Source: a virus (lineage: Duplodnaviria > Caudoviricetes). From it: a stretch of 64,000 bases of DNA. Location of the stretch: IMG/VR virus record IMGVR_UViG_3300008954_000001; one strand, 5' to 3'. Positions 1 to 64,000 of the stretch are shown here, in pieces; positions within the stretch are counted from its first letter, which is position 1, and each line of letters opens with the position of its first letter. The notes beneath the pieces were generated by a model, which worked only from the letters and a program-made list of their open reading frames with translations, was not told the origin of the DNA and searched no databases. The translations under genes were made by a program, and so were the position numbers.

Positions 1-921
1 ACGGGGGAACTTGGCCTTGACCTTTTCCCACGCCTTCTTGACCCCTTTTTCGGAAATAGGCTCTCGCCCATCTCGCTCTCGCTTTTGGTTGATGAACTCA
101 ACCGCCGCTCGATAGCCACCTTGGATACCACCCTTTTCGGTCGCCCCTAAGGTTTGATACGCTTCCAAGACATCCAGTTGCCCTTCAGTCATACGGCCTC
201 GACCGTTTCCGACCACATGCTCGTTGAACCATTCTTTCGCTCGGTTGTAATAGCGGTGGGAAGGGTTGGAAATAGCATCGAACAAGAGGACCACAAGACT
301 GTCGGTCCCAACTTCGGGAGCCTCAAACCCTTGACCCGCAATATCAGCATCCCCTTCATTTTGAACCTGCCCCGCCGCCTGTGCGATTTTGAGAGCATGT
401 TGAAGGAGAGCTTTATTGGTCGCTCCATTCAACCACTTCAAAGTGGTTGAACCGCTCTTGATACCGCTGGCGGCCTTACGGCCCAACGCATACCAATAAT
501 CAGGCTGGCTGATCCCCATGCCGTCACCACTGAAACTCGGCATCATGGCGGAACTCCACATACCAGCCAGAATCATGTCCACGGACATACCACGGCCACC
601 AGACTTCTTGATGATGGAGTCAGCTTTAGAAAGGGCATACTTGGTAACTGGACCCTGCATGATCCCCGAACGTGAGAAATCCAACAGTAGTGGGTCAACG
701 GAAGGGGCGACTTCCATCTTTGCCAAAGCTGAAGCGACTTGTTCAGGGCGGGTGCCTCTACGAAGAAGGCTGTCTTTTTTCCATCCGTGTGCGCCTTCGA
801 GAATATTCGCTCTCGCAATCGGATTGTAATCTTTAAGGTTGTCCGAGAACCCGGCGGTCTTACCCGTTCTGGCAGCCCGTAGCGTAAGCTGGATCGCTAT
901 GCGTAATTGATGTGCTTCCAT
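1..921 (-). CDS. Hypothetical protein, runs off the left edge; N-terminal leader ends in GKTA|G
   Basis: ATG at 921 with GAGGA RBS; translates MEAHQLRIAIQLTLRAARTGKTAGFSD... and appears open to position 1 (absent from the ORF track because no stop is in the window). Confidence 0.7.
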   Translation of the reverse strand, partial: MEAHQLRIAIQLTLRAARTGKTAGFSDNLKDYNPIARANILEGAHGWKKDSLLRRGTRPEQVASALAKMEVAPSVDPLLLDFSRSGIMQGPVTKYALSKADSIIKKSGGRGMSVDMILAGMWSSAMMPSFSGDGMGISQPDYWYALGRKAASGIKSGSTTLKWLNGATNKALLQHALKIAQAAGQVQNEGDADIAGQGFEAPEVGTDSLVVLLFDAISNPSHRYYNRAKEWFNEHVVGNGRGRMTEGQLDVLEAYQTLGATEKGGIQGGYRAAVEFINQKRERDGREPISEKGVKKAWEKVKAKFPR

Positions 922-1091
922 TTTATCCTCTCCAACGCCCTGAGGGTTTCGTTGCTGTCTTCAGCGGATCTATAGCGGTTTTACCGTCTGCCCGAAATCT
1001 TCTCGAACCCCTTAAATTCCCTACTGAAAAAAATCCTTGACCCACCTTGCAATCCCCCGTTCAATGGCATAAGGTTGGAAAAGATACTTCA

Positions 1092-1123
1092 GGGGGGGCT
1101 AAATTTTAGTCCTATCAGTAGTA
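1092..1123 (+). promoter_or_regulatory. Bipartite promoter motif GGGGGGGCT-N15-CAGTA
   Basis: Matches the motif found 11 times with a fixed 15-nt spacer; about 95 nt upstream of ORF 1218. Confidence 0.6.
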
Positions 1124-1217
1124 TCGTTAGTAGGCATAGACCTCGTTCTCCGAACACTGTCGCCGCCTCGAAACTGAAACGCTTAACCAAGGCCAAAAGG
1201 CCAAAGGACATTATCAG

Positions 1218-2381
1218 ATGGGCAACGCCACAGCCACCACAACACGTCCCCTACTTACTGAATGGATGACCGAGAACTATCAGTCATTCTTCAAATACTC
1301 CCTCAAACACCTCCCGAAGTATCTGGGGAACGACGAAGATCGTGAGGATGCGGTAAGCAACCTTATCTTCAAGATGATCCGTACCGAGAGCTTCGAGAAG
1401 CGATTGGCACAAGGCAAAGACCTGTCTTTCAGCGTCTTGCTGAATTTCGTGTGTCAGATGCACGGCCAAAGCCTCGACCATGACGGTCGAGATATGCTCG
1501 GTCGCTCCAAAGGGTGCAAGACCCGTGCGGAATTGAAAAGCGGTGAAGACTTCCCCGTCCTCGTTCCTGATTGGGGCGGTGAGGCTGTCCGACTCCCGAA
1601 GGATCAGGAAGCCGACTCGAAACAGGCTTCGGATCAGGTGGATTTCGTAGACCCTTCTCCAAGCCCTGACGACATGCTGGTTGTTGGCGAGCTTTGGGAG
1701 ATCATTGAAGCTGGAATGGAGCGAGAATGGTCGGGAGAAGCCTTGGCTCGACGGATGCGAGTTTTGAAGCTCCAAGCCGAAGGGGGAACCCAAGGCGACA
1801 TTGAACGAGAGTTTGGTGTAGGACCAACTCGTGCCAAGACCTTCAAAAAGGAGATCCGAGAGGTAGTCACCCACGCTCTCCGACCCCGCAAGACAGTGAT
1901 CAAGCGGAGCCGACCCGTAAAGAAAACCGACTCTTTCGTGATGGAAGTCTCGAAACCCGTGGAGCAGGTGAACGGATCAAATGTTCCTCAATTCGATAAC
2001 TTAGAGATTCTTCAAGAAGCCCTCCAAAATTGGGGAACTCTCCCGTCCTTATCAGACCGTCAGGTCGGGTATCTCACCCACGCTCTCCGAGCTATGGACC
2101 TAACCGACGAGAATGGCTCCCTGACGAAAGTTGGGAAGGCTTTGAACATTACCCCTCCCGCCTACTTCAAAAGGGCTATGAGGCTCGTTTTTGAGGCTTC
2201 TGTGGTGGGTCAAACTTGGTTGAAGTGGTCAGACTCGTTCGGTGTGAACGGCCTTGATCCAGATTCAGCGTTCGACTTCCTTCAAAGTCGATCTACTCTT
2301 TCCGAGAGTACCGCAAAGCGTAGAGCACGAACCCTGCGGTATTGGGCGACATTTCTTCAGACCCCCTCCCTATCAAATTGA
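1218..2381 (+). CDS. Sigma70/ECF-like factor with an extra C-terminal domain
   Basis: Region-2-like DEDREDAVSNLIFKM; region-4-like RRMRVLKLQAEGGTQGDIEREFGVG; C-terminal STAKRRARTLRYW extension. Confidence 0.55.
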   Translation: MGNATATTTRPLLTEWMTENYQSFFKYSLKHLPKYLGNDEDREDAVSNLIFKMIRTESFEKRLAQGKDLSFSVLLNFVCQMHGQSLDHDGRDMLGRSKGCKTRAELKSGEDFPVLVPDWGGEAVRLPKDQEADSKQASDQVDFVDPSPSPDDMLVVGELWEIIEAGMEREWSGEALARRMRVLKLQAEGGTQGDIEREFGVGPTRAKTFKKEIREVVTHALRPRKTVIKRSRPVKKTDSFVMEVSKPVEQVNGSNVPQFDNLEILQEALQNWGTLPSLSDRQVGYLTHALRAMDLTDENGSLTKVGKALNITPPAYFKRAMRLVFEASVVGQTWLKWSDSFGVNGLDPDSAFDFLQSRSTLSESTAKRRARTLRYWATFLQTPSLSN

Positions 2382-2461
2382 GAGGGTGCCCGTTTTCCTC
2401 CCTATCTCAGTACGTAGATAGGTGAGGGCGTGACCCTCCGAACCCCCCTTGGGAGGACAAC

Positions 2462-2746
2462 ATGGAAGAAGTAGAGCTTAAAACCATTACCAAAGACCGC
2501 CAACCCGCCCTGATCGTGGACTTTTCACAAGTCCAATCGGAGAGACCAACTCGCTATGTGTTGGGCTTTTACAAAGGCTGGACAGGCTCTACCAAAGAGT
2601 TTGGTGGGCAAGAGTACAATGACGGCTTCGATGCTGGTGTAGCGGTTCGAGAGGGCCGTCAAGAGATGCCCTCATGGGCGTTTCGACCAGAGGACCAGTT
2701 TGGAGACACGATCTTCGAGCATATCGAAGATCAGTCAGTCTCGTAA
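2462..2746 (+). CDS. Hypothetical protein
   Basis: GGGAGGA RBS, 94 aa. Confidence 0.6.
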   Translation: MEEVELKTITKDRQPALIVDFSQVQSERPTRYVLGFYKGWTGSTKEFGGQEYNDGFDAGVAVREGRQEMPSWAFRPEDQFGDTIFEHIEDQSVS

Positions 2747-3111
2747 CCGTACTCCGCTTCAAGTAGGAATGATTCTAAATCGTCTTGCATGGGTGCCACC
2801 CAAGACTCGGCCAACGCCTCGGCTTCTTCTTCATCCATCTGCGGCCCAAGTGACGCAAGCTCATCCAATGCGGCCAGCCTACTCAAATCCCACATTCCGT
2901 TCTTAGGTAAGTAGGTTCCAGTGGCTTTGCACTGTCGAACAAAACATAGAACGACCTGTTTAGCGAACTTCACATCAGCCCCCTCTTCTCGAAGGACTTC
3001 AATGAAGTGTTGGGAGTTCACATCGGCGGTTTGAGATCGGAGATCCTTACCAGCTAAGTCAGCTACGTAGGCTTCCCAATCTTCGATATTGTTTGGCCGT
3101 TCTTTACTCAT
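2731..3111 (-). CDS. Hypothetical protein
   Basis: Start moved to ATG 3111 (MSKERP), which overlaps the SNF2 stop. Confidence 0.6.
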   Translation of the reverse strand: MSKERPNNIEDWEAYVADLAGKDLRSQTADVNSQHFIEVLREEGADVKFAKQVVLCFVRQCKATGTYLPKNGMWDLSRLAALDELASLGPQMDEEEAEALAESWVAPMQDDLESFLLEAEYGYETD

Positions 3112-6100
3112 CCTCATCCTCCACTCCGGGGGGGCGGGATCGACCAGCGTAAGGGCTTGCTTGTAGGTCAAGCACCTTCTTATCGAGCCGCCACTTACTT
3201 GCATCCCGTTTTGAGACTGACCCCCATTCTTCGGTCAGGTCCATTTCTTGAGAGGCTTTGATGATGTCATCAAAGATGTCGGAATCCATCTTCTGGTAGA
3301 GAGCACGAATCGTATCAAGGGTTACGTCTTCGTAACCTCGCTCACCCACATTACTTGCCGACCCCGAATAACAAGAGTCAATCGTGATCTCCTGTACCTT
3401 TTGCTCTTGCCCTTGTCGCCAAGCACGAGCGGTGCGCTGCTTCATCGCTTCGCTGTTCCAGTGGTTACGGTCAAGGTGAACAACGGTATCGAAAGTCTGA
3501 AGGTTGTGTCCGTGAGAGTATTCCTTCCCCAACATGGTTGCGGTCTTGATCTCAGGGTTCTTCTTAACGATTTCTTTGAGCACAAACTGTTGCCATTGGG
3601 CCGCTGGATAGTTCTTATTCAAACCCTCGGCTCGAACCAGCTTCGTTTTAGGTGGAAGGTTCGGGTACTTGCGATACTTGCGCTTGCGGAACGGTAGTTG
3701 AAAAATGGCTCGACCACCCGCTTCAGCTACCCACCGATCAGCTTGATCTGCAAACAACAGTTCCATATCACCACGCTCAAACGGCACGGTGTAGGAATCG
3801 ATGGGGGAACCCCCTTCGTATAGTTGAATCGAATCTTTGAGGGCCAAAACATGAAGCCCCCCAATCCGAGAGGACATTCGCATCACGGAGTCGATACAGA
3901 GCTTCGGGTCATCGCTAAAGATCAAGGCTCGTGAGCCAGTAAAACCCCCGCTCTCTTCCGTAGAGATGATCTTATCCGCAAGAGTTTGCTCGCAAGTGTC
4001 CAGTTTGGGGTTCGGCATCGTTTCAGCCAACCGCTCGATTTCTTCTGGCGACCCCAATTGGTCCAAGAGAGTTTGTCCAACCTTCTTGATCCCACGAGGA
4101 TATTCGCCCCAGTTTTTCCGAAACCGCTTTGAATACTTGTACTTCTCTGGCGGGTTTCCAGAAGCGATCTCCGACAAGTCTCGCATAGCGTCAGCGGGCC
4201 TGTTCGAGAGGGTGTTCAATAGATTGACCCAAGGCCGCAATCGTAGTCCGAAAATATCTTCGGCTTTCTTGTCTCGATAAGAGTCTTGTTTGCGCCGTTC
4301 CTTGAACTTGACCGCAGCCGCTTGAAGAACGGTAGTCATTTGAGCGGTGACTGCTCGGTAGGCGGTTTCGACTTCGGGAGCCATCTCCGCTACTCGTGTT
4401 TCCACTAAGGGATCAGGGAGGTCATATTCATCGACCTTGGTTTTATCAGCATAAAAAACATTACGCTTTACCCAAGTTTTCATATCTCGTGCTGAGTTTT
4501 CATCACGAGTTACGCCAACAATGCGGCCACCAACGATATTGCAGAAGCGGTTTTTGAACCGCTGCATGGTCTTTCGGTTCTCTCGTGGTTCAACATCCCG
4601 CCCAAATAGAGGGGTGTTGTTCGAGATGGCCGCCAACACATAGGCTTCCATGGGGTTCTTTTCCATAGGGGAAGCTGTCAGACAGACTTTACGGGGGTGC
4701 CACAGTTTGAGGGCTGCTTGGGATCGCTGTGTCTTAGGGTTCTTGAGTGCGTGAGCTTCATCGAAGTAAATCTGAACGTACTCTTCGGGGTTCCACGCTT
4801 TCGGGGGCTTCTTGCTCTTAGCAGCTTGCTTCCCCACGCCCCCATATTGTTGATCCCACTCTTCTTGCTTCTGTTTCCAGTAATCATGCTGCTTCTTCAA
4901 AGGAGCGGGAATCTTCCCCGAACGAGAGGAACCTGAAAAGTTGGAGTAGGGGAGACAGTCAACTCGGTCGATCAACCCCCCGCCTTTACCTTTGATAAAG
5001 GCTTCAATCTCTTTAGGCATGTTGCCTACCAGAGACTTTGGACACACATAGAGGAACCGCCCATTGGTCTTTACTTCACGACCATCTGGCCGGGTGTAGC
5101 TGGCATCTTCTTCGAGCCAACCATCACGGACAGCTTTAACCATGCCACCAATCGCCGTGAGAGTCTTTCCTACGCCTGTTTCCAGAGCGCAAACCCCTGC
5201 CCCACCATTGGCATCAATCCACGCCAGAGCTTCCCGCTGCTTGCCCAACAACTCGAACTCTTTAGGCTCCCCATCCTTTTTGTAGGATGGGATAAAGGTG
5301 AAGTCCTCTACGATTTCTCCATTTTCATCCCGAATAGCCGTACTCAAGTTCGCCGCCTTGTATGCGGTGGTGTCCTTGGTCGCTTCTTCGGCGTTCGCCA
5401 GATCCTTGTAATACTGTTTGATCTTCTTATTTGCGGCTTCGGATAAGGCCAACCCTTCGGTTTTCTTCATCACCGTGCCGTAATCTTTGGGATCAAAGTA
5501 CACGGAGATGGCACGAGACCCTTTTACTGGGAACCATTCCATACTCGGAATACATCGCCTTGCGGGGGAAAAGGACTTGGTGCCACCAGCGCAGCAGAGT
5601 TCTTTTAGGTCGTTTCGGATATCTTTAAGAGGACCATCTCCTGGAATGGTGATCATCATCTTTTGGGTTTTGACCTTCTTCCGCTTCCCCATCACCGTGC
5701 GTGTTTTCGTTACATCCGCAACGGTGACATACGGCTCCCTTTCAGCAGGGTCGATCCGTTCGGGAACAGGGTGCGAAGCCCCACTTCGAGGATTGTAGGT
5801 ATAAGCGGTGCCTTCAATCATACGCCCATTGGCGTTGATCATGTCATCAAGGAAAATCCCCTTGTAGCGACCCCCCGTAATCACCTTCATTTCGGTGTAG
5901 GTGACGTTACCTTCGCCGTCTGTCACGGGAACGCTGATCATTTTTGTGGGGTACAGGCGGGTGAGCTTGCCTCGTTTGGCCTTATCATCCGTCAGGGAAG
6001 AGTATTCGGTTTCTCCACCAAGCTCTTCAATGGCTTCATCGTCTACTTTGCGTAGCCGCTTGAGGGGGACATTGACCTTTGTGGGTAGCTTGGACAGCTT

Positions 6101-6898
6101 CTTTTGCTGTTCCTCGTAGGTCTTTCGCTTCTCGATGTATTCTGGGATCGTGAGCTTTTTCCCGTCTCGGTCATAAATCAGCTCTTCCCCAGTTTCCTCG
6201 TTAGTCGCAACTAATGGGATTCTTCCCATTAGTTTAATTCGACGAACGCTGTGACCATCGGCCCGCATAGCCTTTTCTGTGTTCAGGTCAATCTCTCGAA
6301 GGGTCTTCTTTTCTTCAAGCATCAACGCATAGGTTTCAGGATCTTCGTCTTTGATCCTTTCGAGTTCAGCGGTGCCTTTCGCAGCAGGCTTGAGGCGCAA
6401 CCACCATTCGGTTGGTGGCACTCCACCAATCCTCATGGACTTCATGTAAACACCCTTATCTCTGGCGACCTCAATTAACAAAGGCACGAGGATTCGATTG
6501 AGCCGACCCCATAGGATCGAGCTTTCGGGGCGGGCAACGACTTTACGAATACATTGAAGGACTTCTGTTCGCTGGTCTGCGAGCATGTTGACAATAGTTG
6601 GACTCAGCCCTCGCTTGTCCACGGGGGATGTAATGCGAGTCAGCCGTAAGGCTTCTTTGCGGTACAGGATGACAAGGTCTTCCTGTAAAGGCATCCCATG
6701 TCGGAATTCCCACAGCTTGCGGTAGATTTGGAAGAACTCTAAGCCCTTCACAGTGAAAGCCCTACGGAGCTTCACTTCAATGGCGGGCTGAATTAGCGTC
6801 CGACCAGCTTCAATCAGCTTGATCTGCGCCTTGCTTAATCCAAGCTCCTCCAAATTGACTTTAGCTGTCTTGGAGGGAAGGGCATTCCCAACTTCCAT
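3104..6898 (-). CDS. SNF2-family (SF2) helicase/ATPase with a long unknown N-terminal half
   Basis: Motif I ETGVGKT, motif II DEAH, motif III TASP, motif VI QRTARAWRQGQ. Confidence 0.85.
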   Translation of the reverse strand: MEVGNALPSKTAKVNLEELGLSKAQIKLIEAGRTLIQPAIEVKLRRAFTVKGLEFFQIYRKLWEFRHGMPLQEDLVILYRKEALRLTRITSPVDKRGLSPTIVNMLADQRTEVLQCIRKVVARPESSILWGRLNRILVPLLIEVARDKGVYMKSMRIGGVPPTEWWLRLKPAAKGTAELERIKDEDPETYALMLEEKKTLREIDLNTEKAMRADGHSVRRIKLMGRIPLVATNEETGEELIYDRDGKKLTIPEYIEKRKTYEEQQKKLSKLPTKVNVPLKRLRKVDDEAIEELGGETEYSSLTDDKAKRGKLTRLYPTKMISVPVTDGEGNVTYTEMKVITGGRYKGIFLDDMINANGRMIEGTAYTYNPRSGASHPVPERIDPAEREPYVTVADVTKTRTVMGKRKKVKTQKMMITIPGDGPLKDIRNDLKELCCAGGTKSFSPARRCIPSMEWFPVKGSRAISVYFDPKDYGTVMKKTEGLALSEAANKKIKQYYKDLANAEEATKDTTAYKAANLSTAIRDENGEIVEDFTFIPSYKKDGEPKEFELLGKQREALAWIDANGGAGVCALETGVGKTLTAIGGMVKAVRDGWLEEDASYTRPDGREVKTNGRFLYVCPKSLVGNMPKEIEAFIKGKGGGLIDRVDCLPYSNFSGSSRSGKIPAPLKKQHDYWKQKQEEWDQQYGGVGKQAAKSKKPPKAWNPEEYVQIYFDEAHALKNPKTQRSQAALKLWHPRKVCLTASPMEKNPMEAYVLAAISNNTPLFGRDVEPRENRKTMQRFKNRFCNIVGGRIVGVTRDENSARDMKTWVKRNVFYADKTKVDEYDLPDPLVETRVAEMAPEVETAYRAVTAQMTTVLQAAAVKFKERRKQDSYRDKKAEDIFGLRLRPWVNLLNTLSNRPADAMRDLSEIASGNPPEKYKYSKRFRKNWGEYPRGIKKVGQTLLDQLGSPEEIERLAETMPNPKLDTCEQTLADKIISTEESGGFTGSRALIFSDDPKLCIDSVMRMSSRIGGLHVLALKDSIQLYEGGSPIDSYTVPFERGDMELLFADQADRWVAEAGGRAIFQLPFRKRKYRKYPNLPPKTKLVRAEGLNKNYPAAQWQQFVLKEIVKKNPEIKTATMLGKEYSHGHNLQTFDTVVHLDRNHWNSEAMKQRTARAWRQGQEQKVQEITIDSCYSGSASNVGERGYEDVTLDTIRALYQKMDSDIFDDIIKASQEMDLTEEWGSVSKRDASKWRLDKKVLDLQASPYAGRSRPPGVEDEDE

Positions 6899-6899
6899 T

Positions 6900-9317
6900 T
6901 CAGTCTACCCAAATGATCTGTGCCCCGTCAGGCAAGTCCGTAACGCTGGTGTAAGTGACATACTCGTTGCCAACCTTCACGGCATGACCAGCTTCGTAAC
7001 CGTGCTGGCCCATATCGGGCTGTACCTTGTTGCTATCCTCATCATTGGGGAGAGTGCTGTGGCCTTCGGCCTTCTCTTTGAGTTCAGAGTCTTCAGCAGC
7101 CTGTTTAGGCGGCGTGGTGGTTCCGTTGAACTCGGTTGCCCCTGGATTGTAGCCAGAGTTGCCTTCGAGCTTAGGCTGCGCTTCGTTGCTCTCATCTTCA
7201 CCGGGAAGTTGTGAGCGGCCCATGCCTTCGCCTTCTTTGTCCTCGTCCTCGTCATCCTCCGCACCAAACATGACACGGCCTCGTTGAAGTTCGCCGTTAG
7301 CGATACGGGTAGTCAGACGGACACGGGAGGCTTTCTTCGGGTTCAAACCATCTTTGATGGCTTTCACGACTGGAGTTCCAAGCAGCCCCGAATCTTTTTC
7401 GGCTACGATGGCGGGATCACCGGATTCTTCATCCTCGGTATCATCGTCCTTGGCGGCGGCCTTCTTGCCTTCGTCTTCGTCGTCCTCGCCTTCCTTGCCT
7501 TCGCTCTTTTTCTTTTCGCAGTTTTCCTTCAAGGCGGGAGGCAGTTTTTCGCAACCAGCGGTCTTACCGTCCTCATCCTCATCTTCACCTTCTTTGTCGC
7601 CATCTTTCTTCTTGGCTTCGCAAGCCTCTTGCATGGCTTCATTAGGAAGGTTCTCACAACCAGCGGTCTTACCGTCTTCGTCGTCCTCGCCTTCCTTATC
7701 TCCATCCTTCTTTTTAGCTTCACAGGCTTCTTGCATCGCCTCATTGGGGAGGTTTTCGCATCCAGCGGCTTTAAGGATAGCCTCGGCTTGGGCGATCAGT
7801 TTGTTCGCCCACATTGATTTCAGGTGGGGGTTGTTGTTATCCGACAACCACCGCTCCACATCAGACCAAAGGGTCTCTGTGTCCTTGATGCGCTCCAAGG
7901 ATGCCCGAACATTACGGGGGAGGTCGTCGTAGCTCATGGCGTTGCCACCACTCGCCAGATACTTCTCAAGCACCTTCTCTTGCCGCTTCATAAGGCGAGC
8001 AGCCTTGATGTGCTTCGAGGGATCTTTGGCATTGGCCGCAAGCTCTTCGGGCATCTTGCTCAAAGGAACCTTCTTACCCTTTTCGTGCTTGGCCTCTTTC
8101 TCATCGGCCTCTTTCTCATCCTCTTTATCGGAGGCGGTCACAAGAGAAGCGGCTTCGGGGTAGAAACGGAGAAGAATACGGGCAAACCGACACCGGCCAC
8201 GCTTCGAGTGATCACGGAGGAACGAAGTGATCTTCTCATACTTGGCTGTGCGGCGTGTGTGCAGGTCGTAAGCAACTGATCCCGCTTCTTGGGAAATGTC
8301 TAAACAAGCCTGAAGTGCCAACTTCGCCGTCTTCACTCGGTAGCCATACATTCCGTGACCAGCAGCGATCTTGGTGGATGCCTTCTTGGTCGAAGTCAAA
8401 CTAACTTTCCACTTCGAGGTGCCTCCGCCGAGCGACTCCGCTTTGGTCTTGACACCATCCTTCTCGATTTGCTTGGCGAACGCCTTGGCGTCTTTCTCTG
8501 CTTGGATACCGTTCGGCTCACTATAAAACGTGACTGAGCCATTCCCGTTAGCGGCGGCAATAATGAGGCTGACATCACTCTTTGGGCGAGACTTCTTGAT
8601 GGCTGCATCAATCGTAGCCCCAAGCTCATCGTTCTTTACCATTCGCTTGGTGGATGCCACCTTGGGTCCGATGTCCTCCATCGCAGCACAAAGGATGCGA
8701 GCAGACAGGGAGTTGGAACGCTTGGCATGGAGGTCAAGGAACGCAAACGTGGCCCTGTCCTTCGCATAAATCGTTCGAGCGATCTTATTAGCGACCTTTT
8801 GAACCTTACGAACCGAAGCCAAAACATCCCTTTGGGTCTGTTTCGTGTAGCCGTACAGTCCCCCAGAAGGGCGTTTCTTTACTGTTTTCAGGGCGGTAGC
8901 CATCTTGGAGAGGGACAACTCGTCCTCTTTCTCCAAAGACTTCAATACGTCTTCTAAGTTCATCATTTGTCGTTCCTCATGGTAATCAACTTCCCCATAA
9001 TCGGGCTGAGTCCTTAAAGGTGTGACCTGTAGAGGCTCACCTTCAAGTGTCTTATAGAAGGAGGATTGAAGTTCGGCGTTCGCAAGAGCCTCAAAATCAG
9101 CCCCACCATCCCGATCTTCATCCCATTTCTTCTTGTGTTTCGGTCTACGGCGACCCTTCGCCACATCCCTCACACGGCTGTCCTCTTTCATGGGGCCAGC
9201 GTTCGGTGTATTTTCAATGTGATCTCGCATGATCTCATTACGGGTCTTGGGCGTGTCTCGCCTGATCTTCATCTTGTCCTTTTGAGACAAGGGCTTCTTT
9301 TTCCTACGTCTACCCAT
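6900..9317 (-). CDS. Charged repeat-containing protein, putative internal head or polyprotein-like
   Basis: Likely start ATG 9317 (MGRRRKKK) overlapping the upstream stop; duplicated GLYGY/GMYGY domain, tandem AGCExLP repeats, many KxA sites. Confidence 0.65.
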   Translation of the reverse strand: MGRRRKKKPLSQKDKMKIRRDTPKTRNEIMRDHIENTPNAGPMKEDSRVRDVAKGRRRPKHKKKWDEDRDGGADFEALANAELQSSFYKTLEGEPLQVTPLRTQPDYGEVDYHEERQMMNLEDVLKSLEKEDELSLSKMATALKTVKKRPSGGLYGYTKQTQRDVLASVRKVQKVANKIARTIYAKDRATFAFLDLHAKRSNSLSARILCAAMEDIGPKVASTKRMVKNDELGATIDAAIKKSRPKSDVSLIIAAANGNGSVTFYSEPNGIQAEKDAKAFAKQIEKDGVKTKAESLGGGTSKWKVSLTSTKKASTKIAAGHGMYGYRVKTAKLALQACLDISQEAGSVAYDLHTRRTAKYEKITSFLRDHSKRGRCRFARILLRFYPEAASLVTASDKEDEKEADEKEAKHEKGKKVPLSKMPEELAANAKDPSKHIKAARLMKRQEKVLEKYLASGGNAMSYDDLPRNVRASLERIKDTETLWSDVERWLSDNNNPHLKSMWANKLIAQAEAILKAAGCENLPNEAMQEACEAKKKDGDKEGEDDEDGKTAGCENLPNEAMQEACEAKKKDGDKEGEDEDEDGKTAGCEKLPPALKENCEKKKSEGKEGEDDEDEGKKAAAKDDDTEDEESGDPAIVAEKDSGLLGTPVVKAIKDGLNPKKASRVRLTTRIANGELQRGRVMFGAEDDEDEDKEGEGMGRSQLPGEDESNEAQPKLEGNSGYNPGATEFNGTTTPPKQAAEDSELKEKAEGHSTLPNDEDSNKVQPDMGQHGYEAGHAVKVGNEYVTYTSVTDLPDGAQIIWVD
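7465..7770 (-). repeat. About 3 tandem in-frame repeats of ~102-105 bp (AGCENLPNEAMQEACEAKKKDGDKEGEDDEDGKT)
   Basis: CAACCAGCGGTCTTACCGTC recurs near 7552 and 7657, with a variant near 7760; copies differ at synonymous sites. Confidence 0.85.
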
Positions 9318-9906
9318 GATGCCCCCCAAACCAAATGGCTTGTAATTCCTCACCTGCGGTGCGGGTCGGTGTTTTCATAGAAGCCATGACTTGCCTTCCT
9401 TCAACTGAAACCTCCAAAGAGACAACTAAAGCGGGCCGCCGAACAATAAAGTCGCCCCAATCTTCACCCCATTTGGAGTAAAAATCGTCCTCATGCACTA
9501 TACGCACGGTTTTACTTGGGTTCGGGATGTTGGGGTCGGCAACATGGACATACAGGCCATCTTTCCGTTGTTCCACATCAAAGACCAAACTGGCGTGTGA
9601 CCAAGGCCGATTTTCGGGGTTCCAAGCAATCAACACAGGAAGCCCCCGATCTGTACACCTCTTTAATTGAGCGACAGTGGAGGGGGCCGTAAGGGTGCCT
9701 CTGCACCCAAAATACTGGATAGTTGCCAAGGCTTCTTCCCAACGAGCACCTTTTTTCGGTTCTGCGCCAAGGATTTTGTTTACATGGTCCTCGGTCAGTT
9801 CTGTTTTCCCAAGAGCCTTCAAAGCCATCAAAACAGACGTAGCTACGCAAGTGTACTGCGTTCTCTGGCGTACAGGGTCTACATTTGCTTTGGCTTTTTT
9901 GTGCAT
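9310..9906 (-). CDS. C39-family cysteine peptidase-like protein
   Basis: QRTQYTC (Q...C), WSHASL (His) and VADPN (Asp) match the papain-like C39 arrangement. Confidence 0.7.
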   Translation of the reverse strand: MHKKAKANVDPVRQRTQYTCVATSVLMALKALGKTELTEDHVNKILGAEPKKGARWEEALATIQYFGCRGTLTAPSTVAQLKRCTDRGLPVLIAWNPENRPWSHASLVFDVEQRKDGLYVHVADPNIPNPSKTVRIVHEDDFYSKWGEDWGDFIVRRPALVVSLEVSVEGRQVMASMKTPTRTAGEELQAIWFGGHHG

Positions 9907-10016
9907 CTTTCGTCACCTACCGTTGAAGCGGTTTCTATCTATGAGTCGGTATTGGCCCGATACCGTCCCATAGACAGATAGCCTTTTGTTTGAGGCATCG
10001 ACTGAGGATGTTCTAA

Positions 10017-10277
10017 ATGAAGTATGACCAACTCGTAAGAGCAATATCGCAGCGAACAGGGCTGGCGAGCGAGATCGTCAAGAAAATCTTGTCCGAACTG
10101 CCGGAAGCTCTGTCCCATTTAGAGGACAACGAGAAAGTGCGTACTCCGCTTGGCACCTTTGTAGCGTGGCCCAAAGAAGAGAAGAAAATCAAACTCCCTA
10201 CGGGGGAGGATGCTTTCAGGAAAGCGGAAACGGTTATTCGGCTCCGACCGGGCAAAGCACTGAAGCGGAAAAAGTGA
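10017..10277 (+). CDS. HU/IHF-family DNA-binding protein
   Basis: 86 aa; PLGTF...KLPTGE...IRLRPGKALK beta-arm pattern. Confidence 0.8.
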   Translation: MKYDQLVRAISQRTGLASEIVKKILSELPEALSHLEDNEKVRTPLGTFVAWPKEEKKIKLPTGEDAFRKAETVIRLRPGKALKRKK

Positions 10278-10439
10278 GATGTGGGATCTGAAAGTAATCG
10301 TTGCCTTAAACAAAGTAGCCCATGAGCTTGCTAAAGCGGGAAAAAACCCATCTGGCGCACTTTCAGAGTTGTATCGCCGCTCCCAAGAGAAGAAGCCTAC
10401 CCCAACCACACCAACGAGCAATACTGACAGGGGGTAGGA

Positions 10440-11375
10440 ATGGAAAATCTGCCAATGGTCAGGATCGTATATGGACCAACGGGCGGTAGATTTCCCATCA
10501 TGTTTGGCGTAGCCAAAGCCCTTGAAGAAGCCCTTGCCCGCTTAGGTGTCGGGATCATTGATCGAGTGGGGATATCAGGAGGGGCTATTGTAGCCGCCGT
10601 TCGGAGTGCGGGTCGAGACTTCCCTGATTGGATGCGAGAAAACGAGGGTTTAGGGAAGCACTGTTCTATCGGAGGTTGGAACCTTCCGAACCAGCTTTGG
10701 ACCTTGATTCGATATGGGGGGCTGCTGAACTCTAAGGCCGTTCTCCAAAAGACTTTCCAATCCTTGATTGCAACAATACCAACTGAGCCTTGCTATGCTG
10801 TCAGTTGGTGTAGTTCGGCTAAAAAGCCCGTAGCGTTCTCTTTGATGAACAACCCTTTAGCCGCCACTTGCGTATTAGCCTCTACAGCGATCCCGATTGC
10901 TTTCTCTCCCGTTGAGATTGCCAACCACGATCTTTCCCCAGCGATCCGACAGCAGATAGGGGTTGGAGAAGAGGGGGTGTCTCGCTTTCAAGACGGGGGC
11001 TTATCAGATGCTTTCCCCGCTATGTTAATAGACAAGAAGATCGTTCCAACCATCATGGTCTTCATCGACCCTGTGCCAATGGGGGTAGAAGATCAACAAA
11101 AGCCCAAAGATGTTTGGGAGCGGGTGTTTGGTATCCAAAACAAAGCGATTCTATTGGCCGCCAGTGCTCGTAAAAAACAGAACACACAACTGTTTGTAGT
11201 TCCCACTGTCCCTGAAATGTTGGTCCACAGCATGAAGTTCGACTTACAGATGGAAGACGCTATGACGATGTACCGCCACGGCTTCGTTATGGCCCACTAC
11301 ACCTTTCGCCTCCAACTCGACATTCCCACAAAAGAAGTTGAGGAGAGGGGGGCCGATTTTCTCGAACAACGGTAA
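10440..11375 (+). CDS. Patatin-like phospholipase
   Basis: GISGG nucleophile elbow, ASTAIP and DGG motifs. Confidence 0.8.
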   Translation: MENLPMVRIVYGPTGGRFPIMFGVAKALEEALARLGVGIIDRVGISGGAIVAAVRSAGRDFPDWMRENEGLGKHCSIGGWNLPNQLWTLIRYGGLLNSKAVLQKTFQSLIATIPTEPCYAVSWCSSAKKPVAFSLMNNPLAATCVLASTAIPIAFSPVEIANHDLSPAIRQQIGVGEEGVSRFQDGGLSDAFPAMLIDKKIVPTIMVFIDPVPMGVEDQQKPKDVWERVFGIQNKAILLAASARKKQNTQLFVVPTVPEMLVHSMKFDLQMEDAMTMYRHGFVMAHYTFRLQLDIPTKEVEERGADFLEQR

Positions 11376-11395
11376 TACACCTGTTCGAGGAGTAT

Positions 11396-12061
11396 TTGAT
11401 GAGCATAATGATCAGACGTGCCGAAATGACGGAGTGTGGGGATTTCCATTCCTACTTCTGTGTGGGCGTAAATGGTGAGAAGGTGGGGGACACTGAAGAG
11501 TGCGACCACTCTATGGGCTGTAATGGGGACACCCCCTACCTATCCATGGATGGCGACACCCACTGTATTTCTTGTGGGATAAAAGAAGCCCTTCTGTGTA
11601 AAGAGGCCATCCTTTTTAGTATTGATGAAACCACCGCCCGTAAGGATGACGATGTGATCGTTCTGTTTACGGAAATGGTGTGGGATCGAGTTTACCTCGA
11701 TGGGATGAACGCCCACCAAGATAGCGAGGAATACAAAGCTGGCTACCAGCAATTCCGAGACGGCTCTTGGGACGAAACAGCCAACGGAGCTTTTTGGCGT
11801 TGGTCAGATGAGCGGCTACACCCCTTCATTATGGCTTCCTACACGAGCTTCTTGGGGGACTTGCGTCAGCTAATGTTGACGGCTGTCAACGACGAGACGG
11901 TAGGCACAGAGGCCCGTGACACCTACGATGCGGTCGCAAGCCTGTTAGAGCACCTACTCAAAGCGAGTGAAGATTCTGTTCATGTTTCCCGTGAGGAGGC
12001 GGCAATCGATTTGCTGAACGCTATGGCTGAAAAAGGTGAGCTTGAACCACTAAATGAATAG
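11396..12061 (+). CDS. Hypothetical protein
   Basis: 221-aa ORF in the operon, with N-terminal Cys/His pairs. Confidence 0.55.
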   Translation: MMSIMIRRAEMTECGDFHSYFCVGVNGEKVGDTEECDHSMGCNGDTPYLSMDGDTHCISCGIKEALLCKEAILFSIDETTARKDDDVIVLFTEMVWDRVYLDGMNAHQDSEEYKAGYQQFRDGSWDETANGAFWRWSDERLHPFIMASYTSFLGDLRQLMLTAVNDETVGTEARDTYDAVASLLEHLLKASEDSVHVSREEAAIDLLNAMAEKGELEPLNE

Positions 12062-12502
12062 TGGAATATCTTCCCATTCAGACGGTTGTTGAACATTCAT
12101 CATAAAGGATGGGTCAGGTAGAATATCAAAGCGTTGGGCGGCGATTACTTCCCGCCCTTCCAAAATCGCTTTACATAGACGATGCACTCCGTCCACGATA
12201 ACCCCCGCCTTGTCGAGAAGGATTGGGTAATCAAGGTCGGCTCCCACAATCCTTCTTGTGTGTCCTAAGACCCAATGCGGAGTGGCATCCTCATCCTCAT
12301 CTGTCCAACAGGTGCCTTCTAATTGTGAAATGAGTGTTTCAATCGGGACATACTCCACAGGTAGAGTTTTAGCCAACTTCCATAGAAGCTCTACTTTCCA
12401 ATACTGGCGAACCCCGTCAACGGTAGTTGAGTAAGTTTGGCCGTCCACGATGCTGCCCATAGCCCAAGTCTCCTTATGTTGTCTAAGACAATACCCGTCC
12501 AA
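12050..12502 (-). CDS. ParB/sulfiredoxin-like domain protein
   Basis: ADLDYPILL...IVDGVHRLCKA. Confidence 0.65.
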   Translation of the reverse strand: MDGYCLRQHKETWAMGSIVDGQTYSTTVDGVRQYWKVELLWKLAKTLPVEYVPIETLISQLEGTCWTDEDEDATPHWVLGHTRRIVGADLDYPILLDKAGVIVDGVHRLCKAILEGREVIAAQRFDILPDPSFMMNVQQPSEWEDIPLFI

Positions 12503-12528
12503 TCATTTGACTGTAGTAGGAGAGTTAG

Positions 12529-13275
12529 ATGATCAAGCCCCTTGTCTTGATAACCAATGATGACGGGCACTTTGCCCCCGGCATCGCTGCGCTGATTGAA
12601 TGTGCTCGCCCGCACTGGCGGGTAGTTATCGTAGCCCCAGATCAAAACCGTTCGGCGGTTGGGCGTGGGCTATCTCTCCAAACCCCAATCCGAGTTCGAG
12701 AAGTAAACGATTGGTATTTCACCACCAACGGAACCCCCGTGGATTGTGTTTGCTACGCTTTAAGTATGCTCCTCGATGAGAAGCCCGCTTTAGTTTTGAG
12801 CGGGGTCAACGATGGGGCCAACCTTGGTACAGACGTATTGAGTTCTGGCACGGTTGGGGCGGCAATAGAAGGTTATATGCGAGGCATCCCTTCCATCGCT
12901 GTGTCCCAACACGGCAAGGGAGACTATAAAGCGGCGGCGGACTTAGCCGTTCGTTTAGGTATTCAAATCATTGAAAAGCAAGGAAGCCCCCTCCTTCTCA
13001 ATATGAATGTTCCCGGCCAAGGGTATGATCATGTTCGGTGGACCAAATTAGGTACTCGTATTTACGACTACTCCGTTGAGGCTTGCACAGATCCAAGAAA
13101 TAAGGACTATTATTGGGTCGGAGGGAGAAGCATCGGCTTAGGAGAAGGGTACGGCACAGACTGTCAAGCGATGTTGGATGGACACGCTTCAGTAAGCCCC
13201 CTCCAGTTAGATTTGACTGACTATAAGGTATTGGATTCCTTGGGGCATTATTGGCCCGTCTTGGATAAGGAGTAA
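12529..13275 (+). CDS. surE: 5'/3'-nucleotidase SurE
   Basis: ITNDDG, APDQNRSAVG, GTPVDCV, SGVNDGANLG and SGTVGAA motifs. Confidence 0.95.
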   Translation: MIKPLVLITNDDGHFAPGIAALIECARPHWRVVIVAPDQNRSAVGRGLSLQTPIRVREVNDWYFTTNGTPVDCVCYALSMLLDEKPALVLSGVNDGANLGTDVLSSGTVGAAIEGYMRGIPSIAVSQHGKGDYKAAADLAVRLGIQIIEKQGSPLLLNMNVPGQGYDHVRWTKLGTRIYDYSVEACTDPRNKDYYWVGGRSIGLGEGYGTDCQAMLDGHASVSPLQLDLTDYKVLDSLGHYWPVLDKE

Positions 13276-13342
13276 CCTTCGCAGGGGTTTTTCATTTCCC
13301 CTCAACCGCCTTCATTCATCCCCCCAACTTTTCTCGCCTTCT

Positions 13343-13377
13343 ACCCCCGCAGCCATTGGTTGCGGGGGTTCTTTATT
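13343..13377 (+). terminator. Intrinsic terminator after surE
   Basis: ACCCCCGCAGCC-ATT-GGTTGCGGGGGT followed by TCTTTATT. Confidence 0.7.
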
Positions 13378-13546
13378 CTGGGATCAATGTTTCCCAAATT
13401 GATCGTGAGGCGTAAAATTTGGCCAGGACCGACATCGATTTATCTGACAGTTTATCGGCGTTTTTCTAAACTTTTTTCTCAAACCTAATGATAACAAAGG
13501 TTTGCGGCGGGTAATCGGTAGTGGAACGGTAATGGAACGGTAGGGT

Positions 13547-13945
13547 TTACGACAAGGGTGAAACTGACTCGGCGGCCAATTTATCGAATTCAGCAATCTT
13601 AATGTTTCCCATTTTGGGATCAGCTACCCATGGGTGATCCGCTCCCACCCCTCTACACCAAGAAGAATCTTCCTTTGACCAACGAGTGCGGTTGACTCCT
13701 CGCTTACCTCGTTTCAAGGCTCGCTCGGCTTTCATCGCTTCGCTTTGGTTAGCGTAGGGGCCATACAAGGCTCGTGCAGCCCACGGTTGCCATTTAGAGG
13801 TGTACTTGCCCCCACCTTTGATTTCCCCACAATGCTGTCGGATACGGCGGGAAGGGCAGGTAGTGCAGCCTACGTAGTAAGGCCCCGGTCTACCCATCGA
13901 AGCGAATTTTCGATGCTTCGATTGGATGACATAGACCCACCACAT
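13547..13945 (-). CDS. GIY-YIG nuclease (SLX1/UPF0213-like)
   Basis: VYVIQS...YYVGCT..PSRRIRQH.GEIKGGGKYT..WQPW...AMKAERALK. Confidence 0.85.
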   Translation of the reverse strand: MWWVYVIQSKHRKFASMGRPGPYYVGCTTCPSRRIRQHCGEIKGGGKYTSKWQPWAARALYGPYANQSEAMKAERALKRGKRGVNRTRWSKEDSSWCRGVGADHPWVADPKMGNIKIAEFDKLAAESVSPLS

Positions 13946-13949
13946 AAGG

Positions 13950-16367
13950 TTAACAGCCCCAGCGTTTGATTTCAGCTTTGAGGGTTGCTTGAAGTTTCTT
14001 GTTCAGGTTGTCCCCGAAGACCAACAGTAAGACTTCTTCCATGCGGTTCGCAAAATGAAAAGTCATCTCATCTTTGATCTCCTGTGGGATCTCTTCCGTG
14101 TCCTTTTCATTCCATGCGGGCATAACGATTTCCTGAATCCCCGCCCTGTGTGCCGCCAAGACCTTTTCTTTGATTCCACCTACGGGAAGTACAGCACCAC
14201 GGAGCGTTGCCTCTCCCGTCATGGCAATGTCATGTCGCACAGGAATGTCTAAAAGCAAAGATAGAATGGCCGTCATCATGGTCACACCAGCACTCGGACC
14301 ATCTTTCGGCACCGCCCCACTGGGAACATGAACATGAAAATCTGTGTCGTTGAAGGATTCTTTTGTAACCTCAAGTTTCGGAGCTATGCTCCAAACCCAA
14401 CTGGTCGCCACCCCTACGGACTCTTTCATCACATCGCCTAAAGAACCAGATAGCTTCATGTTCCCCTTGCCGTGATGCTTGGTCGCTTCAATGAACAGGA
14501 TGTCCCCACCCGCTGCGGTCCACGCCAATCCACAAACAACACCGGGAACAGCCGTGCGCTGTTTGATTTCGTTGTGGTACTTCTCAGGCCCTCGGATCTC
14601 CCGCACCTTTTCGGGGGTGATAACCCAAGGTTCTCGATCTTCGGGTTCGAGGTCACCGTCCTTTCGACGCTCGGCTACGCCTCTGGCGATGCGGCGGCAA
14701 ATGGCAGCGATTTCTCGTTTTAGGGATCGAACACCCGCTTCTCGTGTGTAGTCCTCGATGATCTTTCGGATGGCATCGTCTCCGAACACAACAACTTCAT
14801 CATCAAGACCGTGCTCTTCAATATTCTGCGGGAGAGAAAAACCTCTGGCGATTTTGAGCTTGTCTTCGGGGGTGTAGCCCGGAATGTGGATTACCTCCAT
14901 ACGGTCATGCAAAGGACTGGGAATAGTATCCGCCCGATTTGCGGTAGCGATGAAAAGGATCTTGCTCAAATCGTATTCAACATCGAGATAATGATCGAGA
15001 AATTCGTTGTTCTGTTCAGGGTCGAGAACCTCAAGTAACGCCGAAGCGGGGTCGCCTCGATGATCGCTGACTAACTTATCGATCTCATCAAGAACGAGTA
15101 CGGGGTTGATTGTTCCCGCTTTCTTCATCCCCTTGATGATCCGACCGGGCATCGACCCAATGTATGTCTTGCGGTGACCTCGAATTTCAGCTTCGTCTCT
15201 CACCCCGCCAAGGGAAATGCGAGCCAACTCCCTACCTGTTGCACGAGCCACAGATTTCGCAAGAGAGGTTTTACCTACTCCTGGGGGGCCTACCAAACAA
15301 AGGATTGGTCCCTTCATGTCTTTTTTGAGCATCCGAACAGACAAGTATTCGAGGATGCGATCTTTGACCTTCTTTAGGCCGTAGTGGTCTTCGTCAAAAA
15401 TCTTCTGCGATTCTTCAATGTCGATTTCTTCCCCGGTTTCTTTTGCCCACGGGATCGACACCATCCAATCTAAATAGGTCTGTGAGACGGTGTACTCGGA
15501 ACTCTGCGGATTCATCTTAACCATGCGACGGAACTCTTTGAGACAGAGTTTCCTCACATCGTCGGGCATGTCCATCTCGGTCAGCTTCCGCTTCAACTCA
15601 TCGAATTCGTCCTCATCGTCTCCTTCAACACCAAGCGTATCCAGTTCTTTTCGGATTGCCTTTAGTTGCTCTCGGAGCATGTATTCTTTTTGTGTCTTGT
15701 CGATGCCTTCCCGAACAGTCTTTTCAATGCGGTTCATCATTTCGGCCCCCTCCAACTCTCGCTGGAGGGCTTCAATGACGTAATCCATTCGGGCTTCTTG
15801 ATTTAGGATCTCCAACACAACCTGCTTATCTTCCAGCTTGGTCAGCAGATTGTGAGCCAAGAGGTCAGATAGGGTTCCTGGGGAAACCACGCTTTCGATA
15901 ACGAAAAAGGCATCTTTCGGAATATCGGGTGTTCGAGAGATATACTGTTTTGCTAAGTGGTGGAGTGTGTTCACTTTAGGCATCACTGACTCTTTGTCAG
16001 CGAGTTCTTCTTGTACTACCGTACATTCGGCCCGAAGGATTCCATCAGTATCCAACCATTCCGTAACTCGGCAGCGGGCGATCCCTTGTAGGACAACGGC
16101 GATCTTATTCTTTTGAACGACACGAGTTACACGAACTATGGTGCCTACTTCATACAGGTCTTTGGGGGCAGGATCGTCTAAATCGGGATCACGTTGGGCA
16201 ATAACGGCCAGTAAGCCATTTCGTTTTGCTTCCTTGATCGCAGCGATAGACTTTTGCCTCCCCACATTGATCGGTGTGGAAAGGTTCGGATAAAGAACCG
16301 TATTTCGCACCGCCACGATGGGTAGCTCTAACACGTCTGGGAGCTTTACTTCGGAACCGTCACTCAT
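13950..16367 (-). CDS. lon: ATP-dependent Lon protease
   Basis: Lon N-domain, [22 protein letters not shown] catalytic Ser motif, GGIKEK. Confidence 0.97.
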
Positions 16368-16495
16368 TGTTACCTCTCAAATTGGGGGCAGTACCCACCT
16401 ACACTCTTGGCTTCTATAGATAGATTACTCATCCCCATTGGGGGCCAATATGACGGTGAGTACGGGGACTCCCCGTTGATTCGTCAATTCTACCC

Positions 16496-16816
16496 TCAAA
16501 AAAAGTCTTTGGCCGTGAGAGGGTGTTTAGAAGAGTCCAAAAAAACTTGCCCATTACGGGTCACGGAGAGAAAAGACCCATTGGAAAGTTCAAATTTCGT
16601 TTCAGTTGTAGAAATAAGTAACCATGCGTTAGCCAAATCCCGTTCCCGACACTTCGGGTCAATCTCCCCAACAAGCAACAAATCAAGATAACGAACCGCC
16701 GTGGCTATAGCAGAAATGCCCTCGGCAGTTGCTTTGTCTCCCTTACGGGTAGCACAAAGGCTGTCGAGGGCATCTTCTATGAGGGCTAAGGCTTCCTTCG
16801 GTCCTTGGTTATCCAT
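16496..16816 (-). CDS. Hypothetical protein
   Basis: 106 aa, in tandem with the upstream ORF. Confidence 0.5.
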   Translation of the reverse strand: MDNQGPKEALALIEDALDSLCATRKGDKATAEGISAIATAVRYLDLLLVGEIDPKCRERDLANAWLLISTTETKFELSNGSFLSVTRNGQVFLDSSKHPLTAKDFF

Positions 16817-16819
16817 GTC

Positions 16820-17104
16820 TTACCGATGCTCGTATCGAGGTGCGAGATCGACATCAATAACATCACCTTGCTCGTAGTTCAGGTTGCGAGGCGGCTGTTG
16901 TGGGTAACGGGGATACTGTGGGGGCTGAACATAAACAACATGCCGTTGTTCTTGTTGGGTCGCACGACCAAAAAGGCCCCGCAAAATAAGCGTAACTACA
17001 AAAGCTGCTTTCGCCCCTGCCCAAGCGCCACCGAGGATCACACAGAAACCGCCAATCCAAATCCATAAGGGTTCCATTCCTGCTATCATTTCTCTCTCCT
17101 TCAA
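16820..17104 (-). CDS. Small membrane protein with a Gln/Pro-rich tail
   Basis: Hydrophobic N-terminal half; directly downstream of a promoter motif. Confidence 0.55.
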   Translation of the reverse strand: MKEREMIAGMEPLWIWIGGFCVILGGAWAGAKAAFVVTLILRGLFGRATQQEQRHVVYVQPPQYPRYPQQPPRNLNYEQGDVIDVDLAPRYEHR

Positions 17105-17137
17105 AGATCCTGTAAGGGGCGTATCCCCTTACAATTA

Positions 17138-17168
17138 GACTACCGATAAGGAGACAGATCAGCCCCCC
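17138..17168 (-). promoter_or_regulatory. Bipartite promoter motif GGGGGGCT-N15-CGGTA
   Basis: Minus strand reads GGGGGGCT GATCTGTCTCCTTAT CGGTAGTC. Confidence 0.7.
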
Positions 17169-17170
17169 TT

Positions 17171-18757
17171 CTAAGTAGTCTGAATGATGGCGGTCTCGGC
17201 AGTAATAAGGGTGGAAGCAACTGAAATAGCTGCGGAAATGACGCATCGTGCCATCTTTGCGGAGTCCACAATGGGGGAGCCTTCCAGCAAGTTTCGCACT
17301 TCGCAGGTAACGGGATCGAAGCCTTCAAAGGACGGTATATCCGCATCCTTCGTATGGAGTTTAGCCACCTCTCCGTGGGTTCCTCCCGATTCGGCTAATT
17401 TCATAAAGGGCTGTCTTAGGGCATTGGCTACGATTTTCCAGCCGTGCCGCCCATTTGCTTCCGCCTCAAGGATATCTCCAAGAAGCAACAGGCCGTTGCC
17501 CGCTCCTGGAACAACCCCTTCTTCTAAAGCACCTCGGATAGCTCCAAGGGAGTCCTCAATCCGAGCACGGCGTTCTTTCATTACCGCTTCTGTAATCCCA
17601 CCCACTCGAAGGATGATCAAACCACCAGACAAGCCAGCGGCTTGTTCGTTTAGGCGGTCGGCATCGTAGTCAGAGGTGGAGGAAGATGCTTGCGCTTTGA
17701 TCTCACGGACCCGCTGAGAAATCGTCTCGGCGGCTTCGGGGAAAGACTCAAGCGTTGTAACCTTTTGAGTGACGAGTGCCTTATGAACACTCCCGAACCA
17801 TTCGGCATCAAAGCTACCCCGATGATCGAAACCTTGCTTGGGATCAATGAGCGTGGCTCCCGAAACCGCCGCTAAATTCTGGAGCCACTCCTCTTGCCAG
17901 CGGCCCGTGCCGGGAACTTTGACGGCACAAGAATGTACGATCCCTTTCTTATTGTTCACCACCATCGTTTGAAGGGCTTCCCCTTCAATGAAAGGGGCGA
18001 ACAGTAACAGATGATTATCGGGCCATTGACTGGCTTCCTCCAAGATCGCTTGAACATCAGCCACCGTTTGAAGCCCCGTGCTGACCACAGCCACCAAAGG
18101 AGCTTTAAGGTCTCGATCAACCCCATTGTTCGTGAAGTATTCGCTGGCCCAACCAGATGGCAGTTCCATGCCGTCCTTGGTTTCGATTTCAAGACCAAGG
18201 GTCACACCGTCTTCAACCGAAACTGTGCCTTCTGTGCCCGCCATCATGCAGGCTTTCGCCAACGCTTCCGCCACCTCTTGATCCCCGTTCGAGGCGATCA
18301 GGGCTACGCTTTCCACTAAATCTTGCGACTTGATTGGGATGGCTAACTCCGCAACCAAGGCTACAGCCATCTCGGAGGCTTCCTTCATCTCACGAGAAAG
18401 AGCCACGGGGTCGAAGCCCGCAATCGCAAGTTTCTGGCCTTCCCACAAGGCTTGGTAAGCCACAATCGCTGTCGTAGTTGTACCATCCCCCGCCATCTGC
18501 TCTACTTTCAGACAGGCTTCCTTAATCATAGCGGCACCAAGGCCCGTTAATCCTGGCCCTGGCTGGACTTCTCTGGATACAGTGACCCCATCGGAAGTCG
18601 CTTGAATATGGTTGAAGGCTTTATCCAAAAGGACGATTCCACCTTTAGGGCCAAAGGTACATCCGATGGCCTTAGCCGCAATTCCAGCACCGTTCAGGAT
18701 ACCCTTGCGAGCATTTGTCCCTGAAACGACTCGAATAGGCTTTTTGTCTTTGGCCAT
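17171..18757 (-). CDS. groEL: Divergent GroEL-like chaperonin
   Basis: TFGPKG, TSDGVTV, AGDGTTT and GVVPGAG motifs; no GGM tail. Confidence 0.9.
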   Translation of the reverse strand: MAKDKKPIRVVSGTNARKGILNGAGIAAKAIGCTFGPKGGIVLLDKAFNHIQATSDGVTVSREVQPGPGLTGLGAAMIKEACLKVEQMAGDGTTTTAIVAYQALWEGQKLAIAGFDPVALSREMKEASEMAVALVAELAIPIKSQDLVESVALIASNGDQEVAEALAKACMMAGTEGTVSVEDGVTLGLEIETKDGMELPSGWASEYFTNNGVDRDLKAPLVAVVSTGLQTVADVQAILEEASQWPDNHLLLFAPFIEGEALQTMVVNNKKGIVHSCAVKVPGTGRWQEEWLQNLAAVSGATLIDPKQGFDHRGSFDAEWFGSVHKALVTQKVTTLESFPEAAETISQRVREIKAQASSSTSDYDADRLNEQAAGLSGGLIILRVGGITEAVMKERRARIEDSLGAIRGALEEGVVPGAGNGLLLLGDILEAEANGRHGWKIVANALRQPFMKLAESGGTHGEVAKLHTKDADIPSFEGFDPVTCEVRNLLEGSPIVDSAKMARCVISAAISVASTLITAETAIIQTT

Positions 18758-18830
18758 CTACCTCTCCTTTGTAGGATGAACACAGCGGTAAAGTGTCAGT
18801 GCATACTTTACCCATAAAGCAAGAGAGACC

Positions 18831-19379
18831 ATGTCCCGCAACAAAACAAAAGCTCGAAAAGCCCAAGAAACCAAACGCCGAAAGGCCGAGAAGCGGGCCA
18901 AAAAGAAAAAGGCCATGGCGAAAACACAAAACAGATCCGCCATATCCGCTCAAAAAAGGATGCAGCTTCTTATCAAAGGCTTCAAGGAATCCCCTGAGTA
19001 CATCTTTTGGGTTGCCCATGGCTTGAACATGCTGGCTTCCAACTACACTGAAGGGACTTGGACTCCCGTGTTTCCAGATATCTATTCTGGAAGGGCTGTT
19101 AGCGAAGAAGAAGTTGGGGCATATCTAAAGAAGCACTTCAATGAAAAAGATAAGACTTGGACAACGGAAGGCCGTCAAGCGGTTGGTTGGGCTTGTTCTC
19201 CCGCAGCCAACATTTATGCTATTCAGCAAAAAGCTGTTGCCGAAGCGGAAAAGAACGACGTTGACCCCAAATCTTCCGCTTGCGGCCCCGTGTGGCGAAT
19301 CTTCCAAATTATGTCGGAGGAGATTGAAAAAAGGATGGGAAATCAACACCTGACCCCACAAACGGCGGTCCAACCGTAG
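18831..19379 (+). CDS. Hypothetical protein with a basic N-terminus
   Basis: 182-aa ORF with RBS. Confidence 0.55.
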   Translation: MSRNKTKARKAQETKRRKAEKRAKKKKAMAKTQNRSAISAQKRMQLLIKGFKESPEYIFWVAHGLNMLASNYTEGTWTPVFPDIYSGRAVSEEEVGAYLKKHFNEKDKTWTTEGRQAVGWACSPAANIYAIQQKAVAEAEKNDVDPKSSACGPVWRIFQIMSEEIEKRMGNQHLTPQTAVQP

Positions 19380-19448
19380 CCGACCCCACCAAAGTCGAGA
19401 CCTTCCCTATCCCAGCACCTAATTAATGCTGATGGAGGGTTCGACTGA

Positions 19449-19664
19449 ATGAGTAGATTACCTGCTCACATTATTGATGCAATCAGGAAGCGGCGTGAGC
19501 AGCAGGAAGAGCAGCGCCCCTTTTTAGAAATCCCTGCACCCGACGCTGAACCCATTGATCCCGAACCAAAAGAAGAAAACCCCAAGAAAGACGACAAAGG
19601 GGTAGTCATTATTGATCTCAGCATCGACCTCTACGAGGACTTCACTTTCAAGGTGGTGTCATAA
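19449..19664 (+). CDS. Hypothetical protein
   Basis: GGAGG RBS, 71 aa. Confidence 0.55.
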   Translation: MSRLPAHIIDAIRKRREQQEEQRPFLEIPAPDAEPIDPEPKEENPKKDDKGVVIIDLSIDLYEDFTFKVVS

Positions 19665-19674
19665 TGAGGTTTGC

Positions 19675-20214
19675 ATGAAGATTGTGGTAAGTGGGGATCT
19701 GTTCAGCTTTTTCCTTGAACAACTTAAAGCCCCCGCCGACACGCATAAGCTAAATTCAGATCAAGCCCTTTATCTCGCAAAGCTCCTCGCTGATCGCTCC
19801 AAACCCCAAAACGGCCCGACCACCCTATTTGAACTGTACAAACAAGCAGTTGAACAGGGAGGTATGAAGGCCGTTTCTTGCTACAGGGAGATGGGAGACA
19901 GATCCCTTTTCTTGGTTGGAGCCTTCCCCCAACACCTCAACCGACGAAGAGGGATGGGCGAAGTGTACTACTGCAATATGGGCATGGCGGCCTACGCCAA
20001 CCTCGCCAACCTTTTGAAAGAGCAGCGATTCGCTCAACTCTCCCAACGCTTCGGGGATTGCGTCAAAGCAATCCGAGACACGATGGGGAATGTGCGTTGG
20101 GCCGAAGAAGATGATGCTAACGCCCTATACGAGGCGTGGCTCATTGGGGGAAGCCCCATGGCCGAACAGCGTATTCAGCAACTTGGACTCCCTCTCAAAC
20201 AGTATTTCTCATAA
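19675..20214 (+). CDS. Conserved hypothetical protein (bacterial-like)
   Basis: REMGDRSLFLVGAFP...YYCNMGMAAY pattern recalled from uncharacterised proteobacterial proteins; start set at ATG 19675. Confidence 0.55.
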   Translation: MKIVVSGDLFSFFLEQLKAPADTHKLNSDQALYLAKLLADRSKPQNGPTTLFELYKQAVEQGGMKAVSCYREMGDRSLFLVGAFPQHLNRRRGMGEVYYCNMGMAAYANLANLLKEQRFAQLSQRFGDCVKAIRDTMGNVRWAEEDDANALYEAWLIGGSPMAEQRIQQLGLPLKQYFS

Positions 20215-20235
20215 CCACGAAGGAAAACGACACGA

Positions 20236-20640
20236 ATGAACCTTGAAGCCACCTCAACCCTTTACCGCCTAAATCCAATATTCTATACCAGAGACCGAAT
20301 AAAGCCTGTGGTTGCCCTTAAAGAAGCACCACCACAGAAGCGACCTCGGCATGTTGAGCGGTTGAGTAAGTTCCTTCAAGACAGAGCTTTGGGTCACGAC
20401 CCTGTTCGAGATCGGCTTGAGAAAGAAGCAAATAAAAGAGCCGACGCATGGCTCGCAAAAAACCGACCAGGAAAAGTCGTCACTCCCGCAATACGGGAAT
20501 TGTGTAAATCAATTAATGGCCCCGACCTCGACCTGCTTGCTTGGTACGAATGCACCGAGAGTTTCGACCAAAAAGCAGGTGAAGAGGAAGAGGAAGATGA
20601 TGACCCCGATCCCGTTGGGGGTATCATCAAACAGATGTAG
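20236..20640 (+). CDS. Hypothetical protein
   Basis: 134 aa, operonic. Confidence 0.55.
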   Translation: MNLEATSTLYRLNPIFYTRDRIKPVVALKEAPPQKRPRHVERLSKFLQDRALGHDPVRDRLEKEANKRADAWLAKNRPGKVVTPAIRELCKSINGPDLDLLAWYECTESFDQKAGEEEEEDDDPDPVGGIIKQM

Positions 20641-20648
20641 GATATAAA

Positions 20649-21044
20649 ATGGAATACAACGAATCAGCATTACCAATAAGTATTCTTAGTGAAGAAGATG
20701 TGGAAACCGCCGAACAGTGGGTTGGGAAAAACATAGAAGACCCCAACCTTCGAGAGATTTTCGGCAAACTAATCCTTCACGGACGGAACCATCTATTTCA
20801 CTCCCAAATCCCAATGGAGCAATCCGATTGTGGCCTCATATTTCGCCACTGGGGGAACGAAATCTATCTAACCGAGATAGAGGGTGGGATCGCTGACGAG
20901 AACCGCCTACGGCTCGCTGTGGCGGTGAGAGCGATTGCCTCCGAACAAGAAGACCCTTCCCTTTGGACATACCTAAAGGACTTCAAGGATATCCTTGAAG
21001 AGTCTCAAACCGACCTACAGGTGATCTGCGGCGGAAAACGGTAG
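20649..21044 (+). CDS. Hypothetical protein
   Basis: 131 aa, operonic. Confidence 0.55.
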   Translation: MEYNESALPISILSEEDVETAEQWVGKNIEDPNLREIFGKLILHGRNHLFHSQIPMEQSDCGLIFRHWGNEIYLTEIEGGIADENRLRLAVAVRAIASEQEDPSLWTYLKDFKDILEESQTDLQVICGGKR

Positions 21045-21084
21045 TCTCCCTATCCTCACCTCAGGTGAGACAGGAGTTTCCGAT

Positions 21085-21387
21085 ATGGCTCGCAGAGCAT
21101 CTACCCACGCTGTACTACAACGGCACATGAAGCGACGGGCGGACAATAGTCCCGGCCAGCATAGTTGGGGTCCGTTCGCTGAAGGCGACCGTGAAGCGGA
21201 TAAAGACGGGAACTACATGAGCGTCCAAAACATGAAGGACATTCATGCGATTTCTGGTCAACTTGTAGGGCGTATCCAACCCGGCACAGAGATGGAAGAT
21301 TGGGTTGAGGATAAGATCAGCGCAGCCCGACAGATCATGTCCGACCTCGAACGCTTTTACAACAAAGGCCGTGCGAGCAAGTCTTGA
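21085..21387 (+). CDS. Hypothetical protein with KRRA leader site
   Basis: Basic leader MARRAS...HMKRRA, then an EDWVEDKISAA domain; GGAG RBS. Confidence 0.6.
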   Translation: MARRASTHAVLQRHMKRRADNSPGQHSWGPFAEGDREADKDGNYMSVQNMKDIHAISGQLVGRIQPGTEMEDWVEDKISAARQIMSDLERFYNKGRASKS

Positions 21388-21683
21388 CCTACAAACCTCT
21401 CCCCCCATGCCTCACTATTAGGCCATCGGGAATTGAGGGCCTTGGACTATTTGCCGTAGAAGATATCCCCGTAGGGACAAACCTCGGCATCTCCCATATC
21501 GCTGATCCCCGTTACGAGGACGGACATATCCGAACACCGCTTGGTGGGTTCTATAACCATTCTGAAAACCCGAACTGTGCAACCTTGAAGCAAGACAATG
21601 AGACTGTCAGCCTCGTTACATTAAGGGACATCAAAGCTGGAGAGGAACTTACTTCTCGCTATTGGTTGTACGAGATAGGTTAG
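21384..21683 (+). CDS. SET-domain protein
   Basis: SGIEGLGLFAVEDI, GGFYNHSENPNC, RDIKAGEELTSRY. Confidence 0.9.
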   Translation: MTYKPLPPCLTIRPSGIEGLGLFAVEDIPVGTNLGISHIADPRYEDGHIRTPLGGFYNHSENPNCATLKQDNETVSLVTLRDIKAGEELTSRYWLYEIG

Positions 21684-22444
21684 AGCAGGGAAGCCCACTG
21701 ACGCTTCCACTTTTTCAAGCGGTGGTAGTGGTTAGGGAACTCATTACAACGTCCCTCAGGTTTAGGTGCTCGAATACCTGTTACCCACGCCACTCGCCAA
21801 ATGCGAGATACATGGTGTTTCGATATGCGACACTTCTTGCGAACCTTGTTCCGTTGCTTGTCGATATGGGTCAACCAAGACCTTGCGTTCACAAGAGGCT
21901 CCCGACGATTGATTCCGTAACCACCCTTTTCTACGGGGGCGGTCCACCACGGCCACAGTTGTAGAAGACCGATAGCCTTGGGCTTCCCTCGCTTCGAGAA
22001 CTTATGATCCCCTTCAGCGTTTGGGTTATACCCCGACTCGGTACAAGCGGAGGCTAACAACATGCCTCGCATATCTTTAGGGATGTTGAACTCACGCTCC
22101 ATAAGGATGAGCTTGGTCAACAGAACGGGGTCTCGGTACTTCTTTTTGGCCCGCTTACAAGTGAGGGCCACTTCGAGAATCCGTTGCTCTAACTCCGTCA
22201 AAACCGGAGGAGACAAGGGAACTTCTTCTTTAGTCTGATGCTGTGCGGGGATAAAGATATGGGCGGGCTGAAATTCAAGGTTGGTATCAACAAGAGGTTC
22301 AGGAGCCTCTTTTTCTACCGTAGCCACTTTTGGCGGGGGACCATTCGCTTGTTCATGACACCCCATAAATAAGATGAGTGGTATTAGATGAACTTGTCTT
22401 TTCAAAATTTGATTCTCCTCATACAAAAAAGGACCGTTCCCCAT
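21680..22444 (-). CDS. Lytic transglycosylase (SLT-like), possible lipoprotein
   Basis: LLASACTESGYNPNA (catalytic Glu), AIGLLQL; LILFMGC lipobox-like. Confidence 0.7.
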   Translation of the reverse strand: MGNGPFLYEENQILKRQVHLIPLILFMGCHEQANGPPPKVATVEKEAPEPLVDTNLEFQPAHIFIPAQHQTKEEVPLSPPVLTELEQRILEVALTCKRAKKKYRDPVLLTKLILMEREFNIPKDMRGMLLASACTESGYNPNAEGDHKFSKRGKPKAIGLLQLWPWWTAPVEKGGYGINRREPLVNARSWLTHIDKQRNKVRKKCRISKHHVSRIWRVAWVTGIRAPKPEGRCNEFPNHYHRLKKWKRQWASLL

Positions 22445-22480
22445 GAACGGCCCCCATAAGAAAGCAGTCCTGATTAAGAG

Positions 22481-22681
22481 TTATTCAGTTTCGGTTGGAG
22501 AGGGGCACCACAGTTCCAAAGCATCTTTCAAACGAATCTGACGATACTTTTTCTCCCCTTCTTCTGATCCGAAGCTCAGGTGCATGAACGATTGTACCCA
22601 ATCATTGATGGCACGAAGCTCCCGAATGTTACCCGAAAACACAAGTTGGCCGTTTTTATTAGTTCCTCGAACAAGCGACAT
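22481..22681 (-). CDS. Hypothetical protein
   Basis: GGAGG RBS, 66 aa. Confidence 0.5.
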   Translation of the reverse strand: MSLVRGTNKNGQLVFSGNIRELRAINDWVQSFMHLSFGSEEGEKKYRQIRLKDALELWCPSPTETE

Positions 22682-22748
22682 CTTCTTTCCTCCTGTTGTT
22701 ACAGCATATTACTGCCATTTCCATTAGAAGGGACATAGAAGATGCTGT

Positions 22749-23081
22749 CTAATTTTTAGACTCGCTTTTTAGGATCTTACGAGCCTCACCCGCTTCTGGG
22801 AGGCGATCTTTGACGTAGGCTTCGAGATCGAAATCGGTAATCGAAGATTTGAACTCGTTGAAGGCCCTTTTCCAATCGGGGTCAAATTCAAGCTCAGTCT
22901 TACCTTCGTGTCCGTGAATGGCTCGAACTTCACCAATCGAATCATAGATCGTGGTTGAGGGATGTTCAGATAACCATGTGACAGCGACCTTGCCGTTATC
23001 AAACACGAAACCTTGAGCCACACGTCCCGTGCCGCTAACGCCGCTTTCGTCTTCTTTCCGTACTAAATAGAACATTCTCAC
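22749..23081 (-). CDS. Hypothetical phage protein
   Basis: LVRKEDESGVSGTGRVAQG pattern. Confidence 0.6.
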   Translation of the reverse strand: MRMFYLVRKEDESGVSGTGRVAQGFVFDNGKVAVTWLSEHPSTTIYDSIGEVRAIHGHEGKTELEFDPDWKRAFNEFKSSITDFDLEAYVKDRLPEAGEARKILKSESKN

Positions 23082-23180
23082 TGGTTCCCCCAGCCCGTTA
23101 GCCGCACCTACACAGCAACCGCTGGTTGTCTTGAGTTACAGTAGGCGTACTACCTTCACGATAGATAAACAGGATATCGC

Positions 23181-23872
23181 TTACGTTGCAGGTTTGCACC
23201 CTACGACCACAGGTTCCCATGCTGGCTTTAGAGCAGTCCCCACACCACGATAAGGTAACGCTGTTTCACAAAGTTCCGTATCTTGCTCATCCGCTTCGAT
23301 TTCTGAACTGAACATGCGGCCCTTCCGATAGTCTACTTGGCCCGTAGGGGCGTAAGATTCCCCCATACGAGCCATGCGAAGGTTCTTGGGGGCCGTACCC
23401 CCTGTCAACACCAGTGCGTTGATTGCACGGGCCACGTTGTGCGATTTTGGAAAGCCGCTTCCATAGAGCCACCCTTCAAGGCGGATATCCGTGAAGCCCG
23501 CTTCGGACATGGCGGCAGCCAGACGATGATACGTTCGAGTACCAGAGAACGCCTTGATGATCCCAGATGGGCGTAGGACTCGGTAAGACTCCTGCAACCA
23601 AAGAAGGTGCCACTCTTGCTGTCGCTGAAGAACATCTTCGGACTTCCCGTAAGAAGCGGTGCCTCCGTATCGAACTTTAGATCGACCGTATGGGTTATCT
23701 ATGTCGGAGAACTTTCCGTCCCCCGGTTGGTCAGGGACGCATTTGTCCCAATCTTTCCCCATAAACTCCAAACCTAACCGTAGGGAGGATCACAAATGAT
23801 GCTCCCTACGCTTCCCTCCTTCATTTCGGACATTCGAGCGATACAATCGCCGTGTAAAAGACGAAGGATCAT
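23181..23872 (-). CDS. N4/N6 DNA MTase catalytic half, interrupted after DPPYG (5-nt gap containing TAG)
   Basis: ATG 23872 overlaps the upstream TGA; 32 codons to DPPYG, TAG at 23776-23774, then LEFMGK...WLYGSGFPKS...GTALKPAWEP in the -1 frame. Confidence 0.8.
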
Positions 23873-24726
23873 TTAACCCCTACACAAACTGGTTCCCAAC
23901 TTGGCTTGAGGGCCGTACCCCACCCGTCCCATGTTTCGGACTCTGGTGTAGCGGGAGCAGTAACAGGGATTTCTGATGGTCCTTCAGAAGTGAAGGCCAC
24001 CCCTGGAACGGCTTTGCGGTATCCGACGATCTCACGCTCGGCTTCAGCGAAGAACTCGTCCAACTCTCCATCCATTTCAGTTTCGCTCTCGCAACCCAAC
24101 ACCCGCTTCATGGTTTCCCACTTCTCAGGTGAGGGAAGGACGTTGAACCAAGGGTCGGGCTGCTTGCCGTCCTCTGGAACAGACAAGTAGTTGCAAGCCC
24201 GAAAGCCACACTCCTTATCGATCTGAGAGCGGGTCTTGCCCGAAGCGTCGAACAACTTACGAAGTTCCTCTTTCAAAACCGTGACGGACGAATTCATACG
24301 ACCGTGCTGCTTATCGATGGCCTTGCCAATGTTCATAGACTTTGGAAACCCAGAACCGTAAGTCCACGCCTCTACCCGAATGTCCTTCAAGCCAGCGTGT
24401 TCCATAGCCTCGGCCATTCGGTGAAACGTCCTTGTCCCTCCAAAGGCTTTGACGACTCCACCGGGTTTGAGGACACGGAAAACCTGACCCCAAAACTCTT
24501 GGCTAAAGGCGATCCCAGTTCCGTCCCATTCTTTACCCATGAAGCCTTTGGATTTGCTTGGCCCACTCCGTCCATAGGGAGTTTCCAAGTCCCCCGGTTG
24601 AGGGCTTCCATTACGAGAGTTCCCAACAAGGTCGTAAGGAGGGTCACACACGAAGGCGGCGACCGAGTTGTCTTCCATTTCACTGAGGCGAATAATGCAA
24701 TCGCCATGCTTCAAGTTTAAGTTCAT
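23869..24726 (-). CDS. N4/N6 DNA MTase catalytic half (intact) with an HTH-like insert
   Basis: Start ATG 24726 (ATGA overlap); HGDC, DPPY, GFMGKEWD, WTYGSGFPKS, GTALKPSWEP; no FxGxG. Confidence 0.85.
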   Translation of the reverse strand: MNLNLKHGDCIIRLSEMEDNSVAAFVCDPPYDLVGNSRNGSPQPGDLETPYGRSGPSKSKGFMGKEWDGTGIAFSQEFWGQVFRVLKPGGVVKAFGGTRTFHRMAEAMEHAGLKDIRVEAWTYGSGFPKSMNIGKAIDKQHGRMNSSVTVLKEELRKLFDASGKTRSQIDKECGFRACNYLSVPEDGKQPDPWFNVLPSPEKWETMKRVLGCESETEMDGELDEFFAEAEREIVGYRKAVPGVAFTSEGPSEIPVTAPATPESETWDGWGTALKPSWEPVCVGVK

Positions 24727-25327
24727 AGCTTTACTCCTACGATTATGGGTTCCCAAGCTGGCTTCAAGGCTGTCCCCCAACCTTCCCAAGGCTTCGCTTC
24801 GGTGGTTGTTACAGACCATTTTCCACCGGGCTTGTTTCGATATTGTCCCGCCTTCGTGCCTTGCCACTCTTCACGGTCGAACTCATGGCGGATCATTTCG
24901 GTAGTGGGATCTTCTTGGCCGCTCATGGCACGGGCATCGGCAATCTGTTTGGGGGACGACCCTCCGAACAGGACCGTGGCTTCAATGTTCTTTCCAATGT
25001 TATAGGACTTTGGAAAGCCAGAACCGTACATCCATGCCTCTATGCGTATATGTGCATATCCAGCTTGCTCCATAGCGGCTGCGAGCCTGTGGTAAGTGCG
25101 AGTACCGCTAAAGGCTTTGATATTTCCGCCAGAACGAAGAACTCGGTGGGCCTCTTGTAGCCAGCGCACATGCCAAAGTTGTTGTGAATCTAACTTGTCC
25201 CAACCTTTACCCATAAATTCGAGGCCATTCAGCCGTAGGGAGGATCACAAATAATCCCCCCTACGCAGCCCTCCTTCATCTCGGACATGCGCTGTACGCA
25301 ATCCCCAAGCCTAATGGTTAGATTCAT
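24723..25327 (-). CDS. N4/N6 DNA MTase catalytic half, interrupted after DPPYG (8-nt gap containing TGA)
   Basis: ATG 25327 overlaps the upstream TGA; 32 codons to DPPYG, TGA at 25231-25229, then GLEFMGK...GTALKPAWEP in the -1 frame. Confidence 0.8.
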
Positions 25328-25533
25328 CCTGAATACCCGTCCTTGGCCCAACCGCCACCTTTCAATGAAAAGGAGGTCTTGGAAATGAGCTTCTTTAACT
25401 TGCCTTTGCCCTTGTCCTTCTTCTTACCTTTGCAAAGGTCTTTAGAACAGGTCTTCAAAGGGTCTTCAGACATACGCTGCATCACTTCAAAGCAATGCCC
25501 GCACCTTTCACACTCGTACTCATAGATCGCCAT
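25324..25533 (-). CDS. FmdB-family zinc-ribbon protein
   Basis: MAIYEYECERCGH...TC...LISKTSFSLKGGGW. Confidence 0.9.
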   Translation of the reverse strand: MAIYEYECERCGHCFEVMQRMSEDPLKTCSKDLCKGKKKDKGKGKLKKLISKTSFSLKGGGWAKDGYSG

Positions 25534-26690
25534 TAACTGCCCATACCGAACAGATCGGACAATCCAACTGCTTCCTCTTCTTTGGTTTCCGTTGGGGCTT
25601 CCGAGTCAATCTTTGCCATACGGCCACGCCATTCAGAGGAATCCCAATACCGAACACGGGCATCGGCAATCCGAATGTAGTCTTCCTCTTTTTCGATGCC
25701 GATAAAGTCATGTCCTGTATGAAGGGCGGCGATCCCAGTTGACCCTGACCCCATAAAAGGATCAACCACAGGGCCGTTGCCCTTAGGGACAGTGTTGAGT
25801 AGGGCTTCCATGATGGCGTAGGGCTTTACGGTCGGGTGGTCATTACCAAGCCGCTTTCCATCCTTACGAAGTTTCGCACAACCCGCTTCTCGTTCCGAAC
25901 GAGAAGCCTTGGGGACATACCAAAAGCCTTCGGCATCAGTAACGAACAAGATGCTGTCCCGAATCTCGAACCCACCATCCTCTAAACGGCAAGCACCAAC
26001 ATGACCTGTGGGCATATCGTCGGGAGCGACCAAGAGAATGTGTCCTCCCGGTTTGAGGACTCGATCCATCTCTTTCGTTTGATCTTCGGTAGGTGTCCCT
26101 TCCGCAATCAAACCGTGAATGGATTGATCCTCCACCTCGGACAAGTCGTAAGCATTTACGTCCTTCATATAAAGGACACCCCCATCCCCCGTGATGTGGG
26201 ACGGGTCAATCAAGTCCGTCAAATACGACAGCAATTCGCTTGGGATAGCGTCATTATTTTCCATGTTATCCACCTCTTTGAAATATCTTGATGCCCCACC
26301 AGTATCTTCATACCCTCGAACAGTCGTGTCCCTGACATCATTTGAGTTCCATTCCACCGAAGATCCTTCAGTAGAATAAATAGGTTCCCCGGTAGGTTGC
26401 CGTAAACCCGTCGATGAAATCCCACTTTGTTCGTCTAAGGCTCCCGAACTGGTTTCGGTAAGGACCACATTTGCGGGCCACCGTCCTTCAGGATGTTGGC
26501 CTTGGGCTTCAAGGTCGTCCTTCATTCCGAAGTTGATTGACGAAGCCTCTCGGTTGTTTGACCCAATGGACAAGGTATCGGTTGTACCGATACGCACATT
26601 GTCGATGTTCAGCCCACCACACCCATGTTTCAAGGTGTTGGCGGCGACCGTCCCTATGAGGGGCTTTCTGGCTACTGTGATTCCTTTCAA
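25533..26690 (-). CDS. N4/N6 MTase-like SAM-binding protein lacking DPPY
   Basis: Likely TTG start 26690 with GGAGGTG RBS; ARKPL, GRWPANV, HPTVKP, DPFMGSGSTG; IAEGTP sits where DPPY is expected. Confidence 0.8.
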   Translation of the reverse strand: MKGITVARKPLIGTVAANTLKHGCGGLNIDNVRIGTTDTLSIGSNNREASSINFGMKDDLEAQGQHPEGRWPANVVLTETSSGALDEQSGISSTGLRQPTGEPIYSTEGSSVEWNSNDVRDTTVRGYEDTGGASRYFKEVDNMENNDAIPSELLSYLTDLIDPSHITGDGGVLYMKDVNAYDLSEVEDQSIHGLIAEGTPTEDQTKEMDRVLKPGGHILLVAPDDMPTGHVGACRLEDGGFEIRDSILFVTDAEGFWYVPKASRSEREAGCAKLRKDGKRLGNDHPTVKPYAIMEALLNTVPKGNGPVVDPFMGSGSTGIAALHTGHDFIGIEKEEDYIRIADARVRYWDSSEWRGRMAKIDSEAPTETKEEEAVGLSDLFGMGS

Positions 26691-27280
26691 GGAGACACCT
26701 CCGCAATTTGGTTGCCCCAAGAGTGCCAACCGGGGCGGTCTCTCCGTGCGAACACTTCTAAGTAAGGGCCATCTGAAACCGTCTCCACCAATTCATAGAA
26801 CGCATCGGGTTTCCGTGAATGGGCGGTTCGGTCAGCATGGACCACAGTCGGGGGCCTTCTATCTGTGGAAGGGACCATTGCTTTCCCTTTGACCCCAAAC
26901 AAAAGAAGTTCATGCTGACCCCGCATATATTGGCCTAAACCTTTTCGTTGTTTGACCCACACGGCGTTGGTTACATAACGGAACCCAAGTTCTTCCATGA
27001 GCCACAAGCCGTCCGTTAGGTAGTTGTTTGTTGCCCATAACCACAGGTGGCAATCGTCGGCGGGTCGCCAAAGATCCCCTGATTGGATTACCGCTGGCAT
27101 GTCCTTGGTCTTTACCAAGGGATAGTGTCGATCCGCACCTCGCTTAATGGTTCCCCCTCCCACTTCGGTCCATGGAGGGTCCATCATAATTGCTCGGTAT
27201 CCCGCTTGAGGTACTTCCCCAAGCGACATGATGTGCGGGGGCTTTTGAACCCCCATGGCGAACAGATCAGACAGTTCCAT
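26687..27280 (-). CDS. MT-A70-family adenine methyltransferase
   Basis: IMMDPPW, LWLWAT, GQHELLLFG, HSRKPD, LEVFAR. Confidence 0.9.
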   Translation of the reverse strand: MELSDLFAMGVQKPPHIMSLGEVPQAGYRAIMMDPPWTEVGGGTIKRGADRHYPLVKTKDMPAVIQSGDLWRPADDCHLWLWATNNYLTDGLWLMEELGFRYVTNAVWVKQRKGLGQYMRGQHELLLFGVKGKAMVPSTDRRPPTVVHADRTAHSRKPDAFYELVETVSDGPYLEVFARRDRPGWHSWGNQIAEVSP

Positions 27281-28448
27281 CGCTGTTTCTCCGCACGATT
27301 TCTTTAGCCCTCTCAGCCATTTCAGGCATGTTCAGGCAAGGGTGGGCGCAATCAATCTTTCGTTTCGTAAGGTTGTAGTGGTTGATGAAGCCGTTGAACA
27401 CCGCAGCAACACTTTCACCGTGAAGCCCTGTTTCAGGGGTGCCATCATCTTTGGTCGGGACATCAAGAGGAATCCCCAAACCTTGATGGATAGCTGCCCA
27501 CAGTGCAGCAAGAGCTTCCAACTGTACGGGATAGAAGCCCATGAAAGGCTTCATTGAACGACCATGGCAAGTACCATCCGTAATAATAGGTCGAGGGTCT
27601 AACCCCTTGTCCGTGTAGAACTTCTGATACTTTTCGTAATAGGGATTGCAGATTTCGACACCAATCCCCGTGTGGTTCCACAATCGACCCCCGGCTTGCC
27701 ATGCGGCATGTTGAGTGTCGAGAAGTTGGTAAATAGTCCCATCGTAGTCGATGCCAAAATGGATGCTGATCCCACGCTTGGCAATCACAGCCGCCATAGA
27801 CTTAGTGGTTTTACAGACATCCCAGTGGTTCACGAAATGATTGGGCGCACGGTCTGGCTTCCCCGCATACGAGGAATAGGTTCCCGACTCACACTTCAAG
27901 CCCCCAACATCTGACCAGAGAACCACACGGTCCCAGTCAATCTCAATGAAGTTGCCGTTGTGTACGATGTGCTGCTGTCGTTTGATAATGACAGGCTCGT
28001 GGGCATCAATATCCTCTTCTCGCTCCGTCCAAATGCGACGGAAAGTTGAAGGGCCACACAAGCCGTCTGCGGTCAAATCTCGATCCGTCTGCCACTTCGC
28101 AATCGCTTCAGTGAGATCGGTATCAAAAGCCGCAAGGCCCTCCCCAAACCAATCGGGGGTCCAGCCGAGCTTTTCAGCCGAGCTTTCGTTGTAGAACTCT
28201 TTGCCTGAAGTGCCGTTGCTTTCTTGTTCTTCGGCTTCCTTTTCAGTAGCGATTTTACGCTCTTGAATAAGAACCTTAAAGGTTCCAGGGCCGCACAGCC
28301 CATCTGCGGTGAGGTTGTGGGAGGATTGCCAAGCCGTAATCGCTTCGGTCAGATGTTCATCGAACTCTTCAAACTTTCCAAACCATTCAGGTTTCCAACC
28401 TAATTTTTGGGCCGAGTTCTCGTTGTAGAATTCTTTATCGATTGCCAT
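27267..28448 (-). CDS. N-acetylmuramoyl-L-alanine amidase with two peptidoglycan-binding repeats (endolysin-like)
   Basis: Two AI..WQ....LTADGLCGP repeats; VNHWD, SIHFGID.DGTIYQ, GIGVEI, HY...KIDC. Confidence 0.85.
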   Translation of the reverse strand: MAIDKEFYNENSAQKLGWKPEWFGKFEEFDEHLTEAITAWQSSHNLTADGLCGPGTFKVLIQERKIATEKEAEEQESNGTSGKEFYNESSAEKLGWTPDWFGEGLAAFDTDLTEAIAKWQTDRDLTADGLCGPSTFRRIWTEREEDIDAHEPVIIKRQQHIVHNGNFIEIDWDRVVLWSDVGGLKCESGTYSSYAGKPDRAPNHFVNHWDVCKTTKSMAAVIAKRGISIHFGIDYDGTIYQLLDTQHAAWQAGGRLWNHTGIGVEICNPYYEKYQKFYTDKGLDPRPIITDGTCHGRSMKPFMGFYPVQLEALAALWAAIHQGLGIPLDVPTKDDGTPETGLHGESVAAVFNGFINHYNLTKRKIDCAHPCLNMPEMAERAKEIVRRNSDGTV

Positions 28449-28496
28449 ATTCTGCCTCTGAGCAAGTGGTTGTCACACTCCCACTTTACCCATGAG

Positions 28497-28528
28497 GTAT
28501 TACGGCAAGGGTCGGAATTTAGCCCCCC
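28497..28528 (-). promoter_or_regulatory. Bipartite promoter motif upstream of the amidase-MTase operon
   Basis: Minus strand reads GGGGGGCT AAATTCCGACCCTTG CCGTAATAC. Confidence 0.6.
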
Positions 28529-28877
28529 TACGCTAACAGTTTGCGGATCAAGTCCATGCGAAGGTCGAGTAGAGCGTCCTCGTAAAGCCATACCCACACT
28601 GTTTCACGGTGGTCGTGATCCATTTCATCCCACCAATGAAGCAACGCTTCTACACACTCGTCCAATGTCCACGACCTCCGCCGCAGATGCTTACAGATCA
28701 AACACATGCTATCGCCCCCGATATCTAATAGTTCCTAAAATCAATCCAAAAACGCTTTAGATTTTACATTTGAGGGTTTCCAGTGATCTAAAGGGGGGAA
28801 AAGTACGTTCAGTTATTGAAAAAGATAACTGACGGTCGGTTAGCTTCCAATCTCTCTATCTAATTAAGGGAGGTTAT

Positions 28878-30041
28878 ATGAAGCGAGCCGTTCGTTTCCT
28901 TTTAATTTCATTACTTTTCGTAGCTTGCGAGAACGACTACCAGCTTTATGACGCTCGGTGTGGAGCACCCTGTTACACGGGGGATGTAGATACCAGAGAG
29001 GTCGGAGAGTGCAAGGACGGCATTGGCATCTGCGAGAACCGAGTCTTTGTAGCTTGCGAAGGCGAACTCCTTCCTGACATTGAATACTGCGACTCTTTAG
29101 ACAATGACTGCAACGGCATTGTTGACGACGAATCCCAAGATACAGGGATGTATGAGATTTGTGGTTCGGGCATTGGTGAATGTGATTTCGGAGCGATGGC
29201 TTGCGTAGACGGCGGCCTCATGTGTACCGATTACATTGATCCCGTGGAAGAAATCTGTGATGGCTTAGACAACGATTGCGACGGCGTTGTGGATAACCTC
29301 GATATTATCGAGGGTTGTTACGACGGTGAAGAGGAGGAGTTGTGGCACGGCATCTGTCACATGGGCTTCTATACCTGTGACCCCGTTTCGTTAGAAAAAG
29401 TTTGCACCAACCAGCAACTTCCCGAAGAGGAAGTATGCGACAACGTCGATAACGATTGTGACGGCTTCATTGATGAAGATTTGAATGAAGACGAAGAAGT
29501 GGACATCGTGTTTATGATCGACCTTTCGGGATCAATGAACAGCTACTTCGCCAGCGTTGCTTCGGCGGCTCAGATGTTCTCCACAGCCTTTTCTGGAAAC
29601 CCCGATTTCCGATTCGCTTTGGTTGGTATCCCGTACCCTTCAGACCGTGAGCCAGGGATTATCCTCGACTTCACAGACGCTTCAACCTTCTATTCGGCAC
29701 TGACAACCCTCTCTACATTAGGAGTCGGTTCGGAACCCTCTTGGGATGGCCCGTACTTGGCCTGTGAGGGTACTTTAGGGCTTTCGTGGAACGCTGGCAC
29801 CCGTAAGTATGTTGTGCTCTTTACAGACGAACGTGGACAGTCCTACGACGGTATTGATGAAAGCGATGTAGCCGACTCTTGTTACAACAATGATGTGACC
29901 TTCTACGGATTCATCAACGCTGGCTTTAGCTCCTACTTCGATGACATCTCTTCTATGACGGGCGGGGATCTATATTACTTGTCCACACCGACACAGATGG
30001 AAGACGACCTTTCAGAAATCTTCGATGACGAGTGTTGGTAG
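28878..30041 (+). CDS. Lipoprotein with Cys/Asp-rich CDGxDNDCDG repeats and a C-terminal vWA domain
   Basis: LLFVAC lipobox; CDSLDNDCNG, CDGLDNDCDG, CDNVDNDCDG; MIDLSGSM MIDAS motif. Confidence 0.85.
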   Translation: MKRAVRFLLISLLFVACENDYQLYDARCGAPCYTGDVDTREVGECKDGIGICENRVFVACEGELLPDIEYCDSLDNDCNGIVDDESQDTGMYEICGSGIGECDFGAMACVDGGLMCTDYIDPVEEICDGLDNDCDGVVDNLDIIEGCYDGEEEELWHGICHMGFYTCDPVSLEKVCTNQQLPEEEVCDNVDNDCDGFIDEDLNEDEEVDIVFMIDLSGSMNSYFASVASAAQMFSTAFSGNPDFRFALVGIPYPSDREPGIILDFTDASTFYSALTTLSTLGVGSEPSWDGPYLACEGTLGLSWNAGTRKYVVLFTDERGQSYDGIDESDVADSCYNNDVTFYGFINAGFSSYFDDISSMTGGDLYYLSTPTQMEDDLSEIFDDECW

Positions 30042-30157
30042 ATCGTTTTTGATCTAAACTTGACTCTCGTCCATATCAAATAAGATATGCGACCTCCCTG
30101 CCCTTGCGTGATGGGCAGTCAGTATTAGAGTAGGCTCCTAACCTTGAGGACTCTTTC

Positions 30158-30631
30158 ATGGCTCGATATCGACCAACCTGTCCAAGATGTCGTAGTAGTT
30201 TATGGTACGAATCTTGTTCTTACGGCCACTCCCAAATCGGTTGCTCCTGTGGGTTTCGGATGATGGGAGATAAGTCTGTTCGTGGCTTCGTCACACAACA
30301 GAAAGCGGCTTGGCAACTTGAGCAGGTTGAAAAGACCAAGGCTCGTGTGGTCCTTGATCAGACTTCAAAGGTGAAGAAGGTTGAAACGAAAAGCGGGCCA
30401 ATGCTTGTACGGCAAAGTGAGCCTGCGGTGGCCGCCCCCACACCTACACCAACCCCCGCACAACAAAGGCGTGGGGCTACTACGCTTACGCAATGCGCTT
30501 GTTGTGAGAAGCCCCTATTCCGTCGCAAGAAAGAGGTGGATGGCGGGAACTCATTTTGTTCCTCGGCCCACCAACGAACGTGGCTTAAAACTTCTCTAAA
30601 TCCGACAGGTCGCTCTCGTCAGAGTGCTTAG
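30158..30631 (+). CDS. Zinc-finger hypothetical protein
   Basis: CPRC, CSC, CACC and FCSSAH motifs. Confidence 0.55.
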   Translation: MARYRPTCPRCRSSLWYESCSYGHSQIGCSCGFRMMGDKSVRGFVTQQKAAWQLEQVEKTKARVVLDQTSKVKKVETKSGPMLVRQSEPAVAAPTPTPTPAQQRRGATTLTQCACCEKPLFRRKKEVDGGNSFCSSAHQRTWLKTSLNPTGRSRQSA

Positions 30632-31076
30632 AGGAATCCTTTAGCCAAGACAGGTCAAGGGTCCATTTCTCTTGTGAGCGTTTAGCCCACAAGCGAAAGC
30701 AGTCGTCTACATAGGTCAAGGCTGTGTCTATGTTCCATTCGTTGACCTTCATCAAATGCTGAATGGCGACCATAGTGCGTCCCATGGCATCGGCTCGACC
30801 AATATGTTTAACCTCATGGCATGAAGGGCAAAGTGCGATCAGCCCTTCAAGGTGTTGGGTCTTGGTTGCTTCATCATATCGCCAGCGTTCGTGGCACTCT
30901 ACGGGCCACTTTGGACCTTTGCCCCCGCATATCTCGCAACGGTGGCCCGCCTTGGCGTATGCGGCTTTACGAAGCCTGTCCCATTCGGCTTTAGGAAGCT
31001 CTGAACGAAGGTTAGCCCCCCATTGACCTTTAGGGACAAGTTCAATCGTTAGTTTCATTCTGGCGCAGCCATTCAT
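30585..31076 (-). CDS. HNH endonuclease-like protein
   Basis: CEICG...VECHERW...LIALCPSCHEVKH. Confidence 0.8.
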   Translation of the reverse strand: MNGCARMKLTIELVPKGQWGANLRSELPKAEWDRLRKAAYAKAGHRCEICGGKGPKWPVECHERWRYDEATKTQHLEGLIALCPSCHEVKHIGRADAMGRTMVAIQHLMKVNEWNIDTALTYVDDCFRLWAKRSQEKWTLDLSWLKDSSKHSDESDLSDLEKF

Positions 31077-31293
31077 GCGGATTCAACCCGTTCTCCTGCG
31101 TCGAGCGTAATTGCTGATTGTTCCTCTCGTATCATACGTCTCTCTCCCTATAGAGTTGCTATTCTGTGCAAGTACGCCCACCAGAAGTGGGTACTGTGGT
31201 CACAAAAAGTAATCACTTACCGCCGATTGTTGACTAAATGGTCCCGGTTGAGTCCACGGTCAAACACCCTTATTTAGAGTGGGACACGGGCTG

Positions 31294-31818
31294 TTAAACT
31301 TTCTCACCGCTGTTCAAGTCGTGATGCCCCAACCCTTTCTGATGCTTACAGCTATAACACTCAGTCTCGATGGAAGGCGGGACTCGTAGCAGGTATTCAC
31401 AACCATCACACCGCCAACGGTGCGCTGTTGAGTCATCCATACCCAAATCTCCCATAAGATCGGACCAGCGTTTTGTAGCTTTATCGTAAGCGGCCTTCCC
31501 TCCTGTGGCCCAAGCCTCTTCACTAACCCCGTTCCAAAATTCATCTCCAACCAAATCATTACGGATGAGGATCGCTGGTGAAGTGTGGGCAGACGCATCT
31601 ACTCGATGAATCCTAATGTCCATGGAGCCTCCGATGGGGCCTGTGTCCATGAACTCTTGGACAGACTCGACCAAACCACAAGGACTCCAATCATCATGGT
31701 CGCAATAGGAGTCACGCATTTCTATAAGGTATTTCATGTTTGTACTACTGACTGAATTCTCATTTGGGCATCCCTGATTCTCATTTGGCACCGATGGATT
31801 GGAAACTACGTTTTCCAA
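31294..31818 (-). CDS. Hypothetical protein
   Basis: 174 aa with a C-terminal CxxC pair; start uncertain. Confidence 0.5.
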   Translation of the reverse strand: MENVVSNPSVPNENQGCPNENSVSSTNMKYLIEMRDSYCDHDDWSPCGLVESVQEFMDTGPIGGSMDIRIHRVDASAHTSPAILIRNDLVGDEFWNGVSEEAWATGGKAAYDKATKRWSDLMGDLGMDDSTAHRWRCDGCEYLLRVPPSIETECYSCKHQKGLGHHDLNSGEKV

Positions 31819-31876
31819 TCCATGTCCGCCCTACAAATGACGAGATCCAATAATGAGATCAACGATCCCAGATTTC

Positions 31877-32068
31877 TCAATGGCCAGAATCCTGCTCATT
31901 GAGAGCGAACGGAACTCCTTGATCCACATCCCAAAACAAAGAACAGTCTTCCCCAAGCCGCTCTGGAAGAACAACACTCTGACGGTCTTTCGATTTGACC
32001 ATGCGGTAGCGAGCGCAACGATTCCGTAACGGACACTCAGACTCACAACATGCGGCGTAATCAGGCAT
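31877..32068 (-). CDS. Small Cys-rich phage protein
   Basis: CCESECPLRNRCARY. Confidence 0.55.
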   Translation of the reverse strand: MPDYAACCESECPLRNRCARYRMVKSKDRQSVVLPERLGEDCSLFWDVDQGVPFALNEQDSGH

Positions 32069-32103
32069 AACTACCGTACCCCCTTCAAGGGTACAGTATC
32101 CCT

Positions 32104-32445
32104 ATGGACACCCGCCAACAACTTATCGAAGGCCACTGTCAACTTGCAGAGATGACCAAAGCGATGTGCGACGATTGCCACTGTAGTCAGAGGCAAGAAC
32201 CTTATCGGTGTTGCCACGATTGGGCCTGCGAATTGACAATGGCCTTCGCTGAGTGGAGGTGGGGTGTTGAGCTTACTCCCACTGGACACCCATCACTCCC
32301 CCTCATGGGTCCAGAAGGATGCACCGCTCCACCCCACCTCCGCCCGGCGTGTTCGGGCCATATCTGTGAAGGGTTGGTTAGCGATGCTCCACTTGAGTAT
32401 TGGGAACTCAAGAGCAAGATGGCAAAACTGGAGACACAGCTTTGA
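32104..32445 (+). CDS. Cys-rich hypothetical protein
   Basis: CDDCHC, CC..WAC, GCTAPPHLRPACSGHIC. Confidence 0.55.
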   Translation: MDTRQQLIEGHCQLAEMTKAMCDDCHCSQRQEPYRCCHDWACELTMAFAEWRWGVELTPTGHPSLPLMGPEGCTAPPHLRPACSGHICEGLVSDAPLEYWELKSKMAKLETQL

Positions 32446-32690
32446 AAAAGGTAACACCCATTCAAATCGAAGCGTTGGTTGCACTCGATCCCGAACACCC
32501 TTCCTATGACCCCTCACACCGTCCTCGTGGCAGCTTAGAACGCCTTGCCAAGAAAGGGTTGGTCGGAGGAAATCGCAAGATAGGGTGGCACCTCACGCAC
32601 GAAGGTAAGGCTTACCTTCTAAGGCACGGGATCGTAGCCGGAACCCCCTTGAGGATTGCAACGCCTGATTCTGGCCCAACCCATCTGTGA
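32442..32690 (+). CDS. Small winged-helix-like protein
   Basis: TTG start overlapping the upstream TGA; [11 protein letters not shown]...[11 protein letters not shown]. Confidence 0.45.
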
Positions 32691-32858
32691 CCCTTTGATC
32701 GCTCCGTATTTAGCGATGGCTTGCTCTGCGTACTCTGAACAAGAGGGTTGGTAATGGCACCGTCGTCGGTAAGGTAAAGGTCTGTCGCCCAGATGAAGCC
32801 ACCTTTGGTTGGCTATCTGGTAGAGGCGGATTGAACGTAGAAGCAGCCGAGCGAGCAT
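32619..32858 (-). CDS. yidD: Membrane protein insertion efficiency factor YidD-like
   Basis: [23 protein letters not shown]...RIRRCNP...GYDPVP. Confidence 0.9.
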
Positions 32859-33080
32859 CTAAGACCCCTACATGCTCGCATGTATAAAAGGGGTACTGAC
32901 GGTACACGGCCAATAACTCCCTCTGAATGGAGGGAAGCATGAGCGTACTTGAAGGTATTGGCTTGACCGCTGACACGATTATCGTTGGGGTCGCAGTAGG
33001 TTGGTTGATCGGAAGGCTCCGTGCTTGGAGCAAAGGCTTCAGTGAAGCCATGCGCCAAGGGATGCGAGGATAACGACCAC

Positions 33081-33130
33081 GAACTTTAAGAGTATAAGTT
33101 CTACTTTAGCCGTCAAAGTAAAACTTATAC
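33081..33130. promoter_or_regulatory. 16-bp inverted repeat, candidate operator
   Basis: GTATAAGTTCTACTTT-N7-AAAGTAAAACTTATAC (15/16); the left part matches 48558-48577 at 19/20. Confidence 0.55.
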
Positions 33131-33146
33131 GCCCAAAGACACCGCT

Positions 33147-33644
33147 TCAATTCAATCGTGAGGTGGTCATCCACTTTGGAAGATCCACAACCATCGAACA
33201 GCTTTGATCGGGAGCAAGCTCAACAGCCAGAGCCGTTGTTTCCTCAGAAGTGACGGGCATAAGGATACTGTGCCGTGTACCCAAAGGGGTATTACCCGGC
33301 ACAGCATAGACATCCTTCATCAATTCGTGGATTGCCTCTAACCATATCTCCTCGTCATCCCAAGACAACGGAAGAAGGGGTAGACGAAAACTCGCCTGCT
33401 CTAAAGCATCTTCGGCAGACCCCCTTCTGCATGTTGCCATCCCCACAGGGCGAAAGGACAACTTAGGGGTAAAGCCTTCATAAGCCGATTCGATCAAGAC
33501 GGGAGTAATCTCAGCTTCCCATTCGTGACCGAGCACTTCCGAAGGGTCGTCGAGGTCCGTCATCTCAACAAGCTCAAGAGCAAGATTCAATGTAAGGACG
33601 GGTTTGAGTTGGTTGTTTGTGTTTGGATTAATTTCATGTTTCAT
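33147..33644 (-). CDS. Hypothetical protein
   Basis: Start set at ATG 33644 (GGAG RBS). Confidence 0.5.
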   Translation of the reverse strand: MKHEINPNTNNQLKPVLTLNLALELVEMTDLDDPSEVLGHEWEAEITPVLIESAYEGFTPKLSFRPVGMATCRRGSAEDALEQASFRLPLLPLSWDDEEIWLEAIHELMKDVYAVPGNTPLGTRHSILMPVTSEETTALAVELAPDQSCSMVVDLPKWMTTSRLN

Positions 33645-33754
33645 ACTCCAAGACGGCTGGGAAGCACTTTTTCTGACACAGAAAAATGAACTTTCTTTCA
33701 AGTGCTCGGAATCATTGGCGGGACAGATTTTGTGCGTACTGTGCGTAGGCCAAG

Positions 33755-33792
33755 AAAAAAGAGGGTTTCTCCCCATACGGGAAAAACCCTCT
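33755..33792 (-). terminator. Intrinsic terminator downstream of tRNA-Leu
   Basis: GAGGGTTTCTCCC-N5-GGGAAAAACCCTC with an adjacent A-run (U-tract on minus). Confidence 0.7.
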
Positions 33793-33802
33793 TGATCCCA
33801 GT

Positions 33803-33888
33803 TGGTAGGGATGGGGGGACTCGAACCCCCACGAGCAAAGCTCGGCAGATTTTGAATCTACTGCGTCTACCTATTCCGCCACATCCCC
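33803..33888 (-). tRNA. tRNA-Leu(CAA)
   Basis: GGGGATGTGGCGGAATAGGTAGACGC...GTAGA-TTCAAAA-TCTGC, long V arm, GGTTCGAGTCC, encoded CCA. Confidence 0.95.
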
Positions 33889-34083
33889 TCAAATCGTATG
33901 GGTGTCGTCTTCCCAGTTGGTCAGTAAGTCCTTTGCGATCTTCCGTAGGATCGCCGCCTTACTGCGAGAAGGCTCATATCGTGCGGCATCCCGAATGACT
34001 TCACCTAATGAGGCTTCTGTTTGTAGGAGTCTTACTGAAATCATTTAGGAAAAGGCGGGGGAAACCCCATGAAATACAGGGGG

Positions 34084-34293
34084 TTAGCTGTCCCGCCGCA
34101 TAGCCTCGCACTTACCATCAGAAATCAACTTGTACGCCATGCGACCGTAGTGGCCTTGAAGGTTCCAAGCCATCCCTGTGTTGATAAGCATCTGGAAGAA
34201 CACAACGGTCTCTTCTTCCGTCATCTGACCACTCTCGTAATCTTGGAATTGCTGTGGCATCGGTTCTTGGGTGTTCTCGATCTCGGTAGACAT
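34084..34293 (-). CDS. Conserved small phage protein
   Basis: FQMLINTGMAWNLQGHYGR pattern. Confidence 0.65.
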   Translation of the reverse strand: MSTEIENTQEPMPQQFQDYESGQMTEEETVVFFQMLINTGMAWNLQGHYGRMAYKLISDGKCEAMRRDS

Positions 34294-34397
34294 TATCGCT
34301 CCTGTCTAAAGTAAAGGGTGTCGGAAACCTCACGGTTGGAGGTCAGGTGGATGATCCTCGTAACAAGCAGTGAGGCTCCGACATAGTTTAGTAGTGC

Positions 34398-34470
34398 CTG
34401 GGGCGGGTGGAGTCGAACCACCAACCTTGGGCGTAACAGGCCCCTGCGCTGCCAATTGCGCTACACCCCA
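34398..34470 (-). tRNA. tRNA-Asn(GTT), CCA not encoded
   Basis: TGGGGTG/CGCCCCA acceptor stem, loop CT-GTT-AC, GGTGG-TTCGACT-CCACC T arm, discriminator G. Confidence 0.9.
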
Positions 34471-34485
34471 AGCACAGAGAGGTCA

Positions 34486-34740
34486 TTATCGATTGCTGGA
34501 AACGAAAGCGTTTAGCTTCGTGGCCGTTTCGATAACTTCGTCAGTGGTAAAGAAGGTCTTGCGATCCTTCGCCTTGTCTTCACGAGCCATGTGAGCACCC
34601 GTTTCCAAAATGTCCTTCGCCAGATGGAGAAGGTCAAACCGCAACTCGTATGGGTTGCGACCCTTTTCGGGGAGGGGGGTGCTTGGATCGTATCCAAGAA
34701 TCTCGGCTGCGCTTGAGCCGTCAGGTGTTTGAGAAGCCAT
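34486..34740 (-). CDS. Hypothetical phage protein
   Basis: KGRNPYELRFDLLHLAKD; start ATG 34740 with GGAGG RBS. Confidence 0.6.
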   Translation of the reverse strand: MASQTPDGSSAAEILGYDPSTPLPEKGRNPYELRFDLLHLAKDILETGAHMAREDKAKDRKTFFTTDEVIETATKLNAFVSSNR

Positions 34741-34830
34741 AATGCTTCCTCCTTTGTGTGTGTTTGCCCAAATGGGCGTGTGTGTGTACGCCGTACATCT
34801 GTACGACAAAGGATTATACCGACGTGGAAG

Positions 34831-34906
34831 TGGTGGGCCGTCAGGGACTTGAACCCTGAACCTACGGATTAAAAGTCCGGTGCTCTACCTGTTGAGCTAA
34901 CGGCCC
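34831..34906 (-). tRNA. tRNA-Lys(TTT)
   Basis: 76 nt, GGGCCGT/ACGGCCC acceptor stem, loop CT-TTT-AA, CCA end. Confidence 0.95.
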
Positions 34907-34916
34907 GTGGCTGGAG

Positions 34917-35013
34917 TGGTAGGGGCGGTGGGACTCGAACCCACGACCTTGCGTTTATCAGACGCTAATACGAGGTATAAGCTCGCTGCTCTAACCAACT
35001 GAGCTACGCCCCC
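34917..35013 (-). tRNA. Atypical 97-nt tRNA-Ile(TAT) with a second, GAT-bearing anticodon-like arm
   Basis: GGGGGCG TA GCTC AGTTGGTTA GAGC A GCGAG-CTTATAC-CTCGT ATTA GCGT-CTGATAA-ACGC A AGGTC GTGGG-TTCGAGT-CCCAC CGCCCCT A CCA. Confidence 0.9.
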
Positions 35014-35016
35014 GAA

Positions 35017-35358
35017 TTAGTCTATTCGGGTAGTGGACGCTAACTCTGAGAAGCCTTCTGGATACCGCTGTTTGAGTTTGTTGATGTTGTTTTCAGCGAT
35101 GGTGTTGAGATCAAGCCCCATGGCGGTAGCCATACATGCCACGTACCAAAGGACGTCCCCGATTTCTTTCTCAAGGTATTCGGGGGAAAGCTCGTGTCCG
35201 TGAAAGATGGCTTTCTTAACGTGTTCGATGACTTCGCCGCTCTCGCCAGCCAACCCTAAACACATATTCGTGATCTGATCGTTGCTCTCTCGGTCGGTCG
35301 GCATCGTTCGTGCCGCCAACGCCTGATACTCTGCAAGGTTCATTCTAAATTCCATCAT
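35017..35358 (-). CDS. MazG-like nucleotide pyrophosphohydrolase
   Basis: GLAGESGEV, EIGDVLWY, NINKLKQRYP. Confidence 0.9.
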   Translation of the reverse strand: MMEFRMNLAEYQALAARTMPTDRESNDQITNMCLGLAGESGEVIEHVKKAIFHGHELSPEYLEKEIGDVLWYVACMATAMGLDLNTIAENNINKLKQRYPEGFSELASTTRID

Positions 35359-35456
35359 CCCAATCCGAGCCTGAAAAGTGTTTCCACAAACAATAGCTCA
35401 AAAGACATGCCAAAAGCACCCTCAACACGAGGTCTAACATAGCCAACAATACCCTC

Positions 35457-35505
35457 AAAAAAACGGCCCCTCCTCGCTCAGGGGGAGGTAGAACGAGGAG
35501 GGGCC
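35457..35505 (-). terminator. Intrinsic terminator
   Basis: GGCCCCTCCTCG...CGAGGAGGGGCC 12-bp stem with an adjacent A-run. Confidence 0.65.
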
Positions 35506-35532
35506 AGAATGTTGACGAAGGTATTGGGAGCT

Positions 35533-36054
35533 TTAGTTGTCGAATCGACCGAAAGCCATTGCCATCTCTTCAATCAGAGCATGAAGCATGGGTTCGGGGA
35601 GTTCGATGCTTCCATGACGCTCCGCCGTACTCAACAAGCCCTTGATAAAGGGACTATTGTTCCCCACAACCTCGTAGAACGAAGTGGGTTCATCGACGTT
35701 GAATACGTTGACGGGCGTGAAGGTGCTCTTGTCGTTTCCGTTGTCCGTCTTGGACACGGCCTTCTTCCGCAACTTGGTCGTCTTCTTGACAGTGGTGGAA
35801 GCGGTTGAGCTTGCTTCCCAAGTGCCACGGCTCGGCTGATACACCTTACCGCTCTTTGCCAGAGCCTTCAGCTTGCGCTTGGCCCAATCCGTTGCCCGAT
35901 CTGCCTTGGGCCGCTTGCCTTCAGGTCCGGGGGAACGCCAATCGTCATAAAGGGCCTTCCCTACGGTTTCAGTCGTAGCACTGGGGTTCTTGGTCAGGAA
36001 ATCAAAGATCGCCTGCTCGAAGTTGAGCCGTTGCTCGTTGCTTACTCGTGCCAT
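35533..36054 (-). CDS. Winged-helix DNA-binding-like protein
   Basis: AIFDFLTKNP...LKALAKSGKVYQPSRGTW. Confidence 0.55.
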   Translation of the reverse strand: MARVSNEQRLNFEQAIFDFLTKNPSATTETVGKALYDDWRSPGPEGKRPKADRATDWAKRKLKALAKSGKVYQPSRGTWEASSTASTTVKKTTKLRKKAVSKTDNGNDKSTFTPVNVFNVDEPTSFYEVVGNNSPFIKGLLSTAERHGSIELPEPMLHALIEEMAMAFGRFDN

Positions 36055-36643
36055 TTTTCTATCCTCCGAATGGGGGGGTTGATGTCAGCAGAAATGCCGA
36101 CAACGGAAAGCAGTATTAAAGCCCTTTTCAAATTTGGCAACCCCATTGTTGTATTATGTTGCAACTCGGTTCGTCAAATTGAGGGCGTGTTTCCATTTTT
36201 CCGATCACATAATACCCAACTCAAATGTATGATAACACTGGTATTATCGTGTACGCCCTTTTGCCAGGAAACGCCAGAGCCATGCGAAAAACTTTGGGTG
36301 AAGAAAAGCGCAAAAGAGGAAAGAGTTAAGGTCCACTTTCACTCTCAGGTAAGTCAAGCCCTGTATCTAAAGGTAAGTCGGGATACCGTGGCTGTGGGGG
36401 TTCTGGTGTCTTTTTCGGACAACCATAAAGGATCAAGCCGAAAAGAAGGGTGGGGATGGTGGCATACTGTAGTTTCATCGGGGCTTCCCTTTTACAAGGG
36501 AGGCTTAGAATAGCCCTGCTACCGTAAGGAATTTGGGGTAGTGCATTTTTTCGAGGTTGAGCACTATCCCCCGTTTTATGGGCTGTAAGCCTTTTGGGGG
36601 TATGCCCATTTTCGGCCTTTTACCTAAACCGCCCATTCAACCT

Positions 36644-37369
36644 TCAAGGTATGGTTGCCTTCGCCGCTGCGAGAACTGGCATCTCGTCCCATGTTTGACC
36701 TTGAAGGACACGCCCTGTTTTCTTCTTATTCACGCCGCCCCACTGCTTAAAGAAGAACGGTGTCCCCGCTACCTTGCACATCTCTTGAATCTCTGTGACC
36801 CACTCTTCTTTCATTGGTCGAGCCTTCGGACCTGACTCACCACCAACGATACACCAATCAATCCCCTTCATCTCCATCCCCACAAGAGAACCGATGAGAG
36901 GTTCCGCACTGATAAAACGAACCTTGGCGGGAACCATCTTGAGATGACTCGCACGATTGATCACTTGCCCGTCTTCCACCGATACACCCATCCAAATATT
37001 GTCGGGCCACGGTAGTTTCGGAGCGAGTTGCATGAGCCGAACCGAACGCTTGGTTAGAACCTGAAACCTATGCCAATGAGCCTTCTCCATTACGGCGAAC
37101 ACCTCTTGGATATACTCGGTCGGAACCTCTTTATGAAAGAGGTCACTCATCGAGTTCACGAACACGAGCCGAGGCTTACGCCACGAGAGAGGTTCCTGAA
37201 CCTTGTCTGGCTGAAGAGTTAGCTTGAAACCGTTTCGATAGCGATCCATGCCCATCGCTTGCAACCGCTTCGCCATTCTGTCGGCATAGCAGTTCTTACA
37301 ACCCGCCGATTTCTTCGTACACCCTGTTACGGGATTCCATGTTGCCTCTGTCCATTCAATTTTCGACAT
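36644..37369 (-). CDS. DUF5131 (phage Gp37/Gp68) family protein
   Basis: [54 protein letters not shown]. Confidence 0.9.
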
Positions 37370-37431
37370 TTTTCACCTCAGGTTCATGCCTCCCTCAACT
37401 CTAACCCCACTAATACTGTAATTTATGGAGA

Positions 37432-37794
37432 TTAGTGCATAGGGATAGACAAAACCCGCCACTTGCCACCCCAATCGGTGTACCGAACCTGCCGAATCTT
37501 CATCGCAGCGATAATCCGCTGACAGAAGGAGCATGGTTTTGCCATGGTATGACTACCATCGGCTTTGAAACGCAAAACTTCAATTGAATCACCCTCACGA
37601 GCGAAACGCAGAACATCCATCTCTGCATGAAGCTCGGCGGCGGTATCACCATTTGGATAGTGGCGTAGGGCCATCGGATGCGTCTTAGAACGGTTGTAGC
37701 CGATTCTGACGGCCTTTCCGTTGCGATAGAGTATGGCGGCAAGGTGATACTGCCTACCGTTGCTCAGAGCCAGCCTACGGGCCTTGTAATACAC
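37432..37794 (-). CDS. Cytidine/dCMP deaminase-fold protein
   Basis: LHAEMD and KPCSFC zinc-binding motifs. Confidence 0.8.
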   Translation of the reverse strand: MYYKARRLALSNGRQYHLAAILYRNGKAVRIGYNRSKTHPMALRHYPNGDTAAELHAEMDVLRFAREGDSIEVLRFKADGSHTMAKPCSFCQRIIAAMKIRQVRYTDWGGKWRVLSIPMH

Positions 37795-37821
37795 TTGGCA
37801 TAAGTCACTCCACAGGTGTTC

Positions 37822-38073
37822 TTAGAATAGTACCCGTGTTTCGGCTGAACAGGGGCAGCAATCCTCCCTTATTTCGATCCAACCCTTCAAAGTGGATGTG
37901 TGGATCGAGAGAATCTCCGCAGCATCGTGGATAGCGAAGCCCTGTTTTATCACTTCATCGGTGAACCAAAGGATTTTAGTCTTTTGCTCAAGGGTAAACG
38001 AGCACCGACCCGACTTAGATCGCCTACTTGCCCGCCTTACCAGTTCTCGTATCTCAAAGATTAATTCAATCAT
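37822..38073 (-). CDS. Small HTH protein
   Basis: FTLEQKTKIL...DAAEILSIHTSTLKGW. Confidence 0.55.
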   Translation of the reverse strand: MIELIFEIRELVRRASRRSKSGRCSFTLEQKTKILWFTDEVIKQGFAIHDAAEILSIHTSTLKGWIEIREDCCPCSAETRVLF

Positions 38074-38537
38074 GTTAGACTCCTACTCTAAAGGGGGCTG
38101 AAACAAGGTTAGCTGACAGAAAAAGTGACATAATTCGGATTGCCTTTGTTCTCACTTTTGAGTACAGAGGCACACACAGGGCAAGGCTCTCTCCTTTGAG
38201 GTCCAGTCGGACCTCAAACGGTCAAAAAAAGATCAACAGACACACAGACAGAAACACTTTGCTTCCGCATCCTTGTTGTCCCCCTTCCTGATCATCCCAT
38301 TTCAGGGAGGGGGCTGCTTCCTGACGAAGCTAAGTCTCGCATCATGTCGCCTCCTCGAATCTCTACATACCTAACGACGGTGAACATCGTTTTCGGATAC
38401 GGAGACTCAAGAAAGTTCGAGAAAGTTCTAACCCCCACACTCTATAGGGGACGTGGAAGCCAAAACGTGCCAAAAAAGATGCAGATTTTACATCTCTCAT
38501 CTTTATAGGGGTCCGAAGTTGGGGCTTTGGAACTCGC

Positions 38538-38897
38538 TTAGGGGCTTTTTTCTGCCATCAGAGCAATAAACGGCTTGTTGCAGGGCGGGTCGTCCTCGTG
38601 CAAGTCCTCAATGGTGGTGGGGCGGTCCAGCCTTGTCTCCATACACGGACGACACAGCATATCTTCATCTTGATCTACGACTTGCGCCCACAAATCGTCC
38701 TTCACCATGATGTAATCCCCATCAGGCCACAAACGGACAGGCCGAGCGCACTCTTCACACGCTTGGGCGGCTCTCTTGTACTGATCGATCAACGAATTCA
38801 GCCTCGGATCGGGCTTTGATTGCTTTTGGAAGTTCAACAGCACCCCTAAGACCATTTCGGCGGCCAAAATCTGATCCATGATGGGGTCGTCGTACAC
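38538..38897 (-). CDS. Hypothetical protein
   Basis: CEEC...YIMVKDDLW...LCRPCMETRL. Confidence 0.55.
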   Translation of the reverse strand: MYDDPIMDQILAAEMVLGVLLNFQKQSKPDPRLNSLIDQYKRAAQACEECARPVRLWPDGDYIMVKDDLWAQVVDQDEDMLCRPCMETRLDRPTTIEDLHEDDPPCNKPFIALMAEKSP

Positions 38898-39326
38898 GGG
38901 AGGCTCCTACTTGGTACGTATTACTGACATAATCGAAGATTAGTCAGTAATTTGGTACGCAGTGGGCGGGGTTTGGCTTTTCGAGGTCAAAAAATTTCCC
39001 CAAAAGAAATTTGAGGATCACTTTCCGTGATTTCTGGATCGAAAAAATTGAGGAAAACAGCTTTCAACCCGTTCCGACCTTTGGTTCAGACGGTTGAACA
39101 TTCGAGTCTGTCGTTTTCAATACAGGTTCATATAGCCCTAATTACTATAGAAGGGGGGTAGGGCATGTTTTTTATACGGTTCCTGGAAAGGGGCCAAATT
39201 TACCCCCCCACCCCCATATACCCCCTAATTCGGACCCGAATTGGCCGAAATTGTCCGAAATTTAAGGGGGGCCGGTGAGGGAGGGGGGGTCCAGGAGGGG
39301 TGTCCGAACAGCACCCCCACACAACT

Positions 39327-39721
39327 GAGTCGAGTTTTTTTATAGCTACTTAGAACTGCTGCGAACTCTGAGCGCCGCTGCCAGGGCCTGGTGCGCCCAC
39401 TGTGATCTAACGCCCTTGATCCCAGCCCATTAGCCCCCGTCACACAGGGGGACACACAGGGGGACACAGTTGCACAAGCTCACACCCACTCAGTTCATCA
39501 CACCACCCATGCACATGAGACCCACACACACCAAGTCGAGTTTTTCTATAGCACCCCCCCTACGTGAGACACCCCCCTATATGGGGCTACTCTCATAGGC
39601 CCGTAGGCCATAGGCCATATAGGGGGTGAGAGGGGGTGCCTGTGCGGTGCGGGTGCGGCTATCCGTATCTGCCCACCCACCTATGGCACCCCTAAAGAAA
39701 TGAGCCGAGTTTTTCTATAGC
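39327..39721. repeat. Three dispersed direct repeats (G)TCGAGTTTTT(C/T)TATAGC in a ~1.15-kb non-coding region
   Basis: Copies at about 39327-39346, 39533-39552 and 39702-39721. Confidence 0.75.
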
Positions 39722-40068
39722 CCCCCACTGGTAAGGGTCTCTCGAAGCATCGCCCTGCTGATGGGGTTGGAAGATCGACCGCATCAACCTCATGCTGTTC
39801 TCAATATGCTGATCGTGATCTGCACATAGCACCCCCCTCCTCTGAGGGAACCCTTCATAGAGAACCCTCTCTTGATCTGGGATCAAGGCACCCCACCACC
39901 CCCACCACTGAGGACGTGCCCCACGTGCCCTGGACGTGCGCTGCCGATATACGACGTAGAGAAGCCCCCCCAACGTAGAGAAGCCCCACCCTCAGGAGGT
40001 CAGGTTCCTGAGCATGAGGCTTCTCATATAGACCCCCCTCTGTGGGGGAGCCTTATTGTAGGTTGTTA

Positions 40069-40293
40069 TTAGGGATGTGACACCAAGACCACTTGGTCCC
40101 ATGGGAGCGGGGTCGTGGGGGTAGGTGCCAATGCCCTGCACATCTCATTGTGCAGCTTGAGCATACCATCCTCATCAGGGGGCTTATCGACCCGCCGCCT
40201 GAACTGGTTCTGGCCACCTACAACCACGAACACGTCAACCCACCCGTTAGTGGGGGCCTCAGTGGTGGTTTCCATGTTTTCAGGTTCAGTCAT
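40069..40293 (-). CDS. Hypothetical protein
   Basis: GGAGG RBS, overlaps the upstream stop. Confidence 0.5.
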   Translation of the reverse strand: MTEPENMETTTEAPTNGWVDVFVVVGGQNQFRRRVDKPPDEDGMLKLHNEMCRALAPTPTTPLPWDQVVLVSHP

Positions 40294-40861
40294 TTGTATC
40301 CTCCTCGGAGATCCACACGTGGGCGGGCCTCCGTTTGTGTGTCCTTGAAAAAGACACCCGTGGTGTAGGGGTCTCCACTCGAATCATGTCGAGCAATAGA
40401 TCCCTCACGCTCTCAGGAAGGTCGGAAAGACTCTCCTGTGCTCCTCGGCGCAGTTTGTATGTGGTGCTCTCCTCAATGATGTCACCAAAACAACTGTCAG
40501 GAAGCTCCCCTATATCGACCCCCTTCTTGAGAGAGTACCTTTGGTCAGGGCTAACTACCCTCGCCTGTATGTTCTTGTCTCGTGAGAACACCGTGAACTT
40601 CGCACCCTTCGCATCAGCCGCCAACTTACGCAGGTCTGACTTGAAAGGCTCCAAGGCAACCCTCGCCTGTTCAGATAGATCCCACAACACCATCGCTGCC
40701 TCGACCTTAATCTGCATCGGCACATCATCCTCGGCCAATAGGCCCTTCAAATAGTCGATGTCCTGAGCCAAATCGTCACGACAAGTCTGAATGTCCTCGA
40801 AATTGTCCATTTTGGTTGGTTTGTTAGTCATTTCACTACCCACTACTTGAATGCTACCCAT
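40286..40861 (-). CDS. Hypothetical protein
   Basis: 191 aa, operonic. Confidence 0.55.
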   Translation of the reverse strand: MGSIQVVGSEMTNKPTKMDNFEDIQTCRDDLAQDIDYLKGLLAEDDVPMQIKVEAAMVLWDLSEQARVALEPFKSDLRKLAADAKGAKFTVFSRDKNIQARVVSPDQRYSLKKGVDIGELPDSCFGDIIEESTTYKLRRGAQESLSDLPESVRDLLLDMIRVETPTPRVSFSRTHKRRPAHVWISEEDTND

Positions 40862-41459
40862 GATCCACCTCCCACTGCACCATGACGGATTCGGGAACCG
40901 TCATTACGATCTCCCCCTCGGCATTGAAGCCTCGCCATTGATCAAGGGCTGCGTCCCATCGAACAGTCTTCACGATCTGGAACATCGCTGAGATGCCCGT
41001 CAGGTCCACCGTGGTCAGGGGGTTGTTTCGATAGAAAGCCAACGAGTCGTGTGACTGAGGCTTCAACTGGCTCTGCCCGTCCTGTACCGTGACATACCCG
41101 TTACCACGACCATGACGAACTTGACCGTTCACCAAAGAGGAAGGCGAAGCCACATAGCCCTTGTCAGCCTTCTCCTCGACCTTTCGGACAATGGACATGA
41201 ATGACGGGTGCTCTTTCCTCGTACCACTGGTGCCTACTCGACCCCACTTCACATAGAACCCGTTGCGATCCTCGCCAGCCTCGTAGAACTTGTGGCTGTT
41301 CTTATGCGTGTCGTGGAACTCCATGTAGGTGAACCATCCACACGAGCCTTGACCGTTCTTGGCACAAAGCTGATCGGCTACTTGTCGGGCCTCGTCCATG
41401 ACCCGTTGGGCCTGATACCCGTGGGCGAACGGGTCCGTTACAATGTATTGGAAACTCAT
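40854..41459 (-). CDS. WGR-domain protein
   Basis: SHKFYE...YVKWGRVGTSG...EEKADKGY; start set at ATG 41459. Confidence 0.75.
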   Translation of the reverse strand: MSFQYIVTDPFAHGYQAQRVMDEARQVADQLCAKNGQGSCGWFTYMEFHDTHKNSHKFYEAGEDRNGFYVKWGRVGTSGTRKEHPSFMSIVRKVEEKADKGYVASPSSLVNGQVRHGRGNGYVTVQDGQSQLKPQSHDSLAFYRNNPLTTVDLTGISAMFQIVKTVRWDAALDQWRGFNAEGEIVMTVPESVMVQWEVDHG

Positions 41460-41460
41460 G

Positions 41461-42354
41461 TTACGCCCCCTTTCGAGCAAGAGCCAACTCGACACAGCCC
41501 TCGTGGACCAGACCGAAGTTGGGAATGATGACCCCGTTGGTGCCTACCACAAACTCTTGCTTGCAACAGTCGCAGGGGATGCCTTCCATTTCCACAGGGA
41601 GAACCGTCAGGTTGCTCATGTCTACGCCCGTAGGGGTAGCCTCAGGAGCCTTTTCCTCAACCTCAGGTTCGGGAGCGGGTGGTTCCACCAAGCCCAACAC
41701 GATACCAAGGTTGCCATCGGAGACACCTCGCTTGACGATTTGAGCCAGATCGCTCAGTCGAGAGGACCGTGCTTCTGCACATGCCCCCGCAATAGGACAC
41801 CGAGCACATACCTTGCTCGATCCGCTGAACGCCACACCAAAGCAAGGGCTGTTAGCCAGTTGAAGGCTCAACAGATACCCGTCTGTCTTGGGGGCCTCAG
41901 GGAGGTCCAAAGTCGTTCCACCAGCCATCACCGTGATCCGCTTACCTGAACTCGAAGCAGATGCTTTCGGAGTCTTGGCCTTCTTGGGAGCAGGGGCCTT
42001 CTCCTCGACCACAGCCTGAGGAGTCGTACCTTCCATCCCACAAAAGAGCGCATAGCCAGCAGGGGTCAGGGAATACTTGCCCCGTCCAGCGTCAGCACAT
42101 TGGCCCTTCTTCTTCAAGAGGTAGTAGTTGGAGGTCAAAGCCTTCGTTGCGGGGTTGCGTGATACGCCACCCCAATTGGCCGCCTCGAAAGTGTCAGGGT
42201 CGATGCCCATGATCTCGAATGCCCGTGTGCGAACATCCTTCACCTTCACGGCGACATGAGCGGTCCCTGCGATCTCCCCTATGGCCTGAATCAGAGCGTT
42301 CTGAATCTGTGCCTTGCCGGGAAGTGAGGGTTGAGTTGTTTGAGTCGTAGTCAT
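41461..42354 (-). CDS. Hypothetical protein with an HTH-like N-terminus and Cys clusters
   Basis: 297 aa; CARCPIAGAC and CDCC; preceded by a promoter motif and leader hairpin. Confidence 0.6.
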   Translation of the reverse strand: MTTTQTTQPSLPGKAQIQNALIQAIGEIAGTAHVAVKVKDVRTRAFEIMGIDPDTFEAANWGGVSRNPATKALTSNYYLLKKKGQCADAGRGKYSLTPAGYALFCGMEGTTPQAVVEEKAPAPKKAKTPKASASSSGKRITVMAGGTTLDLPEAPKTDGYLLSLQLANSPCFGVAFSGSSKVCARCPIAGACAEARSSRLSDLAQIVKRGVSDGNLGIVLGLVEPPAPEPEVEEKAPEATPTGVDMSNLTVLPVEMEGIPCDCCKQEFVVGTNGVIIPNFGLVHEGCVELALARKGA

Positions 42355-42411
42355 TGTATTTTTCCTTTGGGCCTGTGGCCTCAGTTATTCTGTGCCGATA
42401 GGCGGCTACTC

Positions 42412-42442
42412 TGTTTACCGATAGGCGAATGAATCCGCCCCC
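42412..42442 (-). promoter_or_regulatory. Bipartite promoter motif (variant)
   Basis: Minus strand reads GGGGGCG GATTCATTCGCCTAT CGGTAAAC. Confidence 0.55.
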
Positions 42443-43708
42443 TTAGAAGCCCTCCACAAGGTCTTCGTCATCTTCAAGGTCTGCTGCGCTGATAACGCCA
42501 CCCTTCATGTACGGATCGATAACCCGTGTCGCTTCCATGCGAGTCTCCTCGTCAGGAAGGCCGTCAATCCATGACCGAGCCGAGTCCTGAAGCAAACGAT
42601 CCGTCTTAGCGTTGGGTCGCCACTTCAACTGTGCTTCGCAAACGGAGGCCCAGTTACACACATCTCGGTGACTGAACTCCATGTAAAGCTCGCCCTTGTC
42701 GATACAGCTACGGAGAGCCTTCGTACATGCCCCGATGGTATCGAGAGCGTCAGGGTGCTTGCCGAACAAGACAGGGAACTTGGAGCGCATCACTTCAACC
42801 TCATCCTTCCACGACATTCCGTGAAAGATGACCTTCGTGTTGAAGCGGTTCATGATCGAGCTATCGATAGCCCGTGCCGAGATACAGCGTCCCGTGGTGT
42901 CTCCACCACCTTGACTGTTAGCGGTAGCCACGAACTGCGTTCCCGGTACGACCGTTACAGCCTCACCGTCTGGCGACATGACACGACCCTCAATCGAGTC
43001 GAGCATCAAGCGCAAGGTTTCGATCTGCGCCTTCGTAGCACGGTCAGCGTCCGAGAGAAGGACAATGTACGGACGAACCGTTCCATCAGCCGTAACATAG
43101 CCCTCGGTGAGAGCCTTCCAAAGCTGGCCGTACTCCCAAAAGGTCTGGACATTGCCATCCTCATCGGGAGCGAAGCTGCGAGTGTAAAGGTAGGATTCGA
43201 GATCCATTCCCGGAGCGATGGTGATCATCAGCGCAGGGCGACGAAGCATCGCACTGAACGCATGGATGAAAGCATCCTTACCCGTACCGGGGGTTCCGCT
43301 GATCCACTCATGGAAACGGGAAGCCGTGTACAGGGCCGCACGAGAAATGTCCTTGCCGAGCGTACCGTACTTAGGAAGGCGGTAGTTGGCTGGCATTGGG
43401 AGACACGCACTTGCAGGTACATCGTGCCACACATCAAGGTCGAGTCCAGCGAAGGCTACGGACAGTTCGTCCAAATCCTTGCCAGCCCTACGGGTGACCT
43501 TAGGTTGGGTGGCCGACTCGATCTCCAGCAAGAGGTTCGAGATAACGGGCTTGCCCTTGTGAGCAACCTGATACTCAGCCACAGACATATTGTGGGCCTC
43601 GGTCAGGTGGTCGGCAAGGCTTAGATCCTTGTGACCGCAAATGGCACAGGTAATGTTCGCTGCGTCGATTTGCTTTTGGGTCAGGTTTTCGAGTTTCATT
43701 TTTGACAT
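42443..43708 (-). CDS. MoxR/CbbQ/CobS-like AAA+ ATPase with an N-terminal zinc finger
   Basis: CAIC...HLTEAH; Walker A GTPGTGKD; atypical Walker B LLSDADRA; FVATAN; MNRF. Confidence 0.85.
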   Translation of the reverse strand: MSKMKLENLTQKQIDAANITCAICGHKDLSLADHLTEAHNMSVAEYQVAHKGKPVISNLLLEIESATQPKVTRRAGKDLDELSVAFAGLDLDVWHDVPASACLPMPANYRLPKYGTLGKDISRAALYTASRFHEWISGTPGTGKDAFIHAFSAMLRRPALMITIAPGMDLESYLYTRSFAPDEDGNVQTFWEYGQLWKALTEGYVTADGTVRPYIVLLSDADRATKAQIETLRLMLDSIEGRVMSPDGEAVTVVPGTQFVATANSQGGGDTTGRCISARAIDSSIMNRFNTKVIFHGMSWKDEVEVMRSKFPVLFGKHPDALDTIGACTKALRSCIDKGELYMEFSHRDVCNWASVCEAQLKWRPNAKTDRLLQDSARSWIDGLPDEETRMEATRVIDPYMKGGVISAADLEDDEDLVEGF

Positions 43709-43755
43709 CTTAGTGTTTCCCTTGGGGCTATGCCCTCAGTTCTGCTTGTTACAGT

Positions 43756-43790
43756 CGTATTACCGATGGGGGAGGTTTTTAGCCCCCCCC
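43756..43790 (-). promoter_or_regulatory. Bipartite promoter motif
   Basis: Minus strand reads GGGGGGGGCT AAAAACCTCCCCCAT CGGTAATACG. Confidence 0.7.
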
Positions 43791-43801
43791 TCGGAGTTCC
43801 T

Positions 43802-44254
43802 TTAGGCAACCTTCGTTACCGACAAATCGTGAGCCACCTTACCCAAAACAGGGGTCTTGGGAAGCTGCGACACAACCTGTGCCTTGAAGTCAGCTTCGGC
43901 CTGAGCCACACCCATCTCTGCGAGAATAGTGTTCTTGGCCTTGGTATCCAACTCCATCGCCTCTCGCATAGCTTCAACCAGCTTGGCGGTAGCCGAGTCA
44001 CGGGTACAACCCATGTTACGGAGCAAGAGCGCACAGGTAGCGAGCAGGGGAATCGAGCAGGTGCTATCCTTCTCGGTGTCGTCTGCACGGCCCATATCGC
44101 CCGTGATACGAACGGTGAAGTCTACATGCGTGGACTTCACAATCTTCTTCTTCTCAACACCCGTGGGTGCCATCGAAGTTTGGGCCAGCTTCTTGGCCTT
44201 GCTGTTAATCGCATTGGCGAGTGCCAGCGTTTCTTCGTGTGTTAGGTTCATCAT
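43802..44254 (-). CDS. Hypothetical protein
   Basis: 150 aa; AAAGG RBS and leader hairpin. Confidence 0.6.
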   Translation of the reverse strand: MMNLTHEETLALANAINSKAKKLAQTSMAPTGVEKKKIVKSTHVDFTVRITGDMGRADDTEKDSTCSIPLLATCALLLRNMGCTRDSATAKLVEAMREAMELDTKAKNTILAEMGVAQAEADFKAQVVSQLPKTPVLGKVAHDLSVTKVA

Positions 44255-44313
44255 TCTTTTTCTTCCTTTGGGGCTATGCCCTCAATCAAATCCGTGGTGG
44301 CCCTATTGCCTCT

Positions 44314-44576
44314 CCACATTTAGTCTACCGATGGGCTTTCCAATCAGCCCCCCCATACGATTTGTTTTCGATGGGGTCGGTTTCCCTCACATTTGGTCTA
44401 CCGAGGGGCTTTCCAATCAGCCCCCCCTTGGGTGTTTGAAGATTCATTAAGTCACCAACGCACCTCACAGGACTACCCATGGTGGAATCGAACACACCCT
44501 CTTTGATGACTTAAGGAACCTTCAACCGTTCCCTCTTACATTTGGTCTACCGACATGAGGGTAAATCAGCCCCCCC
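44314..44576 (-). promoter_or_regulatory. Three leftward promoter motifs (44314-44354, 44386-44427, 44537-44576)
   Basis: Each reads GGGGGGGCTGATT-N11-CGGTAGAC(C/T)AAATGT on the minus strand. Confidence 0.75.
44430..44535 (-). ncRNA. Candidate ~100-nt hairpin RNA
   Basis: 25-nt imperfect inverted repeat TTGAAG(A/G)TTC(A/C)TTAAGTCA(C/T)CAA; two of the mismatches become G-U pairs on the minus strand. Confidence 0.4.
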
Positions 44577-44612
44577 TTACGTGCGTACACGTATTAATTG
44601 TTAGGCATCCCC

Positions 44613-44963
44613 AAGGGGGGGCTGATTGAGGGGGCCATCGGTAGACCAAACATGAGGCAATAAAGCCTCCAATAACAAAGCGTTAGATACAGCCGATGGG
44701 CATTAACCCATCACTTGAGAAGGTAAGGAGGCACCTATTAGTCAAAAAGCCAACAGAGGGAGATAGGTGGGGGTGGATTTCTCACACCCCCATCTATCAA
44801 ACCCTACCAAGATAGATAAGCGTGATAGGGCTGCTTCCAACAGTGAGGCGTTACGGCGAAAGCCGAAGTATGGAGTGCTCTTGGAATCAACCCTATCCCA
44901 CTTATCAATCCCCACTAAGGGGGGGGCTAATCTAAAGCCCTAACGGTAATACGAATGTGAGGG
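44613..44963 (+). promoter_or_regulatory. Two rightward promoter motifs (44613-44657, 44917-44963)
   Basis: GGGGGGGCT GATTGAGGGGGCCAT CGGTAGAC and GGGGGGGGCT AATCTAAAGCCCTAA CGGTAATAC. Confidence 0.75.
44655..44910 (+). ncRNA. Candidate ~250-nt structured RNA between two promoters
   Basis: 14-bp hairpin at 44762-44798; long nested stem at 44811-44910 with a CGGC-GAAA-GCCG tetraloop; no ORF. Confidence 0.45.
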
Positions 44964-44996
44964 CAACGAAGCCCCAACAAAAGAGGTGAGAGAGAT

Positions 44997-47663
44997 ATGA
45001 GTTACGCAGGCAAAAACCCCGGCATCCTACGCACCAAAGGTGAGAAGGGTGTCATCAGTTCGACAGCACTGATTCAGAGTACGCATCAAGCCACGGTCAA
45101 TGCCTTGGCACTTCCCTTGGGCAAGAAAGCCCCTAAGGTGTATGTTGGCGGAAACGGATACTGCATTGTCGCATACTTCCCGTGCAGGCTCCTTATTGAT
45201 CGCCTGTGCAACTTCGCACGGAACTACCCTGAAAAGGCGATGACCCGTGATGACCTTCGACAGATCGTAGATGAGGTCAACTACGCCCCCAACCAAGATT
45301 GGCGGCTTCAACCAGAACACAAGCGGATTCACATCGCTGGCTTGCCTGAGCAGGCTTCACGCAATGTAAAGGCCGCAGCGATTGCGGGCTGCATCCACGA
45401 AGAGGGCCACGACCTGTTTACCCGACAGGAAAAGCTCGACTTTGAGGAGATCGCCAGCATCGTCCTTCCTCGTTGGAACGCTGTGACCAACTGGGCACCC
45501 TACAAGGGCCTGTTGCTTCAAGCGGCTAACATTTTCGAGGACATTTACATTGAGCGTCTGCTTTGCGCCCTGTACCCCGGTGTGCGTGGCAAGATGGCTG
45601 CACTCCAAGACTTTATCCTGACCATGGAAGACAAGGGTCGCACCGAAGCTGGTGCTGACCTGACCCCCATTTCAGCCCTGATGGGTCTGATTCGGGATGT
45701 TGGCCTTGGTTACAAGACCGACCTTCAACGCAAGGCTGTGAACAGCTACCGTGAAGCTCACGCTGATGTGTGTGACCTTATGCTTACGGGCAAGGGTCAA
45801 ACCATCCTTCGTGACTCCATCCCCAATGTTTCTACCTCCGAGTCCATTAAAGAGGCTCGTGTAGACAACCTTGGTTCAACTCGATTGGCCTTGGACCTGA
45901 TCATCCTTATGGAAGAAGTGGGCGGTGCGCCTCCCCAAGAGCCTGAGGGTGAAGGTGAGGGTCAAGGTAAGGCATGTTGCCCCAACTGTAAGGCACCTGC
46001 TTCCAAGCTCCGTACCAAGGCTGTGAAGGACGATGACACCAAGATCGCCATTACCTGTACCGCTTGCGGATGGCAGGAAGTCATGGACAAGCCTGAACCC
46101 CAAGAGGGTGGCAACTGTGAGGGCGATGATGATGGTATTGCCATCGAACTTCCCCCCGAAGACGGTCAAGAGGGTCAACAGGGTAACGGCAAGCCCCCTA
46201 AGGACACTATCCGCTTTGACGATAGCGAAGAAGCTGATGACGAGTCCAAGGCTGGCGAGGCCCAAGAGGACGATGAGTCCGAGGATGGTGAGGGCGAAGG
46301 CGAAGGCTCCGAGTCTGACGAGTCCGAGGGCGATGACACCAAAGGCGAAGATGAGTCCGACACCAAAGGCGAAGATGAGTCCGAGGGCGAAGGCTCCGAG
46401 GATGGTGAGGGCGAAGATTCGGATTCCGATGGCGACTCTGATACCGAGGGCGAGGATGGTGACGGTGGTGAGTCCGACGATGGCGACCACATTGACAACC
46501 TTTGGGACGATGCTCGACCCGAACCCAACACCGAGGACTTGGATTCCAAGGCCGATGACGGCAAGGGTGGTGGAAACCAGTGGGGTGCGGCAGACGGCAA
46601 CACGGACAATGTGGCCCAAGAGGATCTGCTCGGCTCGTTGATTGACAGCATCGCCGCAAACGGTGAGGCCGACCTTATGGATTACGCTCAGGCATTGGGC
46701 GGTGAGTCCGAGGCCGAGATTCAGGAAGCCTTGAAGCACGATGTTCGTGATGGTGAGCGGGCATGGAACCCACAGACCACGGCTGGTGATAGGATTCTCT
46801 GGCCCGATGCGAACGACGATTGGGCCAAGGCTGCGGGTCGCAAGATCACGAAGTCGGTACGGCGTGAGTGCTCTTACTTGCTGGCACGGCTCCGTCAGAT
46901 CGTAATGGGTCAGGACGAAGTTATTGTGGAAGAGGGTTGCCCCAAGGGTCGCAAGCTCTCATCCCGTAACCTTGCCAACACTTACGCACAGGTAACGAAC
47001 TTTGAGCGTCCGGATCGGGCCTTCAAGCGGGTCGATGAGGAGGAACTCCCTTCCACGGCGGCTACCGTGTGTGTGGACGAGTCGGGATCGATGTACAACA
47101 TCTTGACCGAGGCTGGTCAGGTGGCATCGGCTATCGCCATGCCTCTCGATGCTCTCGGCGCAAAGGTCATGGTTCACGGTATTCGTTCAGGTGGGCGCAG
47201 TGTTCCCCACAACCCCCAACAAGGGTATCGCTCGAACTGTCACCGAAGCGGTGGGGTGACCCACGACATTATCAAGGGCTTTGATGAGTCCTACCGCCAA
47301 GCGGAAGCTCGGTTCTCCAAGCTCCAAGCTGACGGTGGAACTCCCCTGTCTGACGGCATCCAGTTTGCGATGGACAACCTCGAATACCGAGATGAGGACA
47401 ACAAGGTCATCTTCGTAGTGACCGATGGTTGGCCGAACGGTGGTCATGTTCCCGTGATCAACCGCCAGATTCGCCTCGCTAAGGAGCGTGGGTGGCACAT
47501 GGTTGGTGTGGGTGTAGGTGCGGATGCACAGTATGTGCAGAGCCTGTTCCCCGATAGCGTGTACAGCCCAACGGTGTCCGAGATTCCGAAGCTGTTGGTC
47601 AAGAAGCTCAATGAACTCATGTCGAACGGAACCGTTCAGAGACGGTCGGTGAAGTCGGCCTAA
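44997..47663 (+). CDS. CobT-like vWA protein with an N-terminal HExxH domain, zinc finger and acidic linker
   Basis: GCIHEEGH; CPNC...CTAC; long D/E/G linker; VDESGSM, GGTP and VVTDG MIDAS motifs. Confidence 0.85.
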   Translation: MSYAGKNPGILRTKGEKGVISSTALIQSTHQATVNALALPLGKKAPKVYVGGNGYCIVAYFPCRLLIDRLCNFARNYPEKAMTRDDLRQIVDEVNYAPNQDWRLQPEHKRIHIAGLPEQASRNVKAAAIAGCIHEEGHDLFTRQEKLDFEEIASIVLPRWNAVTNWAPYKGLLLQAANIFEDIYIERLLCALYPGVRGKMAALQDFILTMEDKGRTEAGADLTPISALMGLIRDVGLGYKTDLQRKAVNSYREAHADVCDLMLTGKGQTILRDSIPNVSTSESIKEARVDNLGSTRLALDLIILMEEVGGAPPQEPEGEGEGQGKACCPNCKAPASKLRTKAVKDDDTKIAITCTACGWQEVMDKPEPQEGGNCEGDDDGIAIELPPEDGQEGQQGNGKPPKDTIRFDDSEEADDESKAGEAQEDDESEDGEGEGEGSESDESEGDDTKGEDESDTKGEDESEGEGSEDGEGEDSDSDGDSDTEGEDGDGGESDDGDHIDNLWDDARPEPNTEDLDSKADDGKGGGNQWGAADGNTDNVAQEDLLGSLIDSIAANGEADLMDYAQALGGESEAEIQEALKHDVRDGERAWNPQTTAGDRILWPDANDDWAKAAGRKITKSVRRECSYLLARLRQIVMGQDEVIVEEGCPKGRKLSSRNLANTYAQVTNFERPDRAFKRVDEEELPSTAATVCVDESGSMYNILTEAGQVASAIAMPLDALGAKVMVHGIRSGGRSVPHNPQQGYRSNCHRSGGVTHDIIKGFDESYRQAEARFSKLQADGGTPLSDGIQFAMDNLEYRDEDNKVIFVVTDGWPNGGHVPVINRQIRLAKERGWHMVGVGVGADAQYVQSLFPDSVYSPTVSEIPKLLVKKLNELMSNGTVQRRSVKSA

Positions 47664-47664
47664 G

Positions 47665-48546
47665 GTGGACGACATGACAAACCCATTTGAACAACTCTCT
47701 CAAGGTGCGGAAGCACCTACCTCCAAGTCGGCGGCGAAGGCTATTGCTGATTCGCTTTCACTCTCTCTCACGAAGAAGGGTATTCTTCGCCGCCGACCTC
47801 TTTCCTTTGGCAAGCAAATCGCCCGTGACCACTTTGGGTGGAAGCGTATGGGTGAGAAGCGTTGGCAAGAGATACTTCAGATAGGCTTGGACGCTGGATG
47901 GTTCACCATCGAGGGCGGGAAGCTACTGGGATCATTGTCTCCCGATGAGGATGCTGAAGAAACTATAGCGGAGGCGGGCGGAGGCAGCGAAGAGACGACT
48001 GAGGAGACGGAAGAGGACGATTGGGAACCTCCACCCCCACCCAAGAACGGTCGTTGCGGCCCCAAGATGTTCGATTGCGGCCATTGGAACTGGGGTGGAG
48101 ACCATGCAAGTGCTCATAAAGAGGGCAAGTGTTGTGCGAACTGGAGTCAACAACCGTCATGGCAAGACCTGAAGGGCGAGTACCTACGGCCTTTGCCCAT
48201 GAATGTGCGTAGGACACAGCACAAGACGGATCATCCTGGGTTTCCGGGCTACTGTTGTGACTCGAAGGGCTATTACGTTGGTGGGATTGGCAACAACTGT
48301 CGGTTCAACAAGTCCAAGCGTAAGCGTTGCCCTGTCCATGGTGGCAAGCCTTACGAGCCTGAGATCAAGAAGTCCAAGAAGAAAGCTGCTCCTAAAGCTG
48401 TAGCTGCGGGCAGTATCAAATCCAACACAGAGAATGTGGATTCCTACACTGACCTTGGGAAGTCCATCACTAAGGACAAGAAGGCTGACCTCCTGAATGT
48501 GGAGGAGGCGATTGAGCAATCTTTAAGCACAGAAGTTGAACTTTAG
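47665..48546 (+). CDS. Hypothetical protein with a Cys/His-rich domain
   Basis: 293 aa, starts 1 nt after the upstream stop. Confidence 0.55.
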   Translation: MDDMTNPFEQLSQGAEAPTSKSAAKAIADSLSLSLTKKGILRRRPLSFGKQIARDHFGWKRMGEKRWQEILQIGLDAGWFTIEGGKLLGSLSPDEDAEETIAEAGGGSEETTEETEEDDWEPPPPPKNGRCGPKMFDCGHWNWGGDHASAHKEGKCCANWSQQPSWQDLKGEYLRPLPMNVRRTQHKTDHPGFPGYCCDSKGYYVGGIGNNCRFNKSKRKRCPVHGGKPYEPEIKKSKKKAAPKAVAAGSIKSNTENVDSYTDLGKSITKDKKADLLNVEEAIEQSLSTEVEL

Positions 48547-48584
48547 ACTCTAAAGATGAACTTTAAGCGTATAAGTTTGGGGGT

Positions 48585-48623
48585 GGGGGGCTGATTTACC
48601 CTCCCATCGGTAGACTAAGTGAG
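48585..48623 (+). promoter_or_regulatory. Bipartite promoter motif
   Basis: GGGGGGCT GATTTACCCTCCCAT CGGTAGAC. Confidence 0.7.
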
Positions 48624-48873
48624 CAAAGGAGACTCGATTATGGAAGTTACACACCAAGATAACGGGCTTTACGCACCCACAGCTACCGTTTCGATTCAGC
48701 GTAGCTCTGACAAGGGCATCATTGACATTACGGTGGCGTGGACAATGCGAGGCAACCAGTGGTTCATCACCCACATCCTCGATGAGGATGGTCAGGAAGC
48801 CTTCCTGACCAAGACTGAAGAGCAGCTTGCTCGGTGTCTGGTTGAGGCGGGCGTGGACGAGACAGGTCGGTAG
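48619..48873 (+). CDS. Hypothetical protein
   Basis: The real start is probably the ATG about 20 nt downstream, after the AAAGGAG RBS. Confidence 0.5.
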   Translation: MSKGDSIMEVTHQDNGLYAPTATVSIQRSSDKGIIDITVAWTMRGNQWFITHILDEDGQEAFLTKTEEQLARCLVEAGVDETGR

Positions 48874-48917
48874 GGCCGACTCTCTCGTAAGATCGAAAAA
48901 CGCTGTGGCGGCGTGTC

Positions 48918-48953
48918 GCCCCTCATCTTCAAATGAAGGTGGGGGGCTTTTTT
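48918..48953 (+). terminator. Intrinsic terminator
   Basis: GCCCCTCATCTTCA-AA-TGAAGGTGGGGGGC followed by T6. Confidence 0.7.
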
Positions 48954-49326
48954 ATCTGCGTTCAGCTTGGGCGTAGATTTTATCGAGGATCTGAGGCCAC
49001 AGCCCACAGGACTTGGCGGCAGATTCAGAAATCACGGAGTCGTCTTCGGCGGTATAGATGCGGATGTTCTCGTTAATAGTGTAGCGTTTACCAGCCACTA
49101 CGATGATTGAGGTGGAGAGCATCAGTGTATCCACGAGGTCAGCCTTAAGGTCAGTGAACCCGTAGTCGGCATACCACTTCGTGAAGTCATCGTAGTTCAG
49201 AATCGTGGAACAGATATACCCATCAGGCGAGAAGTCGATGCCGCACTGTTTGGTTTTGAACAGTTCCATGCAAGGAGGGTGATCAGCACCCTCTGCGTAT
49301 TGAGCGATCACATACATGGTCGTCAT
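48952..49326 (-). CDS. Hypothetical protein
   Basis: 124 aa. Confidence 0.5.
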   Translation of the reverse strand: MTTMYVIAQYAEGADHPPCMELFKTKQCGIDFSPDGYICSTILNYDDFTKWYADYGFTDLKADLVDTLMLSTSIIVVAGKRYTINENIRIYTAEDDSVISESAAKSCGLWPQILDKIYAQAERR

Positions 49327-49400
49327 CCTAAGTCGAGAGCCTTGTACTCATCATGTACGGTTATCGTACACTCGAATAGGGGAAACGATAGGGGGAGTAT

Positions 49401-50348
49401 TCAGACCCAATTAGGGCTGAGACCCCATAGCTGTTGGGCTACACGGCGAATCAGGTTGATGCACTTGGTAATGATGCCTTCTCGGATCTCCAAATGCCCT
49501 GCAATCTCCCGTCGTTTCCACCCATCTACCAGTAGGGGCAGAATCTGAAGGCTCAGTTTCTGCTTACAATACTTGCCGTCTTCAAGGGGGCCATCTGCGG
49601 AGAGCTTGTTGAGAGCTTGGGTTAGCTCCGCCAAAAGCTCCGATTCCTGGATTGCATGTCCTTGATCCCCATCCTCCCAAGCGTAGTTGCTCTCCGCTAC
49701 GTCTACTTCACACAGCCCACCGTCTCGCATCATGAAGACACCCACGGTTTCCTGAGAGTTAATGCGGTTGTACTTGCGGTGGTAGTTGGACAGGATGCAC
49801 CCACAAACCATGTGGACATAATGCCCGAAGCTGGACTTGCGAGCGTCCCATGGGCAAGTACCCAAGTTGCGAGCCAGCAGTCCCTTGTAGACATCTTGAA
49901 GAACATCCTCAGGGTCATAGCCCATCGCTACGATCCTACGACCGAACCCTGCATAGAGCAGCTTCTTTACTTCGTGAGATCGGTTCTCCAGGTCAATGCC
50001 CAGGACAATGGAAGGCAGGGGAGGAGGCTCCTCCGCCTTGATCCCAAAAAGATCGAGGGTCGTGATCTGCACAGGGAACGGAATCACATCAGCAACTGCG
50101 GGTGGCTTCACTGATTTCTGGTTCCACCGCCCCGCCTTGAAGTATCTCTCTACTTGCAGGTGGGGGTCACGCCCATTGTGGATCGCCCGCATCAATGCCC
50201 GCCCTGACCTGAACTCTTGCGCCCCGTCTGGATAGTGGATGACCCACTTGTTTTCTTTTGATCGAGAGACAGGGTGTGACCCATGCTCCCACTTGGTCCA
50301 GAACATAGGTTCTACTACTACTGGTTCAGCTACAGCGGCTAATGACAT
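49401..50348 (-). CDS. ECF-type sigma factor with an N-terminal extension
   Basis: YDPEDVLQDVYKGL...WDARKSSFGHYVHMVCGCILSNYHRK (region 2); LLVDGWKRREIAGHLEIREG (region 4). Confidence 0.8.
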   Translation of the reverse strand: MSLAAVAEPVVVEPMFWTKWEHGSHPVSRSKENKWVIHYPDGAQEFRSGRALMRAIHNGRDPHLQVERYFKAGRWNQKSVKPPAVADVIPFPVQITTLDLFGIKAEEPPPLPSIVLGIDLENRSHEVKKLLYAGFGRRIVAMGYDPEDVLQDVYKGLLARNLGTCPWDARKSSFGHYVHMVCGCILSNYHRKYNRINSQETVGVFMMRDGGLCEVDVAESNYAWEDGDQGHAIQESELLAELTQALNKLSADGPLEDGKYCKQKLSLQILPLLVDGWKRREIAGHLEIREGIITKCINLIRRVAQQLWGLSPNWV

Positions 50349-50813
50349 TCAGGCTCCCCCTTATTTGTGTGTCTCTTTAGACTTCAGCGGCCCCAAATAC
50401 CTTTGGAATCTAAAGTTGAACTTTTGCGTTTTAAGTTTCGTGCTGGTTTGGATGTTTTCCAACCCACCGTCTACACAAAACCCCCCGTTTGATCGCCATT
50501 TTTGGTTCCCATACGTTTCAAGTATCGGAACACTATTGAAACAGTGATGCCCGTTACGAAGTGGGGTTAGCGTAGGGTTAGGTTGTAACAACCCCCTTTG
50601 CCTCTCGAAACCCGCCCCAGTTTGACCACAATCAATTTTGATCGTCAAGTTTCTTGGTGCTGTTCTATTGAGGGGGGAAGAGAGGGGGGACATATCTAAC
50701 CGCAGGTATTGAGTTTTTCGGTTTACCGAAATGAGGTGGGAAAGGGCAGGTCTCTCTACCTATATTTCACAGGTAGAATGAAAGAGTTTCTTATAGCTCT
50801 CGGAGGGTGAGAG

Positions 50814-51056
50814 ATGATGACTTGGACTGCCGTAGTTGAGAACACGACGACCCATGAGATCACAACACCTATATTCCAAGGATCGTGGTCTGGCAAACAA
50901 GCTCTTTCTTTGGCTGAAGAATTATTCAACTCACCTAAAGAGCGGATCGTATGTTTGGTCAAGGGTTCTCAGGCACAGGGCATTTACCCGTCCCTTGATA
51001 ATGATGGTTACAGTTACGAGTTGCGTGACACGGGTGAGGGGCATTCGGATCGTTGA
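50814..51056 (+). CDS. Hypothetical protein
   Basis: GGAGGG RBS, 80 aa. Confidence 0.5.
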   Translation: MMTWTAVVENTTTHEITTPIFQGSWSGKQALSLAEELFNSPKERIVCLVKGSQAQGIYPSLDNDGYSYELRDTGEGHSDR

Positions 51057-51259
51057 GGGAGGAAACTCAAATGGAATTACTGTTCAAGGTGTTGAACCTT
51101 TTAGGTCTGCAAATCGAAACCATCCCCAAGTCGGAGGCGTTAGCCGTCATACTTAATGGGATGCCTTCAGGTTCATTGGTAACAGCATGGGTAGGTGAGG
51201 ATGACGAGTTTGATTCACCTATGGGGCATTAGGGGCTGTTATGGTTCGTATGTGGGACT

Positions 51260-51838
51260 CTAAAGCGGATCACCTGTGGCTGTGCTTATGTTCCACATGG
51301 CATCGCAGGTTCCTAAACGCCTTGTAACTAACGCCGTACAGGTTGGTGGGTAGGGAGTCCGTTCAAAGAACTCCTCACAGTTGTATCCAGTTTTGCATGA
51401 CCCACTGATCGGGATGTCCCTACACCGCTCGTTTACTTCCACGATATCTATAAAGGTCGGGTCGTACCCTCTTGGTGAAGGCCGATAGAGTGATCCCACT
51501 ACCTGCTCACCCGTGACATCACACTTGGAGTCTATGGAGAAAGGGTGGCCGAGGGGTCTCCCACCGAAAGCCTTTTTCCCACACAACTTGTACATATGCC
51601 GTTGGGCAGGGACATCAGGATGAACCTCCCCCTCAGGTATGGGAATCTTGATGGCTCGCCAGAACTGACGGGCAGGGCCACCAGCATACACTTTGACGCA
51701 CATGGGAAGATTGTCAGGTGGGCTGTCTGATACCGTACCTTCCCCTATGACTTCTACTGTCTTGGTGGGGGGGCATCCCATCATTAGGAAGGTTATGACC
51801 AGCGCAAAGGCCCCCATGAGCAATCCTGTGTGCTTCAT
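51260..51838 (-). CDS. Cys-rich putative lipoprotein
   Basis: Hydrophobic signal ending LMMGC. Confidence 0.55.
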   Translation of the reverse strand: MKHTGLLMGAFALVITFLMMGCPPTKTVEVIGEGTVSDSPPDNLPMCVKVYAGGPARQFWRAIKIPIPEGEVHPDVPAQRHMYKLCGKKAFGGRPLGHPFSIDSKCDVTGEQVVGSLYRPSPRGYDPTFIDIVEVNERCRDIPISGSCKTGYNCEEFFERTPYPPTCTALVTRRLGTCDAMWNISTATGDPL

Positions 51839-52380
51839 TTGTTGGTCCTCTCTGGCTCACACCAAAAGACCCTTTGTGGTCCAGACGGGTTTGGGGTCAA
51901 GGGATACATTTGGCAGAATCTCGATAGCTGCCCCAACTCGTTACAGAATACGGTGGCTGTCTTACGGCTGTCTTGGTAGCCCCATTTGAGCGTCCAAACA
52001 TGCCCGGACGGAGGCGTAGGGCAATAGTTGTCCATGCACCGTGCTTCTGACGGGTTCCATTCGTAGATCATGCGGCCATCTGGACACTCTTGCTTTGGTT
52101 CTGATGCAACAGCCTCATCTTGTTTTCCGGGCCGCACTTTCCTACCACCCTCACAGACGTGGCCGTCCAGTTGGGGTTCCCCGCCGCTTTCTCGGCATTC
52201 TTGCTCCAAACATTCGAGCCAGCCTTTTGCCCCTTCGATAAGACCCCGCTGCTGGCATCTTTCCCAATTGGTGTTCGCATCTACTTTAGGGGCTTCTGGT
52301 GTGTCATCAGGACACCCCATTAGGGCGAATAGACAAACAGCAAGTGCTATCCTTCGTAGGTTCATCCTTCGGCAAACCAT
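51835..52380 (-). CDS. Cys-rich putative lipoprotein
   Basis: MNLRRIALAVCLFALMGC signal/lipobox. Confidence 0.55.
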   Translation of the reverse strand: MVCRRMNLRRIALAVCLFALMGCPDDTPEAPKVDANTNWERCQQRGLIEGAKGWLECLEQECRESGGEPQLDGHVCEGGRKVRPGKQDEAVASEPKQECPDGRMIYEWNPSEARCMDNYCPTPPSGHVWTLKWGYQDSRKTATVFCNELGQLSRFCQMYPLTPNPSGPQRVFWCEPERTNK

Positions 52381-53255
52381 TGTACGAGGGTTTCCAAGTT
52401 CTTGCGGTCAAGGCCCGTGAGGGAGGTCTTTTCCAGATGCCAAGATCGTTTCACGTCCACTCTCCACACACCCGGCGTTCCTTTGGGGAGTGTTTCTACC
52501 CGCAAGTTGCGGCCTGTTTCCCAATAAGTGCTTTTCGGGAAAATGGGGTGGGTTGATTTCTCTATGGGTCGGCTACTGCCATCGTCTTCAGCACCTTCGC
52601 CGTGGACCGCAGGGTCGAGAGTAACATAAGGCAGTTCGTCAATGTCCCGTTTGATCGGAAGGTCACGAGTGTTCCTGAAGTCACCCCACTCAACAGCAAC
52701 ATAGATGACCCCTGTGATGATGCCACCCTTGATCTTGATGTGCAGGGAATCGCCACCACCCCAATCATTCCATACCCAAGGGGCACCAATGTATCGGTCT
52801 ACATCCTTTCTTGCGGCATCATAAAAAATGTCCAAAACATTCTCATCAGTTTCGTAATCCTCATGTTTGCGACCTTCGAGCAGGGCGTGAAGTATCTCAT
52901 CCGAGTATTGACTCAAACCACCCATCTTCTTGACGAAGGTGCTGAACTGAGGGCCTTTCAGAGCTTTGAAGGGAATGTCCTTGATCCTATCAGCAGGTAT
53001 TTCGGCCAAAAGGCTCGGTGTATCGAACAACAGCTTCAAGGACTCCTTTGGAGGAGCCTCGGCTAAGACTTTGCTCGGAGGGACAACCACAGACACAGTG
53101 GCCTCAACTACAATGCCCTCAGGGACCACCGTGTAGCCCCCGACCTTGGGTTCACCTACAAGGTTCCCTGATCTCAACCCCTCTTTAACAGCTTCCGCTA
53201 AAGGGCTGGCTACACGCTTGGAGAACCATACGGCTTGGAGTTGTCTTGGGTTCAT
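52362..53255 (-). CDS. Leader-B protein (MNPRQLQAVWFSKRVA)
   Basis: Start ATG 53255 overlaps the upstream TGA. Confidence 0.65.
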   Translation of the reverse strand: MNPRQLQAVWFSKRVASPLAEAVKEGLRSGNLVGEPKVGGYTVVPEGIVVEATVSVVVPPSKVLAEAPPKESLKLLFDTPSLLAEIPADRIKDIPFKALKGPQFSTFVKKMGGLSQYSDEILHALLEGRKHEDYETDENVLDIFYDAARKDVDRYIGAPWVWNDWGGGDSLHIKIKGGIITGVIYVAVEWGDFRNTRDLPIKRDIDELPYVTLDPAVHGEGAEDDGSSRPIEKSTHPIFPKSTYWETGRNLRVETLPKGTPGVWRVDVKRSWHLEKTSLTGLDRKNLETLVQWFAEG

Positions 53256-53629
53256 ACCAAACTCTCCCAAAGCCTGAGTAGCTTGCTACCCTCGGCCTTG
53301 ATGCGTGGCTTTGGTTTCCACTTGGGATCGTGAGTCACATCCCACCTCATTTCGCCCAAGTTTCCGAGTAACTTGTACATCTTGAACATCTCATTGACGA
53401 ACCCAAACCATGCCTCACTATCAACACGGGGAGCATCGTAGTAACGATCTGCCCAGTCATCAATCGTTTCTCTCAGAGCCAGCCAGTCATCTTCAAATCC
53501 GTCGTACAAAGGCGAAGTGCCCTCCGCTAACTGCTTGAGGAGTTTCTCCATTTTCTGATAGTTTACGGGAGGTGGAATTCGGGCGGTCTTACCGAACCAT
53601 GTAGTTTCGAGTTGTCTCGTGTTCATCAT
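53252..53629 (-). CDS. Leader-B protein (MNTRQLETTWFGKTA)
   Basis: Shared leader, operonic overlap. Confidence 0.65.
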   Translation of the reverse strand: MMNTRQLETTWFGKTARIPPPVNYQKMEKLLKQLAEGTSPLYDGFEDDWLALRETIDDWADRYYDAPRVDSEAWFGFVNEMFKMYKLLGNLGEMRWDVTHDPKWKPKPRIKAEGSKLLRLWESLV

Positions 53630-53955
53630 CTCACCACCATGTAAGCAATCGCTGCACCTACAATCAGAGCAGCAATATGGGTTACGACCGCATACAAGAA
53701 AGACATTGAAGCTGAAGGCTTGTCCTTTTCAGCCTCACTCTCGTCCTTTTCGTGATCCAAGAGGGCCGTGCGGTGCTTTTGTTCCAGCTTCGCCAATTGA
53801 AGGCCAAGTACCTTGATCTGTTTTTCTAAAGCCTCAATGCGCTCTTTGTAGTAGCTGGACTTATGAACACCGCAGTAACGATTCCCGTATTCGGGCTTGG
53901 CGGCATGGTCGCATTGTTCATGCTCACAGTCGTAGTGCTGGCAGGTGTCGCTCAT
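53626..53955 (-). CDS. Coiled-coil protein with a C-terminal TM helix
   Basis: Cys/His N-terminus, heptad repeats, hydrophobic tail. Confidence 0.55.
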   Translation of the reverse strand: MSDTCQHYDCEHEQCDHAAKPEYGNRYCGVHKSSYYKERIEALEKQIKVLGLQLAKLEQKHRTALLDHEKDESEAEKDKPSASMSFLYAVVTHIAALIVGAAIAYMVVR

Positions 53956-53956
53956 T

Positions 53957-54424
53957 TCATGCCTGCTTCCAGCCGTTTCGGGCTAACCAATCGATTAGGT
54001 CATCGGCGTAGGTTTCATCTTCGGCAGGGTTGAAGTTCCCCTTATCTCCCTCACCCCTTCGCAAAGGCATGATGTCTTGGACCTTCACACGAACGACCAG
54101 TTTGGCTCCGAAAACCCCGCCCTTAGAGGCCGTAATGCTCGGTTCCTTGAACTTCGCTTGTCCAATGGGCTTCATTGTGGGGGCGACCATCTTGGGCCAA
54201 AAGCTCCCAACCGTTCGATAGGCTTCTTCAAGCCCCATCTCAGCCATACCCCCATGGCTCTTGACGGTTAGGTCTGCCAAAAAAGTAAGGAAGAGGTCGC
54301 TTGAATTATCTCCCACAGAGATGTGGTTGATCCCAACCCGCTTGTTCGTCCAAGCGGGAGCAGCAGCCTTACTATGACCAGCTTGGTTCATAAACCATTG
54401 AGCTTGTAGTTGTCGGGTGTTCAC
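53957..54424 (-). CDS. Leader-B protein (MNTRQLQAQWFMNQAGHSKAA)
   Basis: Shared leader. Confidence 0.65.
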   Translation of the reverse strand: MNTRQLQAQWFMNQAGHSKAAAPAWTNKRVGINHISVGDNSSDLFLTFLADLTVKSHGGMAEMGLEEAYRTVGSFWPKMVAPTMKPIGQAKFKEPSITASKGGVFGAKLVVRVKVQDIMPLRRGEGDKGNFNPAEDETYADDLIDWLARNGWKQA

Positions 54425-54447
54425 AGGGGGCCTCCATCCGGGATCGT

Positions 54448-54687
54448 CTACTCTCCCCGTTCCATAGGCGAGTTACCGTTCTTAGTGAGATTCGCCAGCG
54501 TGAGGCCCATATGTTCGCCCCACCCTTCGCAGATTTCTGCGGTGCTTACCTCGATTTCATCGCCAGGTTCCCAACCCAACTCAGCCATCAATTCGAGGGA
54601 CAGCATAATGTACTGTTCCCCGTTCTCATCTTCTTCAACCTTAGCTGTGTGTACACACTCAGTCGGAACACAGAATGTCATCGTCAT
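54448..54687 (-). CDS. AbrB/MazE-like small DNA-binding protein
   Basis: KVEEDENGEQYIMLSLELMAELGWEPGDEI. Confidence 0.6.
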   Translation of the reverse strand: MTMTFCVPTECVHTAKVEEDENGEQYIMLSLELMAELGWEPGDEIEVSTAEICEGWGEHMGLTLANLTKNGNSPMERGE

Positions 54688-54955
54688 CTCCTTGCCACTC
54701 GTCGTTTGTTTGCTCTCTTCCGTTGGGGTTATTCTTTATTGTTAGTCCACCCTGCCATTTAGACTGAAAGTATCCATCAAAGGCTTCCCATAGGAGGTTT
54801 TTGAGGCTTTCAGAGGAGGGGGCATCATGTGTTTCGCTATCCTCGAAGACCAATTGGCGATCAGCGAGGTCATCGTCTTCATCAGGAAGGATCAATAACC
54901 ATCCGTTTTGGACTCTTTCGATAATCACAGTCATGGCGTGTCCTGTTCGTGGCAC
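54659..54955 (-). CDS. Hypothetical protein
   Basis: IERVQNGWLL pattern. Confidence 0.5.
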   Translation of the reverse strand: MPRTGHAMTVIIERVQNGWLLILPDEDDDLADRQLVFEDSETHDAPSSESLKNLLWEAFDGYFQSKWQGGLTIKNNPNGREQTNDEWQGDDDDILCSD

Positions 54956-55386
54956 GATTCACATAGCGTTTTTATCCACGCTGTATTGCGAGCTTTGCCA
55001 AGGTTCCCACAGCGTTCACAGGTGTGGTCGGACATGGCTTCAGCCATACGGACCATACCCTCGATGTAGTGGTCGCCGCCGTGGTAGTAGAAACGAAGCC
55101 CACCGAACTTCTCTTTGACCTGTGTGGCTTCTACTTGAGCGAGGGGAGCGTAGTTCTCGTCCTTCTCGTTGTACTTGCGGTTGTGCTCGTACTTACCCTC
55201 TGCGTTGTGCCAATCCAGATGGTGCTGGATGTTGGCGCATAGGGTATCAAGGATGGAGTACCAGCCATCTCCACACTCCATGCCCCAACACATAGCGGTT
55301 TGGGTCATGGGCAGATTGACTTGACGGAAGATTCTCGGATGCGCTTTCAGCAGCTTGGTTTCGAGTTCAGCTTTCATAGTTGCCAC
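54931..55386 (-). CDS. Conserved phage protein
   Basis: CGDGWY...QVKEKFGGLRFY...CERCG. Confidence 0.65.
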   Translation of the reverse strand: MATMKAELETKLLKAHPRIFRQVNLPMTQTAMCWGMECGDGWYSILDTLCANIQHHLDWHNAEGKYEHNRKYNEKDENYAPLAQVEATQVKEKFGGLRFYYHGGDHYIEGMVRMAEAMSDHTCERCGNLGKARNTAWIKTLCESCHEQDTP

Positions 55387-55581
55387 CTCCCTCAGTAGAG
55401 GGAGGATAGGCTAACTATCTCTACGCCTTTTAGTTACTCGTTTGCGTATCGGACGGAGGGTGGCACGACGGAGTGAGTGTGCGATTTGGTCAATAGAATC
55501 AAGGAAGATTTTGCCGATGGCTTGGATGAGGACAACGGAGATGATCAGTACAGCTATGAGGACTTCAAGGCCACCCACCTA

Positions 55582-55902
55582 CTACCTCTCGCTCCACCCG
55601 TATCGGCTCGGATCGCTTGGGTTGCGGGGAATTTTCTTTACCACCCCGTCATCAAACTCCATGTCGTGATCTTCATAATCTTGGAACCAAACCCTCTTGC
55701 GAAACATCCCCCGTGCAAACTCTTCCATCGACTTTCTATCGGGAAATGGCCCGTAGTAGTCGATCAGGCGGTCGTAGTCGTAGCCCGTTTCTTCGCCATG
55801 TACCAAATAGTATTCATTGGGCCGACCCTTCCAACCCTTGGCATATTCGTTATTGCTTGCGGTCTTACCAAACCATGCTGCTTGTAGTTGCTTTGCGTTC
55901 AT
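55582..55902 (-). CDS. Leader-B protein (MNAKQLQAAWFGKTA)
   Basis: Shared leader, starts 1 nt after the upstream stop. Confidence 0.65.
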   Translation of the reverse strand: MNAKQLQAAWFGKTASNNEYAKGWKGRPNEYYLVHGEETGYDYDRLIDYYGPFPDRKSMEEFARGMFRKRVWFQDYEDHDMEFDDGVVKKIPRNPSDPSRYGWSER

Positions 55903-55903
55903 C

Positions 55904-57589
55904 CTAATACTCGCTTGGGAAGAGGATTGTGGTCACAGATCGATCCCATTCAGTGATGATCCAGATATCGCCCTCACTGGTCGGGTAAACACCCATGATG
56001 CGGTCATCCCCGCTCTTTACAGCAGCATCGTTCATGCGCTTGTCTTTGCTGATCCCCCAGTCGCCCCGTATGTATTTGCTCAGGGCCGCCTTGATCTCAT
56101 CACCAAACCCATCATTTGTACGGGTTTTGTGGTCTACCCCACGAGTCTGTACGAGTCGGCCAAGGGAGAATCGGCCAGCGGTCTTGGTGGAGGCCAGAGA
56201 CATCTGATTGTAGGTGGCTTGATCCTCGTAACGAATCTCGGCTTTCCCTTTCTGGAGTCCATTCCACATCGGTCCAAGTAGACCTCGGATTTTAGGCTGC
56301 TCCCAAAGCTCCTCTCTGAGCCGCCCCCCTTCTGGAGTCCAACCCGTGATGCTTGAGCGATACTTCCGCATAAAGTCTTTCTCGGTGTACCGCTGTGGCT
56401 TGTTACCTTGGGTAACGACCATGTAAGTGAACTCGCCAGCATATGTGGCGGCCCGTCTCCCTGTTAGGTTGCCACCAACGCCACCAACGCTCTTCCCTCG
56501 CAGGGATTTGATTAGGTCGGCAGCCGATGCGTTTTTGACCTTCTTTGGGGGCCGTAAGGAATCGGCAACTTGAATGATTTGGGAGTCCATCTTGCCTCCA
56601 CGAACCTTGCTACGAAGGGTCTCAAGGAGCTTTTCCGCACTCCCCTTCATGGCATCTTCCTCTCCAACGAGAAGCCAATCAAAAAGGCGAGGTGTCTTAT
56701 TCGTACCCCAAGGGTCGGATCGCACGTCATGCCCACTGTCGGTTTCTAAACCAGCGTAAGCAACGAGTTTGGTTCCACCCGCCTGTTTCAAATGGGGGAG
56801 GATCTTGGAACGAAGCTCAGGGTTCTCATGGGCTAAGTGGATCAATTTGGTTCTGTTTGAGGTCATTGTAGTCTCCGTAGCTCTTTTCTTAAGTTTGGAC
56901 CGAGTAGAATTGAGCATGTAGTCCTTAGTGAACTCCTCACAGAATTTCTTGACGTCTCGATCCCCATACCGTTTTTCCAGCACATGCCTTACACGCCCGC
57001 CGGTGACATCATCAAGATCCTCTAAGGCAAACTCATCAAGATCCTCACCGGGACAGGTGTACTCGAAGGCGTGGGTGATGAAATCGTCCACATCGACCTG
57101 CTCTTCCTCATACCCCGTTTCGCTCTCGCCCTCGTAACCATAGAAATTCATGAGTAGGGTCGGAGATAGGGGTCGATCCGCCGTGATCTTCTTCCCCCCT
57201 AATTGCAGCGTTTGGCCCGCCTTTAAGGACATCTCCAAGGACACCATAGCAATCCACCTATCGTCATCCTTATCTCGGTCATCCACATCGAATCGGTCTA
57301 CTTTCCAGCCTTGACGCTTGAACTCGTTCGCTATCTTTTTGAGGTTTTTGCGAGTCTCTTTTTCAAACGCCTTGAAACTGTACTCCTCCTCATCCTCTGG
57401 ACATTCGCCTGAAGGCATTTCCATGTAGTCGCTTGGGTCGGGGCGGTCATCGTAGTCATCGTAGTCATAGTGACCGTAAGCCTGCTTGGAGATCGCCTTT
57501 GCTCGTTTGAGTAGGTCCAAGATATCGCTGCGATGCTCTGGCTGCGTGTGCGCCAAACGGATCAGCTTGGTTCGTAGGTCGTGGCTCAT
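55904..57589 (-). CDS. Multi-domain leader-A protein with two leader copies
   Basis: LRTKLIRLAHTQPEHR at the N-terminus, NRTKLIHLAHENPELR internal; C-terminal IWIITEWDRSVTTILFPSEY domain. Confidence 0.7.
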   Translation of the reverse strand: MSHDLRTKLIRLAHTQPEHRSDILDLLKRAKAISKQAYGHYDYDDYDDRPDPSDYMEMPSGECPEDEEEYSFKAFEKETRKNLKKIANEFKRQGWKVDRFDVDDRDKDDDRWIAMVSLEMSLKAGQTLQLGGKKITADRPLSPTLLMNFYGYEGESETGYEEEQVDVDDFITHAFEYTCPGEDLDEFALEDLDDVTGGRVRHVLEKRYGDRDVKKFCEEFTKDYMLNSTRSKLKKRATETTMTSNRTKLIHLAHENPELRSKILPHLKQAGGTKLVAYAGLETDSGHDVRSDPWGTNKTPRLFDWLLVGEEDAMKGSAEKLLETLRSKVRGGKMDSQIIQVADSLRPPKKVKNASAADLIKSLRGKSVGGVGGNLTGRRAATYAGEFTYMVVTQGNKPQRYTEKDFMRKYRSSITGWTPEGGRLREELWEQPKIRGLLGPMWNGLQKGKAEIRYEDQATYNQMSLASTKTAGRFSLGRLVQTRGVDHKTRTNDGFGDEIKAALSKYIRGDWGISKDKRMNDAAVKSGDDRIMGVYPTSEGDIWIITEWDRSVTTILFPSEY

Positions 57590-57851
57590 GTATATCTCTC
57601 CCATCGCAACGGCGGTCTACTTTGTCCGTGCGATAGGATGATTACCGTTTGCCAACCAACCATAAGAAAAGCGATTGGAGGCCCCTCCATACTCCGTGGA
57701 TCATAAGACAGACCCGTAACACCGTAACGAGGGTGAAAAAGAGTAGATAGGCCATGCAGTCTTTGAAGAAGTCCCACATGCTCTCTATGGGTGATAGCGG
57801 GGGTAAAGCCTCTGTACCTCAAACCCATAGTGCGATGGGCGAAAGCCTGTC

Positions 57852-58109
57852 TTAATCTACGATCCGCCGCCCAGACCTTGTGGGCTGACGCTTTTTGTCT
57901 GTTTTGGGGACTCTCCGTAATGCTTCCATCATCGTGTATTCAGCTACACCAATGAGATCATAGCGGTCATCTTGTGGGAGGTCGGGTAGGAGGCCATGCC
58001 GAAACGCATGGGCGGAGGCTTTGAATAGATAACACCCTAATCCAAAAGCGTATTTTAGGTGCTGCCAGTAGGACTCACCAACGGATGCTGGATGGGTCCA
58101 CAGCGGCAT
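57852..58109 (-). CDS. DUF6356-like small protein
   Basis: HPASVGESYWQHL...HGLLP; ATG 58109 overlaps the upstream TAA. Confidence 0.55.
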   Translation of the reverse strand: MPLWTHPASVGESYWQHLKYAFGLGCYLFKASAHAFRHGLLPDLPQDDRYDLIGVAEYTMMEALRRVPKTDKKRQPTRSGRRIVD

Positions 58110-58870
58110 TACGAACTGGCCCACCCGTAGAACATCCAGCCAAGGGACTTGCCTAAGACAACTTGGTAGCGAGTTCCTACTACTTGCCAAGTCGGGAGTC
58201 GGGTAGCTTCACTGAGCTTTTCCACATATCCCAGCCTCTTTACTTGATAAATTGGAGATTTGGTCCCTACTCCCCATCGGGTATCGGCAAGGAGAGCCTT
58301 TGCTAATAGCAGGGCTTCTTTACGAGTGGGTGCTTTATCCGACCCGTGTAACGACCCAACAAGAAAGTAAGACACATCTTCTTTGATGAATCCTGTTTTG
58401 GGAACGCCACCCTCTCGGATCTTCTCGCTTTTCCGACTATCAATATCGACTTGGACGGTAGCCCCTTGGCGACTACGGCCTTTCGCAGCGATAGCTTCTT
58501 TCCCCTTTGCCTGTGCTTCGTTCCAACTTCGAGCTTGGACTTTGACTGCATATTCCTTTTTTCCGACCACTTTGGACTCAGCAATTTGGATAGCGAAGGC
58601 TGGCCCCCACTTATCGTTATTGTCCATATCCTTATCAATGAAATCGTTGGCTTGCGCTCGTGTCATTAGGGTTCGGCTTCGGATCTTGAAGCCGTCCTTT
58701 TCAGCGATTGTTCCCGTGTATCCTCGGTTGCCGTTTTCATACCGAGCTTCTTCTACACATTCGGCAAAAGCCCGGTGTGGGTCAGTTTGGCGAGAACCGT
58801 CCACAAAGGTTGTGCCACCAGCGGTCTTTTTCATCAGGTGTCGTGAGGCGACTCGTTGTGCCAAACTCAT
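58109..58870 (-). CDS. Leader protein (MSLAQRVASRHLMKKTA|G)
   Basis: Basic leader, then a GYTGTIAEK domain. Confidence 0.65.
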   Translation of the reverse strand: MSLAQRVASRHLMKKTAGGTTFVDGSRQTDPHRAFAECVEEARYENGNRGYTGTIAEKDGFKIRSRTLMTRAQANDFIDKDMDNNDKWGPAFAIQIAESKVVGKKEYAVKVQARSWNEAQAKGKEAIAAKGRSRQGATVQVDIDSRKSEKIREGGVPKTGFIKEDVSYFLVGSLHGSDKAPTRKEALLLAKALLADTRWGVGTKSPIYQVKRLGYVEKLSEATRLPTWQVVGTRYQVVLGKSLGWMFYGWASS

Positions 58871-59679
58871 TTCAACTCCTTGAAGCCCATGTTGTCCACG
58901 AACCAGAGCTTTCGACCTTGCATGACAATATCGCCCACACTCATAGAGGTATGCCCCGATCCCGACTTAGAAATCAGGCCACGGGCTTCCCCACGAGGCG
59001 ACCACATTTCGCCTTGCATCATCGTAAAAATGCTATCGAGGTTGCGCTCACCAATCTCACCAATCAGAACATGGGTTTCGGCAAGGGTCTTATAGGTGGG
59101 AACATGGGGGACGTTGCCCATTCCAGCATCTTCACCGCCCCGCTCAACCAACCATTCGTAGCCCATGCCCATGTCACGGCCCATACGAGCCTTGTAATAC
59201 CAAATCTTTGATCCCGATCCCGCATACGCTGGATTGCCCGTCGCTTCGGCAGCATCACTGAGCTTGCGGTATTGAGAGGCCCCCATCTTTTGAAGCACTC
59301 GTTCAACAGAAACGGAGGCTTGCTTCTTTTCTAACACTCGCTCAACAGAAGCCATACGCAGATACCATCCTGTGTGGGATTCAAAGGTTTCAACCAACAT
59401 ATCGAAGAACAAGCCTTTGAATTCTTTGACCTTCTTCTTCCCTCGTTTTGAGACATTGAAAAAGGTCATGTCGTAAAGGTCGGCACCCGTCAACTCGATC
59501 TCAACGTAGTTACCTCTGGAGCGTTGCTTGTTGGGCCACTTGAAGCCCACACCACGCCCACGAAGATCAATGAACTGCCGAACACCAAGCATCGCAGTCA
59601 GGCGGCCAGCGCCACCCATCTGTTTGAGAATGGTCTTGCCGACTGAGGCTTGCTTTGATGTTTGAGGGCTTGTGTTCAT
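58867..59679 (-). CDS. Two-domain protein punctuated by KQA|S and RMA|S sites
   Basis: TILKQMGG domain; tandem SVERVLEKKQA / SVERVLQKMGA linker; TSMSVGDIV domain. Confidence 0.65.
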   Translation of the reverse strand: MNTSPQTSKQASVGKTILKQMGGAGRLTAMLGVRQFIDLRGRGVGFKWPNKQRSRGNYVEIELTGADLYDMTFFNVSKRGKKKVKEFKGLFFDMLVETFESHTGWYLRMASVERVLEKKQASVSVERVLQKMGASQYRKLSDAAEATGNPAYAGSGSKIWYYKARMGRDMGMGYEWLVERGGEDAGMGNVPHVPTYKTLAETHVLIGEIGERNLDSIFTMMQGEMWSPRGEARGLISKSGSGHTSMSVGDIVMQGRKLWFVDNMGFKELK

Positions 59680-59680
59680 T

Positions 59681-60361
59681 TTAGTGTCCGTACATTGGGT
59701 GGGTTTTGCGTTCAGGTTTGCCGCCCCAAGGAGTGAGATAGATAGAACTGTTTAGGCTTACGCCGTTACTCTGATCGACCTTCTTCTTATACACCTTGTT
59801 ATCCCACCAACTGTCCTTGGCAGGCATTACAAGTAGCTCTTGTCCCCGATCACCAACGACTTTGTGGTTGATACGCCTGACTTCGACCATCTTGCTACCA
59901 ACGAGCTTGGTGACTTGAGCAAAGGTTACGTTCGTCTGGTCATAGCCCCAACTCCCACTAAGAACGTCTCCAACCTTTAGTGAGTGTTGGAAAGCGGCTC
60001 TCTCGTCACGCTGCTGCTTCTTTTCATCCAAACGCTTTTTCACGTTTAGGATAAGGGTCTTGTAAGCCTTGTTTCTTTCAGCTTCGCTTCTGTAAGACTT
60101 GAAGCCTTTGACACGCCTCGCTCGCTTGTTCGATGCCCAAGCCAAGTAATACACGCCCCGCACTTCATCGGGCCAAGCCCAAATGCGGAGATTCTTTAGA
60201 GGTTCCGTTAACTTACCGCCCGCTTGATCTGTCCAGCGTTGCACGGATGAAATATCAACTTCTTTATTGTAGCCCCACGCCTCTTTCAACAAAGGACGCA
60301 GCTTGCCCCTCAATTCAGGCTTCTCGTAGGCAAGTCGAATGATTTGATCCCGCAAACTCAT
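59681..60361 (-). CDS. Leader-A protein (MSLRDQIIRLAYEKPELRGKLRPLLKEA)
   Basis: Shared leader, then an SWGYDQTNV domain. Confidence 0.7.
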   Translation of the reverse strand: MSLRDQIIRLAYEKPELRGKLRPLLKEAWGYNKEVDISSVQRWTDQAGGKLTEPLKNLRIWAWPDEVRGVYYLAWASNKRARRVKGFKSYRSEAERNKAYKTLILNVKKRLDEKKQQRDERAAFQHSLKVGDVLSGSWGYDQTNVTFAQVTKLVGSKMVEVRRINHKVVGDRGQELLVMPAKDSWWDNKVYKKKVDQSNGVSLNSSIYLTPWGGKPERKTHPMYGH

Positions 60362-60362
60362 A

Positions 60363-60557
60363 CTATTTCCCTGCCGGTGTGTTCTTTATTTGCTCAATCA
60401 AATGAGCACGAAAGGTAGGGTTCTGCCGAGAGAGGGCCGATAACTTGGCTCGGATATGCTGCTTTTGCTTTTTTGGGTCACCACTAATATCGATTTTCAA
60501 GTGGGTTCTCAGGGTTGGCGAGCCATACACCCGCTGGACGATTTCATTTAGGTTCAT
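60363..60557 (-). CDS. Small protein made of two degenerate leader-A-like units
   Basis: VQRVYGSPTLRTHL and IRAKLSALSRQNPTFRAHLIEQIK. Confidence 0.5.
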   Translation of the reverse strand: MNLNEIVQRVYGSPTLRTHLKIDISGDPKKQKQHIRAKLSALSRQNPTFRAHLIEQIKNTPAGK

Positions 60558-60632
60558 AGTAATACTCCATGGACAGTTCTTGGCCGCCCTTCACAAGCGA
60601 ACGGGATCTACTCTGGCCGTTCAATCGAGAGG

Positions 60633-61295
60633 TTATCGAGCCTTACTTCGACAGTTGCAGCGTTCCACAACATGCCTCACGCTGGCGGAACGCCCGCCGG
60701 GGCTGTAGATGCCCCGTTCTCTGGCCCATGTTTTTAGTTCTGCCTCGAACATCTTGAACTGAGGGCCATGATTCATATGCCGTAGGTGAGCAAGTTCGTG
60801 GATCATGGTGGACATGATGGCACTGTATTTACGGAGCTTCATGGGGTTCCGCTTTTGGCGGACGTTCAGGGCGATAATCCTTCGCCCTCGATTAAACCCC
60901 AATGATCCCTCGGCCACCGATTCCTTCAGTGTCTGAAAGGACAGCTTGAACTCTCGAAGGATGGGCTGAACGTCTCGTTGGGCTTTCGCCAAGATCGCCG
61001 CAACCTCTTCCTTACCTTCCAAGTCGTACACGGAATAGCCATCTTCAACTGTTCTGCGCCACTCTTTCTTGGTTTGGACCCGTTCGGCTTTCTGACCCAA
61101 CTTCTTTTTGGCCCACTTGACCCACTTAGGTAGGTACTTGGTGCGAACGTGGCTGCCTTCGGGAGCATCTAAACCCCACTTGATAAGGAGCTTGTTGCCT
61201 CGAATGGATGCGTTGGAACGCCGATTGTCGGTAGAGACTTGTGTGACCTTCAGGCCATCGATCTCGGAATCTACATAAGGACCAATAGCTGCCAT
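60633..61295 (-). CDS. WLM/SprT-like zinc metalloprotease
   Basis: GFNRG...STMIHELAHLRHMNHGPQF (HExxH plus a third His); ATG 61295 overlaps the upstream TGA. Confidence 0.7.
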   Translation of the reverse strand: MAAIGPYVDSEIDGLKVTQVSTDNRRSNASIRGNKLLIKWGLDAPEGSHVRTKYLPKWVKWAKKKLGQKAERVQTKKEWRRTVEDGYSVYDLEGKEEVAAILAKAQRDVQPILREFKLSFQTLKESVAEGSLGFNRGRRIIALNVRQKRNPMKLRKYSAIMSTMIHELAHLRHMNHGPQFKMFEAELKTWARERGIYSPGGRSASVRHVVERCNCRSKAR

Positions 61296-62941
61296 CAGGA
61301 GCCTCCCAATCGAACAACATCTTCTTGCCAAGCCTTGATCTCTGGGATCGCCTCACGCACTGATTTCTGCAAACCACTCATCGTTCGAGGCTTGAGTTCC
61401 CATTTGCTCATGACTTGAAAATCATGCTTCATCTCTCGAACGGAAACGATGTGGTGTACCCGTGCCGAAGGGCCGGGGACCGATTGAGGGGAGAACTGAC
61501 GAGAGGCTACATAAACAACTAAAGAGTCCTCTTCCGTACCTTGCCACTTCCATGACTTGAGTCCAGGCACACGAGAAGCTGCTTTGGTATCAAACTTGAA
61601 CCCTAATCGCTTGAGGTCTCGGTCGAAGCTCTCAACGATCTTGCGATACTCAGCCATCTCATCCTGTGTTTCAGGGTCTTCGGGCTGATAACCCTTCGAC
61701 CAATCAAGAGAGGCCAATAAGGGCAGCAGATGGGGTCGTAGCTCTGGATTACTGTTGGCCAAGTAAATGGTTTCAGCACGGAGGCGAGAGGCTTGTTTGA
61801 ATTCGTTGACGATAGGATTGGATTCTGGATTCAACCAAGTCTTAGTGAGGTTTTTCCATTTCTTATAGGAGTCCATCATGGTTTTGACTGCCCCATCATC
61901 CTTCCTTTTTTGTTTCTTTTTGAAATGTTCGTCGTACTTATCCATCTTATTTTTGATTTTCTCTGCGGAGTAGCCTTTACCTTCAAGGGACTTTTCATAG
62001 TCTGCACGATGGTCTGCCTGTTCTTGCTTTTGCCTCTCTTGGGTAGACATGCTTTCCGTTTTCTTATCTTTGTCGTACTTGGCCATCTCTTTCTCAAGCC
62101 CACGACCAATGGCTGCTTTGTCATCCCCGTGCTCTTCTTGGAGCTTTTTGAGAGCAGCGTCTTCGTGTTTCTTGCGGGCTTCGGCATCTTGCTTCTTATG
62201 GCCCGAAGTCAGTTCTTCACGATCTTGCTTCGCCTTGTCCTCTTTGTCCCGTTTCTCTTGCTGGTCGTAGTTCCGCATAGCTTCGGAATACTCGGCATCC
62301 ATTTCGGCTTTGGATTCTTCGGATAAGTTGCCTTCCTCGTCTCTTTCACTGTCGTACTTCTTGTTCAACGAAGTAACTGTAGCCTTACCGTGCTGCTCAC
62401 GGGTTTTCTTTTTGGCTTGGCCCACTTCAGTCTTTTTGGGATGGTAATCTTCCCCACCTTGACCCGATCCTGGTTGAGGCTTTGCCTTTTCTGCGTCGGC
62501 TTCCTCTTGCTTTGCAGCGTCCTCTTGAGGCTTTGCGTTGGGGTCTAAGAAGTCCTTTTCGGTTTTGGTTGTGTCCGGGTGGTCAGCCTTGTACTTCTCG
62601 AACATCTTCTTGGCCGCTTCGGGCGTAGCTCCGAGATCATTACGGCTCTTGGACTTGGGTTTCGAGTCCCCTTCGGCCTTGGGCTTATCCTCTTTCTTGG
62701 TGTCTCCCTTGGGTTTGTCCCCCCAAGGCCCCTTGATAACTTTCCCGCTATCGCTGTCTCCCCCACCGCTCGGAGGCTTTGCACCACCACCCGTGTCAGG
62801 AGAAGGGGCAGGTTTAGACGCTGGCTCTTGTTTGAGAGCGGGGGCCGCACTGCCTCGACCTTCCTTCAACAAAGGGAGCAACAGAGGTCTGAGTTCTGGT
62901 TTGGCGTGGGCCAACCGAATTAGGTGGTTTCGTAGGTTCAT
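61295..62941 (-). CDS. Highly charged leader-A protein with two leader copies
   Basis: MNLRNHLIRLAHAKPELRPLLLPLLK; internal LRAETIYLANSNPELRPHLLPLL. Confidence 0.7.
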   Translation of the reverse strand: MNLRNHLIRLAHAKPELRPLLLPLLKEGRGSAAPALKQEPASKPAPSPDTGGGAKPPSGGGDSDSGKVIKGPWGDKPKGDTKKEDKPKAEGDSKPKSKSRNDLGATPEAAKKMFEKYKADHPDTTKTEKDFLDPNAKPQEDAAKQEEADAEKAKPQPGSGQGGEDYHPKKTEVGQAKKKTREQHGKATVTSLNKKYDSERDEEGNLSEESKAEMDAEYSEAMRNYDQQEKRDKEDKAKQDREELTSGHKKQDAEARKKHEDAALKKLQEEHGDDKAAIGRGLEKEMAKYDKDKKTESMSTQERQKQEQADHRADYEKSLEGKGYSAEKIKNKMDKYDEHFKKKQKRKDDGAVKTMMDSYKKWKNLTKTWLNPESNPIVNEFKQASRLRAETIYLANSNPELRPHLLPLLASLDWSKGYQPEDPETQDEMAEYRKIVESFDRDLKRLGFKFDTKAASRVPGLKSWKWQGTEEDSLVVYVASRQFSPQSVPGPSARVHHIVSVREMKHDFQVMSKWELKPRTMSGLQKSVREAIPEIKAWQEDVVRLGGS

Positions 62942-64000
62942 TTATCCCTCGCAAGAATCTTCCGAATAGCTGAAGCCCCGCCGTCAGAACTCACATCAAT
63001 GGCATCCCTGCCGACCTTCTTCGCTATGGCAAGAATCGAAACTACTACGGCATCGTATGGTTTGCGGGCGGTTTTACAGAAGTCCCACTCCCCTTTTTTC
63101 TGTGTCAGATGAAAGGTCTCGTGGCCCTCTTCGCCTTCGCCGTTAAGCCAGATTTCTTTAGAGTTGAGAACAGGTCTTGATCCCGCCTTCCCCGACCCAT
63201 CAACAATAGTGATGCCTTTCCCTTTGGCGGCTCGGATAATCTTCTTCGCAGCAGCGACAATCGTTGACCACTCCTCTGGGAGGAAGTCTCTCGACTGTTC
63301 CCAATAGTGGGTGTAGCCAGCCTTCTTGATGATGGGAAGCAAGTGTGGGCGAAGCTCAGGGTGTGCGTAAGCAAGCCGAATGGTTTGAGGTAGGAGTGAG
63401 GCCCATGGCCCTTGGATGACGTTCCCACCATCCTCTTCATCGTCATCTCCCATGGCTCCGAGAGCCGCTTCGGGATCAAAGTTAGGCTTTTTCGATTGCT
63501 CGATGGCCTTCTTTTTGTCCTCTGGGGACATTTTCGATTTCCTGATGGCCTCTTGGTAATCTTTGACGAGTTCAGCCTTGGACTTCTTCCTTTCAGGTTT
63601 GTCCTTTTTCTTGTCTTTAGGCTTATCCTTGCCCTCTTCCTTATCTTTCTTGGGGCCGTCTTTCTGTTTCTTCTCGGCTTCGGCCTTCTCTTTTTCGGTC
63701 TCTTTTTTCTTCTTCCGATACTTCTTTACTTCGGTCTCAGCCTTCGCTTCGGCCTCTTGTAGGGCCAGTATTTCGTCAGCTTCTTCTTTAGAGAGTTCGA
63801 TGTGTTTCCACCCTTTGGGTAGTTCGGCTCCAAACTCATCGTCGTGCCAAACAAATTCGACATCGTTGGGGTCCATATCTCCCCAGCCCGCCTTTTCCAT
63901 TAGCTTTTTCTTGGCGGCGTTGCTTTTGATGGTCGCCTTTTCTTTTTTCTCTTCGGCTCCGAACAGGGCTTTGCCGATATCTTTTAGTAGCTTCGCTATG
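62938..64000 (-). CDS. Leader-A-containing protein, 5' end beyond the window
   Basis: Frame stays open to the right edge; QTIRLAYAHPELRPHLLPIIKKA|GYTHYW...FCKTARKPYD. Confidence 0.7.
   Translation of the reverse strand, partial: IAKLLKDIGKALFGAEEKKEKATIKSNAAKKKLMEKAGWGDMDPNDVEFVWHDDEFGAELPKGWKHIELSKEEADEILALQEAEAKAETEVKKYRKKKKETEKEKAEAEKKQKDGPKKDKEEGKDKPKDKKKDKPERKKSKAELVKDYQEAIRKSKMSPEDKKKAIEQSKKPNFDPEAALGAMGDDDEEDGGNVIQGPWASLLPQTIRLAYAHPELRPHLLPIIKKAGYTHYWEQSRDFLPEEWSTIVAAAKKIIRAAKGKGITIVDGSGKAGSRPVLNSKEIWLNGEGEEGHETFHLTQKKGEWDFCKTARKPYDAVVVSILAIAKKVGRDAIDVSSDGGASAIRKILARDK

Follow-up and report, generated by a model that had tools for sequence, protein, structure and literature searches.

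The window analysed here, a stretch of 64,000 nucleotides from a giant marine phage, carries two interrupted genes that break at the same catalytic codon, directly after CDPPYG. Both lie on the minus strand, as do all features for which coordinates are given below. Gene 1 starts with an ATG (23872-23870) that overlaps the TGA of the preceding gene as ATGA, and its first frame (23777-23872) comprises 32 codons, MILRLLHGDCIARMSEMKEGSVGSIICDPPYG, which hold the catalytic motif IV (DPPY) and end in ...SIICDPPYG. The last of these codons, GGT (Gly32, 23777-23779), is the proposed take-off codon. It is followed by the stop codon TAG of the initial frame (23774-23776), the last G of which is also the first base of a second GGT (23772-23774), the proposed landing codon, located 5 nt downstream of the first, and the junction reads GGT-TA-GGT. 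After this second GGT the sequence continues in the -1 frame with TTG GAG TTT ATG (LEFM). This second frame (23181-23771, resume codon TTG for Leu) is open to 23181, encodes LEFMGKDWD...EPVVVGCKPAT followed by a stop, and matches phrog_67/phrog_6025 DNA methyltransferase.

Gene 2 is built in the same way. Its ATG (25327-25325) forms an ATGA overlap as in gene 1, and its first frame (25232-25327) runs for 32 codons ending GCVGGIICDPPYG, with ...GIICDPPYG as the last residues. The putative recoding site (25224-25234) consists of the take-off codon GGC (25234-25232), the stop codon TGA (25231-25229), the bases AT and the landing codon GGC (25226-25224), which corresponds to a hop of 8 nt and a junction GGC-TGAAT-GGC. 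The next codons are CTC GAA TTT ATG, and the -1 frame (24723-25223, resume codon CTC) is open to 24723 and encodes LEFMGKGWD...EPIIVGVKL before its stop. The initial annotation had described the ATGA starts, the 32 codons to DPPYG, the stop, the resumption in the -1 frame and the 5- and 8-nt spacings, and we confirmed them base for base.

Between the two genes lies an uninterrupted paralogue (23869-24726) that serves as an internal control. It has a long in-frame insert after DPPY and before GFMGKEWD (DPPYDLVGNS...GFMGK) and, as had been noted before, it contains no hairpin of the kind described below. A Zn_ribbon_8 gene (25324-25533) precedes gene 2, and in relatives this gene is kept directly upstream of the interrupted gene. 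Further upstream, the gene at 25533-26729 encodes the C-terminal half of PF01555 (positions 144-219) with DPFMGSGST, and has no DPPY. The neighbours within about 4 kb comprise genes for a Zn-ribbon, MT-A70, an amidase, phrog_7499 and an SLT-like protein, and no homing endonuclease gene was found within about 4 kb of genes 1 and 2 in the window.

Motif IV of the PF01555 β-class N6/N4 DNA methyltransferases, (D/N/S)PP(Y/F/W), is present as DPPY in both first frames. The C-terminal parts of genes 1 and 2 match positions 6-111 of the 221 in the PF01555 profile with 19-20 bits, below the Pfam gathering cut-off of 26.7. The AdoMet-binding motif I (FxGxG) is absent from the polypeptides of both genes, with DPFMGSGST sitting in the separate gene at 25533-26729, and the entire family of their homologues stops at ...WEPxxVGRKP. 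Judged by these motifs, genes 1 and 2 are stand-alone N-terminal (DPPY) halves and not the complete methyltransferases for which the initial annotation had taken them. The gene at 25533-26729 is likely to be the partner of such N-terminal half genes.

An assembly error, which had to be considered, is excluded. Logan contigs from four runs of one study, a level at which minority variants lacking the insert may go unseen, span both junctions without an indel, and the same type of junction is found in independent JGI, NCBI, TARA/ENA and Logan assemblies. The independent JGI contig L185 holds both junctions and differs from the window at synonymous sites; its gene 2 junction is identical to that of the window, and the 5-nt form of gene 1 occurs in L185 as well as in L187. 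In a comparison of the window with L185, the first frame of gene 1 encodes the same peptide apart from three conservative changes, and the 37 codons from the resume codon on show 8 synonymous changes and no non-synonymous one. For gene 2 we counted 6 synonymous and 0 non-synonymous changes in the first frame, and 29 synonymous and 8 non-synonymous changes in the second frame (dN/dS 0.067). With dN/dS values of 0.067 or lower in both frames, each half is under purifying selection in its own frame, and there is no sign of the frame decay that the initial annotation had named as counter-evidence. The same substitution pattern indicates that translation continues beyond the landing codon.

Among 103 classifiable close homologues, 31 begin at MGK.WD or otherwise without the DPPY part. 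From the fetched DNA of DPPY-less homologues and from other scans we gathered 22 distinct interrupted junctions in independent marine assemblies (TARA/ENA, JGI, NCBI, Logan), which are related by descent, so that the counts are not counts of independent events. All 22 consist of a Gly codon, a stop codon, 2-10 nt and a second Gly codon followed by [LI]-x-F-M in the new frame. The stop, always directly after the take-off codon, is TGA in 17 junctions, TAG in four and TAA in one. Hop lengths are 5, 7, 8 or 13 nt, and the landing frame is -1 or, for the 7- and 13-nt forms, +1. The matched take-off and landing codons to which the initial annotation had drawn attention are identical in both window genes, but across the set only 10 of the 22 pairs are, and the rule is Gly to Gly without exception. 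The pairs are GGC-GGC (7), GGC-GGT (4), GGT-GGC (4), GGT-GGT (3), GGA-GGC (3) and GGT-GGA (1). Hence 18 of 22 lead from GGY to GGY, while GGY makes up only 46% of the Gly codons at the same position in 114 uninterrupted genes. The resume codon is one of five different Leu codons or, once, Ile; the second is GAG or GAA (Glu) with a single Ser exception, the third is TTT or TTC, and second codon positions are otherwise invariant. Downstream frames were intact at all loci examined.

RNA folding revealed a 5' hairpin at each junction of the window. In gene 1 (23779-23810) it has 14-nt arms with 13 pairs and one C-C mismatch, a TTTG loop and a folding energy of -19.4 kcal/mol; its 3' arm consists of the DPPY codons and the first G of the take-off codon. 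In gene 2 (25234-25265) it has 14 pairs, two of them G-U, a TTTG loop and -23.2 kcal/mol. Both hairpins had been reported in the initial annotation, the second with its two G-U pairs, the first with no mention of the mismatch. The hairpin sits 5' of the take-off codon, unlike the take-off stem-loop of gene 60, to which the initial annotation had likened it. Out of about 35 strong hairpins found when the two strands of the window were searched, none but those of genes 1 and 2 precede a GGN-stop, and in the contigs of the four runs from one study, strain variants of the gene 1 hairpin preserve pairing. A search of Rfam gave no match in 22500-26000.

A conserved Shine-Dalgarno (SD)-like box, absent from the initial annotation, accompanies the hairpin. 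It reads AAGGAGG in both genes, at 23815-23821 in gene 1, 4 nt 5' of the hairpin, and at 25270-25276 in gene 2 (alignment row win_g2). In the alignment the box occupies columns 19-25, and its AGGA is invariant in 18 of 18 sequences. The box lies 36-41 nt from the take-off codon and comes close to it only if the 32-nt hairpin forms.

With a hairpin counted as present at -15 kcal/mol or stronger, hairpin and SD-like box (AGGAG(G)) occur together in 21 of 22 interrupted junctions versus none of 114 uninterrupted homologues. The box alone is found in 21 of 22 versus 13 of 114. The exception, L117 (a 13-nt form), has neither element. In the homologues the interruption falls at the same codon rather than at random, with stop and hairpin conserved, in line with the initial annotation. 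The helix shows covariation, with double changes at three pairs (12 cells), a score reached by none of 500 shuffles, and RNAalifold independently recovers the same 5' helix. Past the landing site, the consensus fold contains no additional conserved structure except a trivial helix of 3 bp. The second Pro is encoded by CCC and the Tyr by TAC in all 22 interrupted genes, compared to 32% and 49%, respectively, of the uninterrupted ones. Codon choice at DPPY is, by these frequencies, tied to the hairpin. The nascent sequence ...VGS(I/V)(I/V)CDPPYG holds a Pro-Pro and is equally conserved in uninterrupted genes.

Two uninterrupted relatives are natural controls in which the signals are lost. L181 encodes the same peptide, CVGSIICDPPYG, with the codons GTG GGC ... 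CCC CCA TAT, and therefore has no hairpin. L278, the flanks of which are about 91% identical to those of the interrupted L088 and L081, has AAGGAAG and CCG CCT TAT. In the family tree, interrupted and intact genes are interspersed. A scan of JGI metagenomes found 4 of 80 loci interrupted, and protein-seeded scans of 80 IMG/VR and 80 bacterial-genome loci found no interrupted relative; interrupted relatives came exclusively from contigs of uncultured marine origin and from a few IMG/VR contigs that a DNA pattern had picked out. A recently spread cassette was considered and rejected: the N-terminal 96 nt of the paralogues are 66-86% identical versus 62-74% for the C-terminal parts, and conservation in the N-terminal DNA is confined to the hairpin and SD-like signals.

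A second methylase family is interrupted at the same codon as genes 1 and 2, in some cases with an HNH homing endonuclease gene immediately upstream. An HNH+NUMOD3 gene adjoins the interrupted gene in L094, a weak HNH match is present in L091 and a LAGLIDADG gene in L274.

How are the two frames of each gene joined? Purifying selection in both frames, and the absence of a start codon common to the set in the stretch that leads from the preceding stop in the new frame to LEF, suggest that one polypeptide is made from the two open reading frames. We consider it probable, on sequence evidence, that genes 1 and 2 are each decoded in this way by a programmed short bypass via peptidyl-tRNA-Gly. After 32 codons, the P site of the ribosome would contain peptidyl-tRNA-Gly paired with GGY, and the A site the stop codon. 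Instead of termination, the tRNA would release the take-off codon and, once the mRNA had slipped by 5 nt in gene 1 or by 8 nt in gene 2, pair again with the next Gly codon. Decoding would resume with Leu-Glu-Phe-Met-Gly-Lys and give DPPYG-LEFMGK, exactly as in the uninterrupted homologues. The junctions contain no slippery site. For a tRNA-Gly on GGY, neither -1 (CGG) nor +1 allows re-pairing, and the downstream GGN is the sole place where it can pair again. For the mismatched pairs (GGA-GGC in three cases, GGT-GGA in one) a single tRNA would need a third-position mismatch.

The hairpin and the AGGAG(G) box may act as stimulators of the hop. At take-off the 3' arm of the hairpin would still be inside the ribosome and the 5' arm would already have emerged. 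As the hairpin refolds behind the ribosome, the mRNA would be pulled forward, possibly helped by an anti-SD contact immediately 5' of the hairpin. The programmed, very short hop proposed in the initial annotation is the best-supported reading in view of conservation, covariation and selection in the 22 junctions, with a ±1 frameshift as a less likely alternative. The anatomy, its conservation, the covariation and the purifying selection in both frames are observed, whereas the hop itself, its efficiency, the roles of hairpin and SD-like box and any regulatory purpose, such as the gating of expression put forward in the initial annotation, are inferred. More tentatively, it is possible that the SD-like box, the DPPY-codon hairpin and Gly-stop-(2-10 nt)-Gly form a natural, ancient and recurrent cassette that would drive an efficient 5-13-nt stop-hop in bacterial ribosomes, and that the same codon of β-class methylases was hit independently in at least two families.

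Could the frames instead be joined by a programmed frameshift in the region of the Gly-stop, to -1 or, for the 7- and 13-nt forms, to +1? Translation of the gap would then add 2-4 residues, inserting LG, LNG, LTG, SG or ENLG between DPPYG and LEF. In none of the 22 junctions of the gene 1/2 family does a stop close the resume frame within the gap, so that the reading frames allow such a product, for example DPPYG-LNG-LEF. Long inserts are tolerated at the same loop, as in the middle paralogue, and an internal SD-like box together with a stop recalls the prfB site. The SD spacing active in prfB and dnaX is 3-14 nt, however, and the box described here, at its distance from the shift codon, is far outside that range. 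No slippery heptamer X XXY YYZ occurs in CCT CCC TAC GGY TRR, and neither tRNA-Gly nor tRNA-Tyr nor tRNA-Pro can re-pair ±1 base without loss of the essential Tyr. The structure is upstream and not downstream as at known -1 sites; in the consensus fold, no conserved structure was found 5-9 nt downstream of the shift site, and the only conserved helix is the upstream one. The middle base of the gap varies between A, C and T (Asn, Thr, Ile) and is unconstrained beside the strictly constrained LEF codons, while the codon immediately before the resume codon encodes Gly at every gap length and in either frame. Moreover, in L094 of the second methylase family the resume frame is closed within the gap by a TAA immediately 5' of the landing GGA, and a simple +1 frameshift is excluded in this case. 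Taken as a whole, we regard a frameshift as unlikely.

Quite unlikely, in our view, is a split gene, in which translation ends with the DPPY peptide of 32 residues and starts anew at the F-M-GK ATG, with peptide and C-terminal fragment assembling non-covalently or the fragment alone being of importance. An ATG follows the stop after 11-17 nt in every case and is the start used by gene callers, and the phage already divides the same enzyme into half-genes. Termination-reinitiation over such distances is known in bacteria. Sliding of 70S ribosomes is among the subjects discussed in PMC11194080. On the other hand, the Leu/Ile-Glu/Ser-Phe codons before the ATG are kept through synonymous changes, which would be unexplained if they were untranslated, and gene 1 has no non-synonymous difference between the window and L185 from the resume codon on. 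The ATG encodes the conserved Met of FMGK found in all uninterrupted genes too, and a split gene would need neither a second Gly codon nor a hairpin with its end placed exactly in the first one. Non-functional remnants or artefacts (pseudogenes, inverted-repeat assembly errors or tolerated footprints of mobile elements) are highly improbable and largely refuted: interspersion on the tree does indicate that the state changes often, and homing endonuclease genes do adjoin interrupted methylase genes in other lineages, but the same junctions recur in independent assemblies, contigs align to the window without indels, dN/dS is low in both frames, downstream frames are intact, and hairpin and SD-like box persist, with covariation, in paralogues whose N-terminal DNA has otherwise diverged. 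Transcriptional slippage was rejected because there is no homopolymer run, an alternative genetic code because the frame changes, and a terminator role of the hairpin because no U tract follows it.

In our literature search we found no paper describing such a short stop-hop in these methylase genes. Programmed bypassing is known from few systems: gene 60 and its homologues, the byps of yeast mitochondria and a single case proposed for a Streptomyces phage. If the short bypass is true, genes 1 and 2 belong to the first natural family of short stop-hops, and its dozens of diverged members are a built-in mutational series. With at least 22 diverged natural junctions, in which gap length, frame, stop and Gly codons vary while hairpin and SD-like box are conserved and covary, the set offers comparative data on how ribosomes release a codon, are driven forward and land. 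The cassette is only about 100 nt long and is therefore directly testable in reporter fusions. Short bypassed inserts may also let homing elements or their targets break a recognition site in an indispensable motif with the protein kept. Gene callers cut about one third of the family to fragments starting at MGK, and recognition of the recoding site would improve annotation.

The closest known counterpart is T4 gene 60, likewise a phage gene with a Gly take-off codon and a stop directly after it. In both, a retained peptidyl-tRNA re-pairs at a downstream Gly codon (here proposed), and both have a 5' stem-loop; for gene 60, mRNA pairing on exit from the ribosome has been proposed to drive forward bypassing (bioRxiv 10.1101/2024.12.09.627546), as we propose here. 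The patchy, mobile-like distribution resembles that of gene 60 and MobA, and the HNH gene directly upstream, seen in the sister methylase family, resembles the MobA arrangement (bioRxiv 10.1101/2022.08.31.505936). In contrast to gene 60 and MobA, the 4 kb around genes 1 and 2 are free of homing endonuclease genes. The gap of 5-13 nt compares to 50 nt in gene 60, the codons are not strictly matched, and the host gene is unrelated and without sequence similarity. The consensus fold contains the 5' hairpin only and thus no take-off stem-loop enclosing take-off codon and stop; unlike in gene 60, the main structure is wholly 5' and built from the coding sequence of the catalytic motif, and the SD-like box is upstream of the hairpin and not inside the gap.

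The terminase of Streptomyces phage phiHau3 is proposed to bypass 10-nt inserts at UUA codons, and a junction peptide in E. coli confirmed the bypass (Antonov et al. 2023, PMC10732093). It shares with our genes the phage origin, a gap of about 10 nt and, in the wording of that paper, a 5' stem-loop with a flanking SD-like sequence as proposed stimulators. There a rare sense codon with a limiting tRNA sets off the bypass, whereas the A-site codon here is always a stop; gene and signals differ, and the phiHau3 type occurs in a few prophages only, with no covariation data reported. The same paper mentions the mitochondrial byp elements of Magnusiomyces capitatus. These have in common with the present junctions many bypassed inserts across genes, matched take-off and landing codons and a mobile-like distribution, but belong to mitochondrial translation. 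Their gaps of 27-55 nt contain internal hairpins, and their A-site codons are unassigned ones, not stops.

Synthetic stop-hops of +5, +6 and 9 nt in E. coli (Weiss et al. 1987, cited in PMC5009743) likewise involve a hop of peptidyl-tRNA over a stop between matched codons a few bases apart, with a slow A-site codon as the trigger. Those hops are of low efficiency and come from artificial constructs without dedicated stimulators, unlike the hop proposed here. The review PMC5009743 knows of no in-frame stop-hop in nature and describes natural counterparts shorter than gene 60 as long presumed but not found. Finally, the +1 frameshift of prfB (RF2) combines an internal SD-like sequence with an A-site stop and a P-site tRNA that moves forward, as would be the case here. 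In prfB the codon used for re-pairing overlaps the original one (CUU to UUU), with the SD at a distance of 3 nt, whereas the Gly codons described here do not overlap. Like prfB, the junctions of genes 1 and 2 could sense the level of release factor.

Genes 1 and 2 of the window, both on the minus strand, start with an ATGA overlap (at 23872, with the preceding gene, and at 25327, respectively). Each reads 32 codons in a first frame, which finishes with …EGSVGSIICDPPYG at TAG 23776-23774 in gene 1 and with …EGCVGGIICDPPYG at TGA 25231-25229 in gene 2. LEFMGK is read in the -1 frame in both genes, and this frame is open to the gene ends at 23181 and 24723. The junction sequences of the initial annotation, TAC GGT TA GGT TTG GAG in gene 1 and TAC GGC TGAAT GGC CTC GAA in gene 2, were borne out exactly on the window DNA. 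Folding likewise recovered the hairpin described there 5' of each site, whose last base is the G that opens the take-off codon (the Gly codon before the stop). It has 13 pairs and one C-C mismatch in gene 1 (-19.4 kcal/mol) and 14 pairs, two of them G-U, in gene 2 (-23.2 kcal/mol), and there is no such hairpin in the uninterrupted middle paralogue (24726-23869). The 64-kb window has ~35 hairpins of comparable strength, and GGN-stop follows none of them but these two.

The comparison with relatives argues that the interruption is conserved and not an error. Contigs of four sequencing runs cover the window junctions without indels, and both junctions are present in L185, an independent assembly ~92% identical to the window, which argues against the assembly error that the initial annotation wanted excluded. 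Among the best 120 database homologues, 31 of 103 classifiable proteins start at MGK.WD or otherwise lose DPPY. The DNA of those homologues, on contigs from TARA/ENA, JGI, NCBI and Logan, has the same arrangement, often with shared synteny (C-half methylase, Zn-ribbon, interrupted N-half, Acb5-like gene). Together with pattern scans and metagenome scans it yielded 22 distinct junctions of Gly codon, stop and Gly codon. Take-off codons are GGC (11), GGT (8) or GGA (3), stops TGA (17), TAG (4) or TAA (1), and landing codons, the next Gly codons, GGC (14), GGT (7) or GGA (1). The hop spans 8 nt in 17 junctions, 5 nt in three, and 7 nt and 13 nt in one each, and enters the +1 or -1 frame. The 13-nt hop (L117:1882-1980; GGT TGAAAACCTA GGC) leads into the +1 frame and has neither a hairpin nor a Shine-Dalgarno-like (SD-like) box.

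Strain variants occur at window 23801, 23810, 23813 and 23814 in contigs of runs X2-X4: one falls where the gene 1 hairpin is unpaired, one replaces a C-G pair by a U-G that still pairs, and two change Gly to Ala just upstream. In the gene 2 orthologue (L185:89-865), the WD and WH motifs are separated by an in-frame, Cys-rich stretch of ~95 extra residues (CAECGG...CYC), which is absent from window gene 2, and the gene caller began the L185 protein at an internal Met.

At 21 of the 22 interrupted junctions, a hairpin of -15.5 to -27.2 kcal/mol is accompanied by an AGGAG(G) box four bases upstream, which is kept whether the residue encoded is Lys, Gln or Glu. The mean fold energy of 114 uninterrupted DPPYG[LIVM]xF[ML] genes is -7.0 kcal/mol; -15 kcal/mol is reached in 3 of them, the box is found in 13, and none has both. 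The second Pro is CCC and the Tyr is TAC in all 22 interrupted genes, compared to 32% and 49% in uninterrupted ones. Compensatory double changes are seen at three helix pairs (columns 37/54, A-U to G-C or C-G; 40/51, G-C to A-U; 43/48, A-U to G-C). The covariation score was reached by none of 500 shuffles and collapses in slid registers, and RNAalifold arrived at this helix too and at no other notable structure. Two relatives are telling natural controls. L181 has an identical peptide, CVGSIICDPPYG, with no stop and in codons unable to pair, and L278, syntenic and ~91% identical to the interrupted L088 and L081, is uninterrupted and has AAGGAAG and CCG CCT TAT in place of their AAGGAGG and CCT CCC TAC. 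One uninterrupted gene (L107:271-370) forms a strong hairpin at the corresponding position (-20.7 kcal/mol), without an SD-like box, and no other such case comes close to the interrupted pattern.

The low dN/dS that the initial annotation had raised for the downstream frame was found between the window and L185: 0.067 in the gene 2 C-part (29 synonymous, 8 non-synonymous changes), with 8 synonymous and 0 non-synonymous changes over the 37 codons of gene 1 from the exact resume codon, the first after landing. The gene 2 first frame shows 6 and 0, respectively. Across the 22 junctions, the resume codon is Leu (CTT, TTA, TTG, CTG or CTC) and once Ile, followed by GAG/GAA (TCG once) and then TTT/TTC. 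This is selection at the amino-acid level, acting on codons upstream of the gene callers' ATG. A few codons upstream, within the hairpin, the new frame is closed by a stop, and the junctions share no start codon in it; therefore, ribosomes must enter this frame from the first ORF. Both frames thus appear to be translated.

We consider programmed recoding at the junctions highly probable, and the specific hop mechanism, which we infer from sequence, somewhat favoured. The junctions contain no slippery sequence: the tRNA could not re-pair after a 1-base slip in either direction from TAC GGY, and slipping on the Pro codons would cost the essential Tyr. No stop closes the resume frame within the gap, so a frameshift product carrying 2-4 additional residues could arise in place of the hop, but we regard this as unlikely. 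The next GGN is the only re-pairing place for peptidyl-tRNA-Gly and always stands directly before the resume codon, whatever the gap length or frame. GGY codons would be read by one tRNA-Gly(GCC); 18 of the 22 take-off/landing pairs are GGY to GGY, GGY being 46% of Gly codons at the same position in uninterrupted genes. In the 5-nt gap, the middle base is free to be A, C or T, beside tightly constrained codons. Therefore, the missing slippery site, the downstream GGN, the GGY bias and the free gap base favour a stop-hop, a short bypass over the stop by peptidyl-tRNA-Gly. Against it, the third bases of take-off and landing codons are unmatched in four junctions. Of the programmed hop first proposed, the hairpin is conserved in 21 of 22 junctions, and the matching of codons holds only in part.

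The window is from a very large marine phage. Its genes include a GroEL-like chaperonin, a Lon-like protease, an endolysin and four tRNA genes (Leu-CAA, Asn-GTT, Lys-TTT, Ile-TAT; 33803-35013, minus strand); the window encodes neither a tRNA-Gly nor a suppressor tRNA. The same protein was also found on a 323-kb contig. The three tandem genes are partial, not whole, methyltransferases. They match the N-terminal half of PF01555 only (profile positions 3-111 of 221, 19-20 bits, under the cut-off) and finish at …WEPxxVGxKP. The AdoMet-binding half (DPFMGSGST) is in a separate upstream gene, 25533-26729, which lacks DPPY. Stand-alone N-halves of 140-340 residues are a large family, with 1311 comparable-length matches among those listed. 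The methylase appears split into modules in window 23181-27280 (minus strand), namely three DPPY half-genes and gene 25533-26729, which opens with the segment normally after ...ARKP (GTVAANTLKHG..LNID..GRWPAN) and ends in the AdoMet-binding half. The first 43 nt of gene 25533-26729 are shared with an MT-A70 gene (26687-27280).

In the C-part tree, interrupted and intact genes are interspersed; 22 state changes are needed, well-supported branches force at least 10 of these, and some sister pairs at very short distances differ in state. The segment replaced in L278 relative to L088 and L081 begins at the DPPY codons, so recombination moves the interrupted or intact state. Despite these changes the cassette is old, because the N-terminal DNA of the paralogues is only 66-86% identical. 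L278:2990-3160 and its counterparts in L088 and L081 are orthologous phage regions with flanks ~91% identical, and the uninterrupted L278 allele lacks a ~35-residue segment (SRQPGDPNY..NPYGRSKVRYG) as well as the stop insert.

The same codon is also interrupted in a second family, that of full-length Dam-like beta-class methylases (DPPYG-TTACKWD..IPFEPMW; L090:7984-8082 and, on the minus strand, L091:2731-2829, L094:3749-3847 and L098:8607-8705), with gaps of TAGT, TA, TAATTAA or TAGC. In L094, the landing GGA is immediately preceded by a TAA that lies in the resume frame. None of these four genes has an upstream hairpin, and in L098 a landing Gly codon is missing altogether. In a relative on a 402-kb contig (L274:2043-2786, minus strand, and L274:2967-3010), a LAGLIDADG endonuclease gene lies just upstream of an in-frame TAA variant. 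This variant has TAA and 9 extra bases (DPPYG-TAA-LS-LSFMNKKWD), keeps its frame, lacks a landing Gly codon, and may reflect readthrough, a 9-nt hop or recoding of the stop.

Full-text literature searches turned up no account of DNA methyltransferase genes being decoded by bypassing or frameshifting. According to the main review, shorter natural counterparts of the T4 gene 60 bypass with matched codons are presumed, and no natural stop-hop is known (PMC5009743). The closest described case is the terminase of Streptomyces phage phiHau3, with a proposed 10-nt UUA bypass, a 5' stem-loop and a flanking SD (PMC10732093). By analogy with the proposals for phiHau3 and gene 60 (the latter in bioRxiv 10.1101/2024.12.09.627546), the hairpin would stimulate the stop-hop as it refolds, its 3' arm still being in the mRNA channel with the take-off codon in the P site, and the SD-like box immediately 5' of this hairpin may add to the effect. 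No homing endonuclease was found near the window's genes. In the second family, an HNH+NUMOD3 gene (L094:3928-4611, minus strand) and a weak HNH match (L091:2901-3527, minus strand) lie directly upstream of the interrupted methylase, an arrangement of endonuclease beside interrupted gene that parallels the MobA/gene 60 element (bioRxiv 10.1101/2022.08.31.505936).

Follow-up and report, generated by a model that had tools for sequence, protein, structure and literature searches.

We consider it likely that one operon of a marine phage (genome ~323 kb) encodes a beta-class DNA amino-methyltransferase, probably of the N6-adenine type, that is assembled from separate polypeptides. The methyltransferase parts are encoded by separate genes, with catalytic motif IV (DPPY) found only in three paralogous N-terminal halves (N-halves A, B, and C) and motif I only in a C-terminal half (the C-half, or hub). 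Within the 64,000-nt stretch analyzed here (the window), amidase, MT-A70, hub, zinc ribbon, and N-halves A, B, and C form a single minus-strand transcription unit with the following features:

28501..28528, minus strand: candidate phage promoter motif, GGGGGGCT-N15-CCGTA with one mismatch, just 5' of the amidase gene
27267..28448, minus strand: N-acetylmuramoyl-L-alanine amidase with peptidoglycan-binding domains, first gene of the unit
26687..27280, minus strand: MT-A70 family methyltransferase (PF05063), 197 aa, DPPW intact
25533..26690, minus strand: C-half, 385 aa, predicted SAM-binding hub; TTG start overlapping the MT-A70 stop (TTGA)
26265..26690, minus strand: middle (R) module fused to the hub, residues 1-142, RKPL..NID..GRWPAN..ASRYFK
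25917..26264, minus strand: pseudo-catalytic domain of the C-half, residues 143-258, from a conserved Met (ATG 26264)
25536..25916, minus strand: C-sub part of the C-half, residues 259-385, profile positions 144-219
25324..25533, minus strand: Zn_ribbon_8 (FmdB-type) protein, 69 aa
24723..25327, minus strand: N-half A, 198 aa via the putative hop (ORF1 32 aa, ORF2 166 aa)
25224..25265, minus strand: recoding site of A; hairpin 25265-25234, take-off GGC 25234-25232, gap TGAAT, landing GGC
23869..24726, minus strand: N-half B, 285 aa, uninterrupted
23181..23872, minus strand: N-half C, 228 aa via the putative hop (ORF1 32 aa, ORF2 196 aa)
23772..23810, minus strand: recoding site of C; hairpin 23810-23779, take-off GGT 23779-23777, landing GGT 23774-23772
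22749..23081, minus strand: downstream gene of the unit, 110 aa; orthologs marked PF26761 (Acb5) in precomputed hits
22429..22455, minus strand: terminator-like hairpin, 11 pairs plus T run, from a consensus scan only

Proposed division of one enzyme between N-halves and hub

There were 11 copies of the putative promoter motif in the window (0.05 expected by chance), one of them upstream of the operon, and the hairpin at 22429..22455 likely ends the transcription unit. In agreement with a first-pass annotation of this DNA, which held that all genes were translationally coupled together with an MT-A70 methyltransferase and an FmdB zinc ribbon, gene junctions overlapped (TTGA, TAATG, and ATGA three times; 14 nt between amidase and the MT-A70 start) and both neighbors matched their Pfam profiles (MT-A70, 72.1 bits, cut-off 23.9; Zn_ribbon_8, 45 bits, cut-off 34.4). 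The amidase gene product matched Amidase_2 (57.5 bits) and PG_binding_1 (47 bits). The 110-aa downstream gene itself had no match in a search of a local Pfam copy and matched phrog_7499 (function unknown). DPPW was lost in the MT-A70 orthologs of two relatives (L110 and L112), and the MT-A70 N-terminus, MELSDLFAMG, resembles the C-terminal tail of the C-half, LSDLFGMGS.

All three N-halves carry DPPY, motifs IV-VIII, FMGKxWD, and WxYGSGFPKS and end after GTALKP(A/S)WEP, with the DPFxGSG motif absent, as first described. Against the Pfam N6_N4_Mtase profile (221 positions) they aligned with positions 3-111 only, at 19-20 bits and thus below the cut-off of 26.7, and the C-half aligned with positions 144-219 at 78 bits. 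The N-half lacks strands 1-3 and all SAM motifs, yet its DPPY is invariant; across the family members aligned, catalytic and SAM motifs were invariant. N-half B has inserts of 27 aa between DPPY and FMGK and a variable ~130 aa after GSGFPKS. The earlier suggestion that one insert was HTH-like found no backing in Pfam, which detected no HTH in the N-half B insert; HTH_3 was carried by three homologs of N-half B.

The C-half, predicted as the same 385-aa product by gene callers in public assemblies (P0001), starts ITVARKPL..NID..GRWPANV..ASRYF and ends HPTVKP..DPFMGSGSTG, again as originally reported. Its pseudo-catalytic domain, in which EGTP (26102-26091) replaces DPPY, had been read as a degenerate N-half copy. 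Homology was confirmed (residues 207-250 to the N-half motif V-VIII region; BLASTP against the single-chain P0150, E 1e-7), but the domain is not decaying, retaining many invariant residues including the motifs PTGH.G.C and GFEIRD, and by its sequence it appears to be a conserved scaffold rather than a degenerate remnant. The C-sub part contains PKASRSERE, motif X (HPTVKP), motif I (DPFMGSGSTG, 25763-25734), motifs II-III, and the conserved tail LSDLFGMGS, and PDB relatives (M.BceJIV, CcrM, and DpnA) matched the C-half in this part only. In a monomer model of middling confidence, the solved beta-class enzymes listed (M.RsrI, CcrM, M.BceJIV, and EcoP15I Mod) aligned only with residues 257-366 and never with the pseudo-domain, alignments which no more than suggest a free strand-1 edge.

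That N-halves and hub complement each other as parts of a single beta-class enzyme is supported by their collinearity with P0150, a metagenomic single-chain protein of 486 aa that aligned with N-half B and then the C-half. N-half B matched P0150 residues 1-254 (48% identity, E 7e-94), residues 249-396 aligned with C-half 4-137 (39% identity for the hub's R module), and residues 392-473 with C-half 253-346. Single-chain phage beta-class N6/N4 methyltransferases (PF01555, phrog_67, phrog_3008; P0150 and mycobacteriophage Nerujay gp61) likewise have the RKPL..NID..GRWPAN segment, show 39-48% identity to the pieces of this phage, and share the motif order DPPY, FMGKxWD, GSGFPKS, GTALKPxWEP, ARKPL, NID, GRWPAN, SRYF, PKAS..ER, HPTVKP, DPFxGSG; the R module corresponds to the second part of their variable/TRD region. 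Unlike these single polypeptides, the phage chain is cut after WEP..(A/G)xK, its N-terminal part exists in three versions, its C-terminal part has gained the conserved pseudo-catalytic domain between SRYF and PKAS, and the middle segment occurs also as free genes.

Modelling of an N-half with the C-half supported assembly on one partner, as the first-pass annotation had proposed, scoring 0.89 in three runs compared with 0.00 for the best of three controls; the score expresses likeness to an intact fold and is not proof of binding. Of 80 solved complexes, 58 attained such a score, as did 2 of 110 mismatched pairs; these counts hold only roughly because split-gene halves tend to pass the test and the pair's own alignments were used. 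The score may also stem from intact beta-class folds that the model has learned. Runs shared at least 83% of contacts, with partner pLDDT of at least 71, and the model supports a canonical sheet rebuilt in trans, the N-half strand before DPPY pairing with the C-half strand before FMGSG. Modelled contacts joined C-half 308-310 with N-half 24-26, and C-half 226-261 with N-half 97-106 and 262-281. The predicted docking surface is the portion common to the three paralogs (41 of 74 interface positions identical in A, B, and C vs. 28 of 106 aligned positions elsewhere); since interface positions are also catalytic-fold motifs, this conservation alone is no proof of docking.

Probable recoding after DPPYG

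In N-halves A and C a stop codon directly follows DPPYG, with the remainder in the -1 frame. ORF1 of A (25327-25232, 32 aa, ending DPPYG) stops at TGA 25231-25229 and ORF2 spans 25223-24726 (166 aa, LEFMGK...VGVKL); ORF1 of C (23872-23777, 32 aa, ending DPPYG) stops at TAG 23776-23774 and ORF2 spans 23771-23184 (196 aa). A hop would restore the canonical DPPYG|LEFMGK between matched Gly codons at both sites, GGC to GGC at 8 nt in A (gap TGAAT 25231-25227, landing GGC 25226-25224) and GGT to GGT at 5 nt in C (gap TA 23776-23775), where the first G of the landing codon is the last base of TAG. The hairpin at site A has a 14-bp stem whose 3' arm comprises the DPPY codons and the first G of the take-off codon (dG -29.5 for a 60-nt stretch). 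Site C folds with dG -22.7, and a natural C>U variant at 23810 keeps the stem pair as U-G. No indels occurred at either site in other samples, hence the interruptions are not sequence error.

A metagenome scan blind to post-stop sequence returned GGN just before resumption in all 26 recognized sites, and the gaps of metagenomic recoded sites ranged from 2 to 11 nt and covered all three frames. A hairpin was present at 23 of 27 recoded LEFMGK-type sites vs. 5 of 41 in-frame sites, with a compensatory version in L097; TTACKWD-type sites mostly lacked one. Recoding of N-halves A and C, the control that the first-pass annotation had assigned to two of the halves, is therefore strongly supported by these sequence patterns, and a short ribosomal hop would account for the Gly codon pairs, the upstream hairpin, and the pattern at 26 of 26 sites. 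Three sites (L108, L151, and L216) have GGT-T-AGC, at odds with a Gly-to-Gly hop, and the roughly 27 take-off/landing pairs include 6 that could re-pair only with a wobble mismatch.

We regard as distinctly unlikely that A and C instead use a -1 frameshift, or that translation terminates and reinitiates at the FMGK Met, which would divide the enzyme once more, into a DPPY peptide of 32 aa and a body. In favor of these readings, the two sites in the window each call for a net change of -1 in frame, the distance between stop and restart signals is short, and this methyltransferase system clearly tolerates splitting. However, the sites have no slippery heptamer, a shift of one base back would leave GGC or GGT unable to re-pair on CGG, and related sites, all with flanking Gly codons, require shifts of 0, +1, and -1; in L105 the gap contains stops in the 0 as well as the +1 frame, which rules out a simple frameshift at that site. 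The L-E-F codons between landing site and ATG vary only synonymously, which argues for translation of this frame already before the ATG, and the hop gives the exact canonical spacing DPPYG-LEFMGK. The putative hop resembles T4 gene 60 bypassing and synthetic Escherichia coli "stop-hops" (PMC5009743, PMC5462505, bioRxiv 10.1101/2024.12.09.627546) in its Gly take-off followed by a stop, matching downstream landing codon, and mRNA structure 5' of the take-off that can re-form behind the ribosome. Unlike the 50-nt gap of T4 gene 60, the methylase gap is 2-11 nt, the shared DPPYG aside there is no known signal in the nascent peptide, and in many methylase genes the putative hop site coincides with the catalytic motif. 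A 2016 review of bypassing listed no utilized natural short hop.

Conservation of the split layout and free middle modules

The gene order amidase, MT-A70, hub, zinc ribbon, one to five N-halves, and an Acb5-like gene recurred on marine phage contigs, a synteny that the first-pass annotation had left to be checked. Relative hubs (381-396 aa, 59-62% identity) were found on marine contigs up to 303 kb, the amidase was syntenic, and the Zn_ribbon_8 gene adjoined the hub in all relatives whose locus was read (L002-L006, L110-L114, L122, and L123). N-halves and hub co-occurred, translationally coupled, in every sizeable contig examined, and on four IMG/VR contigs found solely through the N-half recoding pattern the hub adjoined that N-half in all four. 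Free-standing N-halves of 170-330 aa were numerous in the protein collection. Cut points were constant at 50-65% protein identity across many contigs. Shared columns downstream of the interruption gave dN of 0.14-0.29 with dS saturated, so the relatives are not one recent clone, and the 31 codons upstream gave ratios of 0.12-0.76. Sequence comparison thus supports the view that related phages keep the split layout under purifying selection, and the arrangement is neither unique to this genome nor decaying. No description of such a split methyltransferase layout was found in the literature searched.

Free-standing relatives of the middle module numbered 579 in the protein collection and lay within the operons of L002, L006, and L113 and in this phage's own genome, which has about six near the DNA polymerase gene, seen as a tandem array on the same JGI contig that encodes an identical N-half B. 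The system accordingly has three parts, not two; the earlier picture of halves on one partner was right about complementary halves but, with two kinds of part, incomplete. The free modules are probably alternative DNA-reading parts. A point against the scheme is that the hub already brings along a domain resembling an N-half and a middle module of its own, and free modules would somehow have to gain access. An internal start at ATG 26264 in the hub is a conjecture.

Proposed assembly and alternatives

In the assembly that we propose, each N-half would supply motifs IV-VIII, the catalytic DPPY loop, and a variable region, and the C-half the RKPL/NID/GRWPAN module, pseudo-catalytic scaffold, and SAM motifs X and I-III. 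Pairing of the N-half strand ending in DPPY with the C-half strand preceding FMGSG would give the canonical 3-2-1-4-5-7-6 sheet; with the sheet rebuilt across subunits, SAM pocket and catalytic loop would meet at the interface, and the far edge of the N-half would lean on the pseudo-domain and middle module. As the docking surface is common to the N-halves and their differences lie elsewhere, they may be alternative catalytic subunits for one hub, and about six free middle modules would offer the enzyme alternative DNA-reading parts. Few genes could then yield several enzyme forms, probably with several target sequences, the variable inserts suggesting that the N-halves differ in specificity. 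The most plausible biological role would be protection of phage DNA from host restriction. A and C would be made only by the hop, at whatever efficiency it proceeds, peptidyl-tRNA-Gly at DPPYG moving 8 or 5 nt past the stop to the next Gly codon, perhaps helped by the mRNA hairpin re-forming behind the ribosome.

Assembly with the hub could also hold while the N-half copies serve dosage, timing, or regulation instead of different targets, for example a constitutive B with two forms throttled by inefficient hopping, specificity residing mainly in the middle modules. One relative with a single N-half and four free middle modules (L113), another whose sole N-half is recoded (L110), and at least one recoded N-half in every related genome examined, which suggests regulatory use of the hop, speak for this; the N-half inserts, however, are large, follow GSGFPKS at the variable/TRD site of beta-class enzymes, and are kept as the same types in orthologs across phages, a sign that the inserts themselves are under selection; a purely regulatory role is unlikely. 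It is very unlikely that the C-half is self-contained, as an enzyme with unusual motif IV or a SAM-binding pseudo-enzyme, with the DPPY halves acting independently, e.g., in DNA binding or as restriction decoys. The many invariant residues of its N-half-like domain, core-only proteins (239-271 aa) that start where the pseudo-catalytic domain does, and partial resemblance of the monomer model to a small Rossmann domain (Z about 6 only) would fit, but an N-half without strands 1-3 or SAM motifs keeps DPPY invariant, the solved beta-class enzymes listed align in the monomer model only with residues 257-366, and the coupled genes co-occur as described above. Tandem full-length paralogs in another huge phage (LR756508), one with eroded motifs, and an N-half shortened to 60 aa in L096 recall an array of decaying methylase pseudogenes whose DPPYG interruptions are ordinary frameshift mutations. 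That reading, which we hold to be most improbable, is already contradicted by the data: the constant cut points, strong purifying selection before and after the interruption with invariant motifs, and an interruption always at the same codon with Gly at resumption (26/26) and a covarying hairpin.

The preferred assembly from separate polypeptides has counterparts in known multi-subunit methyltransferases. As in M.AquI and M.EcoHK31I (PMC3404938), conserved motifs are divided between separately translated polypeptides that would associate; those are C5-cytosine enzymes with one fixed subunit pair, whereas the phage system would be a beta-class amino-methyltransferase with several alternative copies of two of its three part types. 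Type I restriction-modification systems (HsdM with exchangeable HsdS; PMC3510504) likewise combine a constant core, separate swappable DNA-recognition subunits, and translational coupling, but the phage parts are unrelated to HsdS in sequence and fold, the Type I catalytic fold is unsplit, and the phage system lacks a restriction subunit. METTL3-METTL14 and the ciliate MTA1-MTA9 (PMC7544214) pair an active DPPW/DPPY subunit with a partner of eroded motif IV in a "division of labour", and in our model the hub EGTP domain touches the N-half via equivalent loops. Unlike those partners, each a complete fold, the eroded domain of the phage is fused to the SAM-binding strands missing from the active half.

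Operon anatomy and the proposed division of one enzyme between genes

The methyltransferase genes of the window form a single minus-strand unit, which lies between a candidate promoter and a terminator-like hairpin. The 385-aa gene product carrying motifs X and I-III is referred to as the C-half or hub, and its three partner paralogs carrying motifs IV-VIII as N-halves A, B, and C.

Features of the operon in reading order
28528-28501, minus: candidate promoter motif, a copy of a recurrent motif
28448-27267, minus: amidase
27280-26687, minus: MT-A70
26690-25533, minus: C-half (hub), 385 aa, TTG start
25533-25324, minus: Zn_ribbon_8 protein
25327-24723, minus: N-half A
24726-23869, minus: N-half B
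23872-23181, minus: N-half C
23081-22749, minus: Acb5-like gene
after the Acb5-like gene, minus: 66-aa ORF
22455-22429, minus: terminator-like hairpin

Junctions from MT-A70 through N-half C overlap successively as TTGA, TAATG, and three ATGA, in agreement with the translational coupling proposed in the first-pass annotation, whose description of the operon was correct. The MT-A70 protein (PF05063) scored 72.1 bits against a cut-off of 23.9 and carries MMDPPW. The name of the Acb5-like gene derives solely from precomputed ortholog matches, the local Pfam copy giving no Acb5 match in 23081-22749. The motif GGGGGGCT-N15-CGGTA occurs 11 times in the window (1093, 11347, 17168, 28528, 43788, 44353, 44426, 44575, 44616, 44921, and 48585), with 0.05 copies expected by chance; it is likely a phage-specific promoter, one copy lying immediately 5' of the methylase operon. 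Transcribed divergently on the plus strand is a 387-aa Cys-rich protein (28878-30041) with a signal-like N-terminus, which adjoins the amidase in all relatives and whose orthologs give faint Cu-binding_MopE matches.

Within the operon, DPPY is confined to the N-halves, being present in A, B, and C and invariant across 31 B-type homologs; the corresponding motif is DPPW in MT-A70 and EGTP in the C-half. Conversely, DPFMGSGSTG is confined to the C-half and none of the N-halves has motif I (FxGxG). As no single chain carries motif I C-terminal of motif IV, the arrangement that a beta-class enzyme requires is attainable only in trans. Pfam placement agreed: the C-half scored 78.3 bits on PF01555 (N6_N4_Mtase) over profile positions 144-219 only, whereas each N-half matched positions 3-111 with 19.1-20.2 bits, below the gathering threshold of 26.7 bits, and the two pieces taken together cover the profile. 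The earlier claim of DPPY in three halves and the SAM motif in a separate gene therefore holds on both profile and motif positions. A Pfam search of the insert of N-half B returned no HTH, and the HTH-like insert that had been suggested was not recovered.

A single-chain metagenomic relative, P0150 (486 aa), aligns with both kinds of half. N-half B corresponds to its residues 1-254 (48% identity, E 7e-94); of the C-half, residues 4-137 correspond to P0150 residues 249-396 and residues 253-346 to P0150 residues 392-473. The motif order IV-VIII, variable region, X, and I-III is thus collinear between P0150 and N-half B followed by the C-half, save for an extra pseudo-domain, and the strand (I/V)xx(A/G)xK(P) is retained on both sides of the cut. 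Judged from these alignments, the N-half and C-half are complementary parts of one enzyme. Fusion of an N-half to the C-half by DNA rearrangement or read-through was considered and rejected, given that the hub comes first on the same strand and a deletion between repeats would remove it; protein trans-splicing was likewise rejected, no intein motifs being present at the cut.

C-half residues 207-250 also match P0150 within its N-half region (E 1e-7), so the SRYF-PKAS stretch is a real N-half homolog in which EGTP replaces DPPY. The degenerate N-half copy noted at first pass is therefore a true homolog, and it is not decaying: many of its residues are invariant among 23 homologs, G198, P200, PTGH.G.C, and GFEIRD included. 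In some phages, the pseudo-domain and motifs X and I-III form a free-standing protein of 239-271 aa. An in-frame Met (ATG 26264), kept in close relatives, lies at the junction between the pseudo-domain and the preceding middle module (RKPL..NID..GRWPAN), and coincides with the N-terminus of these core-only proteins. A shorter, core-only hub isoform could be made from it; the AGGTG 7 nt upstream also encodes conserved Q/E-V residues, hence its conservation is uninformative about an internal start. Modelled as a monomer, the C-half reached middling quality (pLDDT 65) with only partial matches in a fold search (Z 6-8), while the middle module modelled alone gave no usable model (pLDDT 50).

Conservation of the split layout and free-standing middle modules

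The contig that carries the window's hub is 323 kb long, and marine contigs as large as 303 kb bear hubs of 381-396 aa at 59-62% identity. Loci L002-L006, L110-L112, and L122-L124 share the order amidase, MT-A70 (or a DPPW-less version), hub, Zn ribbon, N-halves, and Acb5-like gene, with one to five N-halves per locus; the sequence of L112 stops 61 codons into its first N-half. A hub adjoins an N-half gene in L002-L006, L110, L113, and L122. As an independent test, four sizeable IMG/VR contigs were retrieved through the N-half recoding pattern alone, and the hub lay beside the N-half in all four. An IMG/VR search with the C-half alone returned no close relative, and a profile search of the same database matched mostly distant single-chain enzymes. 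Either side of the gaps that interrupt some N-halves, shared downstream columns had dN of 0.14-0.29 with saturated dS, and the 31 upstream codons had dN/dS of 0.12-0.76. Sequence comparison thus indicates that the split layout is conserved under purifying selection; the synteny check called for at first pass found it recurring in related phages, neither unique to this genome nor in decay.

In L110 (7483-8004) and L112 (7168-7701), the MT-A70 orthologs lack DPPW (APAW and SPQW, respectively) and keep their length and MELSDLF start; their sequences suggest that they may be catalytically dead proteins retained for another role. On the 484-kb genome of an uncultured phage (L001, LR756508.1), positions 3167-8494 hold four full-length paralogs in tandem, all of the same methylase family, one with an intein-looking insert of ~300 aa and one without DPPY and with an eroded motif I, an array that may resemble the unsplit precursor state. 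On two further contigs, G004 and G002, the hub sits within an open frame of 631-761 aa and its match is split, perhaps owing to inteins.

The middle module, fused to the N-terminus of the window's hub, is a gene in its own right elsewhere. Genes of 148-200 aa with no Pfam match in L002 and L006 are free RKPL..NID..GRWPAN..SRFFK modules, and a different 331-kb phage (L113) encodes, in this order, a middle module, a core-only hub, a single N-half, another three middle modules, and a Zn ribbon. The protein collection held 579 free middle modules, which belong to no Pfam family and, when they have a name, are called hypothetical, together with many free N-halves of 170-330 aa, most of those listed having no Pfam match. 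One free middle module, P0323, belongs to a tandem array between primase and DNA polymerase A genes, with six copies on an ENA contig and one copy truncated or cut off on JGI contigs. JGI contig Ga0105019_1000018 carries this array together with an N-half B identical to that of the window, which places three N-halves, one hub, and one fused plus about six free middle modules in the phage. The split-methyltransferase interpretation is accordingly partly supported and is extended here to a three-part system.

Stop-interrupted N-halves and putative ribosomal hops

N-halves A and C are each interrupted directly after DPPYG, reading TAC GGC TGA AT GGC CTC GAA TTT ATG at site A and TAC GGT TA GGT TTG GAG TTT ATG at site C. 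Since in-frame paralogs read DPPYG-LEFMGK, a hop from the first to the second Gly codon restores the canonical protein exactly. Take-off and landing codons match at both sites, with the stop right after take-off, and relatives carry the same device as GGC TGA (A/C/T)T GGC/GGT. A metagenome scan constrained just at the DPPYG codons and at base 1 of the following codon gave 121 matches, 50 with TGG in frame. At 26 distinct sites with a recognizable methylase continuation, a GGN codon directly preceded the point of resumption in every case, across gaps of 2, 3, 4, 5, 6, 7, or 11 nt and all three frames. Exceptions to a Gly landing are L108, L151, and L216 (GGT-T-AGC), and six take-off/landing pairs differ such that one tRNA would not normally read both.

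Of 27 recoded LEFMGK-type sites, 23 have a hairpin of ~14 bp, whose 3' arm comprises the DPPY codons and the first G of the take-off codon, vs. 5 of 41 in-frame sites. In L097 both arms carry compensatory changes, and a natural C>U at 23810 leaves the pair intact. The hairpin, which ends on the first base of the take-off codon, is a putative stimulatory mRNA structure. The proposed recoding of two halves is thus strongly supported by the shared Gly-stop-gap-Gly pattern, the Gly landings, and the hairpin. Traits shared with T4 gene 60-type bypassing are the matched codons, the stop after take-off, and the upstream hairpin.

Other routes to these interruptions fit less well. The L-E-F codons 3' of the landing site vary only synonymously, and the frame must therefore be translated 5' of the FMGK Met, which argues against reinitiation at that Met. 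Sequencing error was rejected, DNA contigs from other marine samples having the same sequence with no indel at site A or C, as was stop-codon reassignment, which would leave the frame wrong. Purifying selection on the L-E-F codons and on the sequence flanking the gap at either end lends indirect support to one polypeptide spanning it.

A Gly-stop-gap-Gly interruption of this same kind, its gap 2-7 nt long, occurs in single-chain phage methylases of the DPPYG-TTACKWD type from IMG/VR (L100, L101/L107, L102, and L105) and metagenomes (L140, L183, L197, L231, L238, L242, and L247). These sites include in-frame cases (GGT TGA GGC), and most have no upstream hairpin. The gap of L105 (TAATTAA) holds stops in the 0 frame and in the +1 frame, leaving bypass as the one mechanism that can work there. 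Among recoded N-halves on IMG/VR contigs, that of L099 (37 kb) has an intein-like insert of ~300 aa between GGTRMFHR..EAW and GNSGFPKS (CLSDDTEILTEHGW...), and that of L096 (113 kb) has shrunk to 32 + 28 aa (DPPYG followed by LEFMGKKWDGWGTALKPSWEPVVVGRKP), its entire middle deleted and both ends and the hop site retained.

Predicted complex and possibly interchangeable parts

When the hub was modelled in complex with N-half B, all three runs scored 0.89, vs. 0.00 for the best of three controls. In the calibration of the method, a score of 0.89 was attained by 58 of 80 solved complexes and by 2 of 110 mismatched pairs. Contacts agreed between runs to at least 83%, and partner pLDDT was at least 71. 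The complex model called for at first pass thus brings the two halves together, but the score reflects likeness to an intact fold, perhaps known to the model from solved structures, and is not evidence of affinity. The tightest predicted contacts join hub residues 308-310 (strand 1, before PFMGSG) to N-half residues 24-26 (strand 4, ending in DPPY), hub 329-333 to N-half 4-7, the hub pseudo-domain (226-261) to N-half 97-106 and 262-281, and W74 of GRWPAN to L273 of ALKP. In class I methyltransferases the sheet runs in the order 3-2-1-4-5-7-6, and it is the junction of strands 1 and 4 that sets the SAM pocket beside the catalytic loop. Assembly as modelled would complete a Rossmann-type sheet across a subunit interface and would make the catalytic half and the DNA-reading module each exchangeable. 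Of the 74 positions predicted to lie at the interface, 41 have the same residue in A, B, and C, compared with 28 of 106 other aligned positions, and the large inserts fall outside the interface. This predicted shared interface fits interchangeable N-half subunits, the same positions also being fold motifs.

We tentatively propose, as a possibility that we consider rather doubtful as a whole, that the hub, which already bears its own fused middle module, combines with any of three catalytic halves and any of ~7 DNA-reading middle modules to give up to ~20 enzyme forms, two halves being gated by 5- and 8-nt hops at DPPYG that would be the first natural utilized short-range bypass sites, in a device recurring in unrelated single-chain phage methylases. 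We infer binding between the parts, their methyltransferase activity and target base, differing specificities, and an anti-restriction role. With exchangeable parts, a short stretch of DNA could suffice for phages to cover many restriction specificities.

The closest family is that of single-chain beta-class enzymes whose middle segment is of the same type (PF01555, phrog_67, and phrog_3008). Natural two-polypeptide methylases are known among C5 enzymes, namely M.AquI and M.EcoHK31I (PMC3404938), and as in an M.AquI-type split, co-occurrence and co-inheritance of the parts hold here. Specificity subunits are exchangeable in Type I systems (PMC3510504), and METTL3-METTL14 and MTA1-MTA9 pair active with eroded beta-class subunits (PMC7544214). 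A 2016 recoding review lists no utilized natural short hop. Short hops over a stop have so far been known mainly from synthetic constructs. The full-text literature searched, of limited coverage and so no proof of novelty, held no description of a split beta-class methylase with exchangeable parts or of hops in methylase genes. If the reading is true, hundreds of unannotated small huge-phage proteins would gain a function, short ribosomal hops over a stop would be used in nature, recurring at one protein motif, and the system would serve as a model from nature for engineering adenine methyltransferases that are split and programmable.

The C-half ends in LSDLFGMGS (25562-25536, minus), a tail kept in nearly all 23 homologs and reading L(S/G)(D/S)LFG in 18 of them, and the adjacent MT-A70 starts with MELSDLFAMG (27280-27251, minus). 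Among the long ORFs of the window, only these two proteins carry LSDLF-type motifs at a terminus; speculatively, the motif might be a shared docking peptide, perhaps for a clamp or another part of the replisome.

Follow-up and report, generated by a model that had tools for sequence, protein, structure and literature searches.

Within the window, the whole 64,000-nt stretch of phage DNA analysed here, ARAGORN called a minus-strand tRNA-Ile(tat) of 97 nt at exactly 34917-35013. Rfam RF00005 matched 34920-35013 over the full model (1-71) with 64.3 bits and an E value of 1e-11, at a gathering score of 29, and the alignment shows an insertion of about 20 nt placed right behind the anticodon stem. 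The gene comprises, from the 5' end of the tRNA to its 3' end:

34917..35013, minus strand: whole tRNA-Ile gene, 97 nt (ARAGORN, Rfam RF00005, sequence)
Minus strand: acceptor stem GGGGGCG / CGCCCCU, 7 bp (sequence read as RNA)
Minus strand: UA between the acceptor 5' strand and the D arm (sequence)
Minus strand: D arm GCUC-AGUUGGUUA-GAGC, then A26 (sequence)
34970..34986, minus strand: arm 1, the canonical anticodon arm, GCGAG-CUUAUAC-CUCGU (Infernal alignment to the anticodon arm of the model)
34977-34979, minus strand: anticodon UAU of arm 1 (sequence)
Minus strand: A-U, two nucleotides between arm 1 and arm 2 (sequence)
34949..34967, minus strand: arm 2, the accessory hairpin, in which the loop CUGAUAA is closed by the 4-bp stem GCGU/ACGC, below which lie an A.A mismatch and a U:A pair (sequence, covariation)
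34951-34965, minus strand: core of arm 2, GCGU-CUGAUAA-ACGC (sequence)
34957-34959, minus strand: GAU triplet of arm 2 (loop positions 3-5)
34945..34948, minus strand: GGUC, class-I type remainder of the variable loop 5' of the T stem (sequence and 137-sequence alignment, columns 75-78)
34928..34944, minus strand: T arm GUGGG-UUCGAGU-CCCAC (Infernal alignment, covariation)
34920, minus strand: discriminator A73 (sequence)
34917-34919, minus strand: encoded CCA (sequence)

A tRNA is defined by a 7-bp acceptor, D, anticodon and T arms, U8, A14, G18-G19, a GTTCRA T loop and a score above gathering; the gene at 34917-35013 scores above gathering, is called by ARAGORN and has stems that covary across 137 relatives. 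For the two-armed family, the accessory hairpin was defined by a 4-bp core and a 7-nt loop with GAU at positions 3-5, lying directly 3' of the anticodon stem and 3-4 nt before the T stem, and both this hairpin and the canonical arm are present in the gene. The arm-1 loop CUUAUAC (about 34974-34980) fits the family pattern YUUAUAN, with U33 and A37. The arm-2 loop CUGAUAA is a perfect anticodon loop of the same form as in genuine tRNA-Ile(GAU), a form found in a minority of the family. A first-pass annotation, made from the sequence, had listed a UAU loop with C38 and G29-C41, a GAU loop with A37, A38 and C29-G41 (in its numbering), AGGUC, A73 and CCA, and had stated that 77 nt remain after deletion of either 20-nt arm; all of these parts were recovered, and the length is correct.

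The tRNA-Ile gene stands in a cluster of four minus-strand tRNAs, all called by ARAGORN, with a further gene directly upstream:

34831..34906, minus strand: tRNA-Lys(UUU), 10 nt downstream of the tRNA-Ile on the same strand (ARAGORN, Rfam)
34396-34471, minus strand: tRNA-Asn(GUU) (ARAGORN)
33803-33888, minus strand: tRNA-Leu(CAA) (ARAGORN)
35017..35358, minus strand: MazG-family gene, adjoining the tRNA cluster on its upstream side (Pfam PF03819, E 3.8e-14)

The Asn-Lys-Ile neighbourhood of this cluster (Leu(CAA), Asn(GUU), Lys(UUU), Ile(UAU)) was also found in bacterial tRNA arrays, and no plain tRNA-Ile(GAU) was called by ARAGORN within the 64-kb window. Elsewhere, PHROG matches pointed to a GroEL-like chaperonin (17171-18757) and two AAA/CobS-CobT-like proteins (13950-16367 and 42443-43708), all on the minus strand, and the window also encodes a helicase, a DNA methyltransferase and an endolysin. 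Chaperonin and CobS/CobT-like genes are typical of large marine phages, and the window belongs to a large phage known from marine metagenomes. The segment 33700-35400 was present in 11 sequencing runs, all of them DNA metagenomes and mostly marine, and a near match to the window was not found among deposited phages. A count of AUA in the phage genes, as suggested by the first-pass annotation, gave 9% of the Ile codons or 4.5 per 1000 in 69 ORFs; the codon is thus rare but used, and no enrichment was seen.

A first scan for relatives required the loop CUGAUAA and gave about 19 real tRNAs among 31 matches. When the scan was anchored in the T arm only, the phage Ile-UAU genes comprised 20 plain genes, about 14 with an insert in the anticodon loop (intron type) and seven with a hairpin after the anticodon stem, and all seven of the latter showed GAU. 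With the loop left free and the flanks fixed, GAU was detected at loop positions 3-5 in 65 of 65 real tRNAs from viral contigs, the other loop positions being variable, and in 87 of 88 real tRNAs when one genome per prokaryote species was searched, the remaining one having GAC. Hairpin-free scans, in which C25-A26, the UAU loop and the T loop were the sole prescribed elements besides a fixed spacing, led to a GAU hairpin in 66 of the 68 newly fetched viral tRNAs with a closed UAU arm at a spacing of 33 and in 41 of 47 new ones at a spacing of 34, and even a subfamily with very different hairpin flanks still shows GAU. The GAU-less remainder consisted of genes with a rewired D arm, two genes with a 6-nt GAGAC loop, one Leu/Ser-like class II tRNA and one intron type. 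Altogether, 257 distinct long Ile-UAU genes were called by ARAGORN among the collected loci, 248 of them with a GAU hairpin. Relatives without GAU are L260:307-399 from Pyrinomonadaceae (accessory loop CGGACCA, hence GAC), L517 and L549 (5-bp hairpin and 6-nt loop GAGACG or GAGACA) and those of phages Semele and 3-521.

Among the other matches, four UAU tRNA-like sequences, L384 (-, match from 176), L427 (+, 263), L505 (+, 1918) and L551 (+, 7825), do not have the D arm in its usual place; they combine good acceptor, anticodon and T arms with extra sequence 3' of the anticodon arm and fit the class with the rewired D arm. L548 (+, match from 9345), a viral contig, encodes a class II tRNA with a UAU anticodon, a Leu/Ser-like D arm and no GAU loop, whose long, GC-rich variable arm marks it as a different kind of long-armed UAU tRNA.

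Single-sequence MFE folding did not return the cloverleaf for several members, and covariation was therefore relied on instead. Across 137 distinct aligned relatives, pairing in the arm-2 helix amounted to 98%, three of the five pairs show compensatory changes, and none of 500 shuffles reached the observed covariation. All five pairs of the arm-1 stem covary as well, and double changes were detected at 21 of the 26 pairs of the acceptor, D and T stems and both arm stems together. The core stem of arm 2 measured 4 bp in 66 of 67 new relatives, its 29:41-like pair was C:G in 119/137, and A73 was kept in at least 90% of the aligned sequences. The first-pass annotation had made its reading depend on conservation of the second loop, which holds for the triplet in 248 of the 257 genes and is partly broken in one lineage, three Lactobacillus phages showing GAA, GAC and GAU. 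Both the accessory stem and its GAU triplet are under selection, and the gene at 34917-35013 is almost certainly a real tRNA with a selected GAU hairpin.

In cultured viruses the two-armed gene was found in about 40 records of Vibrio Thalassavirus (T5-like) phages and in Vibrio phage henriette, where the annotation says just tRNA-Ile, and in three Lactobacillus Herelleviridae phages. A homolog is also present in Vibrio phage Achelous (NC_055794, 76428-76520). The accessory loops of the latter (UAGAAAA, CGGACAG and CAGAUGG) have kept only G-A and the stem still covaries; Lactobacillaceae phages are the only lineage with a drifting triplet. Bacterial copies lie inside arrays of 20-35 tRNA genes, mostly in metagenome-assembled genomes of Pyrinomonadaceae and usually in the order Asn, Lys, Ile(GAU), Ile(UAU), Gln. 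Two query sequences did not find a homolog on plasmids. A full-text search of openly accessible papers did not find a description of the architecture; the two-armed tRNA-Ile(UAU)+GAU represents a large, apparently undescribed family of five-arm tRNAs, the genes of which are annotated merely as tRNA-Ile or overlooked entirely.

Other unusual tRNA genes were observed in bacterial and phage arrays. The tRNA-Leu genes in the bacterial arrays L206-L296 are mostly just 73-79 nt long and are thus without the long variable arm that usually marks leucine tRNAs; a short tRNA-Leu has likewise been reported from a mycobacterial array (PMC6582537). The Pyrinomonadaceae array L275 contains at 2608-2703 (-) a 96-nt tRNA with anticodon CAU and an extra hairpin, the loop of which, CUUGUAA, is a perfect threonine-type (UGU) anticodon loop, and this gene may be a second case of an anticodon-like accessory arm. 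In phage arrays, tRNA-Cys(GCA)-like genes with an insert of about 75 nt just 3' of the anticodon were found at L024:8668-8818, L345:334-481 and L333:1484-1636 (Rfam tRNA at 42-44 bits over about 150 nt), and a related array holds an insert-free counterpart (L315:7583-7653).

The two loops differ in what has been conserved. U33 and A37 are present in the UAU loop of 256/257 relatives (>99%), as expected for an arm that is read by the ribosome. In the accessory loop a 33-like U was found in 30 of 248 genes (12%) and a 37-like purine in 48 (19%), with the 37-like adenine absent from about 84%; constant are G-A-U and the pyrimidine of position 1, and position 7 is mostly A. As little but GAU is kept, arm 2 looks like a mere triplet display. 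The hairpin is associated exclusively with UAU tRNAs among the matches listed by an anticodon-free scan, in which all GAU hairpins located within a tRNA belonged to UAU tRNAs and the rest was coding sequence. Conversely, 116 of the 118 distinct Ile-GAU tRNAs in the collected loci are plain, and the only long one has a UAU accessory loop. As an intramolecular pairing partner for GAU, AUC in the T loop was considered and rejected, being unconserved in the 137-sequence alignment.

Bacterial carriers were analysed for the two enzymes that matter for AUA-reading tRNA-Ile. TilS was detected above the curated cut-off in five of five carrier genomes, and the IleRS of all four carriers examined ends in C-x-R-C-W, aligning residue by residue with R888-C889-W890 of the S. 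aureus enzyme (1FFY). Members of the family are found in cells that have a Trp-type IleRS and TilS. For E. coli IleRS, kcat/Km was 360-fold lower for UAU than for LAU, an effect relieved by W905R (PMC3575796), and B. subtilis IleRS, with Arg at the stacking site, charges a UAU tRNA well (PMC3919564). tRNA-Ile(TAT) genes despite Trp and TilS have been noted as a puzzle in Cyanothece PCC 7424 and Ferrimonas balearica (PMC3575796). A search of 401 Bacilli genomes for a link between plain UAU genes and Arg-type IleRS yielded three plain Ile-UAU genes and not a single two-armed gene; the IleRS of these three genomes has Trp in G254, Trp plus a second IleRS in G063 and Arg in G138. The two full-length IleRS of G063 are encoded at C1:1640666-1643122 and C1:2712184-2714619 (934 and 1049 aa), and the second looks like an IleRS2-type paralog. 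With TilS in all five carriers, the two-armed tRNA is an addition to the TilS route, and its use as a replacement for TilS was rejected. The proposal of the first-pass annotation, that one arm recruits IleRS and the other decodes AUA without TilS, has therefore to be divided: a decoding arm and an arm with isoleucine identity agree with the comparative data (U33 and A37 in 256/257 UAU loops; hairpin on UAU tRNAs only, among the matches listed), whereas the dispensability of TilS does not agree with the five of five tested genomes that encode it.

Relatives with the arms in reversed order were found at L315:7932-8029 (+) (identical to L335), L345:682-778 (-) and L333:32-127 (-), with CUGAUAA in the canonical and CUUAUAC in the accessory arm. 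These genes match the Rfam tRNA model at 57-60 bits and two of them, in L315 and L345, are missed by ARAGORN; the set comprises three distinct genes and comes from scans that required both loop sequences. The forward-order gene L024:9300-9395 (+), which scores in the same 57-60-bit range, agrees with those of L315 and L345 in its acceptor, its 7-8-nt inter-arm spacer and its 3' junction, and forward and swapped forms are two to four point mutations apart. The L024 array reads Lys, Lys, two-armed gene, plain Ile(GAU), Tyr, and the syntenic L315 array reads Lys, Lys, swapped gene, Tyr, with no plain Ile(GAU). This comparison suggests that the two arms may be positionally interchangeable in the L024/L315/L345 scaffold, which would be predicted by a model with arm exchange and not by a pure handle. 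As far as can be told, arm-swapped relatives are new.

For the function of arm 2, we consider the hairpin as a putative isoleucine identity handle for IleRS, a reading that we regard as evenly balanced between true and false. Arm 1 with UAU, U33 and A37 would decode the rare codon AUA, and arm 2, a hairpin of fixed size, would display GAU, the anticodon of the major tRNA-Ile. A Trp-type bacterial IleRS would handle the UAU anticodon poorly and could read the GAU of arm 2 together with A73 as isoleucine identity, either by docking on the side arm or after an exchange of the equal-length arms under the D stem. A mobile element might in this way deliver an AUA decoder needing neither TilS nor a specialised IleRS. 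The GAU triplet, the 29:41-like C:G pair in 119/137 arm-2 stems and A73 in at least 90% of the relatives are indirect signs of such a handle. C29-G41 is a minor determinant of E. coli IleRS, and synthetases do bind anticodon-arm mimics outside tRNA, as at the thrS operator (PMC9976931). The drifting loop in Lactobacillaceae phages would fit a handle that is not needed, as the IleRS of L. casei has Arg at the wobble-stacking site (PMC3575796). Against the handle, t6A is a strong determinant for bacterial-type IleRS (PMC9976931), and with the 37-like A missing in about 84% of the accessory loops t6A would be absent and the mimic incomplete. Plain UAU tRNAs in phages (20) and in Trp-type Bacilli indicate that a handle is not obligatory, and GAU is already canonical in L315, L345 and L333, so that a handle would be unnecessary there unless the arms exchange position. 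As carriers keep TilS, a selective benefit is also not obvious. The relatives without GAU (L260, L517, L549 and those of phages Semele and 3-521) likewise count against the handle. Moreover, a side arm at the 43/44 junction is not at the normal anticodon position of the monomeric IleRS.

For synthetases that read the anticodon, the identity of a tRNA and its decoding are normally locked together, and for this reason bacteria need lysidine (TilS) for an AUA-reading tRNA-Ile. In the two-armed tRNA the triplet for IleRS (GAU, in the accessory arm) could be separate from the triplet for the ribosome (UAU), and the equal-length arms could exchange, as suggested by the natural swapped variants (L024 versus L315/L345). 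This would be a portable uncoupling of identity from decoding, which we put forward tentatively, with doubt somewhat outweighing belief. In the perfect-loop form, as at 34917-35013, a single tRNA might present two anticodons. We see a real chance that this tRNA-Ile for AUA reveals a new principle, with identity set apart from decoding. If true, the AUA problem would have a third solution, next to the modification of C34 and the mutation of IleRS, and one portable into any host by mobile elements; a side-arm identity triplet would explain the puzzle of 2013 about tRNA-Ile(TAT) in Trp-type, TilS-positive bacteria (PMC3575796), and it would offer genetic-code engineering a ready scaffold in which charging is independent of the anticodon.

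Alternatively, both hairpins could be true anticodon arms, either of which may stack under the D stem, so that AUA would be read via UAU and AUC/AUU via GAU; recognition of the GAU conformer by IleRS would then be a by-product or a second benefit. We regard this as unlikely, even though CUGAUAA in the gene at 34917-35013 has the perfect form of an anticodon loop, arm 2 together with the 3' half aligns to part of a Streptomyces-phage tRNA-Ile(GAU) with 87-89% identity, and each arm offers about six stacked layers and a 7-nt loop. The existence of the same scaffold in both orders (UAU then GAU in L024, GAU then UAU in L315/L345) would also fit, as would a plain Ile(GAU) beside the two-armed gene of L024 that is absent from the syntenic L315 array and lacking in the 64-kb window. 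However, the swapped genes are only three distinct ones from scans requiring both loop sequences, and accessory loops are without U33 in 88% and without a purine 37 in 81% of the cases, features that are near-universal for decoding. In addition, 47 of 71 bacterial arrays have a plain Ile(GAU) no more than 3 kb away, and in viral loci its proximity is independent of the decoding fitness of the accessory loop (5/14 vs 8/20), giving no signal there that perfect accessory loops replace the plain gene.

The unfaithful anticodon loop combined with a strongly selected triplet also means that the reader of GAU need not be IleRS. Phage tRNA clusters are often discussed as counter-measures against host tRNA nucleases, and arm 2 could be a handle or decoy for another partner, such as an enzyme modifying U34 or A37, a phage protein, a processing enzyme or an anticodon nuclease directed at tRNA-Ile(GAU). 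No enzyme or nuclease with such a recognition of GAU is known to us, and we consider this explanation doubtful. In its favour, U34 must somehow be kept off AUG; on E. coli ribosomes this codon is misread by the tRNA-Ile(UAU) of M. mobile (PMC3575796). A decoy could be located on other tRNAs just as well, yet the tie to UAU is exclusive among the matches listed, and the stable upkeep in chromosomal tRNA arrays of bacteria, not in phages alone, also argues against another partner. The idea of a nuclease decoy, raised by the first-pass annotation, gained nothing in its support and leaves the exclusive tie to UAU unexplained. Finally, arm 2 could have arisen by duplication of an anticodon arm and persist as a neutral relic, or could serve structure only, with GAU kept by descent. 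A tandem duplication of the anticodon arm of tRNA-Ile(GAU) followed by G34 to U would be a simple origin, and the Lactobacillus-phage lineage tolerates GAA and GAC. This is very improbable for an old family in which 21 of 26 pairs show double changes and subfamily flanks differ, yet GAU is kept in 248/257 with the neighbouring loop positions scrambled.

The two-armed tRNA can be set beside several known systems. Long-armed Ile(UAU) tRNAs have been published, and the first-pass annotation had allowed for a merely partial novelty; these tRNAs are, however, different molecules. The allo-tRNA(UAU) (Mukai et al. 2017, PMC5389517) and the nematode nev-tRNA-Ile(UAU) (PMC3333845) share UAU and a long extra arm with the two-armed gene. 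Allo-tRNAs have 8/4 or 9/3 acceptor/T stems and tRNA-Sec-like D arms, are charged with Ser or Ala and are read by SerRS (PMC5389517); the nev-tRNAs, of eukaryotic origin, receive Leu (PMC3333845). The two-armed gene has 7/5 stems (7-bp acceptor, 5-bp T stem), A73, a class-I type GGUC remnant, a 4-bp extra stem and a 7-nt GAU loop. From class II tRNAs (Leu, Ser, Tyr; long variable arm with a 3-5-nt loop) it differs by the UAU anticodon, the 7-nt extra loop and the GGUC remnant. Intron-containing tRNA-Ile(UAU) genes of eukaryotes and viruses have a similar length and the same anticodon and were picked up by the same scans. In those genes the anticodon loop itself contains the insert, which pairs with the anticodon, whereas in the two-armed gene the stem closes around a 7-nt loop and the insert follows 3' of position 43; no Rfam intron match was obtained for the gene at 34917-35013. 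Eleven viral-contig tRNA-Ile(UAU) genes (L033, L035, L044, L048, L051, L052, L055, L056, L058, L060 and L064) carry an anticodon-loop insert of 15-20 nt that is able to pair with the anticodon, and from this eukaryote-type layout the contigs are probably from viruses of eukaryotes.

Published bacterial tRNA arrays represent the same genomic setting as the arrays of 20-35 genes that bear the two-armed gene. An expressed tRNA-Ile(TAT) has been reported from mycobacterial arrays, and an extra arm is not described in the searchable text of the tRNA-array papers. The M. mobile tRNA-Ile(UAU) (Taniguchi et al. 2013, PMC3575796) and the tRNA-Ile1 G34U of a B. subtilis tilS suppressor (PMC3919564) resemble the two-armed gene in using UAU to read AUA without lysidine, and they face the same poor recognition of U34 by ordinary IleRS. 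These are plain class-I tRNAs of 76-77 nt, in contrast to the 97 nt with a 20-nt extra GAU hairpin found here, and their solution lies on the side of the enzyme, where the Trp stacking on base 34 is replaced by Arg or Lys. A tilS-less host with such a basic residue was not found among the bacterial carriers (Trp in 4/4, TilS in 5/5). The closest likeness to the proposed role of arm 2 is found in the E. coli thrS operator and the yeast AspRS mRNA, where a hairpin loop with the cognate triplet is read by the synthetase and a swap of the triplet switches the enzyme (PMC9976931). Those mimics are regulatory mRNA elements and are not charged, whereas the mimic in arm 2 would sit in a tRNA that carries a separate anticodon for decoding.

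Follow-up and report, generated by a model that had tools for sequence, protein, structure and literature searches.

A short N-terminal leader on unrelated proteins of a huge marine phage, a putative portable address peptide

Background

The capsid-targeting propeptide (CTS) of phage T4 comprises 10-19 residues, suffices for packaging and is cleaved off by gp21; across the T-even phages, the internal proteins are diverse and have only the CTS in common (PMC9026906, PMC3012670). In phage P1, a reporter is brought to the capsid by the first 30 residues of DarB (PMC9024508).

The stretch of DNA analysed here (the window; 64,000 nucleotides) comes from an uncultured marine phage of approximately 323 kb, in which four neighbouring genes begin with one 15-residue peptide, designated leader B. 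On our best reading, leader B serves as a portable address peptide at the N-terminus, one of several interchangeable types in this clade of huge marine phages. By analogy with T4, we would give an even chance to a CTS-like capsid-targeting propeptide system with several interchangeable leaders.

Results

Leader B at the starts of four neighbouring genes

The motif MNx[RK]QL[QE]xxWF was found four times in the window, compared with 0.00 expected (back-translated; 100 dinucleotide-preserving shuffles), and all four matches were ORF starts on the minus strand (53255, 53626, 54424 and 55902). A preliminary description had named four copies at such starts, and these were recovered with three small corrections. 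The second gene is indeed present, and its start is more likely 53626 than the 53629 given before, because two ATGs occur there and every other copy begins with M-N. The third gene, at 54424, begins with GTG. For gene 53255, a TTG further upstream is a possible start, but the orthologs P0003, P0021 and P0026 begin with M-N-P/S-R-Q. P0003 sits on a 152.5-kb JGI contig. The features of the region are as follows.

55904..57604, minus strand: 566-aa protein directly upstream of gene 55902, with an N-terminal leader A and a second, internal copy, each followed by K-x-A
55858..55902, minus strand: leader B, codons 1-15 of gene 55582-55902 (106 aa); K-T-A, then Ser
55582..55857, minus strand: body of gene 55902, acidic, 91 aa, no known family (Pfam, PHROGs, BLASTP, hhalign)
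53626..55578, minus strand: interspersed genes without leader B; the span also contains the leader B gene 53957-54424
55411-55578, minus strand: gene without leader B, TM
54659-54955 and 54931-55386, minus strand: two genes without leader B
54448-54687, minus strand: gene without leader B, phrog_661
54380..54424, minus strand: leader B, codons 1-15 of gene 53957-54424 (155 aa, GTG start); N-Q-A at the end in place of the usual K-x-A
53626-53955, minus strand: gene without leader B, C-terminal TM helix
53582..53626, minus strand: leader B, codons 1-15 of gene 53252-53626 (124 aa); K-T-A, then Arg
53208..53255, minus strand: leader B, codons 1-16 of gene 52362-53255 (297 aa); R-V-A, then Ser
52362..53207, minus strand: body of gene 53255, from an alpha/beta family whose members in other phages follow at least five leader types
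58109..58870, minus strand: 253-aa protein whose leader has an [RK]VAx[RK]-aromatic tag, K-T-A before Gly
21085..21387, plus strand: 100-aa protein with a looser basic leader, R-R-A before Asp
60633..61331, minus strand: WLM/SprT-like zinc metallopeptidase within the cluster of tagged genes (PF08325, E 1.4e-14)

The interspersed leaderless genes reported earlier were thus located, five of them within 53626..55578. The "third basic type" assigned to 58870 corresponds to the [RK]VAx[RK]-aromatic tag ending in K-T-A; the gene at 21085, previously placed in the same type, does have a basic leader, ending in R-R-A, but this is only a looser variant of the RVAxR-aromatic tag.

A Sec or Tat signal has a basic N-region (with twin Arg in Tat), a hydrophobic core of about 7-15 residues and then Ala-x-Ala. 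Leader B has no apolar run longer than 3-4 residues (A-V-W-F in gene 53255 and A-A-W-F in gene 55902). A Sec/Tat signal peptide was rejected, since the sequence, read directly, contains neither a 7-15-residue hydrophobic core nor a twin Arg. An amphipathic helix was also rejected, the hydrophobic moment being lower than in most shuffles.

Different leaders on one body family and a common junction

For the body of gene 53255, 21 full-length homologs were found, with no fewer than five leader types among them: B, a new type D, A-like, the RVAxR-aromatic tag (the type seen at 58870; on P0009 and P0014), a bare MRKRA and one other. In a maximum-likelihood tree built from the bodies, the members with leader B group in a single clade (support 97/98) among relatives with leader D. 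P0027, with leader D, and P0029, with an A-like leader, are sisters (100/99) whose bodies are 84% identical and whose leaders are unrelated. Judged from these alignments, leaders have been swapped on one homologous body family, in agreement with the earlier suggestion that they are interchangeable. Additionally, a 63-kb relative (G006) contains four A-like leaders and one D leader.

The tripeptide [KR]-x-A directly precedes the body in all 21 members of the family and ends 9 of 12 leader B copies, as K-T-A, R-V-A or R-T-A; Glu is absent from that position. The exceptions are N-Q-A (gene 54424 and its sole homolog P0002, 94% identical) and K-T-S (P0041), and the internal copy in P0040 has no such ending. 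For leader A on IMG/VR huge-phage contigs, [KR]-x-A was present in 60 of 76 copies, ending 10-13 residues past the PELR motif. The convergence of several leaders on one xxA junction, proposed before from this sequence, therefore holds with exceptions. In the literature, no paper was found on Lys/Arg-x-Ala prohead cleavage or on these leaders.

The cysteine protease Prp reportedly recognises Leu-Asn-Leu-Gln-Phe/His-Phe and cuts before Ala, in ribosomal protein L27 and in the capsid and scaffold proteins of staphylococcal phage 80alpha. A Prp-processed extension was rejected, as the Gln-Leu-Gln-x-x-Trp-Phe of leader B has another spacing and other leaders on the same body are without the aromatic pair; what all leader types on the 53255 body have in common is [KR]-x-A, not the aromatic pair.

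Possible partners of the leaders

Pfam models of S78, S77, ClpP and S49 proteases had no match in five leader A relatives; for PF03420 (S77, T4 gp21-type), nothing was found in these five, but nothing in any control genome either. The 53255 body family had no match in the same five relatives, and PF05065 (capsid protein) had none in G006. The window itself is without structural genes, which counts against the capsid reading, and the neighbouring genes encode Lon, GroEL, SurE, methylases, an amidase and other accessory functions of this kind. The WLM/SprT-like metallopeptidase may be considered a candidate leader peptidase.

The leaders could instead address a shared partner other than the capsid, namely the phage Lon (as a degron for timed turnover), GroEL, or a membrane or export factor, and any cut would then be made by a protease other than that of the head, for instance the WLM/SprT-like metallopeptidase. 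We consider this unlikely, although the genes for Lon and GroEL lie in the same window, aromatic-rich peptides are known Lon tags and the region is not a structural module. The WLM gene stands among tagged genes, and in a related metagenomic locus (L002) an HExxH-bearing ORF comes after the leader B gene. The N-terminus of T4 gp23 is also reported, in a citation within PMC10052503, to direct proteins to GroEL. However, a degron or chaperone tag needs no [KR]-x-A junction, yet five dissimilar leader types share one. Moreover, a Spartan-like protease has been proposed as the prohead protease of Vibrio phage XM1 (PMC10457771), and the WLM gene therefore fits a capsid destination equally well.

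It is improbable, in our estimation, that the leaders are permanent docking peptides that are never removed, with [KR]-x-A as a hinge or contact motif instead of a cut site. Cleavage is itself inferred, and some leader B copies are without K-x-A. Two members of the 53255 family have only an M-R-K-R-A leader, so the tripeptide might serve as something other than a cut site; P0017 and P0031 retain R-K-R-A without a longer leader. The packaging signal of P1 DarB was likewise shown via targeting alone, not cleavage (PMC9024508). Against permanent docking, the tripeptide keeps its position behind unrelated leaders and before unrelated bodies, which is the pattern of a propeptide junction, it falls in a low-confidence linker outside the fold (AlphaFold, gene 53255), and internal copies of leader A are bracketed by [KR]-x-A sites.

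Unrelated bodies behind leader B

The four bodies in the window showed no mutual similarity by BLASTP, every probability was at most 2% in single-sequence hhalign comparisons among them, and Pfam and PHROGs gave no family for the four leader B proteins. AlphaFold predicted a four-helix bundle for the body of gene 53626, with residues 1-15 at pLDDT below 50, and (on alignment A5) an alpha/beta body for gene 53255, with residues 1-14 below 50. In both modelled proteins, leader B is thus predicted to be unstructured and outside the fold. Foldseek found no significant match, and the body of gene 53255 had no significant fold match; its best VIA match was cystatin-like (Z 5.2), which is weak and under the trustworthy level. 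The ESM Atlas returned nothing usable. These comparisons, with two differing folds, bear out the previous statement that the bodies are unrelated.

Including five metagenomic bodies (P0006, P0007, L002:478, L004:2615 and the second half of P0040) in addition to the four in the window, nine bodies mutually unrelated by BLASTP carry leader B. Scanning of JGI metagenomes for leader B gave eight matches, of which two were real. IMG/VR contained no match to the leader B pattern, and the relaxed pattern gave one chance match. Approximately 700 kb of leader A loci contained no leader-B-like motif and none of the leader B bodies, and no GenBank phage matched the region, the 1264-aa protein or P0017. 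Searches for related loci with the 566-aa protein, the 548-aa protein, alignment A6 and P0017 also gave nothing.

Gene 55902 begins 1 nt past the stop codon of the 566-aa gene. In L002, the C-terminal 92 aa of the 566-aa protein are 77% identical, and nucleotide identity with the window (83%) spans the upstream gene, the stop codon and leader B and ends at about codon 16; behind the retained leader, L002 has a different body without similarity to that of gene 55902. A body has been replaced behind a constant leader B at this one orthologous slot. The idea that cargo genes are recruited through a leader cassette is supported insofar as the L002 slot swaps the body behind the leader, but not as recent shuffling within the genome.

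That the four genes are ordinary diverged paralogs retaining only their N-terminus is very improbable: they are tandem neighbours on one strand, but BLASTP and hhalign were negative, the lengths range from 106 to 297 aa, the AlphaFold folds differ (four-helix bundle versus alpha/beta), one body family bears other leaders elsewhere, and homology with L002 breaks abruptly at the end of the leader.

Selection on the leader peptide

Asn2, Gln5, Leu6, Trp10 and Phe11 are invariant in leader B. DNA identity among the window copies was 62-76% in the leader, compared with 19-34% in the following 90 nt. Over the 15 leader pairs formed by the four window copies, L002 and L004, there were 51 synonymous codon differences, and differences by codon position numbered 96 at the third, 59 at the first and 42 at the second; Leu6, Trp10 and Phe11 stayed constant despite this synonymous drift. 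The many synonymous differences indicate selection on the peptide rather than recent DNA copies, and leader B is, judged from its codons, under peptide-level selection. Recent cassette copying inside this genome was rejected, because nucleotide identity between leader copies does not exceed 62-76% and synonymous changes are numerous; comparing leader with body DNA, as had been recommended, thus left no trace of recent shuffling. We give next to no credence to the conserved element acting as a nucleic acid (a translation-start or regulatory sequence), since, although it always lies at a start codon, its third positions vary most, synonymous pairs abound and three residues are fixed.

Discussion

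As a portable address peptide, leader B would consist of two parts, an 11-residue recognition segment and a short flexible link usually ending in Lys/Arg-x-Ala. The leader would dock small, fast-evolving cargo proteins to the prohead core, a putative maturation protease would clip after Ala, and the free cargo would ride in the head and enter the host with the DNA. Because both are constant, leader and junction may double as recombination handles, behind which bodies are exchanged.

A wider proposal, which we offer tentatively, is a combinatorial address code in huge marine phages. Leader classes A, B, D and RVAxR-aromatic would dock cargo at different head sites or times, one Ala-specific maturation protease would release all of it at [KR]-x-A, and the leaders would act as recombination handles that reshuffle cargo and leaders between phages. 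If the capsid-targeting reading itself holds, leader type plus [KR]-x-A would provide a sequence rule for head-carried, injected proteins of uncultured huge phages, and such cargo would likely be anti-defence and host-takeover factors that are otherwise unrecognisable. Capsid-targeting tags would then be modular and interchangeable, unlike in T4 with its single CTS type, and there would be a new cut-site code, with short tags testable for loading foreign proteins into phage heads.

Comparison with known systems

The sites of herpesvirus assemblin, whose fold is common to phage prohead proteases, have the consensus Val/Leu-x-Ala and are cut before Ser. As here, a small P1 Ala is followed by a small residue; P3 is basic in our leaders, and the likeness is an analogy only.

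The propeptides of the giant phages SPN3US and phiKZ are short (20-24 residues) and N-terminal, occur on some head or ejection proteins and are removed by the prohead proteases of these phages at a three-residue motif, as proposed here (PMC10052503). They differ in that the motif is Ala-x-Glu, cut after Glu, in that no leader family is shared, and in that cleavage there has been proven by mass spectrometry (PMC10052503).

P1 DarB resembles the proposed role of the leaders in that an N-terminal peptide of 30 residues is enough to carry a foreign protein into the capsid, with an anti-restriction cargo (PMC9024508). There is a single such signal, on a single very large protein, and no family of leaders shared by many bodies.

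In the T-even phages, the junctions of the polymorphic internal-protein loci are marked by promoter and repeat DNA on their flanks (Repoila et al. 1994, cited in PMC9026906 and PMC3012670), whereas here only the upstream gene and the 45-nt leader are conserved, at the one slot seen. As with L002 and gene 55902, different cargo occupies the same slot and the leader is conserved.

The T4 CTS has no sequence similarity to leader B, and gp21 recognises Leu/Ile-x-Glu, compared with Lys/Arg-x-Ala here. Furthermore, at least five leader types occur here on one cargo family, the genes are far from head genes, and packaging and cleavage are what we infer. Like leader B, the CTS is a short N-terminal peptide on unrelated small proteins (IPI, IPII, IPIII and Alt), of 10-19 residues versus 15-16 (Mullaney and Black 1996, reviewed in PMC9026906 and PMC3012670). 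In both, the tripeptide junction is conserved, and the cargo varies between related phages while the tag stays.

Leader B on four unrelated neighbouring genes

The stretch 52362-55902 is part of a long minus-strand gene run in which four genes open with one shared N-terminal peptide, leader B, with the motif M-N-x-[R/K]-Q-L-[Q/E]-x-x-W-F; G-K-T-A comes next in most copies. In a six-frame scan of the 64 kb, the motif was absent outside these genes, and its back-translated pattern gave 4 matches vs 0.00 expected (100 shuffles), which confirmed the four leaders of the preliminary description. Small leaderless genes are interspersed among them, as it had also described.

Leader-B genes in the window, named in the text by start position
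52362-53255, minus strand, leader-B gene, 297 aa
53252-53626, minus strand, leader-B gene, 124 aa
53957-54424, minus strand, leader-B gene, 155 aa, GTG start
55582-55902, minus strand, leader-B gene, 106 aa

Two Cys-rich predicted lipoproteins (51260-51838 and 51835-52380, minus strand; lipoboxes L-M-G-C and M-M-G-C), for which no family matches were found, lie directly downstream of the leader-B genes and close the same run.

No similarity between the bodies, the protein parts behind the leader, was found by BLASTP, single-sequence hhalign gave a probability of at most 2% for every pair, and no Pfam or PHROGs family was found for the leader-B proteins. The AlphaFold model of gene 53626 (mean pLDDT 71.8, pTM 0.65) has a four-helix bundle as its body, whereas that of gene 53255, built with 13 homologs (pLDDT 83.2, pTM 0.75), is mixed alpha/beta; residues 1-15 and 1-14, respectively, have pLDDT <50. 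No solved or viral structure was a convincing match to either predicted fold. Together, these results indicate that the bodies are not paralogs and that the leader lies outside the fold, and the earlier claim that the bodies share no evident similarity held. Ordinary paralogy was thus rejected, as the bodies were not homologous by hhalign and the two predicted folds differ. Leader B does not form an amphipathic helix.

Leader B in other phages

Leader B was not found in IMG/VR or GenBank phages. A leader profile and a pattern scan of JGI metagenomes identified orthologs of two window leader-B genes (P0002 and P0003) and four new bodies with leader B (P0006, P0007, L002:478 and L004:2615). Given the absence from IMG/VR and GenBank and the few JGI matches, leader B is real yet limited to a narrow lineage. 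The leader-B gene of the more distant relative L004 (2615-2932, plus strand) adjoins homologs of the window genes at 30158-31076 and 32439-33073, indicating that leader-B genes sit in different neighbourhoods in different phages.

P0003, from a 152.5-kb JGI contig, shares 119 of its first 120 residues with gene 53255, and identity drops to ~54% beyond them; the pair is a mosaic whose recombination point lies in the body, near residue 120. P0040 (ENA, 306 aa) carries two leader-B proteins in one chain, namely the P0006 body followed by a second, internal leader B (M-N-S-R-Q-L-Q-A-T-W-F) and a ninth body. Either a stop codon has been lost, or this is a genuine fusion or polyprotein in which the second leader is internal.

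Leader replacement on the gene 53255 body family

The public protein libraries contain 21 full-length homologs of the gene 53255 body with a common alignment start point, upstream of which they bear differing leaders.

Leaders in the gene 53255 body family
Leader B: 4/21 members
Type D, core L-R-x-I-L-[A/S]-x-E-G-x-R-x-A, not in the window: 8/21 members
Leader-A-like, core L-I-R-L-A-S: 4/21 members
[R/K]-V-A-x-R-[Y/H] tag: 2/21 members
Bare M-R-K-R-A: 2/21 members
One other leader type: 1/21 members

The leader-B members group in a single clade (support 97/98) of the maximum-likelihood body tree, surrounded by relatives that bear D. The tree calls for a minimum of five or six leader changes. 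In the sister pair of P0027, which has D, and P0029, which has an A-like leader (support 100/99), the bodies are 84% identical and the leaders unrelated. The comparison of leaders and bodies thereby demonstrates, at the sequence level, the exchange of multiple leaders on one cargo family, which is the main result and the new element here.

The D leader (P0020-P0030; L085:8759-9607, minus strand; L086) is similar to the latter half of the A-like leader, and since the A-like tail resembles it, D may have arisen by shortening of an A-like leader. In L085, a D-leader gene and a gene with an A-like leader stand back to back and are transcribed divergently.

Conservation of the leader and replacement of the cargo

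DNA identity among the four window leaders is 62-76%, and that of the following 90 nt is 19-34%, which is chance level. In the 15 pairwise comparisons of the leaders from the four window genes, L002 and L004, differences fall mostly at third codon positions (96 vs 59 and 42 at the other two), and synonymous changes account for 51 of the differing codon pairs; Asn2, Gln5, Leu6, Trp10 and Phe11 are invariant. These third-position and synonymous differences, with five invariant residues, show that leader B is under selection as a peptide. Recent cassette shuffling, for which a comparison of leader and body DNA had been proposed as a check, is contradicted by leaders only 62-76% identical with many synonymous changes; by this divergence, the window copies are old.

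Cargo was also replaced behind a constant leader. In the related locus L002, the C-terminus of an ortholog of the 566-aa gene (55904-57604) is followed directly after its stop by a leader-B gene, as in the window. DNA identity is 83% across the upstream gene, stop codon and leader and breaks down at about codon 16, past which the bodies (123 aa in L002 vs 106 aa in the window) are unrelated. The loss of identity at the leader end and the unrelated bodies show one slot with different cargo and a constant leader. The 566-aa protein (minus strand) itself bears leader A; its C-terminal domain (residues 452-566) is 77% identical in L002 and has a weak, sub-threshold match to the T6SS Vgr-associated PF13296 (E 0.002).

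A common junction across leader types

The motif [K/R]-x-A immediately precedes the body in all 21 members of the gene 53255 family. Leader A is common, with 75 stretches in huge-phage contigs of IMG/VR; of its 76 unique copies, 60 have a [K/R]-x-A that ends 10-13 residues past P-E-L-R, 56 of them at residue 10 or 11. The leader of gene 58870, an RVAxR-aromatic tag, ends in K-T-A, and a 63-kb relative fragment (G006) carries one D leader besides four A-like ones. Dissimilar leaders thus converge on one junction. The convergence put forward in the preliminary description is therefore borne out by the 21 bodies and the leader-A copies, but leader B itself has exceptions: gene 54424 (N-Q-A), P0041 (K-T-S) and the internal copy of P0040, which has no K-x-A-type ending. 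The preliminary interpretation therefore holds in part, with strong backing from these comparisons for modularity and a common junction; the junction is a putative cut site.

Gene surroundings and candidate peptidases

The window is an accessory-gene region encoding Lon, GroEL, SurE, methylases, amidase, SNF2, SET, patatin, MazG and MoxR/VWA. The full-length Lon protease (Lon_C, E 1.7e-80) and the GroEL-type chaperonin are near each other (13950-18757, minus strand). A WLM/SprT-like zinc metallopeptidase (60633-61331, minus strand; PF08325, E 1.4e-14) is encoded among the tagged genes. For Vibrio phage XM1, a Spartan-like protease has been suggested to act as the prohead protease (PMC10457771), which makes this gene, by analogy, one candidate peptidase. 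Standard protease models (S78, S77, ClpP and S49) had no match in five relatives, the S77 model matching no control genome either. The ORF directly after the leader-B gene of L002 (846-1565, plus strand) has an HExxH motif and no significant similarity to the window metallopeptidase (E 0.06).

Comparison with known systems

The capsid targeting sequence (CTS) of T4 is an N-terminal propeptide of 10-19 residues that is enough to get a protein packaged and that gp21 removes; T-even phages have diverse internal proteins in which the CTS alone is conserved (PMC9026906, PMC3012670). In P1 DarB, an N-terminal stretch of 30 residues serves as a capsid signal (PMC9024508), and the propeptides of giant phage SPN3US are cut off at A-x-E (PMC10052503). 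Leader B is not a member of these systems by sequence or cut-site code, yet it resembles them in anatomy and evolution, and the T4 CTS is the nearest system.
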